Shown piece after piece: positions 1-33,640 of a stretch of 33,640 bases of DNA. Where the stretch lies: assembly GCA_051382335.1 (NCBI GenBank), contig JBBCAX010000174.1:1-33640 (forward strand). Reading direction: 5' to 3'. Position 1 is the stretch's first letter; every line of letters begins with the position of its first letter. This DNA comes from Deltaproteobacteria bacterium TL4 (GTDB lineage Bacteria > SAR324 > NAC60-12). The translations under genes were made by a program, and so were the position numbers. A model generated the notes under the pieces. That model was not told the DNA's origin. It ran no database searches and saw only the letters and a program-made list of their open reading frames with translations.

Positions 1-114
1 GCATTCCTAGAAGATAAAGACAAAGACAGAGAATATTAAGCAGAATTTCTAACGGAAAAATACACTGTGCCTTCTTCAGACGTCTTGCTGAAAGTTTTGA
101 GTCAAACGATAAAC

Positions 115-1626
115 GAGTGCAATTCAAGGCTGTTGAATAGAAAAAAAGCTAGATATATGATGTTTTTGACGTTATACATTAATTATTGGGACGGGAATAA
201 TTCTACTATGACGCTTGAGGAGAAGGCTATGGAAAACTACCAGGAACTAATCAATGATTTTAGCTTACAATTAAGTGCGGAGATCTTATCAAAGGAATCG
301 GAATTAAGAAAAAGAGTTCTGACCATTGACGGAGATATAGCGAATCTCACGAGAGATCTCAGTCGAGAGACGATTGCTAAAGTTCTGGATTCCATCGTTA
401 CTCAAGACGTAAAACAATATAGGGAGAAAGGACTGGGAGTTCACCGAACTACAGAACTTACTTACCACACGATTTCTGGAGAAATTCAGCTTAAAGCGCC
501 TTATTTGTGGAAAAAAAAAGGTAGAAAGCCATCATATTCTTAACGAGCTGGGAATTTATCATCAAGGCCGTAGTGAGATTGTTGAGAGAGCATTAGTCGA
601 TTTTGGTAGTGAAGAGTCCTTTAAACGAGCTGCGGAGCGTTTCGAGGAACATTATAAATTCAGCATCAGCGATAGTTCGATTAGAAGGAGTACCGAGGCC
701 ATCGGGCAAGAGTTCATGGAATATGTGGAAGATCAGTTTCAGGAGGCCTGTTTGAATTATGCGGAGAAACCTGTTTTTCCCGCGGTTGCGGAACTTTTGG
801 TAGAGCTTGATGGTTGTGAAATTAGGACTGGCAAATTAGTCGATATAGAGGGAACACAGGAAACCAAACCAATTCGAGGACTCGCTAAACAAACCAGGGA
901 GGTTTCTTGGAAAGATGTTCGAACGGGTTTTGTTCGCGGTATGGAAGACGTTGATAAAATTTATGTCGGCGGGCTGGAGAAGTATGAGGTATTAGGAAAT
1001 CAGTTGTTTGGGGCGGCAGTCATGAAAGGCTTGACGGAAACGAGTTCGGTTGTCGCGTTATGTGATGGGGGAAATGGTATCGATCAAGAATTAGCACGTC
1101 AATTTGCGGATAGAGAGAATTATCTCTTTATTCTTGATAAGACCCATTTAAAAGATCATCTTTACGAAACCGCCGAGGAATTAGGCCTGAAACCTGGCGA
1201 GGAGCGAAGTCCATGGGTAAATTCCATCCTCGAACGGGTGAGTGCGGGAAACTACCAGGAAGTCAGGAAAGAACTTCAAGAATTGTATGCTCAAAACGGC
1301 AATGACAGGCTGAGACGACTCTTGGGTTACATGGAGCGTTTTAAAGATTCGATAGATTATGAGCATTTTAAGGAACAAGGATATCCCATAGGTTCAGGCG
1401 AAGTGGAAAGTTCTCATAAGTTAATTGCCCAAAAAAGGCTGAAAATACCTGGTGCTTGTTGGTTACTTGAAAACGTGAACCCTCTGTATGCAATAAGGCT
1501 CGTTAAAGCCAACGGTTGGTGGAGCGATTTTTGGAAACAGAGGGGAGAGAAAAGCAAGTCGGTAGTAAATTGATGGAACTATTTGACCATCAAAGTCAAC
1601 TTCATCAACAGCCTTGAATTGCACTC
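115..1626 (+). mobile_element. Insertion sequence, ISKra4-like, 1512 bp
   Basis: Perfect 22-bp terminal inverted repeats GAGTGCAATTCAAGGCTGTTGA (115-136) and TCAACAGCCTTGAATTGCACTC (1605-1626) enclose a DDE transposase. No target-site duplication is visible. Confidence 0.88.
208..1573 (+). CDS. ISKra4-like DDE transposase, split by a +1 frameshift at A9 (511-519)
   Basis: ORF from ATG 208 (MTLEEKAMENY...) stops at 543. The +1 frame is open from the A9 run (KVESHHILNELGIYHQGRSEIVERALVDFGSEESFKRAAERFEEHY) into ORF 716-1573, which has the motifs ELDG, LCDGG, LDKTHL and YPIGSGEVESSHK...RLKIPGACW. Confidence 0.82.
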
Positions 1627-1682
1627 CTATGGGGAGGTTCAAAATAGCAAAAAAATACTTTCTGAGAGAAATTCAGCAGATA

Positions 1683-1796
1683 CTACTTATGCTCAACTTC
1701 TATTCTCGGACAGCCACCTTGTTCGACCCTTTTCGTGACGCCACGAAAAGGATCCGCAGTCGCATGGTGTTGCAAGCTTTGCGGTTGTTTCTCCAT
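1683..1796 (-). pseudogene. DinD/Bro-N-like protein remnant (37 aa)
   Basis: Starts at a TGATG overlap with the upstream nuclease gene. MEKQPQSLQHHATADPFRGVTKRVEQGG resembles the DinD-like segment 'DHFxxVTKMVxxG'. The ORF terminates early. Confidence 0.45.
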
Positions 1797-2791
1797 CACT
1801 CCAACCCCTTAATCAGCCGCTTCTCCCGCTCAATCTCGGCAATCAGTTCGGCCTCGGTGGGGAGGATGCGTTGGTATTTGGAGGCAAACAGATGTTTGTT
1901 TTCCTGGATGACGGAGTATTTGACGATGGTTTCGTCTTTGCTGTCGCAAAGAATAATGCCAATGGTGGGGTTGTCGTCTTCGCCGCGTTTGAGGTCGTCG
2001 AACATGCGCACATACATATCCATTTGGCCGATGTCTTGATGGCTGAGCTTTCCGGTTTTCAGGTCGATAATGACAAAGCATTTAAGCAGGTAGTTGTAGA
2101 ACACCAGGTCCATGTAAAAATGGCTGGTTTCGGTGCTGATGCGCATTTGCCTGGCCACAAAAGAAAAGCCCTTGCCCATTTCCAACAGAAATTTTTGCAG
2201 CTCATCAATAATGGCCTGCTCCAGTTTATTTTCTTTTAACTGGCCAGTTTCCGGCAGTTGCAAAAACTCCAGCACATAAGGATTTTTAATGAATTCTAAA
2301 TGGGCAGCCGTGCTAATTTTTTTTGTTTTACGGGCTTGCGTTGACAGCAAGCGCTCAAAGTTTCGGGTTTTAATGTTACGCTCAAGTTTGCATACCGTCC
2401 AGTTTTGCTCACGGGCCTCTTTGCAATAATAGTCAATGGCGTGGGGTGACTCGACCCGCATGATCAGGCGCAGGTGGCTCCAGCTTAATTCTCTACACGC
2501 TGTGTAGAGAATCTCCTGGTTGGGGAATTTTAGGTAAAACTGACGGCAGTTGTACAAATTAGCGTAAGAAAACCCCTTGCCAAAATCGCTGGTTAAGGCA
2601 GCAGAAAGGTCTTCTATCAAGCGTTTGCCGTATTCGGCTTTAAGCTGTCCTTGCTGTTCTTCCTCCACAATCCGCTGACCCATCAGCCAGTAGGCTTCCA
2701 CCATGGCGGCATTCACCGCCGAGCGCACTTTGCCGCGCGCCTGCTCAAGGATGTTTTTTATATCACTGTGGAACGATGTTAAGGCATTCAT
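1796..2791 (-). CDS. YhcG/DUF1016 family PD-(D/E)XK nuclease-domain protein
   Basis: Motifs AYWLMGQRIVEEEQ, YGKRLIEDLS, LSWSHLR, PYVLEFL, FLLEMGKGFSFVARQ, DLVFYN, IIDLK, GQMDMYVRMFD and NPTIGIILC. Overlaps the hsdS stop, a common position in type I RM loci. Confidence 0.93.
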   Translation of the reverse strand: MNALTSFHSDIKNILEQARGKVRSAVNAAMVEAYWLMGQRIVEEEQQGQLKAEYGKRLIEDLSAALTSDFGKGFSYANLYNCRQFYLKFPNQEILYTACRELSWSHLRLIMRVESPHAIDYYCKEAREQNWTVCKLERNIKTRNFERLLSTQARKTKKISTAAHLEFIKNPYVLEFLQLPETGQLKENKLEQAIIDELQKFLLEMGKGFSFVARQMRISTETSHFYMDLVFYNYLLKCFVIIDLKTGKLSHQDIGQMDMYVRMFDDLKRGEDDNPTIGIILCDSKDETIVKYSVIQENKHLFASKYQRILPTEAELIAEIEREKRLIKGLE

Positions 2792-3140
2792 GTGCTCACC
2801 TCATCAGACGCGGGAAACAATTGTTGCATCAAACCTTTTTTATGGGTTTTGAGGGCTTCGACTTTTAGGCTTTGCGCGCTGATGAGTTCATCAATGCTGG
2901 ATAGGCCATCTGCGATTTTTTGCTGTTCTTTTAGGTGAGGAACTCTGATTGGCATGTCAGTAATCATTGCCATTCTGACAGAATCGACAGAGTTTTTTGC
3001 AGTTAACTGCATGACTCGGCTATAAAAGTGCTCCGAAAAATAATGGAATACGAATCTGCCTGAAACACTTTTTTTGAATTCGTAAATGCAATACACTCTT
3101 TGGTGAAAATCAAATTTTCCATTGATGTAGTGAAAGTTTT
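2788..3140 (-). pseudogene. hsdS: Type I RM specificity subunit HsdS, C-terminal fragment
   Basis: Reads NFHYINGKFDFHQRVYC...P.LKEQQKIADGLSSIDELI...LKTHKKGLMQQLFP (end of a TRD plus the conserved helix). The 5' part is cut at the IR starting at 3141. Confidence 0.88.
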
Positions 3141-3365
3141 GGTAGTGTCCCAGATTGACTTACAAATCATAAATAAATGGTTGTATTATCAGTAGTTTAA
3201 AAATAGCTTCAATTCTTGATTCTGGCTATGTGTCTGAAGCCTGACAGCGAGACCTTATTATTCCTCGATAAGGTGTTTTCCATAGCCGAGGTTCCATGTT
3301 TAGTTATTTTATTTAACTAATTGATATCATAATACAATGACTGTAAGTCAATCTGGGACACCACC
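3141..3365. mobile_element. MITE-like non-autonomous element (225 bp)
   Basis: 24-bp terminal IRs GGTAGTGTCCCAGATTGACTTACA (3141-3164) and TGTAAGTCAATCTGGGACACCACC (3342-3365) with one mismatch. AT-rich non-coding interior. GGnnnTG termini resemble IS1-family ends. Confidence 0.8.
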
Positions 3366-3613
3366 CGATGTTCGATGCTGCACAGAAGATGAGGGTAGCA
3401 CTACTCAGTCCGCGAAAGAACTAAAAAACTGGATCATTGAGATAAACTTAGCTAAGTTTGAATTGTCTCTGATAGATTCCAAGTGAGACGTCTGCATTAT
3501 TCAAGTTGATGCGAAAGAACCTTTTTTGAATTCCCACCACAATGGCTGTGACGGGGAAGTTAATGATTATGTAAGAAAAATAATAAATTATTAAATATTG
3601 AAAGGACATCCAA

Positions 3614-4654
3614 ATGACATTTCAAAATGGAAACAACCGTCCGGGAGGCTATGGAGAGCCAAATATTGATGAGTTGCTCAATCAAATACAGAGTCGGTTC
3701 AAGCAAATGCTGCCCATGGGTGATCTAAAGGGAATTATTATCCTGGGGCTCATCGCACTGGTCGGCTTGGGTGCCTGGACTTCTTATTACACGGTACCGA
3801 GCGATTCTGTGGCTGTGGTGCAACGTTTCGGGGCCTATCTCTATGACGTTCCGCCCGGTTTGCATTTCAAGCTACCTTTAGGTATAGACGAGGCTACTCT
3901 CATTCCGGTCAAACGGCAATTGAAGCAGGAATTCGGATTTTCCACCCCAGGTTCCCAGGATCCCTTTCAAGTTACCCACGACGGAAGGCGAGAAACGGAG
4001 ATGGTGACAGGCGATTTGAATGCCGCCTTGGTAGAATGGGTGGTTCAATACCGCATTTCGGATCCCGTTAAATTTCTGTTCGAGGTTCGGAATCCCAGTG
4101 AAACCCTACGCTACGTGTCCGAGTCCGTCATGCGGGAAGTGGTCGGTGATCGCACCGTGGACGAAGTGATTACCATTGGCCGCCAGGAAATCGAAACGGA
4201 AGCGCTGATCAAGATGCAGGAACTTTCTACCAAATACACCATGGGGATCAGTATCGATCAGGTCCAATTGAAAAATATCAATCCTCCTGTACCGGTGCAG
4301 GCTTCGTTTAACGAGGTCAACCAGGCTCAGCAGGAAAAAGAGAAACTGATCAACGAGGCCCGGCGCGATTACAATAAGGTGATCCCACTGACTGAAGGTG
4401 AAAAAGATCAGCGTATCCGTGAGGCCGACGGGTATCGGCTCAAGAGAATTAATGAAGCGGAAGGGGATGTCGCTCGATTCAATGCCTTATTGGCTGAATA
4501 TACCAAGGCCCCGGAAGTCACTCTCCGTCGCATCTATATTGAGACACTGCAAGAAGTCATGCCGAGCATACGCGGCAAGATCGTGGTTGATGAACAAATG
4601 CGTAACCTCCTTCCCTTGCTAAATATTAATACACAGAAAGGAGAAAAACTATGA
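3614..4654 (+). CDS. hflK: FtsH protease modulator HflK (SPFH domain)
   Basis: N-terminal 'PNIDELL' plus a TM helix, VVQRFG, PGLHFKLP, MVTGDLN, VQASFNEVNQAQQE, A.GDVARF, YTKAPEVTLRRIYIET. RBS AAAGGA upstream. Confidence 0.93.
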   Translation: MTFQNGNNRPGGYGEPNIDELLNQIQSRFKQMLPMGDLKGIIILGLIALVGLGAWTSYYTVPSDSVAVVQRFGAYLYDVPPGLHFKLPLGIDEATLIPVKRQLKQEFGFSTPGSQDPFQVTHDGRRETEMVTGDLNAALVEWVVQYRISDPVKFLFEVRNPSETLRYVSESVMREVVGDRTVDEVITIGRQEIETEALIKMQELSTKYTMGISIDQVQLKNINPPVPVQASFNEVNQAQQEKEKLINEARRDYNKVIPLTEGEKDQRIREADGYRLKRINEAEGDVARFNALLAEYTKAPEVTLRRIYIETLQEVMPSIRGKIVVDEQMRNLLPLLNINTQKGEKL

Positions 4655-5652
4655 ATGATATCAAAAAAATCGCCCTCTTAGCTCTTTTGGGGTTAGGGAC
4701 GTATACCGGGATGAGTTCGGTTTATACGGTCAGCGAAGTCCAACAAATGATTATTACCCAGTTCGGAAAACCTGTCGGTATCCCGGTGATTTCCGCTGGT
4801 CTAAAGTTCAAAGTACCCTTCATTCAAGACGTCAATCCAATTGACAAGCGCATCCTCGAGTGGGATGGCTCTCCATCGGATATGCCCACCAAGGACAAGC
4901 TTTACATTTCCGTAGATCTGTTCGCTCGCTGGCGGATTACCGATCCCCTCCAGTATTTCTTGCGGATGCGGGATGAACGGAGCGCCCAGTCTCGATTGGA
5001 CGACATTTTAGGCAGCGAGACCCGTAACGCCATTGCCAAGCATGAGTTGATTGAGCTCATCCGTACTACCAAGGATCGCGTGCCCTTACGTGACGCTCTC
5101 CTGACCGAGGCGGAACGGAAGCAGGATATTGGAGCCTTGGTGCCAATTGTGAATGGACGAAAACAGGTCGAGCAGGATATCTTTAACGCCGCAGCTGAGA
5201 AGGTTCGAGTGTTTGGGATTGAATTGCTCGATATCCGCTTCAAGCGGATCAACTACAACGAAAGCGTGCGTCCGAAGATCTACGATCGAATGATCAGCGA
5301 ACGGCGGCAGATAGCCGAACGCTTTCTGTCCGAAGGTAACGGCGAGGCCGCCAGAATCCGAGGTAATCGTGTGCGGGACTTGAATAAAATTCAATCCGAA
5401 GCATACCGGCAGGTCGAAGAGATCCGTGGGACGGCAGACGCAAAAGCCACCGAAATATACGCCAATGCCTACAATCAGAGTCATGAAGCAGTGGCCTTTT
5501 ATGAATTCACACGGACCATGCAATCCTACAAAGCCATGATCGGCGAAAATACCACCCTGGTACTTTCCACAGACAGTGACCTCTTCAAATTTTTGAAGGG
5601 GATCCCGGTAGCCAACGGCATTTTGGACACCCGTTCTGGAGGTAAAAAATAA
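4651..5652 (+). CDS. hflC: FtsH protease modulator HflC
   Basis: IITQFGKPV, GLKFKVPFIQ, DKRILEWD, FARWRITDP, IYDRMISER, FYEFTRTMQSY, LVLSTDSDLFKFL. ATGA overlap with hflK. Confidence 0.93.
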   Translation: MNDIKKIALLALLGLGTYTGMSSVYTVSEVQQMIITQFGKPVGIPVISAGLKFKVPFIQDVNPIDKRILEWDGSPSDMPTKDKLYISVDLFARWRITDPLQYFLRMRDERSAQSRLDDILGSETRNAIAKHELIELIRTTKDRVPLRDALLTEAERKQDIGALVPIVNGRKQVEQDIFNAAAEKVRVFGIELLDIRFKRINYNESVRPKIYDRMISERRQIAERFLSEGNGEAARIRGNRVRDLNKIQSEAYRQVEEIRGTADAKATEIYANAYNQSHEAVAFYEFTRTMQSYKAMIGENTTLVLSTDSDLFKFLKGIPVANGILDTRSGGKK

Positions 5653-5661
5653 GGCTCAATC

Positions 5662-5806
5662 TGGATCCAGAGGCTTAAACAGAATGTGCTATTGGAAACA
5701 ATGGAAATGTCCGGGAACACGAGCGAGGCAATTCCTCAAACTCAAGGTTTCCAAGCAAAATGCCATTATGGTTGATCTCAATCGGAAAGGATATTGGAAA
5801 CTCTCG
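5662..5806 (+). pseudogene. Group II intron reverse transcriptase/maturase domain-X fragment
   Basis: 5684-5806 translates MCYWKQWKCPGTRARQFLKLKVSKQNAIMVDLNRKGYWKLS, matching the maturase pattern 'RMxxWKQW...TR...L.KLG......SRKGYWRLS'. A frameshifted 'WIQR' lies just upstream. Confidence 0.72.
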
Positions 5807-5992
5807 GTACTGTGCGATAACGTTAGGACGAACTGTTCTTTTCAAGAGTCTATGCTATAAGGTTCGTTTCTCATGAACAGGAAGGAGCGTAAAATGGACT
5901 TGGATTTTGAAAAATATAAGAGCGAGCAATTTTGTGACAATGCCCAATGCGACCATTATGGTCAAAAGGGAGGTGGCAATATTGCTCAATAA
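5806..5992 (+). mobile_element. Truncated IS1-family-like element: putative left end plus transposase N-terminal fragment (5894-5992)
   Basis: GGTACTG at 5806 lies where maturase similarity stops. RBS GGAG, then MDLDFEKYKSEQFCDNAQCDHYGQKGGGNIAQ*, resembling the 'C.N..C..YG..G.GNI' zinc-ribbon start of IS1-like transposases. Confidence 0.5.
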
Positions 5993-6022
5993 TATGGGTG
6001 GAATTAAGAGAGGATCATTCAT
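5976..6022 (-). pseudogene. Probable 5' stub of a GNAT toxin (partner of the DUF1778 antitoxin)
   Basis: An ATG overlapping the antitoxin stop gives MNDPLLIPPILLS, then runs into the opposite-strand IS1-like fragment. The call is positional (DUF1778-GNAT operons), not from GNAT motifs. Confidence 0.35.
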
Positions 6023-6305
6023 CGAATACTCCTGGTTCCATCAATAACTTTTTCAGCCCAGAAATATCTTTAGGAGGAGCATCAAGAGCATCACAAAAAG
6101 TGCTCCATTCTTCCTCAGACAAAACAAAATGATTTTTCTGCGCTAGTATTTCATATGCAGTCTCGCAGGCGTTTTCTAAGACAAAGTCACTTACCGTTGT
6201 ATTTTTTATCTGAGCAGCTTGGGAAAGCAATTTCTTCTGATCGGTATTGGCACGTATATTAAGCCTTGTAGTCTTGGGTTTCAATTGTCATGAGGATTCT
6301 TGCAT
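6015..6305 (-). CDS. DUF1778 (TacA/AtaR-like) ribbon-helix-helix antitoxin, with in-frame TGA at codon 6
   Basis: KTTRLNIRA...KKLLSQAA...TVSDFVLENA...LSEEEWSTFCDALDAPP...LKKLL. A strong RBS (AAAGGAG) precedes ATG 6305, but TGA at 6290-6288 interrupts it. The open frame is 6284-6015 from TTG. Confidence 0.85.
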
Positions 6306-6336
6306 AGGATGCTCCTTTTTGACTAGGTTTTCTAGA

Positions 6337-6385
6337 TGTACTCACATTGTGTTTAAAGTTTAACATCTTGTACTCACAATGTACA
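6337..6385. promoter_or_regulatory. Putative antitoxin operator repeats
   Basis: Direct repeats TGTACTCACATTGT (6337-6350) and TGTACTCACAATGT (6369-6382). The second extends to the palindrome TGTAC-N7-GTACA (6369-6385), directly upstream of the RHH antitoxin. Confidence 0.6.
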
Positions 6386-6537
6386 ACAATAAATTTAAAA
6401 ATCTATACGATACAAGAACAAAAACGGAAAATAACAAGGCGCTGAACACCGAACTTTTGGGCTGAAAAAGGTATCTCTAACAAAGATGTTCGCTCATATT
6501 GGTTTTGAGGGGTAATCTCCCTTTTTAGACAAAGCAT

Positions 6538-6747
6538 TTCCGAAAGCATGCGCCTTACCAGCGTTTCGGTATTGGTGTTTTCCTCCACGCAGCCTTCCTG
6601 AAACTTGTTGAATTCCTCGCGGGTTTGGCGGTCGAGGTCTTTGCGATCGACCACAAACAGGCATTTTTCTATGTCGGGGTTGTCTTTGAGCAGGGTTGAT
6701 GCTTTGAAGGAAGTGAGTGTTTTGCCCGAGCCTGTGGTGTGCCAGAT
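6538..6747 (-). pseudogene. hsdR: Type I restriction subunit HsdR, internal fragment
   Basis: [20 protein letters not shown]...[13 protein letters not shown] (helicase motifs I and Ia). About 70 codons, truncated on both sides. Confidence 0.9.
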
Positions 6748-6748
6748 A

Positions 6749-6865
6749 TTTACTTCCAAATTTTAGGAATAAGGTTCAAGGAACAAGGCTCAAGGAACCC
6801 ATTGATTTTACTTGCACCTTGAGCCTTGCACCTTGCACCTGGATTCCATTAAAGTCGGAAGTAAA
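6749..6865. repeat. 117-bp imperfect palindrome with heptamer repeats (MITE/REP-like)
   Basis: Termini TTTACTTCC/GGAAGTAAA. Left arm AAGGTTC-AAGGAAC-AAGGCTC-AAGGAAC; right arm CTTGCAC-CTTGAGC-CTTGCAC-CTTGCAC. Confidence 0.75.
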
Positions 6866-6956
6866 ATGGGAACAAAAAATAATTAACAAAGGTCGGAATA
6901 TTCATCATCCCAGCTTAAGTGAGTAGCCGGATCAGGACTGATTTGCCTCTGCGCCT

Positions 6957-7850
6957 TCAACGCCGCTCGTGATAGGGTTCAATATGAATGAGCGCGTCAA
7001 TAATTCCAATATCTGAATCCACCAGGATGTGTTCGACGGCCGTCGCAATATCGTGACCTTCTTTGATATTAAGTTGAGGATCTATTTGTATATGTAAATC
7101 AACGAAGTAGGCAGAAGAAATAGACCGGCTTCTGATTTTGTGAGTCCCTTTTACACCAGGGATAGCAACGGTTAACTCTTCGATGCGTTTGACAATAGCC
7201 TTATCCGCTCCTCTTTCCAATAAATCCTGAATAGGTTGAGACACGATACTCCATGTCGCATGGAGAATGAATAGGGCCACAGCCGCTGTTGCGACATGGT
7301 CAAGAAAAGCCCACGTCGGGAAAAAATAAGCTGCGGCCACAGCCACAGCCACCGGAATTGAGGAGAACGCATCGGACCGGTGATGCCACGCGTTGGCAAT
7401 CACTGCGGATGATTTAACTTTTTTACCGATCTTTATTGTCCAACGATAGAGCCATTCTTTTACGACGATTGAAACAATGGCGACCACAAAGGCCATCATC
7501 CCAGGGTGTCCCTCATGCAATTCCTGGAGGGTCACGATAGAATTATACCCTAACCCCAAGCCCACCATCCCCAGAGCAACCCCAATCACTATCGTTACAA
7601 AAGATTCCACCTTCCGATGACCATAGGGATGTTCCACATCCGGAGCCTTTCCCCAAAACCGTGCGCCAACCAACACCACAACGTCCGTTACCGAATCGGA
7701 GAGACTGTGTACAGCGTCCGCAATCAGTGCCTGACTTTGTCCAAAATATCCAGTTAAGGCTTTAACCGTTGAAAGCGCGATGTTAATTAGGAGGCCAATC
7801 ACGGTTACTCGATTGACTTCCTTCACTTGATCAAGATTGTTCTGTTCCAT
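6957..7850 (-). CDS. Cation diffusion facilitator (FieF-like) metal transporter
   Basis: SQALIADAVHSLSD, PDVEHPYGHRKVE, ANAWHHRSD, C-terminal VDLHI...HDIA...IHIEP. About six TM segments. Confidence 0.93.
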   Translation of the reverse strand: MEQNNLDQVKEVNRVTVIGLLINIALSTVKALTGYFGQSQALIADAVHSLSDSVTDVVVLVGARFWGKAPDVEHPYGHRKVESFVTIVIGVALGMVGLGLGYNSIVTLQELHEGHPGMMAFVVAIVSIVVKEWLYRWTIKIGKKVKSSAVIANAWHHRSDAFSSIPVAVAVAAAYFFPTWAFLDHVATAAVALFILHATWSIVSQPIQDLLERGADKAIVKRIEELTVAIPGVKGTHKIRSRSISSAYFVDLHIQIDPQLNIKEGHDIATAVEHILVDSDIGIIDALIHIEPYHERR

Positions 7851-8023
7851 TTGTCCTCTGAATTCCTGAAGAAAAGCAAAAATAGAGTCTCATCATAAAA
7901 TGAGCCTTTTGATGGGAAAAGGGGATCCCCTGCCACGAAATTTAGTGACAAGAAAACTCCGGATTCGCATCTGTGTCTTAGATGGCATAAAAACAAATCC
8001 ATACTCAAGCAAAAACATGGATT

Positions 8024-9559
8024 TTATTCCGCTGGTTTTTGTCCCGGAGCTTGAATACCACGGCGGTCCAAAAGTGAACCTTCCAGACGATAGAGTTGGA
8101 CCAAGGCTTTGAGATGATTCATCACGGCTTCCACCTCAGAAATTTGGCTCAATACCAGATCCCCCTCCACTTGGGCGATCAGAAAGCCAGTGGATTTACC
8201 CACCTGAAATTTTTCGTTTTCTGCCTTGGCGGTGGCTTCACGAAGACGGCGGGTGGCGGCTACCGCTGCAATTTGTTCCTTGGTTCGCCGCACCTCGATA
8301 TAAGCCGAGCGGACGTCCACTTGAATGAGTTGTTCCAGATTCCGAATCGATTGTGACATCTGTTGACGTGTCAATACGGCTCGTTCATGACGAGCTTGAG
8401 CGTCTCGATTCTTCAGGGGATAATCCAGCTGAATCCCCAATGTCACATCATAGCTGTCACCTGTCAACTCGGTGAAAGAGCCTCCGAAAGAGTCCGCATA
8501 TCCGCTTTTACCTAAATTCAAAAACAGGTCCAGTTTGGGTAGCGTCCCATTTTTGGTTTTGACAAGTTCCAAATCTCCTTTTGAGGCTTGTAAGCGTGCC
8601 TGATTCAATTCCGGACGTTTTTTCAGAGCTAACGCGATGTGGTCCTCAATATTGTCCAGGGCTTGTTCAGGAATTTGGGGCTGACTTTTCAGTATGAAGC
8701 GTTGCTGCCAAAGATTGGGACTCTGTGGATTGAGTAACCTCAATAATCGCAGTTGGTTTTTTGCCAGGGAACTCCGTGCGTTGATCAAGGACTCCCGTTG
8801 TGTCGCCACCTGGGCTTCCACCGCGGCAGACTCCAGCTCCGGCAACTTCCCCACCTTAATGCGCTCAAGGGTTTCTTGCAATCGCTGTTGCGCCAGTTTA
8901 AGCGAATCTTCCATAATGTTGATCTGTTGTTCCGCAAGCACATAGTCCCAATAGGCGACTTCCACGTCAGCCACCAGCGTTTCGGTAAAGCCTCGCAACT
9001 CATATTCGGAAGAAAGGGTATCCAATTGAGACTGTTCAATACTGGCGAGGTTGGCGTGTACGTCATTACCACGGAGCAAGGCTTGCGTCACTGAAAAGCC
9101 CAGCCTAGTGCTCGCCTGTTCTCCCAAGCTCCCGGTCTGACTTTGACTGTTTTGCAAATCCATTCCAATTTGGGTACCGGTTGCCAAGGGTTTCGAGACC
9201 CCTACTTTCAACCGGGTTTCACCTGTTTCAACAGAGCTGCCGGTTCCAGCCGTGTTGGTCTGACTGCTGGAATTGGAAAGAGTTCCCGTTAGCAAGGGAT
9301 CAAAAGTAGCCTGTTGCTGCTGTTCAAAGGTCAGACGAATCGTGGGGTTTAAGCGTTCCACACTCAACGCCTGATTTTGTTCCATTGACATCAGGATGGC
9401 TTCGTCCAGGGTCAGACTGAGGACGATCGTATCCTTTTCATTTTTAGAGGGAGACTCATTGTTCAAACGATCCTGTGCCCGGAGGTTTAGGGGAAACATC
9501 GCCAGCATCATAAGAAGCAACCACATGTTGTTCAACTTTTCAGGGAAAGACTGTCTCAT
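8024..9559 (-). CDS. TolC-family outer membrane efflux protein
   Basis: Signal peptide, LTLDEAI...N, VEVAYW, ALKKRPEL, LPKLDL, VRSAY, KFQVGKST. Lies downstream of the RND permease. Confidence 0.92.
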   Translation of the reverse strand: MRQSFPEKLNNMWLLLMMLAMFPLNLRAQDRLNNESPSKNEKDTIVLSLTLDEAILMSMEQNQALSVERLNPTIRLTFEQQQQATFDPLLTGTLSNSSSQTNTAGTGSSVETGETRLKVGVSKPLATGTQIGMDLQNSQSQTGSLGEQASTRLGFSVTQALLRGNDVHANLASIEQSQLDTLSSEYELRGFTETLVADVEVAYWDYVLAEQQINIMEDSLKLAQQRLQETLERIKVGKLPELESAAVEAQVATQRESLINARSSLAKNQLRLLRLLNPQSPNLWQQRFILKSQPQIPEQALDNIEDHIALALKKRPELNQARLQASKGDLELVKTKNGTLPKLDLFLNLGKSGYADSFGGSFTELTGDSYDVTLGIQLDYPLKNRDAQARHERAVLTRQQMSQSIRNLEQLIQVDVRSAYIEVRRTKEQIAAVAATRRLREATAKAENEKFQVGKSTGFLIAQVEGDLVLSQISEVEAVMNHLKALVQLYRLEGSLLDRRGIQAPGQKPAE

Positions 9560-9599
9560 ATAAAACCATAAAAAATGTTTAAAAAGCTCTTGAAAATGA

Positions 9600-12500
9600 T
9601 TATGCTGATAATTCAGGCAACTCTTTTTTAGGAAGCCATTGTTCCAGCAAGGAATACAACACGGGAATAAAGATCAAGGTAATCAGGGTGGAACTGGTGA
9701 GTCCACCAATGATCACCCGTGCCATAGCGGCTTGGGTTTCTCCGCCCTCGCCCATGCCAATGGCCAAGGGAACCATTCCAAGAACCGTTGTGGAGGCGGT
9801 CATTAAAATGGGGCGCAAGCGTCGTCGCCCAGCTTCAATCAAGGCTTCATTAACAGGCAGATGCTCATGGTTTCTGAGTAAATTAATGGTGTCCACCAGC
9901 AAAATCGCATTATTCACCACAATTCCAGCCAGCATGATACAGCCGATATAGGATTGCACATTAAAAGTGGTGTGGGTCATAAACAAAATTAGAATGACAC
10001 CAATGATGGCCAGAGGAACAGAAAACATCACGATCAACGGATCCCGCAGGGACTCATACAGACAGGCCATCACCATATAGACCAGAATGAGCGCCAGAAT
10101 CATGCCGACGAGCAATTCCTGGAAGGCGCTCTGTTGAGCCTCATAATCACCTCCGAAGACCACACTAAAATCCTTGGGAATGGGCAACGTCGCGAGTCGT
10201 TGACGAATATCATCAATGATGGAGCCCACATCGCGTTCGGCAATGTTGACCGCGACAGTAATCACACGCTGTTGACCGATGCGTTCAATACGCACGGGTG
10301 CTGTACTGGGTTGAGAACTGACGACATTTTTCAGCATCACCGACTGTCCTGCCGCATTGATCAAGGTCAGTTGTGAGATTTCTTCCAGCTTCATCTGTTC
10401 CGCATCCTTGACTTTGACCAAAATGGTATATTCCTTCCCGGCTTCCCTGTATTTACCGGCGTCCACTCCGGACACTATAGCTTTCAAGGTGTTGGCAACA
10501 TCTGAAACCGTCAGTTTCATATCAGACGCACGATCCCGATCCACTTTAATCCGTTCTTCAGGGCGACCCGTTTCCAGACTCACCTGGACATCAGTCACCC
10601 CTTCAACATCACTGATCAGTTGTTTGACCTGAGTTGCCAGCGAGTTGCCAGTCTGGAGATCATACCCCCTGATTTCCACCTGGATTTTTTCGCCACTACC
10701 CGAAACCATTCGAAATAAAAACAGGCCTTGACCTGCGCGCGTTCGGATCGTCATACCGGGAATGGCCGATAATTTTTTCCGCAGAGCCATAGCAATGGCT
10801 TCGCTGGAACGGGTTCGCTCCGATAGCGGTTTGAGCGATATTTGAACGTTACCGGTATGACTGCCACTTCCGCCCCAGGTGCTGGCACCAATACGACTCA
10901 CAATATTTTGAGCTTCCGGAGTCTCTGCTCTTGCAAGCGCCTCGACCCGTATCAATTTTTCTGCCACAACATCCAGGTGTGTTCCGACATCCATTTCCAG
11001 ATCAATCCGTACTTCACCTTCATCAGTGGCTGGCATGAATTCAACGCCAATCAAAGGAAGGAGGGCAAAACTCATAACAAATAAGGGAAGGGTTCCTCCC
11101 ACGACCCACCATTTATGCCTGAGCGCCAAGGACAGGAGTTGTTTATATTCCAGCTCCAAGCCCAGAAAAAAGGCTTCCATCAAGTGAAAGACAGGAGCCA
11201 TTAATTTTCGTGAGTGAAAAGAGGCCGAAGCGGAAAGCGCCGAATCTCCCAGCAACCGTGAAGCCAGCATGGGAATTAAGGTTAGGGCCACAAACAGGGA
11301 GCAGAGCAAAGCAAAGCTGATGACATAGGCTAATTGTTGAAACATCACCCCGGCCATTCCGCGGACAAAAATAAGAGGCAGAAAAATCACCAGGGTCGTG
11401 AGTGTGCTGGCAATGATGGCCGGTGTCACTTCACTGCTGGCGGAAATGGCTGCCTGTCGGGAAGGAACTCCGGTTCCCCGTACCCGAAATACGTTTTCCA
11501 AGACCACAATGGCGTTATCCACGATCATGCCCATCCCGATGGCCAGCCCCCCTAAAGTCATCATATTTAGCGTGAATCCCGCGCCGTAAATCAGCCCAAA
11601 AGTAGCCACAATGGTAATGGGAATGGCGCTGGAAATGATAAAGGTGCTGCGAATGTTTTGTAAAAAGAATAAGAGCACCCCCATGGCAAAAATTCCGCCA
11701 TAAGCCGCAGCCGTGCTGACGTTGCTGATGGAACGCTGAATATAATCCGAAGTATCCACCAGGGGGTTTAAGGTCAATTGAGGAAGATCCCGATTGATAT
11801 TCTCTATTTCCTTGAGTACACTTTTCGCAACTTCTACGGTATTGGAACCGGATTGTTTTTGCACCGCAATGCGAATTCCAGGTTTACCATTGATCCGCAC
11901 AATCTGGGTGACCCGTTTGTAGGAATCTTCTACCGTGGCGATTTCTCGCAGTTGAATTGGGACCCCCTGTCGAACAGTCACAATGGTCTGTTGGAGGTCT
12001 TCCAGCGAGGCATATTCGCCGATAGTCCGAACGATAAAGTCATAGTTGCCTTTTCGCAGGGTTCCCACCGGCAAATTTACATTTTGAGTCTGCATACTGT
12101 GAACGATTTCCACAAAAGACAAGCCCAAGGCTTTCAGTTTCGCAGGGTTCACATTGACATGAATTTCACGTTCAAATCCCCCAAAAATATCCAGGGTTGC
12201 CACGCCTGGTTGCCGTTCCAGCCGATATCGGACCTGGTCTTCCACCAGTGTCTGGGTTTCAATGGGGCCGAGAGAGCTGGTAACTCCCAAGATCAGGATA
12301 GGAAACTGGGAGAGGTCAAATTTTCTCAGAATGGGACGACTGGCACCTTCAGGCAAACGGTCAAGAATTCGGTCCAAACGATCTCGTAAGTCATTGGAGG
12401 CCTCATCCAGGTTGGTCCCCCAAGTGAACGAGATGCGGATCACACTGGATCCTTCAGTGGAACGGGAAGACACTTCTTCCGCACCGGGAATCGCACTCAA

Positions 12501-12710
12501 GGCTTGTTCAATAGGTCGTGTGATCAGATTTTCGATCTCCTCAGGGCCTGCGTTTTCATAGCTGGTGATGACACTCAGCGTGGGGTAAGTGATTTCGGGC
12601 ATCAAATCAATCGGTAGACGGGACAGGGCCATCCCGCCCAAAATCATCACAATCAGGACTACCATGGTAACGAATATCGGTCGTTTTACCGAAAAACCAG
12701 AGACGTTCAT
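9600..12710 (-). CDS. RND efflux permease (AcrB/AcrD/AcrF family)
   Basis: SVKRPI, LPIDLMP, ITRPIE, LNMMTLGGLA...IVDNAIVVLEN, FMPATDEG, GIVVNNAILLVD, RLRPILMT. 1036 aa. Confidence 0.96.
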   Translation of the reverse strand: MNVSGFSVKRPIFVTMVVLIVMILGGMALSRLPIDLMPEITYPTLSVITSYENAGPEEIENLITRPIEQALSAIPGAEEVSSRSTEGSSVIRISFTWGTNLDEASNDLRDRLDRILDRLPEGASRPILRKFDLSQFPILILGVTSSLGPIETQTLVEDQVRYRLERQPGVATLDIFGGFEREIHVNVNPAKLKALGLSFVEIVHSMQTQNVNLPVGTLRKGNYDFIVRTIGEYASLEDLQQTIVTVRQGVPIQLREIATVEDSYKRVTQIVRINGKPGIRIAVQKQSGSNTVEVAKSVLKEIENINRDLPQLTLNPLVDTSDYIQRSISNVSTAAAYGGIFAMGVLLFFLQNIRSTFIISSAIPITIVATFGLIYGAGFTLNMMTLGGLAIGMGMIVDNAIVVLENVFRVRGTGVPSRQAAISASSEVTPAIIASTLTTLVIFLPLIFVRGMAGVMFQQLAYVISFALLCSLFVALTLIPMLASRLLGDSALSASASFHSRKLMAPVFHLMEAFFLGLELEYKQLLSLALRHKWWVVGGTLPLFVMSFALLPLIGVEFMPATDEGEVRIDLEMDVGTHLDVVAEKLIRVEALARAETPEAQNIVSRIGASTWGGSGSHTGNVQISLKPLSERTRSSEAIAMALRKKLSAIPGMTIRTRAGQGLFLFRMVSGSGEKIQVEIRGYDLQTGNSLATQVKQLISDVEGVTDVQVSLETGRPEERIKVDRDRASDMKLTVSDVANTLKAIVSGVDAGKYREAGKEYTILVKVKDAEQMKLEEISQLTLINAAGQSVMLKNVVSSQPSTAPVRIERIGQQRVITVAVNIAERDVGSIIDDIRQRLATLPIPKDFSVVFGGDYEAQQSAFQELLVGMILALILVYMVMACLYESLRDPLIVMFSVPLAIIGVILILFMTHTTFNVQSYIGCIMLAGIVVNNAILLVDTINLLRNHEHLPVNEALIEAGRRRLRPILMTASTTVLGMVPLAIGMGEGGETQAAMARVIIGGLTSSTLITLIFIPVLYSLLEQWLPKKELPELSA

Positions 12711-13936
12711 TTGCCCTCTTTTTGCTCACGTTTTTTTCTGGAAACCTGTTCAGAAGATGATTCCAACGCGGAATCTTGCGCAGGTAGAATGATGTCAGAT
12801 CCATCTTGCAAGAGATGATGCCCCAGCGTCACCACCTGTCCCGATAATTTCGGCGCGAGAACTTCGGTGAAAAGGCCTTGCACAATCCCGAGCCTGACTG
12901 GCATGAATTTAGCTTTTTTTGCGTTCAAATCCGCCTCAAAAACGCCCTTGACCTCGTTTCTTTCCACTATCGCCTTCGTAGGCACCACCGTGGTATTGGC
13001 ATGTTCATCAAATTGAATCCGCACATGGACAAACATTCCCGGTTTCAGCCAGTTTTTGGGATTGGGAACTTCAATTTCCACGCGGGCTTGCCGAGAAGTT
13101 TCCTGAATCAGGGGGGCGATCCGAATCACTTTTCCTTGAAATATCTTTTCTTCCGCGACATTGTTCACGACGCTTACCGGTTGCTTCAGTTGCAGTTTGA
13201 AATAATCCCGTTCGGTGACATTAATCACCGCAATCACTGAGGAGATGTCTAAAATAGAAACGATGGGTGAGTTGGCTGTGAGTAAAGCGCCTTCATCCAC
13301 GAACCTTTCTCCGATGACCCGTTCCGTTTGGGGTTCCTCCCATAACGCATGAATACGGGTATACGACAAACGGATTTTTGTGGCTTCCAAGGCCGCTTGT
13401 TTTTCTGTGACCTGAGCCTGACCCACCCGGTAATCGGCCTGTTGTTTGCTATACTGGGCTTCCGCCAATTCCAGTTCAGAAGCAGAAACCACTTTTTTGG
13501 TTCTTAATTCCCGGATACGTTCCAATTCCCGCTGAGCCAGTTCCAAAGCGTTACGAGTGGTTTCCAGGTTGGCGTTGCTCACCTCCAGGGTGGCTTGAGC
13601 CTGATGCTGCTGCTGGATGTATTCCGCATCGTCCAATTGGGCAATGAGTTGATTGGCTTTGATCTTGTCTCCGATGTCAAACCATAATTTTTCCAGGCGT
13701 CCCGCAATTTTAGGCGCGATCACAACCTTCGATTTCGCAAACAAAGTCCCCGTGAATTCGCCCATATCCTGAAGGGTTCTGGTCTCAACCGGTGCAATTT
13801 CGACAGCCACCGCGGCAGGCCCCCGGTTACGGGAAGAACCGGAATTTTTTGAAGTGAAGGCGCTCTGATAAATTTGCCATCCCAAAAGACCGAGTAACGC
13901 CACTCCACTCACACTCATAATTATTCTTTTTTTCAT
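12707..13936 (-). CDS. RND efflux periplasmic adaptor (membrane fusion protein)
   Basis: N-terminal anchor, PKIAGRL...GDKIKANQLIAQLD, helical hairpin, LKPGMF, VPTKAI. ATGA overlap with the permease. Confidence 0.94.
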   Translation of the reverse strand: MKKRIIMSVSGVALLGLLGWQIYQSAFTSKNSGSSRNRGPAAVAVEIAPVETRTLQDMGEFTGTLFAKSKVVIAPKIAGRLEKLWFDIGDKIKANQLIAQLDDAEYIQQQHQAQATLEVSNANLETTRNALELAQRELERIRELRTKKVVSASELELAEAQYSKQQADYRVGQAQVTEKQAALEATKIRLSYTRIHALWEEPQTERVIGERFVDEGALLTANSPIVSILDISSVIAVINVTERDYFKLQLKQPVSVVNNVAEEKIFQGKVIRIAPLIQETSRQARVEIEVPNPKNWLKPGMFVHVRIQFDEHANTTVVPTKAIVERNEVKGVFEADLNAKKAKFMPVRLGIVQGLFTEVLAPKLSGQVVTLGHHLLQDGSDIILPAQDSALESSSEQVSRKKREQKEGK

Positions 13937-14131
13937 GCCTTTGATCCTAACTGAATTGATTACCCATTAATGTAAACGATTAGCCACAGATACTCGCCGC
14001 TAAAAAGTTGTCAAGAAAAATTTTGTCCAAAGGCCTCCCTTTTGATGATAGCCACAAAATCCACAAAAACCACTAAAATAAATCTTCCTGCGCACTCTCG
14101 CCGACTCGCCTTTTAAATTACCGACTGTCAT

Positions 14132-14254
14132 GGCTATAGTCATCGTTTCGCCAAAAGGCAGCGATCTTTGAAATCCGGCTTCGACTCCGCTCAGCCTCCG
14201 AGTGCGTTCCCTGAGCAAAGTCGAAGGGACATTGGCGAAACGATGACTATAGCC
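14132..14254. mobile_element. MITE (123 bp) with 8-bp target-site duplication and an internal REP-like hairpin
   Basis: Perfect 23-bp IRs GGCTATAGTCATCGTTTCGCCAA / TTGGCGAAACGATGACTATAGCC, flanked by ACTGTCAT at 14124-14131 and 14255-14262. Interior CTTCGACTCCGCTCAG...CTGAGCAAAGTCGAAG. Confidence 0.88.
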
Positions 14255-14258
14255 ACTG

Positions 14259-15005
14259 TCATTTATTGAGAAAGATGGTGGGATGCTGTTGGATTTGAGG
14301 AATCACCGTGTTTAAATAGTCGGTAAATTGGCAGACTTTGATTTTCCCACCACCTACAGGAAATTGTTGGATTTGATTTCCTTTAATAAGCCAGTCTTCA
14401 ATTTTTGACAAATAGAGTTTCGGATAAGTTTTCAAATCACGAACATACATTTTGAAAATTTTTTCAGGCATAGGTTCTTTCGTATCATTGGAAACAGGAA
14501 AGTCTTTCCAATAACGGTAAGGGACGGTCACCCGTTCTTCCGCAAAATGAACCAACGAAATGGAGTCCATTGACGCTCCCAAAAGAAGAATTTTTGCCTT
14601 ATTTTTCAGCATCACACCAAAAGGGCCCTTTTCGTCAAAACCTGAGAGGGTGTCCGCAGAACAGATCTCAACAGCCAATTTGCCGATGGCTGCGACGCGA
14701 TGGATGGGGTGAGTGCTTTTTTGGCAGTTATCCAAGGTTTGAAGGTACTCGGACAAAGGACCCATTGGAAGTCTCAAGCCCATAAAAAACTCGTAATCAT
14801 ATCTGAAGGCAGGAACCACAATGGTCCCTTCAGGGCCAAGACATTCCCTCAAAGTTTCCAGGATCCAATAGGGAATTGCCTTAAACGCAACCCCTTCGAT
14901 GGCACCTAATAAAAATAAGGCGCTATGGACCATAACCACGTCACCTTTTGATAAACCTGTTGCGTGAAAAGCCTGTTTCAGTGTGTTTAAGGAATAGTGT
15001 TTCAT
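14259..15005 (-). CDS. AAC(3)/YokD-family N-acyltransferase
   Basis: GLSKGDVVMVHSAL, GPEGTIVVPAF, STHPIHRVAAIG, ILLLGA, SLVHFAEE, VPYRYWK. Confidence 0.9.
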   Translation of the reverse strand: MKHYSLNTLKQAFHATGLSKGDVVMVHSALFLLGAIEGVAFKAIPYWILETLRECLGPEGTIVVPAFRYDYEFFMGLRLPMGPLSEYLQTLDNCQKSTHPIHRVAAIGKLAVEICSADTLSGFDEKGPFGVMLKNKAKILLLGASMDSISLVHFAEERVTVPYRYWKDFPVSNDTKEPMPEKIFKMYVRDLKTYPKLYLSKIEDWLIKGNQIQQFPVGGGKIKVCQFTDYLNTVIPQIQQHPTIFLNK

Positions 15006-15022
15006 GAGAGAGACCTTTTTTT

Positions 15023-15952
15023 TTAATAAAATCTTTCACCCGTTTGAATATTTAAACGCTCCGCGATTTGTGGACCTGAGAGTGTTTCCTGAGGATCAAC
15101 CACGATTTTTGTGATCAGTAGGCTTTCCTTCTGCCCGGTGGCAACCGTAACACCTGACGCGTTGACCGACAAAACCATACCAGGCGTTTGACTCGGAAGC
15201 GTTGAACTTTTTGCTTTTTGCAGGCTGAGCTTCAGATCACGAAATCGAGTCATCGGAGTATAAGTCGGTGATTGAAAAGGTGAATAATCCGCTGCTCGTA
15301 TAAAATCAAGAATTTGTTGGGCCGAAGCCTCCCAAGGAATGGTTCCGTCCAAGGCCTCACGATGATAGTAGATTTTTCGAAGACTTAAATCTTGTTGGAT
15401 CTGAGGAGGCGATTGGCCTTGCGCGATCTCACTCAAGGCCTTTACCACCAATTCTGTGCCGGCATTAAGACATTTGATAAAGAGCGACAAGCCCGTGTCT
15501 TTGGGAGAAACGGGGAATTCTTTAAGGTACGCAATAGGGCCCGCATCCACTTTGGCGTCCATCCAGTGTAACGTTGCGGCAAAGGTTTTTTCTCCATTAC
15601 GAATAGCCCATTGATGGGTATGCAGTCCCGCATATTCCGGGAGTTTTCCTGGATGCATGTTTAAGGCACCATACAAGGGAATGGCCAATAAGGACGCGGG
15701 AAAAATGAAAGTGGAATTGACTGAAAAAAGCCAATCGGGAGCGTGTTCTTTCAGTATCTCAATCCCGACCTCCGTCTTTAGCAGATTGATATCCCTGAAC
15801 TCCAAGCCCATGAGCTGAGCCTGGTTTTGGATCTCCCGACTGTGAGGGCTGTCCGTGTACAAAGCCTGTAGGTTTAAGTGTTCCATCTTTGCGACAGCAT
15901 GCAGAAGTTTTTGAACAGGTGTGGAGCTGCCAATGAGAATGATGTTATTCAT
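15023..15952 (-). CDS. 10-formyl-THF-dependent formyltransferase (Fmt/ArnA-N-like)
   Basis: ALNMHPGKLPEYAG, WAIRNGE, TLHWMDAKVDAGPI (Asn/His/Asp catalytic residues). Likely start is ATG 15952 (MNNIILIG), overlapping the carrier-protein stop by 8 bp. Confidence 0.9.
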   Translation of the reverse strand: MNNIILIGSSTPVQKLLHAVAKMEHLNLQALYTDSPHSREIQNQAQLMGLEFRDINLLKTEVGIEILKEHAPDWLFSVNSTFIFPASLLAIPLYGALNMHPGKLPEYAGLHTHQWAIRNGEKTFAATLHWMDAKVDAGPIAYLKEFPVSPKDTGLSLFIKCLNAGTELVVKALSEIAQGQSPPQIQQDLSLRKIYYHREALDGTIPWEASAQQILDFIRAADYSPFQSPTYTPMTRFRDLKLSLQKAKSSTLPSQTPGMVLSVNASGVTVATGQKESLLITKIVVDPQETLSGPQIAERLNIQTGERFY

Positions 15953-16220
15953 GGACGTTTGATGCCGATTGTGCTGTGTGAAAAGCGAGTCCTTTGGGGG
16001 TTGTAAACTCGGTGGGGTCCAGTTCACTGAAGTCAACTTCGAGCGCAAATTCCGTTTCAATCACAGCCAGTAGTTCTAAAAATTCGAGAGAGTTTAAAAG
16101 ACCTGAATTGATCAAAGCAGAGTTCTCCTTGATTTTCTCTTGTGTCACGCCTCTCTCTTGAGTCATGTCTTCGATTTTTCGTAAAATAAAATTTTTAATG
16201 CGTTCTTCCAGGTTATCCAT
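15945..16220 (-). CDS. Acyl/aminoacyl carrier protein (DltC-like)
   Basis: 91 aa, acidic. LINSGLLNSLEFLELLAVIETEF carries the phosphopantetheine Ser in 'NSL'. Confidence 0.88.
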   Translation of the reverse strand: MDNLEERIKNFILRKIEDMTQERGVTQEKIKENSALINSGLLNSLEFLELLAVIETEFALEVDFSELDPTEFTTPKGLAFHTAQSASNVHE

Positions 16221-16221
16221 G

Positions 16222-17802
16222 CTAAAACTCTTCCAGAATCTTCATCAACTGAGATCGATCAATTTTGCCATTCACATTAAGGGGCATTTCATGAATAAAA
16301 TATATTCGTTGAGGAACCATATATTCGGGCAATCGCTGCTTGCATTGTTGGATCAGCGTTCTTTCATCCGCTGCTGTTTTTTCTCCTATAAAGGCCACAA
16401 GGGCCTCCACGGATCCCTCTGATTTTTTTGGCACAGAGGCAATTAAATCACATCCTGTCAGATTTCTCAATACATGATCCACTTCCTGTAGCTCCACACG
16501 ATGTCCTCGGATTTGTACCTGATCATCGAGTCTACCCAAATAATAAAGACAACCATCGGCACCTTGCTTGACTAAATCTCCTGTTCGGTACCAGAGGGCG
16601 TCTTTCCTGTCAGCAAGTGTGATGAATTTACTGCTATTTTGCTCGACATTATTCAGATAGCCCCTGGAAATTTGTGTTCCGGACAAACAGAGTTCACCGA
16701 CTTCTCCAACCTGTACCTCCTTACGGTTTGAAGCAATCACACAACCGTGTTGACTTTCAAAAATCCAGCCTATCGGAACAATGCCATTGAGACAGGATGC
16801 CTGTGAAGCCTCCGTCCAAGGAAAACGGGTGATCGCGATGGTCGCTTCCGTCGGCCCATAAAGATTATCGATTTTAGAATGAAACGCTGCTTGTTGCCAG
16901 GCTTGAACTGAGGACACCGGCAGGGCCTCACCGCAAAAGAAGCTATATCGTAATGTTGGAAAGGCGTTGGGCTTCAACATCTTCATTTTCGCCATAAACA
17001 TCACTACGGAAGGCACAGAAAACCAGAGCGTCAGTTGCTTTTCCCTGATAAATTTTGCTGGCCCCATCAGTGAGGCTTGCGGCACAACACATAAACACGC
17101 ACCCCGCTCCCAACAGATGAACAGATCATGAACACTTAAATCAAAAGTGAGATCAAACATTTGGGAACACCGATCATTTTCATGAATCGGATACTGCTCG
17201 CAAATAGTCTCAAGATAGGCCCTCACATTCTGGTGACTTATAGGAACGCCTTTAGGGATGCCTGTGCTTCCAGACGTAAAGAGCAAATACGCGATATCAC
17301 TGGGCTCGACCTGCGGAGAACTCAGCGTGCTGGTTCCTTGAGACAGCAGGGATTGACTCAGAAACAGATGTTCTGGAAAGCGTTGCGGGAGATCTTTTAA
17401 ATCGGAAGTTTCAGGAAAAATGAGGGTTTGTGGGTTTTCAAGCAAAGGTAACAGCTCTTCAAGCAAGGACACGGCCTCAGTACCGACAATGAGGATCTGG
17501 CTTTCCGCTAAAGCCAGCATTTTCGAAGTACGCTGTATGGGAAAATTCGGATTTAAAGGAGTATATCCTTTTCCCGCAGCAAGGATCGCCAAGATCCCTG
17601 CGTAAGCGGTCAGGCTTCGTGACGCCAAAATGGAAATCAAAGGTTGGGCTTCCCGTTCATATTCAAGAAGAGTCGCTGTAAGCGTTCCGACACAAGCACT
17701 CAATTCCTGATAGGTCCATTGCTGATCTTTAATTTCCAAGGCGCGATGATTGGGAAAGCGGAGGGTTGTGTTGATGAATCCATCGATAAGACAATTTGAC
17801 AT
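16222..17802 (-). CDS. Stand-alone amino acid adenylation enzyme (DltA-like)
   Basis: Core motifs AYLLFTSGSTGIPKG, FDLSV, FFCGE, NLYGPTE, GELCLSG...GYL, YRTGD, GRLDDQVQIRGHRVEL, LPEYMVP, NGKIDR. Confidence 0.94.
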   Translation of the reverse strand: MSNCLIDGFINTTLRFPNHRALEIKDQQWTYQELSACVGTLTATLLEYEREAQPLISILASRSLTAYAGILAILAAGKGYTPLNPNFPIQRTSKMLALAESQILIVGTEAVSLLEELLPLLENPQTLIFPETSDLKDLPQRFPEHLFLSQSLLSQGTSTLSSPQVEPSDIAYLLFTSGSTGIPKGVPISHQNVRAYLETICEQYPIHENDRCSQMFDLTFDLSVHDLFICWERGACLCVVPQASLMGPAKFIREKQLTLWFSVPSVVMFMAKMKMLKPNAFPTLRYSFFCGEALPVSSVQAWQQAAFHSKIDNLYGPTEATIAITRFPWTEASQASCLNGIVPIGWIFESQHGCVIASNRKEVQVGEVGELCLSGTQISRGYLNNVEQNSSKFITLADRKDALWYRTGDLVKQGADGCLYYLGRLDDQVQIRGHRVELQEVDHVLRNLTGCDLIASVPKKSEGSVEALVAFIGEKTAADERTLIQQCKQRLPEYMVPQRIYFIHEMPLNVNGKIDRSQLMKILEEF

Positions 17803-17806
17803 AGTA

Positions 17807-19444
17807 CTAAACCTGGACTTGAATCAATTTATCACCAAGATACTCAGAAATTCCCAAGGCAAGGGAATTAAGCAGTTTTTGTTCTTTTTCGTCTTTCTTG
17901 ATGAAACTATCATAGATTTCAAGCATCCCATACAAATTGGCTTCCTTGACGGTCAGGGAACTGATTTTATCAAGATCCTGTTGTTTTAATCCATCTTTTA
18001 ATGACAGTTCAATCAAGCCTGCAGGTCTTATGCTTCCGTTAGAATAACATGCGACAGCAACCGATTTTCCTGTAACATAGTTTGCGGTGGGTACGGTGGC
18101 AATCTGTTCTGCCCAAGCCGCATAACCTTTGGTCGCCTGGAGCGCTGCGACAAGTCCTGACTGCATCAGAGGCAAATAAGTAATTTGCCAAAATCCGCCA
18201 AAGCAACGGTACGCACGGGCAAACGCTACTACCATAAAGGTGGTGAATAAGCCTGGGATGATTTTTTTGTTTCGTAAGCCTTCAATCAGTTTTTCTGGTG
18301 TGAAGGGAAATTTGAATTCATGCCTGGAATCATCCATGCCCTTAAGGAACAGATCGCCCTGTTCCTTGACCAATACCAGATGGATTCTTCTGCCTTTTGC
18401 ATCAATTCCCCAAAAGAAGACTGTTCCGCTTTTTTCCAACAGGGCTTGTCTTTCTTTTTCAGATAACGCTGAATTCAGCAAGGCCTTCAATTTGCTGATA
18501 TTCCAGCAAAGGCCCTCTTTTTGATCCACAATATCCAGCAATTGGGTTCTTAGATCCGGATCAAAGAAAATTCGGTAAGCCAAAGAATCCTGGTTTCGAA
18601 GATCCTCCTCCAAAAGCATTCCCACAATTTTTTCCATTTCAAGGTACACCATTTCAGGCATCAAGGCGCGGACAGGATTGGAAAACAAACGCTTCCATAA
18701 TCGATGATTCAAGATAACCGACTGATCCGAGTAACTGTCTTGAGTTAAAACATCATTGCTAAGGTATTCTTCATTCAGGATATGGTTTAAAACATGAGCT
18801 TCCTGCGCGGAAATGTCTTGTTGCCTGGATAAGTATTTAACTCTGGAAAGCGCGTGTTGAACCATGTCTCGGTCAAAAGGTGCGGCAGTACAGACTAAGG
18901 TGTGTTTGTTTTTATCAGGATAAACATTAATTTTGAGAGAACTGCCAAACGTGTCAGCAAGATCCTTGTTTTCTTTTTTACGGGATAAAATAATGCCTTT
19001 AGGATAACTTGGATTGTTCAAAGAAATAGAACCATAGGCAAAAACCGGAATCACCCGATTTTGTAAAGTAGAGTAACCAGCGTTTGAAACTTCCGCTAAA
19101 GAATAAATTAAATCACTTTGCACAAAAAGTGAGAGAAAGTTGGGACCATGATGATTGGCTGTTAAAATTGAGGGCGTCGTCTCCAGTCGTTTTTTAAGTG
19201 CGTCTGATGTTTGTTCTCCAAGCAAACGTTTCGCATAGACACAAGCAACCCTAATTAAATCATCCCTTGGTTGAACGGGTAGTGCTGTGTTATGACTAAA
19301 GGTCTGAATATATTCACCTAAGGTAAGATGCCCATATTCATTCAGAATTTTAGAAACTCCCGGAAGATGGTTTTCCACAGTAGTGAGTACTTTTTGAATA
19401 GGCGAATGATTGCTGAAAATACCACGTTCCGTTGACATAGACAT
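17807..19444 (-). CDS. Hypothetical protein (545 aa), first gene of the adenylation operon
   Basis: Long ORF 4 bp upstream of the A-domain gene. No signal peptide or obvious TM segment. Conserved-looking motifs ILTANHHGP, SGTVFFWG and GGFWQITYL. No family recognised. Confidence 0.8.
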   Translation of the reverse strand: MSMSTERGIFSNHSPIQKVLTTVENHLPGVSKILNEYGHLTLGEYIQTFSHNTALPVQPRDDLIRVACVYAKRLLGEQTSDALKKRLETTPSILTANHHGPNFLSLFVQSDLIYSLAEVSNAGYSTLQNRVIPVFAYGSISLNNPSYPKGIILSRKKENKDLADTFGSSLKINVYPDKNKHTLVCTAAPFDRDMVQHALSRVKYLSRQQDISAQEAHVLNHILNEEYLSNDVLTQDSYSDQSVILNHRLWKRLFSNPVRALMPEMVYLEMEKIVGMLLEEDLRNQDSLAYRIFFDPDLRTQLLDIVDQKEGLCWNISKLKALLNSALSEKERQALLEKSGTVFFWGIDAKGRRIHLVLVKEQGDLFLKGMDDSRHEFKFPFTPEKLIEGLRNKKIIPGLFTTFMVVAFARAYRCFGGFWQITYLPLMQSGLVAALQATKGYAAWAEQIATVPTANYVTGKSVAVACYSNGSIRPAGLIELSLKDGLKQQDLDKISSLTVKEANLYGMLEIYDSFIKKDEKEQKLLNSLALGISEYLGDKLIQVQV

Positions 19445-19549
19445 ATAAACGTTACAACATTGAAGCCACTACCCGAAAAAGCAGGACCAAAGTAAGAGAC
19501 AATAACTCCCCCGAGGATACGCATTAATAAGAGAAACTCAAATCAAATT

Positions 19550-19572
19550 TGGGAAGTCCAGTAGACTTCCCA
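19550..19572 (-). terminator. Possible terminator hairpin after the channel gene
   Basis: 9-bp stem TGGGAAGTC/GACTTCCCA with a 5-nt loop, 20 nt past the stop codon. The U-tract is poor. Confidence 0.4.
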
Positions 19573-19592
19573 GGGAACACACGAAAAACGGC

Positions 19593-22500
19593 TTACGCGT
19601 TATCAATTTGTTTCAAAATAAAACTTTTGATATTTTGTAAATCCTGCTTTGCGATACGTGCTTTACGATCTCCTTGCGGACTGCTCAAAACTTCGCAGAG
19701 AGCATTGACGACACCCAGATCATTTTTTAAATAGCCTGAAATCAAGTCTTGTGGAATTTCCAGAACCTTCGTGTTCGTATCGGCAACCGCGGTTTCAGTT
19801 CGGACTTCTCCGGTCAACATCGACATTTCTCCAAAGGCGCTGCCTGCCCCCAAACGGCTGACTTCAACCGATTCGCCATTCTCCAACTCCACTGAAAACA
19901 CGATGATCCCTTCCTGAATGATGAACATGGAATTTCCCATCTCTCCCTGTTTGAATAAAAACTCGCCGGCTTTGATGAATCGGGACTTCAATTGTTGTCC
20001 TAAGGCTTGTTTCTGAGTGTCAGAAAATGGATTGAATAACGCAACTTCATTCAACAGGTTTTGAGGGCTGGTTCCCATCAACTCAGGTTCTTTTCCGGGT
20101 TGATGGAAATAAACATCGGAGCGCTTCGTCGCAAATTTAATACCGGCTCTTCTAAAAGAATGCCACACTTTCCCCCATGCGACATTTTTCAAATAATTAC
20201 TGCGGGCGTAATTTCTTGAGGAAAAGATTAAATAATACTTTGCGGACCATTCATTGATTTCAGCAAGGACAGCCACGGGACGAGGTACTTTTAAAATGTC
20301 AGGCTCTTCCGCCGAATCCAAAATAGCATCCAACAAGATTTTCTTAACATAAAGGGGATCTTCCGCGGGATCGACGTAGATTGTGATCAAGGCAGAATAC
20401 AGGTCCTCAGGAAAATTAAAATTCAAGATCACCGCACCCGAAGCGAGACCGTTAGGAATACACATCATACATCCGCTTCGATCAATCACACGAATGGAGC
20501 GCCAGGTCATTTCGATGACACGTCCCTCTTTACTGCCTGCGATCTGAATCCAGTCTCCCACCCGGAAGGGGCGTTCGATATTCAGGACAATGCCACTGAA
20601 TAAATTTGAAATATTGGCCTGAATGGCCAAACCGATAATCATCACTAATAAGCCGGAAGACGCAAGTACACTGGTTAATTGCTGGTTGAACACAAAAGCG
20701 ATAACGCCAAAGATCGCCAGTAAGTAGATAATGAACTTCGTGGAGTTGCGAACCACACTGGGAACTTTTAACGCCGTTCTTTTTTCAAGAGGAACCCACA
20801 AGAAGTGCTCCACGAATTGATTGATAAAAAAGGCCGGCACGATCCACCACAGTATATCAAAAATCATGATTAAGCGGCTACTGTCAAAATCTGCCATGTT
20901 TTTTGACAAGGTTTTGGCCAAGCCTATTTCCGCGGCAAAAAGCATTAGCGAGATCAGCACAATATTCAACAACCATATTTTTCGTGAGATTGCGTCAATC
21001 GCTGGTTTTTTCTGCGCAAGTAATAACCTTAGCACTTTTGCTGTGGGTAACAGCGAAAGTGCGTAATCGAGTTTTTTCATTTTATTCGGAAAAAGTGTAA
21101 CTACCAGCAGCAGAACACAGATGCCAAAAATAGTGTTTGCGAGGTTCGACGGAATCAGACCTCTCAGGGTAAAGCCACTCCTTTTGATGACGATCCCTAC
21201 ATTAATCTGTGAATAATTGACGATCCCATTTTGGACATTGATGAAATTAGGATTTCCTAAAATGGCTTTAGTCGCCATGTTTTGGAAATACCAGGCTTCA
21301 CGAATATTCCAGCCCGTCGTAGGACTCAAGACCTGCATCGAATTAAGTTTGGTTGCCAAACTGACGTCATTCATCAACCCCATTCCCAAGACATCTCCTA
21401 CAAAAACCAGAGAATTACGCGTGCGTCTTCGGTGGTGCCAACTCAAGGACAGGATATGCTCTCCCAACCCGCGGTTGGTAGCCAGGATATCCATCTTAAA
21501 ATTCCCCTTGACGTGATAAAGCTTATAATGGAAGCCTCTGCTCAGTTGTTCAATGACAGGGTCTTTGAGTTGAATCGATTCTAAAGCATTTGAAAATTCG
21601 ATATCCTGAACATTGATATCATCTCGATAACGGAACCAAATATGAAAATCCATAGAAAAGCTGAGATTGTTGAAATCAATATTATCTATTTTGCTAACTT
21701 CAATTCCGGAATAAACAATGTTGGTACGATAAAGAGGAATATCATCCATAAATACAATCCGTTTTGATTTGATGGCCTCTTCCAGGTTCGGAATCTCACT
21801 CAAGACCTGGGTACTTTGCAATTGGACATAGGAGGAGACAATATTGTTATTTTTAAACACTCCAAGAGCGATGGGTTTTAAGGTATCACCTTTTTCGTCA
21901 AAATAGGTGAGTCCTGTTAGCCCCATGATTCCATCAGCGGGTTGAATCAAGTTCGCCAGGAAATCCCTGATTCGTTTGCGATCTTCAACCAGGTTTGCGG
22001 CTTCCCCTGTGATACCGGTTCGTTTGATGGCTTCAATTAAAATCAGGGCACATTCATAAGAGTAAACGGAACGCCAATCGGGAGATTCATTGAAAAGAGC
22101 CTCGTATTCTACAATAAACGCTCTCAGTTCCTCGCCTGCTGTATCAAAAATGAGAGGAGAAGTGATGTAGATATCATTAGTATAGAATCCCGGATAATTT
22201 CTTTCACGGGGAAATCCAACGAAAAAGTCATTGAAGGCTTTGGAGGCCATTGCCGAAGGAACAATGAATCTAATATCCTGAGTTTTATCACGAAAACGCT
22301 GGATCAACATGGCCGCCTCTTTGGCATGTGTCGCAAGAAAGATAATACCTGGCTCTTTGATGGCGAGGATTTCTGAAACAACCTGATCCAGATTTTTTGC
22401 CAAGTCTTTATGCGCGACCTCAAACTCTCTGCTAACTTGTATTTTGCCTCCGAGACTTTGGAAATGTTCCTCAAAAACCTCAGCCAAGCCACGACCATAA

Positions 22501-23435
22501 CTCAGATCCTCATGAATCACGATGGCCTTGTTAAATTCAAGAACCTTACTCGTAAAATTTGCTATAAAACGTCCTTCTTGAAGATCATTGGAAATAGTTC
22601 GGAAATACCAACTGTTGTCTTTGGTTACATCAACATGCGTTGAAGTTGGAGTGATCGCGGGAATGCCTCGTTGTCTGTAGATCTTCCCCGCACTGAGGGA
22701 GGGATCACTGAAATTGTGGCCAATCACCGCAACAGCGACACTGTGTTCCACAACATCAACGGCCTTTTCTTGAGCGAGTTGTTTATCATTTTGATCATCA
22801 AACACCTTTAAAATAACCCTCTTTCCGTTGATCCCTCCCTCTCTGTTGACTTTATTAAGGTATAATTGCGCCCCCTGCATCATGGCCCTTCCATTGGCTT
22901 TCGAATCTCCAGTCAGCGGCCCAACCAACGCCAAGCGAAAGGCCTGCTCTTGAAGCTGAAAATAATAATAGAAGCCGCCTCCCACCGCAGATCCGAGGCA
23001 GATCAAGATAAACCAAAACCACCTGAGCAATTTTTTCTGTTGTTTGCGCAAGGCGTCTGTGGTTTTTTTCTCAACGACTTGCTGCGCGATTTCTATCCCT
23101 TCCTCTAAGGTCTCTACTTTTTTAAAATTTGTGAAAATTCCTGAGATGTTTTTCTGTTCATCAAGATGTAACGGATAAACAATGATCGGTTGGTCATCAA
23201 ACCAGATCAGTAATTCCAGCATCTCTCCAATCAGGCGTGGAGTTTCGTCATGCACCAGATGGGTATTGGAAAAATTAATCACGATTTTATCAGGGGTTTC
23301 TTCTTCAAAAGCCTTGGTCCAACTCTCCGTGTCAAACTCGGGTTCCGGTGTTGGCTGATTCAAAACATTCACAATAAAAATACGATACAGTTCGTTGGTT
23401 TGTTTATGAAATTTTTTTGTGATTTTATTATACAT
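19593..23435 (-). CDS. Multidomain MscS-family channel: STAS-like + TM + LIV-type periplasmic binding domain + pLGIC-like extracellular domain + MscS + cNMP-binding domain
   Basis: PBP1: LALVGPLTG, GGINGKRV, DDQND, WYFRT. pLGIC-like: VYSGIEVSKIDNID...FSMDFHIWFRY...YSQINVGIVIKR. MscS: GLAIQANISNLFSGI...ERPFRVGDWI, TWRS, IPN. CNBD: GEFLFKQGE, LGAGSAFGEMSMLTGEVRT. Confidence 0.9.
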   Translation of the reverse strand: MYNKITKKFHKQTNELYRIFIVNVLNQPTPEPEFDTESWTKAFEEETPDKIVINFSNTHLVHDETPRLIGEMLELLIWFDDQPIIVYPLHLDEQKNISGIFTNFKKVETLEEGIEIAQQVVEKKTTDALRKQQKKLLRWFWFILICLGSAVGGGFYYYFQLQEQAFRLALVGPLTGDSKANGRAMMQGAQLYLNKVNREGGINGKRVILKVFDDQNDKQLAQEKAVDVVEHSVAVAVIGHNFSDPSLSAGKIYRQRGIPAITPTSTHVDVTKDNSWYFRTISNDLQEGRFIANFTSKVLEFNKAIVIHEDLSYGRGLAEVFEEHFQSLGGKIQVSREFEVAHKDLAKNLDQVVSEILAIKEPGIIFLATHAKEAAMLIQRFRDKTQDIRFIVPSAMASKAFNDFFVGFPRERNYPGFYTNDIYITSPLIFDTAGEELRAFIVEYEALFNESPDWRSVYSYECALILIEAIKRTGITGEAANLVEDRKRIRDFLANLIQPADGIMGLTGLTYFDEKGDTLKPIALGVFKNNNIVSSYVQLQSTQVLSEIPNLEEAIKSKRIVFMDDIPLYRTNIVYSGIEVSKIDNIDFNNLSFSMDFHIWFRYRDDINVQDIEFSNALESIQLKDPVIEQLSRGFHYKLYHVKGNFKMDILATNRGLGEHILSLSWHHRRRTRNSLVFVGDVLGMGLMNDVSLATKLNSMQVLSPTTGWNIREAWYFQNMATKAILGNPNFINVQNGIVNYSQINVGIVIKRSGFTLRGLIPSNLANTIFGICVLLLVVTLFPNKMKKLDYALSLLPTAKVLRLLLAQKKPAIDAISRKIWLLNIVLISLMLFAAEIGLAKTLSKNMADFDSSRLIMIFDILWWIVPAFFINQFVEHFLWVPLEKRTALKVPSVVRNSTKFIIYLLAIFGVIAFVFNQQLTSVLASSGLLVMIIGLAIQANISNLFSGIVLNIERPFRVGDWIQIAGSKEGRVIEMTWRSIRVIDRSGCMMCIPNGLASGAVILNFNFPEDLYSALITIYVDPAEDPLYVKKILLDAILDSAEEPDILKVPRPVAVLAEINEWSAKYYLIFSSRNYARSNYLKNVAWGKVWHSFRRAGIKFATKRSDVYFHQPGKEPELMGTSPQNLLNEVALFNPFSDTQKQALGQQLKSRFIKAGEFLFKQGEMGNSMFIIQEGIIVFSVELENGESVEVSRLGAGSAFGEMSMLTGEVRTETAVADTNTKVLEIPQDLISGYLKNDLGVVNALCEVLSSPQGDRKARIAKQDLQNIKSFILKQIDNA

Positions 23436-23491
23436 AATCGTTCATCAGATGAAGAGGGTTAAATGATAGAAGATTGATCTGAAATCACTTC

Positions 23492-25756
23492 TTAAGCCGA
23501 GGGCTTATCCTTACGTTTGAAAAAAAATCTGGCTACAGACACCCAGCGATGTTGTTTTTTTAAGGCCAGGTTTACATGTTCTTGAGAAACGTGTCCCTGT
23601 TCCACCAGTGTTTCACCGATAGGTTTTGGATTTCGCTGTTCCGCTAGTGCTTTCCATAAAACATCCCTGTCGATCAGTCCCTGATCTACCAAGATTTGTC
23701 CAATAGGTTGCTTCTGTTTTTTGATCCATTTGTCTATGTCTCCCTGCTGAACCAGACCTTGTTCCACTAACAAGACCTCCACAGGAGTTTCCTTAAACAG
23801 GAGCGCTTTCTTTAAGGCACTTCGGGTCAGCAATCCTTGATCTATTAACAGTTGTCCCGTTTTTCTGTTTTGAAGATCCAAGGCTCCTTGGAGAACGTCC
23901 GGGTCCAACTCACCTTGTTTGACCAGGATTTGGCCTATCTTGGGAATAGTAATCCTGAATTTGCTCAGTTTTGTGTTTAAGTACCCTTGAGCAGGACTCA
24001 TAAATACCCCCATCACCACTGAAAAAAATATTTTGAAAAAGACAATTCCGGAAGCAAAGGTCGCAATCAACGAATACAGACCCACCTGGGTATTGAAATA
24101 GCTAAAAATGACGGCAACTACAATTCCGGATAATTTATTGGAGACTTTATCTGAAACCCCCAAGCCTCGCAATATGCCAGCAATGACCACCAAAAGAGAT
24201 AAAAATCCAAGCTGAGCAACATAAAAATACCAACTTTCATACCAGGGAGGTTTTATTTTAAAAGAAAAATCGCTCACTCGACTTATTCGGCCATCAGCCT
24301 TTTTTGCCCGGACATGAAAGACATAATCGCCCCAGTACAAGTTAGTAAATTCTCTGTAGGTACGATCGGACCATTTAGACCACTCGGTATCAAACCCATC
24401 CAGGTATGTTTGAAATTGAACGGGTTCCTTAACATCATAGTAAGTTGACGTAAATATAAACCGCAGCGCATTATCTGCAAAAGCAAGTTTTTGGTAGGTC
24501 AACTCCGATTCTTCCACAGATTGGATACCACCCCGTTTTTTAAATAAGGCTCCCGAAAAAATCAACGTATCATCCTTTGATCTTTCAACTCGACGGATTA
24601 AAACGTTAAATAAACGATCGGTACTTTCGAAATTGATGGTCCTGATATTAAATTTCTGTAATTGACTCGCGGTAATGAGCGCAATCCCGTGACTCAAACT
24701 AAACCATAAATTTCCGTTATAATCGTTATAGACATGGAACGCATCATGATTGTTTAAAAGTTCCGCTTTCTTGAAATGAAAGAGGATCTCCCCGTTATGA
24801 TCGATAATGAAGGTTCCTTTTTGGATCGTGTTGAGTAAAAATTGATTTTCATTCAAGGCAAGGCTGCTCGCCACAACGATACTTTTATAAAACTCAAGAT
24901 TTCTATAAGCGATTGGGGTAAAATCCCCCCTGGCTGAAAGGGACGGACCTTCCGGTGGCATTTTCTCTAAAAGCACAGAAGGATCTAAAAGTTCTGCTTT
25001 TTGTCCTAAAAAATACTCTTCAAATTTTGTACTTTCCTGTTGTTGTTTTTTTTCTGTAGGAGAACCGGGATCATAAACCCAGAGTCCGTTACTGCGCGTA
25101 ATGATCAACAGTTTATAATCACCGTAAGGCAGCATTTGATAGGCCCTGAAAAAATCACCACCTGGAATGGATTCTAACTCGTTATTCACCAGTTTGACCA
25201 GTCCTCGTTCTCCCTCAAACAGATACAGATCCCGTTTGTTGTAGACTGACTCATAAAAATACGTTTGAGTTTCGATTGTATTAAAATATTGATCAATCAC
25301 ATTATAAATAAAAACACGTTTTTCAGTAAGAAAAATGAGGCCATCCGCAATCACATAAATTTTTATAACTTCTTGAGTGAAATCCCGATCCCTTTCGGCA
25401 AGTTGAGGTTTCAAGGAGACATACTGCATCACGCCACGTTCATCGGGACTCAAATAGCCCAGTTCGCCTGTACCTCCTACATAAACACGTCCATCAACAT
25501 TGGTCGCAATGCTCCGGACTCCTGAATAATTAGGGAGCTTGATTAAATGCCAACTTTGTCCATCAAATTCAAGCACGCCATCCTGATTCGCGAAATACAT
25601 CACCCCCCGGAGATCCTGCGTCGCTTCACGGTTAAGAGGGGCGGCTTGATACATTGAGGGGGTAAAGAGCTGAACCTCAGGATTCGAATTTCCCTGTGCT
25701 GGTACTGTGGTACTAAAACCAAAGATCAGCAGCAGTAAATAAAGCAAAATATTCAT
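23492..25756 (-). CDS. Membrane sensor-like protein: beta-propeller repeats + Y_Y_Y domain + about 3 TM + MshEN-like repeats
   Basis: Signal peptide. QDLRGVMYFANQDGVLEFDG, GRVYVG, DYNGNLWF (regulator propeller). YLDGFDTEWSKW...FTNLYWGDYVFHVRA...IKPPWY (Y_Y_Y). C-terminal xIGxxLVxQGxx...LxxAL repeats. Confidence 0.88.
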   Translation of the reverse strand: MNILLYLLLLIFGFSTTVPAQGNSNPEVQLFTPSMYQAAPLNREATQDLRGVMYFANQDGVLEFDGQSWHLIKLPNYSGVRSIATNVDGRVYVGGTGELGYLSPDERGVMQYVSLKPQLAERDRDFTQEVIKIYVIADGLIFLTEKRVFIYNVIDQYFNTIETQTYFYESVYNKRDLYLFEGERGLVKLVNNELESIPGGDFFRAYQMLPYGDYKLLIITRSNGLWVYDPGSPTEKKQQQESTKFEEYFLGQKAELLDPSVLLEKMPPEGPSLSARGDFTPIAYRNLEFYKSIVVASSLALNENQFLLNTIQKGTFIIDHNGEILFHFKKAELLNNHDAFHVYNDYNGNLWFSLSHGIALITASQLQKFNIRTINFESTDRLFNVLIRRVERSKDDTLIFSGALFKKRGGIQSVEESELTYQKLAFADNALRFIFTSTYYDVKEPVQFQTYLDGFDTEWSKWSDRTYREFTNLYWGDYVFHVRAKKADGRISRVSDFSFKIKPPWYESWYFYVAQLGFLSLLVVIAGILRGLGVSDKVSNKLSGIVVAVIFSYFNTQVGLYSLIATFASGIVFFKIFFSVVMGVFMSPAQGYLNTKLSKFRITIPKIGQILVKQGELDPDVLQGALDLQNRKTGQLLIDQGLLTRSALKKALLFKETPVEVLLVEQGLVQQGDIDKWIKKQKQPIGQILVDQGLIDRDVLWKALAEQRNPKPIGETLVEQGHVSQEHVNLALKKQHRWVSVARFFFKRKDKPSA

Positions 25757-25795
25757 GTTAGATTTTTTATACCTTTAGTTACCTTCGGTGTGACC

Positions 25796-28700
25796 TTATT
25801 TGACTTCATATTGGAGTATGAGCTCATGCACATTTTCAACCCAGTCATTTGTAATAACTTTCAACTTAACCAGCTCTCCCCGCTTAAAACCGGTTATCGG
25901 TTGGCGATACAAATTTTTTGTGCCATCGTTGATCTGATAAAATACATCTTTAATGCCAATATGCTGATCTTGGACAGAGATATAAATAAACGTATTTGTA
26001 GAGATCTCTAAGACGTTTGCTTTGCCGGAGGGATGCGGTGTCCGATTGTAACTGATTGTAATTTCAGGAGGATTCGCATCCACAAAAAAAGACGTTGTCT
26101 TGGAGGTTTCTTTATTTTTCACGCTATCCACGGCTAAATATTCCAGTGTGTAATCTCCAGACTTTTTAATAGAAAAAGGGTTGGAGTAATTCACAAATTG
26201 TCGATCATATTTATACAGAATTTTTTCAACGCCCGCATTACTGTCAGAGGCCACTAATCTAATTTGAGTCTGGCCATTGAGATACAGCTTGTTGTTATTG
26301 AGATATTGTACGCCCTCAAATTGATGATTCGTCTTTGGTGGAAGCGTATCGGTATAAAATTTGATGGTTTGGATTGGAGTCTGATTTTCTACAATATCCG
26401 TGCTATAAAAGGCGATAGAGTGAGGTCCCTCGTCATCAGGTAAAGGAATTATCGATTGATAGGGGACAAAAGGAGCTTGGTCCACTCGGTACAAAAGCGA
26501 TTTCAACTCGGTTTCCCGTTCTGTGGCCCGCAACATCATTTTACTTTTGGTGGAAAGATAAAGCTGCTCTTTCCTGATAAATTGATTTCCAATGAGGTTA
26601 GAGACCAGTTCCGGAGGGGTGTGGTCCAGAGCGAATCGCATCGAACGAAGCTCTTCCTGATTTCCCACATTATCTACGGCGTAATAAGACAGGATGTGCT
26701 TCCCCTCGCTCAAGGCACCCAATTCTTTTGCTCCTAACGGACCGGAATAAATTTGCTTTTCCCCTTGATCAAAAAAATAATAGAGGCGTTGTACTCCCGA
26801 TAAACCATCTCGCGAGGATAGAATGATTTTTGATTTAGAGGATAAAACTTTTCCAAAAAAAGGAGCTTCCACCGCATAATTCGATTTGGGAGGAGTCACA
26901 TCGACAGTGAACTGAAGCTGGTGTATCTCCTCTGCATTTCCAACATAATCCACTGAGTAATATTGAACGATGTAGTCTTTTTCATTGAAAAACTGCTTTA
27001 TAGGAGACTGGTAGGGCGCAAAGACTGAACCATTAATTGAGAACAAAACCTTCATCACTCCTGAATTAATCCCTTCCTGTTTATCGTCAGCACTGAGACT
27101 CAGGACCAGTCCATCACTATAAAAAATTTGTTTGGTGGTCACATATTTCTTTGCTACTGAAAGGGTTTCTTCTGTCCTTGGAGGAATAGCATCAATAGTG
27201 ACCTGAGATTCATATTTTGAGGCAGCGGCACTCGCCTTGATTTTATTTTTTCCATGCTGATTAAAAAAGAGAGGTTGAGGATCTTTCTCTTTAGGATCAT
27301 AGGCCAACAAAAAACTGGGTGCGCCCTCCTTAGGGGAATCCGAAATCCTGATAAAAAATTCCAGGCCTCTTGCCCCAATCAATCCATGCTTCTCGCTGAA
27401 GTACCACCGATTATCCAATTTGTCCTGAGCTGCGGTCTTTTTCGATTTTTTTAAGGTATTATCCACAATCACCCGCAGGGTTTTTTTGTTCTCCTGATTA
27501 TGCACATAATCCGTCGCATAATACACCATTTCATATTGTCCATCTTTTTGAAAACCCAAGGTGTCTTTATAACTTTGACATCCCGCTCCGTTCATGCAGA
27601 TCTGTATCTCCTTGACGCCAGATTCCATATCTACAGAAGTTAAGGAGATTTGAGTTTGAGAGTCAATCACCATATCGGCCCCGTTGCGGTAAGCGGTACC
27701 GTTCATGCTATATTCCGTCGAAGGCGGAGTTAAGTCCACAAAGGCTCTGAGCTTTTTTTCCTGGCTGTTCTTTACCTGATCAATGGCTGAGTAATTAAAA
27801 GGAATCATCCCTTCTGTTTGAGGCAAAAGGAAAGGCTTGGCATAAAGAACGGGCGGTTGTCCCTCAAACTGATAATAAACTTTATCAACCCCTGCTTTGT
27901 TGTCGCTGGCATGAATCATAAATTCAGTTTGAGGAGAAACATATAAAACATTATTGTAGTAGTAATGTATGCCTTCAACCGAAACAGATATCTCGGGAGG
28001 CGAAAGATCATGAAAGAAATCAAATTGTTTGAGGGTTTCCTGATTGCGAACCTTATCTTCCGCATAGTATGACAGCGTATGCTTGCCTTCCGCTAATTCC
28101 TCAACCAAAATTGCTTCACGGTAGGTTTGTTTGGGATTTTGATCCAGTTGATAACTGATCTGTGACACCCCCGACAAATTATCACCACTTTTTAATGCGA
28201 TTTGAGTTTGGGAGGCCAAGATATTCCCCGTATAGATGCCACTCAACACAACCTGTGTTGCGGGGGCAGTGACATCCACGTCAAACTCAAGCACGTTGTC
28301 TCTTTCGACATTTCCCACATGGTCGATCGCATAGTAATAGGCCACAAAATGATGATCTGAACTATAATCAGGAACGTATTCCGAAAACAGTTGATAGGGT
28401 TTTTGATCTAATGAAATGTAAACGTATTCAACTCCTGAAAGCGCATCTTCCGTTTTTAGTGCGACCTGGAGTCCTCTTCCAAAAATCAGTTGCTGATTCG
28501 CGCGATATTGAGGCGCATTAGAAAAGAGAATTTGTGTTTTTGGTGCCGTTCCATCAACATTAAGGGTATAATTTAACGCTTCAACCAGAGGATTTTTTAT
28601 CACATTCGCCCCTTCGGGCAAGAACAAGGGCACTGGCTTTTTGACAGGATCCACCTTATGGAGTGTCTGCACTTGTGATGGATTGGGAGTGCTGGAAATA

Positions 28701-28882
28701 TGCAAAAAAACGGGCAAACTTTCAGGAATATAAAGTTTCCCCTCAGGACTGGTATAATAATGTTTGTCGTGAGGGTGCTTCAATGGCGTCACCTTCGTTT
28801 TTGCAAAGACAGACGCTTCAAAAAAACCCCAATTTAAAAATAGAATGACAATAAAAATAATGTTGGTAATCAGGGTTGACAT
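25796..28882 (-). CDS. Secreted OmpL47-type Ig-like repeat protein (1028 aa)
   Basis: Signal peptide. About nine ~90-aa repeats of D.TPP.T...D..SGV..I.Y..D...Y......G.H.L.YYA.D.VGN.E. Confidence 0.85.
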   Translation of the reverse strand: MSTLITNIIFIVILFLNWGFFEASVFAKTKVTPLKHPHDKHYYTSPEGKLYIPESLPVFLHISSTPNPSQVQTLHKVDPVKKPVPLFLPEGANVIKNPLVEALNYTLNVDGTAPKTQILFSNAPQYRANQQLIFGRGLQVALKTEDALSGVEYVYISLDQKPYQLFSEYVPDYSSDHHFVAYYYAIDHVGNVERDNVLEFDVDVTAPATQVVLSGIYTGNILASQTQIALKSGDNLSGVSQISYQLDQNPKQTYREAILVEELAEGKHTLSYYAEDKVRNQETLKQFDFFHDLSPPEISVSVEGIHYYYNNVLYVSPQTEFMIHASDNKAGVDKVYYQFEGQPPVLYAKPFLLPQTEGMIPFNYSAIDQVKNSQEKKLRAFVDLTPPSTEYSMNGTAYRNGADMVIDSQTQISLTSVDMESGVKEIQICMNGAGCQSYKDTLGFQKDGQYEMVYYATDYVHNQENKKTLRVIVDNTLKKSKKTAAQDKLDNRWYFSEKHGLIGARGLEFFIRISDSPKEGAPSFLLAYDPKEKDPQPLFFNQHGKNKIKASAAASKYESQVTIDAIPPRTEETLSVAKKYVTTKQIFYSDGLVLSLSADDKQEGINSGVMKVLFSINGSVFAPYQSPIKQFFNEKDYIVQYYSVDYVGNAEEIHQLQFTVDVTPPKSNYAVEAPFFGKVLSSKSKIILSSRDGLSGVQRLYYFFDQGEKQIYSGPLGAKELGALSEGKHILSYYAVDNVGNQEELRSMRFALDHTPPELVSNLIGNQFIRKEQLYLSTKSKMMLRATERETELKSLLYRVDQAPFVPYQSIIPLPDDEGPHSIAFYSTDIVENQTPIQTIKFYTDTLPPKTNHQFEGVQYLNNNKLYLNGQTQIRLVASDSNAGVEKILYKYDRQFVNYSNPFSIKKSGDYTLEYLAVDSVKNKETSKTTSFFVDANPPEITISYNRTPHPSGKANVLEISTNTFIYISVQDQHIGIKDVFYQINDGTKNLYRQPITGFKRGELVKLKVITNDWVENVHELILQYEVK

Positions 28883-28983
28883 AAGTTCAGTGTTTCCAAG
28901 TCAAGGCTAATGGCCTAATGCAGGACACGGGTTTTTAACTTTAACGTAAAGGCTCCGAGAGCGCAAAGGTACCGTAATAACCG

Positions 28984-30765
28984 CTATTTTCTGTCAGAGA
29001 TTTTAAATTTAACTATTTTATCAGCGACATTGTCGACTTTGTCAATCGCTTGAATCTTCAACTCAAAATCACCTGCCTTCGCAAAAAACGCCGTTTGCTG
29101 CTCTGGAGGCACAGGCGTGTTATTCAACGAGTACTTAACGCTGCTGACACCAGCAGAATCATCAATAGCCGTAACAAACAAGGTCGTATAAACAGGATAA
29201 ACATTGATGGAATTTCCATCTTTATCTTTTAATGTTTGAGTCGGTTCGATACTGAAGACCTCAATAATGTTTGGTGGTTCTGTGTCCACAATCAATAAGG
29301 TAGGTGTAAACATTTCCTGATTGTTAACATTATCCGCTGCCCAATATCTAAAAAGATACTGCCCCTTTTCCGCGACACTGATGGGAGTTGTGTATTCTTG
29401 AACCGGATTTTTCGCAATCTGATAAACCACTTTTTGGACACCCGACAGATCATCCGCAGAACTTAATTCAATGGTTGTTTTATCTGTAATCCACAATACC
29501 CCTTCGCCTTGAGCGTGGTGCGACCCCTTGATCGTATGTTTTGATTTCGGAGGTATCAAATCCATCACTAACGGCAATTTTTCTACAGAACTTAGATTAC
29601 TTAGCGCATCATAAGCCTGATAAAAAATGACAAAATCGCCAGATTTAAAGGGCGGAGCAAAAGGATTGACATATTTGTTGAAGGGTTCCTCATTGATTTT
29701 ATATTCAATTTTCTGAATATCCACCTTGTTATCCACCGCGCTATAGTTAAAACGAGTGCGTGGAGAAACATAGGTTATATCTTTATTGGTATAACGATCC
29801 CCAAGATACTCATAGCTGACTTTAGGAGGATTCCGATCCAGATAAAAAGTGTAAGTCCGATCTACTTCACGATTTTCCACATTGTCAATTGCCAAATAAG
29901 TCAGGACATGCGCCCCATCAGAAAGCGCATCCACTTTAATGCCTAAAGAGGTGTTGTAAATTTTAAACTCTTTTTCATCATCAAACTTATACAGAATTTT
30001 TTGGACACCTGCTAAATTATCTCCGCTTTTTAGCCAAATCCGTGATTGCAGCGAAAGGGTGTCTCCGATGAGATTAGTTGTGGCTTTATGGGAGGTATTA
30101 GGCGTTGCTAAATCCACAATATACTGCAGGAATTCCGGATTACTGGCGTATCCCACCTTATCCACAGCATAATAGCGGATATGGTATTCCTTCTCTTGAT
30201 CAAAGAGAAGTGTTTTTTCATAAGGCACGAAAGGTTTTCCGTCCACAGAATAATAAGTGGTTTCCACACCGGACAGATCGTCAATCGACTTGATGGTTCC
30301 TTTTAATCCAACACCATAAAAAGTTGTTTTATCTTCAGAAATATACTTGGGCGCATCAAATAAAGTAACTTCTGAAGCAGGCGCTGCGCCATCCGCAATG
30401 AATTTATAGAGGACTTCATCTTTTGAAACAAAATTAACCCAGCGCACAAACTGACGGCCTGGAATTTCCAGTTGAATCCCATTTTGGGGAGATACTACGT
30501 TTTTTAGACTGGATTCCTCATGCAGTTGCTCCAGCAGAAAGCTTGGGGCATCATCCTTGGGAGAGCTGGCCAGCCTGATCCAAAAAGGTTTGGACATCGG
30601 CCAAAATACCAGTTGATTAGGGCTGACGTACACCTTTCTGGTGTGTTTCAAGGGTTGAGACATCTTGTTTTCAACAGGTTCCTGCGTCTTTTCTTCGGAA
30701 AATGCCGACGTGGAATAAAAACAAAGCACCAAAACCACGAGATAGAGTAATAATTTCCGCATCAT
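28984..30765 (-). CDS. Secreted OmpL47-type Ig-like repeat protein (593 aa), paralogue of the downstream gene
   Basis: Signal peptide (AFS cleavage). About five repeats with DDLSGV/DNLAGV...YYAVDKVG/LAIDNVEN motifs. Confidence 0.85.
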   Translation of the reverse strand: MMRKLLLYLVVLVLCFYSTSAFSEEKTQEPVENKMSQPLKHTRKVYVSPNQLVFWPMSKPFWIRLASSPKDDAPSFLLEQLHEESSLKNVVSPQNGIQLEIPGRQFVRWVNFVSKDEVLYKFIADGAAPASEVTLFDAPKYISEDKTTFYGVGLKGTIKSIDDLSGVETTYYSVDGKPFVPYEKTLLFDQEKEYHIRYYAVDKVGYASNPEFLQYIVDLATPNTSHKATTNLIGDTLSLQSRIWLKSGDNLAGVQKILYKFDDEKEFKIYNTSLGIKVDALSDGAHVLTYLAIDNVENREVDRTYTFYLDRNPPKVSYEYLGDRYTNKDITYVSPRTRFNYSAVDNKVDIQKIEYKINEEPFNKYVNPFAPPFKSGDFVIFYQAYDALSNLSSVEKLPLVMDLIPPKSKHTIKGSHHAQGEGVLWITDKTTIELSSADDLSGVQKVVYQIAKNPVQEYTTPISVAEKGQYLFRYWAADNVNNQEMFTPTLLIVDTEPPNIIEVFSIEPTQTLKDKDGNSINVYPVYTTLFVTAIDDSAGVSSVKYSLNNTPVPPEQQTAFFAKAGDFELKIQAIDKVDNVADKIVKFKISDRK

Positions 30766-31194
30766 TTCTTTATGGAATAAGGGTGAACAAGAAGATTAAA
30801 GCATTAAGTCCAGTGAATGTGAGTTTCATTTCACATATTGAGCCACAGGGAGTCAAAGACGCCATATTACACAAACTTTAGAAGAACCCATGGGCCGTCT
30901 TCCTGGTTGAGAATCTCCAGACTCTTTAAACACTACAAAACGCGCAAGAACTGCCATGGGAAACCCAGCGAAACGTAGACATTTCCTTTTTAATTTCCAT
31001 TATCTCGGCGCTAACATTGATTGTTGCGGCAAAAACTTGTTATTTTGAGCGAATGTCTTAAAAAGAAGGACACGAGTGTTTAAGGTCAATTTACAAAGTA
31101 AAAAACCACCCCTCTTCTTATAAAAAAAAACGGAGTATGTCCATATAAATGTGTTGCCGTTTTTTGAAATAAAAATAACGCGGAAAGGTTATCT

Positions 31195-31734
31195 ATGGAA
31201 ACATCCATCTTACATATTTCAAAAATTTTTAGAAATGCCATCATCAATATCATTGAACGGTCCTGTCAGTTCAAGATCTCAGCGTCAAAAACGGCACAGT
31301 TTGTACCCTCAATTCAACTTTCTGAGCAGATTGGCACCTTTGTGAGTTTCCATGGAAATTATGGGGGACTCATGGTCATCAATTTTTCAGGCGATGCGGC
31401 CTTGGAGATCGTTCAGGCCTCTTTAAAAACAATGGGAATGCCGGAAGAAGATATTCCCACCCACTATATGTCCGATGATGTCCGAAACTCTTTAGGCGAA
31501 TTAGTCAATCATATTATCGGCAAAGCACGTACCGATATTCAAGTCCATTATGAACTGACGGCACAAGCGACAATCCCCGCGGTTGTGCCTATCACCACGC
31601 CCATCGGTCTCTTTTTTGAAAAAGTCGCCTCCGTTGATAATCCTTGTATTCGTCTATCTTTTTATACGCCAGGCAAGAATCGTTTTCAAATGGAACTGAC
31701 CATGGAACCCTCAAGGTTTGTGAACTTGCCTTAA
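31195..31734 (+). CDS. CheX-like protein (DUF3334 family)
   Basis: IGTFVSFHGNYGGLMVINFS...AALE...MGMPEEDI...SDDVRNSLGELVNHIIG contains the CheC/CheX ExxN motif. Confidence 0.8.
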   Translation: METSILHISKIFRNAIINIIERSCQFKISASKTAQFVPSIQLSEQIGTFVSFHGNYGGLMVINFSGDAALEIVQASLKTMGMPEEDIPTHYMSDDVRNSLGELVNHIIGKARTDIQVHYELTAQATIPAVVPITTPIGLFFEKVASVDNPCIRLSFYTPGKNRFQMELTMEPSRFVNLP

Positions 31735-31786
31735 GTTTCAAAAGTGAAAAATTAACCCGCTGAAAGTCTAACGAAAGTTACGGAGT

Positions 31787-32590
31787 ATGGGACAGCCCAC
31801 AAATTATTTTGAGCAGGAGACAGAGGAAAGGTCGATAAAGTTTAATTTGATTTGGATTATAGGCGGTGTTCAGGAAACTGCGGCTTTTATAGAAAAACTA
31901 AAACCCCATTGGAATTACCTCGTTAGCGTTGCGACCGAAGTAGGGAAAGAATTTCTATCCGTTAAAAATGTGGTTGTCTCCCGCATGGATGTTTCGGAGA
32001 TGCTCACGTTCATGCGCAAACAGCAGGTCCAAGTCTGCGTTGATTTATCGCATCCTTATGCCCAGGAAGTCACTCAAAACGCAAAACTGGCCTGTGAACA
32101 ACTACGCGTCCACTACCTAAGATATCTGCGTCCCAAAACTTCCACTCAGAATGTTAACTATTTTAATGCCCTCACCGAATGTTTGGATTATTTAAAAACC
32201 ATCAAAGGCTGTGTGTTTTTTACAACCGGAAGCAAAAACATCGCTGAGTTTGAAAAAGTACGGGGAGCCAATCGTTTCGTTTACCGGGTGCTTCCGGCTC
32301 AACCGAGTCTGGACGCCTGTCAAAAAAACCAGGTAGCCACGAAAGATATTGTCGCCATTCTCGGTCCTTTGTCTGAAGAACTCAACATGGCCATGTTTCG
32401 AGAATATCAAGCGGACTATGTTGTGATGAAAGATTCCGGTCCACAGGGAGGAACCTTGGAAAAAATTGCGGCATGTCACCAGTTGAATATTCCCGCCTTG
32501 CTGATTGGCAGAGCACCACAGGAAGAAGGCCTAGCCGATTTAGAGCAAGTGGTACAACAAGTACATCAACTTTTGGAGAGAGACGCATGA
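31787..32590 (+). CDS. cobK: Precorrin-6A/cobalt-precorrin-6A reductase
   Basis: IWIIGG, VSVATE.G, VDLSHPYA, YLRYLRP, FFTTGSKN, GPLSEELN, VMKDSG..GGT.EKI.A. The start may be about 20 codons later. Confidence 0.92.
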   Translation: MGQPTNYFEQETEERSIKFNLIWIIGGVQETAAFIEKLKPHWNYLVSVATEVGKEFLSVKNVVVSRMDVSEMLTFMRKQQVQVCVDLSHPYAQEVTQNAKLACEQLRVHYLRYLRPKTSTQNVNYFNALTECLDYLKTIKGCVFFTTGSKNIAEFEKVRGANRFVYRVLPAQPSLDACQKNQVATKDIVAILGPLSEELNMAMFREYQADYVVMKDSGPQGGTLEKIAACHQLNIPALLIGRAPQEEGLADLEQVVQQVHQLLERDA

Positions 32591-33321
32591 AAGGCTTGAT
32601 TACGGCGATTCAAACACTTTCGTCGTTGCCGATACGACTCAAAGGAACCGCTCAGTTTGAACAGTCGCTTCCCTGGTTTGTCTGGGTAGGCGCGTTCTTG
32701 GGAAGTCTTTTGTATGTGGTTTCTCTATTATTTGAAAGGCTGGGGACGGCCTGGGCCGAAGGAATCGCTGTGGTCCTTTTGATTGTGAGTGTTCTGCTCA
32801 GCAGAGGCTTGCATCTTGACGGGCTTGCGGATTGGGCCGACGCGTTTTGGGGGGCTTACGACCGTGAGCGAACATTAGCCATTATGAAAGACTCCTTCCT
32901 GGGAACCTATGCCGTACTCGCGTTGATCCTCATCCTGCTTGCCAAATGGACCGCACTGGTCGCGTTGATCAAAGCCGACCAAACGCATTGGTTGATTGCC
33001 GCGTTTATCATTTCAAGAGTGATGCAGGTGGATCTTGCGGTATGGCTGCCTTATGCGCGGAAAACAGGAACCGCACAGTCTTTTGTTCAAGGCGCGAAGG
33101 GCTTTCACTGGATGGCCAACATGCTTCCTGCTTGTGTCTTGTTGTGGGGAATGTTTCAACTCAAGGGCCTCATGGCCTTATTCATGGGCTGGAGCGTTTG
33201 CCGTTTGATGGGACTATGGGCTAAAAAACGCATCGGTGGGGTCACCGGTGATGTATTAGGTGCCTGTAGCGAAATCGTTGAAACCTGTATCCTGCTTTTT
33301 TCAGGGTTTTTGTTAAATTGA
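32587..33321 (+). CDS. cobS: Adenosylcobinamide-GDP ribazoletransferase (cobalamin synthase)
   Basis: GLHLDGLADWADA, LAIMKDS..GTYAV, IGGVTGDVLGA..E. The true start is ATG 32587 (ATGA overlap with cobK). Confidence 0.94.
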   Translation: MKGLITAIQTLSSLPIRLKGTAQFEQSLPWFVWVGAFLGSLLYVVSLLFERLGTAWAEGIAVVLLIVSVLLSRGLHLDGLADWADAFWGAYDRERTLAIMKDSFLGTYAVLALILILLAKWTALVALIKADQTHWLIAAFIISRVMQVDLAVWLPYARKTGTAQSFVQGAKGFHWMANMLPACVLLWGMFQLKGLMALFMGWSVCRLMGLWAKKRIGGVTGDVLGACSEIVETCILLFSGFLLN

Positions 33322-33447
33322 GAATCGATTTTACTTTGAGGCTGGGATGCTTTAAGCTGTAAAGAAGAGTCGCGAAATATTATTCTTTTCAAGAACCTTC
33401 CTCTTTGGTGGGATAGACGCGGCAAAAGGAGAAGGACAGGAGGATTC

Positions 33448-33640
33448 ATGCTCAAACCCGGTGTTCGGAATATCGCCTATGGGGTGGCGGATTTTGAGGA
33501 AATTCGTCTCAAAAATGATTATTACGTTGATAAAACACGCTTCATTCCGCTTTTGGAAGAAAACCGTTATATCTTTTTTATTCGTCCCCGCCGCTTCGGA
33601 AAATCGCTCTGGGTTTCTGTTCTGGAGACCTATTATGATA
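33448..33640 (+). CDS. AAA-ATPase-like family protein (usually with a C-terminal PD-(D/E)XK domain), partial; runs off the window
   Basis: RBS AGGAGG. MLKPGVRNIAYGVADFEEIRLKNDYYVDKTRFI...FIRPRRFGKSL (YYVDKT and RPRRFGKS signatures). Not in the supplied ORF track. Confidence 0.88.
   Translation, partial: MLKPGVRNIAYGVADFEEIRLKNDYYVDKTRFIPLLEENRYIFFIRPRRFGKSLWVSVLETYYD

Follow-up and report, generated by a model that had tools for sequence, protein, structure and literature searches.

A candidate ligand- and cyclic-nucleotide-modulated MscS-type channel carrying the periplasmic half of a binding-protein-fused pentameric ligand-gated channel

A gene in the window (the whole 33,640-nucleotide stretch of DNA analysed here) raises the question of how parts of a periplasmic binding protein, a pentameric ligand-gated ion channel (pLGIC) and a mechanosensitive MscS channel came to lie on one polypeptide, and what such a protein might do. 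An earlier note on this DNA had described a single uninterrupted open reading frame (ORF) of 1280 aa, and this is what we find: the frame (P0001) lies on the minus strand, has a predicted ATG start and no internal stops, and GC content is flat along it. Every domain that the note had named was also recovered, including the hard-to-see pLGIC-type sandwich, by Pfam, PDB sequence matches, BLASTP, AF2 modelling and Foldseek (Table 1). Hydropathy gives six transmembrane (TM) peaks, at aa ~138-156, 762-785, 817-842, 853-876, 898-918 and 920-950, from which we place both the N-terminal domain and the C-terminus on the cytoplasmic side, with aa 160-760 in the periplasm; by Pfam and hydropathy, ~600 periplasmic residues stand before the TM bundle.

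Table 1. Features of the ORF and its 3′ flank, in window coordinates.
Feature	Position	Strand	Evidence
Whole ORF P0001, 1280 aa + stop	19593..23435	minus	ATG start, internal stops absent
N-terminal cytoplasmic domain, aa 1-135	23031..23435	minus	match to P0002
TM0 signal-anchor helix, aa ~136-158	22962..23030	minus	hydropathy peak
Type I (LIV-type) periplasmic binding-protein domain, aa 165-535	21831..22943	minus	Peripla_BP_6, 3hut, 3ip5
pLGIC-type extracellular beta-sandwich, aa 536-760	21156..21830	minus	BLASTP, AF2, Foldseek, structure comparison
Pro-loop tip position, aa 654-659	21459..21476	minus	R-G-L-G-E-H vs Y-P-F-D-x-Q in pLGICs
Five TM helices, aa 761-950, the last being MscS pore helix TM3	20586..21155	minus	hydropathy, YnaI match
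MscS cytoplasmic beta and alpha-beta vestibule domains, aa 951-1115	20091..20585	minus	MS_channel_2nd, E. coli MscS alignment
Cyclic-nucleotide-binding domain, aa 1125-1250	19686..20063	minus	cNMP_binding, PKG/PKA matches, family consensus
Terminator-like hairpin, 10-bp stem and T-rich tail	19550..19572	minus	consensus scan only

The periplasmic part begins with a binding-protein domain that Pfam recognises as Peripla_BP_6 (PF13458; aa 167-483, E 3.5e-33) and as ANF_receptor (PF01094; aa 187-518, E 1.7e-19), profile matches that support a two-lobe class I fold. Among PDB sequences it matches the LIV-type binding protein 3hut over 350 residues (E 3.2e-27 to 1.5e-26) and the Atu2422-type 3ip5 (E 4.5e-19). 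S243 and T266 align with positions 79 and 102 of the chain of 3ip5 (amino-acid-binding Atu2422), a Ser and a Thr which we take to bind the amino-acid backbone in alpha-amino-acid binding proteins; on such sequence grounds the periplasmic ligand is probably amino-acid-like. Across the family rows the Ser of position 79 is kept in 62 of 83 and the Thr of position 102 in 36 of 83, and this uneven conservation suggests that the ligand class may differ among family members.

The sandwich gave no match in a Pfam search. Using BLASTP, aa 168-759 aligned with P0083, a binding-protein-pLGIC with Neur_chan_LBD and Neur_chan_memb matches, at 31% identity over 607 columns (E 1e-96), in an alignment that runs unbroken from the binding domain through to the pre-M1 boundary of this true binding-protein-fused pLGIC. 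An AF2 model of aa 536-790 (pLDDT 91.9) returned at least 500 Foldseek matches at E<=0.001, and all 33 of the matches listed are AChBP, nAChR or GABA-A extracellular domains (E ~3e-9, probability 1.0); a second structure comparison (VIA) gave Z 15.3 and an rmsd of 3.0-3.4 A over ~160 residues, with GABA-A, ELIC, sTeLIC and GLIC. By alignment and by model, then, the sandwich has the fold of a pLGIC extracellular domain. The four-TM pore domain of pLGICs is absent, as PF02932 (Neur_chan_memb) has no match in the ORF at E<=1 and the C-terminal half is MscS; [F/Y]PxD is likewise missing from the tip of the query's beta6-beta7 loop.

Beyond the sandwich lies a channel of MscS type. Pfam finds MS_channel_2nd at aa 942-1006 (E 1.1e-13), NCBIfam gives a partial MscK match, and PDB sequence matches include YnaI (aa 830-1111) and E. 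coli MscS (aa 904-1112), the pore and vestibule aligning with residues 80-279 (of 286) of the latter (E 1.7e-16). As is characteristic of the MscS family (PF00924), a pore-lining TM3 is followed by the beta-domain, and TM3 is nearly invariant across the family of the query. M932 and L936 align with L105 and L109 of E. coli MscS, which we take to be its hydrophobic gate, and so keep both gate positions hydrophobic, while four other pore-helix residues are bulkier than those of E. coli MscS in the alignment (A102L, G104V, A106I and G113A). The MscS and YnaI entries listed from the PDB have chain counts that are multiples of 7.

At the C-terminus, Pfam places cNMP_binding at aa 1152-1237 (E 1.7e-20), and the cNMP domains of PKG/PKA are PDB sequence matches at aa 1126-1238. 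The phosphate-binding cassette reads FGEMSMLTGEVRTETAVA, in which G-E and R-T are present (the G-E ... R-T/S residues presumably having phosphate-binding roles in cNMP domains), with R-T-E where the family consensus is R-t-a. An MscS core and, at the C-terminus, a cNMP-binding domain (CNBD) therefore lie on one chain, the combination that marks bCNG channels. Stand-alone MscS+CNBD proteins of 470-515 aa have five hydrophobic peaks; four of the six compared align from aa 801-818 to aa 1250-1268 of the query (E 1e-41 to 1e-57), alignment of the other two begins at aa 884 and 922, and identity of these five-TM proteins with aa ~801-1268 is 24-30%. Judged by homology, the N-terminal half of a binding-protein-fused pLGIC has here been joined to a whole five-TM channel of bCNG type.

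The N-terminal domain is common only to P0002 (aa 41-135 against 3-97, 26% identity, E 2e-10); it has no Pfam match at E<=10, and a search of its own genome found no paralogue. The AF2 model made with this sole homologue was unusable (pLDDT 51.9), and its score of 0.81 against STAS clusters (ESM Atlas features) is at noise level, being reached by shuffled proteins one-third of the time. Most homologues have an N-terminal hydrophobic segment equivalent to, and aligned with, TM0. At the other end of the gene, the terminator-like hairpin sits 21 nt past the stop codon. In the loci of relatives, a class III cyclase is the next gene in two of the four examined. The downstream gene here (17807-19444) was considered as a cyclase of this kind and rejected, showing no similarity and no Pfam match at E<=10. 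The search for a conserved operon partner found none. In the same genome, a draft of 445 contigs with 28 class III cyclase domains above the Pfam cut-off, P0001 is the sole match longer than one domain, nine others being confined to the binding-protein or the cNMP part.

How widespread this design is was asked of a library of cluster representatives drawn from a large number of public genomes and metagenomes, in which 739 match the sandwich at E<=1e-3. Among the best 150 of the 739, an MscS core is present in 116 (62 of them with a CNBD), and a pLGIC membrane domain in 19, the other 15 being fragmentary or having neither; nearly all members keep the binding-protein domain and the sandwich together at full length. 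Named genomes also encode the collinear architecture, those of Desulfonema ishimotonii, Azospirillum, Magnetospirillum and Beggiatoa being examples. Full-length homologues are thus abundant; the earlier note had offered their absence, or a misassembly, as grounds for dropping its claim, and misassembly of the core architecture is ruled out by the homologue evidence. Nearer the source, the gene is present in 3 of 41 genomes of close relatives and 12 of 88 genomes of the phylum, and a search of genome contigs with the single protein narrowed 32 candidate stretches to one locus, which matches the CNBD in part.

The history of the join can be read from the sandwich. In a FastTree tree of 215 sandwiches the MscS- and pLGIC-fused labels require one change (support 99), and in an IQ-TREE tree of 80 rows a branch with an SH-aLRT of 100 parts the two kinds; on these trees the join of sandwich to MscS maps to a single branch in the sequences sampled. 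At the Pro-loop columns the pLGIC-fused relatives have P in 20 of 20 and D in 19 of 20, against P in 24 and D in 10 of 181 MscS-fused relatives, and the pre-M1 Arg is present in 19 of 20 against 19 of 181. The proline of [F/Y]PxD is given in the accessible part of PMC4795631 as the sole absolutely conserved pLGIC residue, with the Asp of the motif pairing with the pre-M1 Arg. Because the pLGIC-fused side keeps both Y-P-F-D-x-Q and this Arg, we take the swap to have run from pLGIC to MscS; by these residue counts the pLGIC coupling motifs are lost in the MscS-fused clade, after the join.

The family is large and its design turns up often among public sequences, yet our literature searches found no description of the architecture. 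Public records label its members ‘ABC transporter substrate-binding protein’ or ‘potassium efflux system protein’, names which lead channel researchers to miss these proteins. The earlier note had held that the two kinds of fusion are each known separately, and the literature agrees, as bCNG channels with an MscS core and CNBD appear in the portion of PMC13591265 available to us and pLGICs fused to a PBP-I domain in that of PMC549065. None of the papers listed by these searches describes, in its title or abstract, a fusion of MscS with a binding protein or with a domain of pLGICs, though the review by Malcolm and Maurer (2012) may mention MscS proteins fused to binding proteins: PMC4560390 cites it (15 MscS subfamilies) as including ‘ligand binding domains’.

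We propose that the protein is probably an intact chimeric channel of the inner membrane, MscS-type, heptameric, and modulated by ligand and cNMP. Its periplasmic half would descend from binding-protein-fused pLGICs, in which a complete five-TM MscS channel with its C-terminal CNBD would have taken the place of the four-TM membrane domain on one occasion; a single replacement fits the one branch of the sandwich tree that parts the two kinds. We infer a conducting heptameric core, its pore gated at M932 and L936. The lobes of the binding protein would close on a periplasmic, probably amino-acid-like, ligand, and the rigid sandwich could relay this closure to the outermost of the TM helices, shifting the tension threshold or the open probability of the MscS gate. 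As the elements that couple extracellular and membrane domains in pLGICs are lost, this sandwich-driven movement of MscS helices is putative. Binding of cNMP below the cytoplasmic vestibule may bias the same gate from inside, and the lineage-specific N-domain may supply a third input. According to the review PMC13591265, bCNG channels gave E. coli no protection against downshock and it is not known what part cNMP plays in gating them, so the CNBD step is proposed by analogy.

Could the protein instead be an ordinary osmotic safety valve, opened by tension only, with periplasmic domains that serve as a scaffold (for spacing, cell-wall contact or localisation), a role that such large domains may also have in other relatives of MscS? 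Conservation within the family is highest at the pore helix and vestibule, and the pLGIC coupling motifs are gone, as such a valve would allow; yet binding domain and sandwich are retained jointly and at full length, the query keeps the putative backbone-binding positions of amino-acid binding proteins, a CNBD has been added in about half of the members (62 of the 116), and the downshock result on bCNG relatives points the other way. We consider a simple valve unlikely. The opposite simplification, that the MscS scaffold conducts nothing and acts as a receptor, transducing ligand binding in the periplasm to the CNBD, the N-domain or unknown partners, could draw on the bulkier pore residues and on the cyclases of the two relatives' loci. 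It is improbable, in our judgement, since the gate positions and the TM3b and vestibule motifs are almost invariant, as expected of a working pore, and no kinase, cyclase or other output domain is fused.

A further question is which half of the chimera would dictate its symmetry. The structural neighbours of the sandwich among the matches listed are all from pentameric assemblies, which could mean a pentamer, as in pLGICs, around a non-canonical five-fold pore of MscS type. Against this, the MscS, YnaI and chimera entries listed all have chain counts in multiples of seven, the protein has the heptamer-building vestibule domains in full, and it is the sandwich that has lost the motifs which fit a five-fold membrane domain; we would expect a pentamer in few outcomes. 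Hardly credible at all is an artefact in which misassembly or a read-through call ran together separate genes coding for a binding protein, part of a pLGIC and a bCNG channel: the draft state of the genome would permit one, but the same collinear architecture in 116 of the best 150 representatives, its recurrence in named genomes, the open 1280-codon frame and the junction of the N-domain, common to P0002, all speak for a real gene.

Returning to the preferred reading of a heptameric, ligand- and cNMP-modulated channel, its boldest form is a possibility that we hold tentatively and would not bet on: that the sandwiches form a seven-membered ring on the MscS pore, the first non-pentameric assembly of this receptor domain, in a truly ligand-gated MscS channel where an amino-acid-like signal, tension and cNMP meet at one gate, with coupling achieved without the Pro-loop/pre-M1 interface. 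Even short of this, two channel superfamilies that are among the best studied, the five-fold Cys-loop/Pro-loop receptors and the seven-fold MscS valves, are joined on one natural polypeptide, in hundreds of sequence clusters. The family would show the extracellular domain of neurotransmitter-type receptors to be a portable sensor module, one that seems able to function, or at any rate to be retained by selection, in proteins that lack its native membrane domain and the one residue regarded as invariant. It opens to test how an extracellular domain signals ligand binding to a pore, whether the ring of that domain is able to change symmetry, and what bCNG-type MscS channels are for.

Among known systems, YnaI and MscK of E. 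coli have, as here, extra N-terminal TM helices outside the MscS core. Both are MscS paralogues, and MscK has a large periplasmic domain; in our protein two folds recognisable as ligand sensors make up the periplasmic part. Ionotropic glutamate receptors and GluR0 offer an analogy, with a clamshell binding-protein domain atop an unrelated pore module, and differ in their tetrameric P-loop pore, the arrangement of their binding-protein class and their intermediate domain. DeCLIC likewise stacks an accessory periplasmic domain on a pLGIC-type extracellular domain, but retains a membrane domain of pLGIC type and assembles as a pentamer, and the abstracts of PMC9897478 and PMC12664993 do not describe its N-terminal domain as a type-I binding protein. 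The bCNG channels (Caldwell 2010 and Malcolm 2012, as cited in the accessible part of PMC13591265) have the same MscS pore helix, vestibule and C-terminal cNMP-binding domain; they are described there with cytoplasmic regulation only and lack large periplasmic sensor domains, whereas the query adds ~760 N-terminal residues comprising N-domain, anchor helix, binding-protein domain and sandwich, and with them periplasmic sensors. Closest on the other side are the PBP-I-fused prokaryotic pLGICs of Tasneem, Iyer, Jakobsson and Aravind (2005; PMC549065, in whose accessible text ‘MscS’ occurs 0 times), where binding domain and sandwich are homologous and collinear with ours and share the W-F-R, D-x-x-G-M and G-x-P motifs of the query family; these channels keep the [F/Y]PxD Pro-loop and pre-M1 Arg that the MscS-fused clade has lost, and carry the four-TM Neur_chan_memb domain where our protein has an MscS channel instead.

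Sequence comparison, an AF2 model and a fold search, three independent lines of evidence, identify aa 536-760 of the 1280-aa query (P0001), a segment which has no Pfam or NCBIfam match, as the extracellular domain of a pentameric ligand-gated channel (pLGIC). By BLASTP, query residues 168-759 align without a break to residues 2-597 of P0083 (31% identity, E 1e-96), a homologue in which a binding-protein domain is joined to Neur_chan_LBD (3.5e-4) and Neur_chan_memb (1.7e-5), and whose membrane domain resembles that of GABA-A beta and glycine receptors (matches at ~1e-6). The AF2 model of aa 536-790 (pLDDT 91.9, pTM 0.83), built from an alignment led by the window fragment, with 79 further rows taken from the 82 hits P0002-P0083 (minus P0074-P0076), is a rigid beta-sandwich and then a TM helix, the outermost one, into which the sandwich runs straight. 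Foldseek returned at least 500 PDB matches at E<=0.001; among the 33 matches listed, all were AChBP, nAChR or GABA-A extracellular domains (E ~3e-9, probability 1.0). VIA structural re-alignment gave Z 15.3 and rmsd 3.0-3.4 A over ~160 residues to GABA-A, ELIC, sTeLIC, GLIC and nAChR, with Z of at least 8 for all 1000 chains re-aligned.

The binding-protein, MscS and cNMP-binding segments have recognisable relatives (see the table for Pfam matches). NCBIfam agrees with Pfam through sub-threshold LIV-binding-protein, MscS and MscK models and, among PDB sequences, the binding-protein part matches LIV-type binding proteins (3hut, 1.5e-26), aa 830-1111 match YnaI, aa 904-1112 match E. coli MscS (chain residues 75-279 of 286) and aa 1126-1238 match the cNMP domains of PKG and PKA. 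Hydropathy gives six TM peaks, one at ~138-156 and five between 762 and 950; as the MscS C-terminus is cytoplasmic, this places aa 1-135 in the cytoplasm and aa 160-760 in the periplasm. At aa ~786-813 (window ~21000-21080, minus strand) the query's cytoplasmic loop joining TM helices one and two of the five exceeds that of most members by ~24 residues, and the family alignment shows it partly longer in P0002, the homologue sharing the query's N-domain.

Alignments to the family and to E. coli MscS show the MscS pore and vestibule to be conserved: in the PDB sequence alignment M932 and L936 correspond to E. coli L105 and L109, which, from the MscS literature on residue roles, we take to be the gate positions, and Q112, N117 and G121 are retained, with Ala in place of G113. 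The phosphate-binding cassette of the cNMP-binding domain (CNBD) has G-E and R-T. The binding-protein domain, a periplasmic clamshell, belongs by sequence to the class that binds amino acids; its S243 and T266 correspond in the alignment to positions 79 and 102 of Atu2422 (3ip5), presumably ligand backbone binders. The protein has the sequence features of the MscS family and the bCNG architecture, an MscS core with a C-terminal CNBD. Judged on sequence, it is an MscS-family channel with a pLGIC-derived sensor and not a pLGIC. The earlier note's five-domain chimeric channel is borne out in its architecture, by the Pfam and PDB matches and the sandwich model and fold search, but its function we only infer, and the note's interpretation is partly supported.

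Features of the window, of the query and of two loci from relatives' genomes
Feature	Position	Strand	Remarks
ORF	19593..23435	minus	1280 aa, ATG start (ORF listing)
Terminator-like hairpin	19572..19550		after stop codon of the 1280-aa ORF
754-aa protein	23492-25756	minus	Y_Y_Y and weak DUF4388; directly upstream of channel gene
Large protein	25796-28882	minus	bacterial Ig-like domains; upstream of channel gene
Large protein	28984-30765	minus	bacterial Ig-like domains; upstream of channel gene
Downstream cluster	14259-19444	minus	545-aa protein, AMP-binding enzyme, formyltransferase-like, Antibiotic_NAT-family acetyltransferase
RND efflux set	8024-13936		beyond downstream cluster
Peripla_BP_6	aa 167-483		Pfam, 3.5e-33
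ANF_receptor	aa 187-518		Pfam
MS_channel_2nd	aa 942-1006		Pfam, 1.1e-13
cNMP_binding	aa 1152-1237		Pfam, 1.7e-20
Class III cyclase gene, locus L020	9822-11147	minus	
Class III cyclase gene, locus L021	10317-11969	plus	same strand as family member, 159 nt downstream

The single uninterrupted frame which the note had described was confirmed by the ORF listing and by a translation with no internal stop codon, and GC content is flat (~0.42) across the gene region. The window spans an entire contig, one of 445 that make up a draft genome of 6.59 Mb, in which the sole match longer than one domain is the gene itself, nine others covering the binding-protein or cNMP part only. After the ATG, codon 22 is a GTG and codon 25 a TTG, both in frame (window 23360-23375, minus strand, codons 21-25). 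Similarity to P0002 starts only at aa 41, which suggests that the real start could lie downstream of codon 1.

Two phylogenies separate the pLGIC-fused from the MscS-fused sandwiches. The sandwich alignment held 215 rows (181 MscS-fused, 20 pLGIC-fused and 14 unlabelled), 19 of the 234 proteins having been dropped because no sandwich span in them reached 180 aa. On the FastTree phylogeny the label changes once between MscS and pLGIC, the 20 pLGIC-fused rows and one unlabelled fragment being set apart by a branch whose length is 0.33 and support 99; IQ-TREE, run on 80 rows (all 20 pLGIC-fused, the query, P0002 and 58 random MscS-fused), reproduces this split with SH-aLRT 100. According to Jaiteh et al. 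2016 (PMC4795631), [F/Y]PxD is the most recognisable pLGIC signature, its Pro the only absolutely conserved pLGIC residue, and its Asp is linked by a salt bridge to the pre-M1 Arg at the interface of ECD and TMD. Our pLGIC-fused rows keep Y-P-F-D-x-Q (Y in 19, P in 20, F in 20, D in 19 and Q in 18 of 20) and the pre-M1 Arg (19 of 20), whereas among MscS-fused rows P is found in 24, D in 10 and the pre-M1 Arg in 19 of 181; the query has R-G-L-G-E-H at the Pro-loop. This pattern argues that the MscS-fused clade is the derived one, its interface motifs having been lost, as the aligned rows indicate, after it no longer had the membrane domain of a pLGIC. The sandwich motifs W-F-R, D-x-x-G-M and G-x-P are conserved in both clades.

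When shorter proteins were searched with aa 800-1250, many stand-alone MscS+CNBD proteins of 470-515 aa came up (named 'small-conductance mechanosensitive channel/CRP-like cAMP-binding protein' in their sources), ranked below matches of 38-45% identity that look like fragments of family members. Six stand-alones compared directly have ~five hydrophobic peaks; in four of them the alignment runs from query aa 801-818 to 1250-1268 (E 1e-41 to 1e-57), and in the other two it starts at aa 884 and 922. By this collinearity, together with the homology to binding-protein-fused pLGICs, the query joins the N-terminal half of such a pLGIC to a complete five-TM bCNG-type channel, the second of its two parents.

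The word-based homologue search gave 92 proteins: besides the query, 81 (P0002-P0082) have MS_channel, all but the fragment P0056 with binding-protein families as well; P0083 is the pLGIC form and nine are weak partial matches. Named sources include Beggiatoa, Leptospiraceae, Desulfonema ishimotonii, Desulfobacterales, Cloacimonetes, Magnetospirillum, Azospirillum and Burkholderiales, and the records are mostly called 'ABC transporter substrate-binding protein' or 'potassium efflux system protein'. In an exhaustive phmmer run with the sandwich as sole query, 739 of 1.84 billion cluster representatives match at E<=1e-3, of which 539 do so at <=1e-10 and 122 at <=1e-30. Local phmmer with P0001 segments and the P0083 membrane domain classified the best 150 of the 739, a sample biased towards the query, into 116 with an MscS segment (62 of those with a CNBD), 19 with a pLGIC membrane domain and 15 with neither, many of them short and likely fragments. 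Shorter members that lack the CNBD, such as the P0012 type, have ~1000 aa. In the query's GTDB family and order a match at E<=1e-20 is present in 3 of 41 genomes, counting the window's own, and these matches are only 23-32% identical; across the phylum 12 of 88 genomes (9 of 43 genera) have a match; the gene is thus patchy and without a close orthologue among the relatives searched. In one relative (G008:C11:45387-46415, locus L011) a sandwich-plus-TM match has one in-frame TAA within a 779-aa frame, and this copy may be broken, or two genes.

The N-domain occurs in two of the 234 proteins, the query and P0002. P0096 (1447 aa) has a different extension, of ~325 aa, ahead of its binding-protein domain, so N-terminal additions arose on more than one occasion. 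P0174, P0211 and P0217 (~1200 aa) carry SBP_bac_1/SBP_bac_8 (E 1e-23 to 1e-35) C-terminal to a binding-protein-sandwich-pLGIC arrangement and, if the gene calls are not fusions, are pLGICs flanked on either end by a binding-protein domain.

Upstream of the channel gene the gaps are 56 and 39 nt on the same strand, and these genes may be co-transcribed with it. The 545-aa protein of the downstream cluster has no Pfam match even at E<=10; the AMP-binding enzyme there is 'overlapping by 4 nt spacing'. At two of four relatives' loci (genomes G016 and G008) a class III adenylate/guanylate cyclase gene adjoins a CNBD-less family member, which may reflect a functional link to cNMP signalling; no cyclase neighbour was seen in the window. 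The query's own genome (G000) has 28 class III cyclase matches over the Pfam cut-off (contig positions C401:19155-19523, C96:45969-46295 and C296:1829-2179 are examples), and several CNBD matches lie within open frames of 1240-1290 aa, which makes the organism unusually rich in cNMP signalling.

We propose that the MscS part would build a heptamer, by analogy with the listed PDB entries for MscS and YnaI, whose chain counts are multiples of seven. Ligand would close the clamshell, a motion that the sandwich would pass on to the peripheral helices, thereby shifting the tension dependence of the gate, and cNMP would act on the vestibule from the cytoplasmic side. Against this scheme, the known pLGIC coupling interface is, from the alignment, gone from the query, and conservation of the ligand site is partial across the family. 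Also against it, a review of MscS-like channels published in September 2026 (PMC13591265) states that bCNG channels gave E. coli no downshock protection and that their cNMP gating is not understood.

That review mentions bCNG, and its text has no occurrence of 'periplasmic binding', 'ligand-gated', 'pentameric', 'substrate-binding' or 'Cys-loop'; Tasneem et al. 2005 (PMC549065) describe PBP-I-pLGIC fusions with no occurrence of MscS. Fifteen MscS subfamilies, including additions such as 'ligand binding domains', are noted in PMC4560390 (citing Malcolm and Maurer 2012), and a binding-protein-fused MscS may be listed among them; the literature searches listed no description of an MscS channel that bears a pLGIC-type domain. 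Compared with pLGICs, the query lacks two features that define them, a Pro-loop and a 4-TM domain, but shares the extracellular fold, and its family is a widespread, apparently unrecognised chimera between two superfamilies of channels that differ in symmetry.
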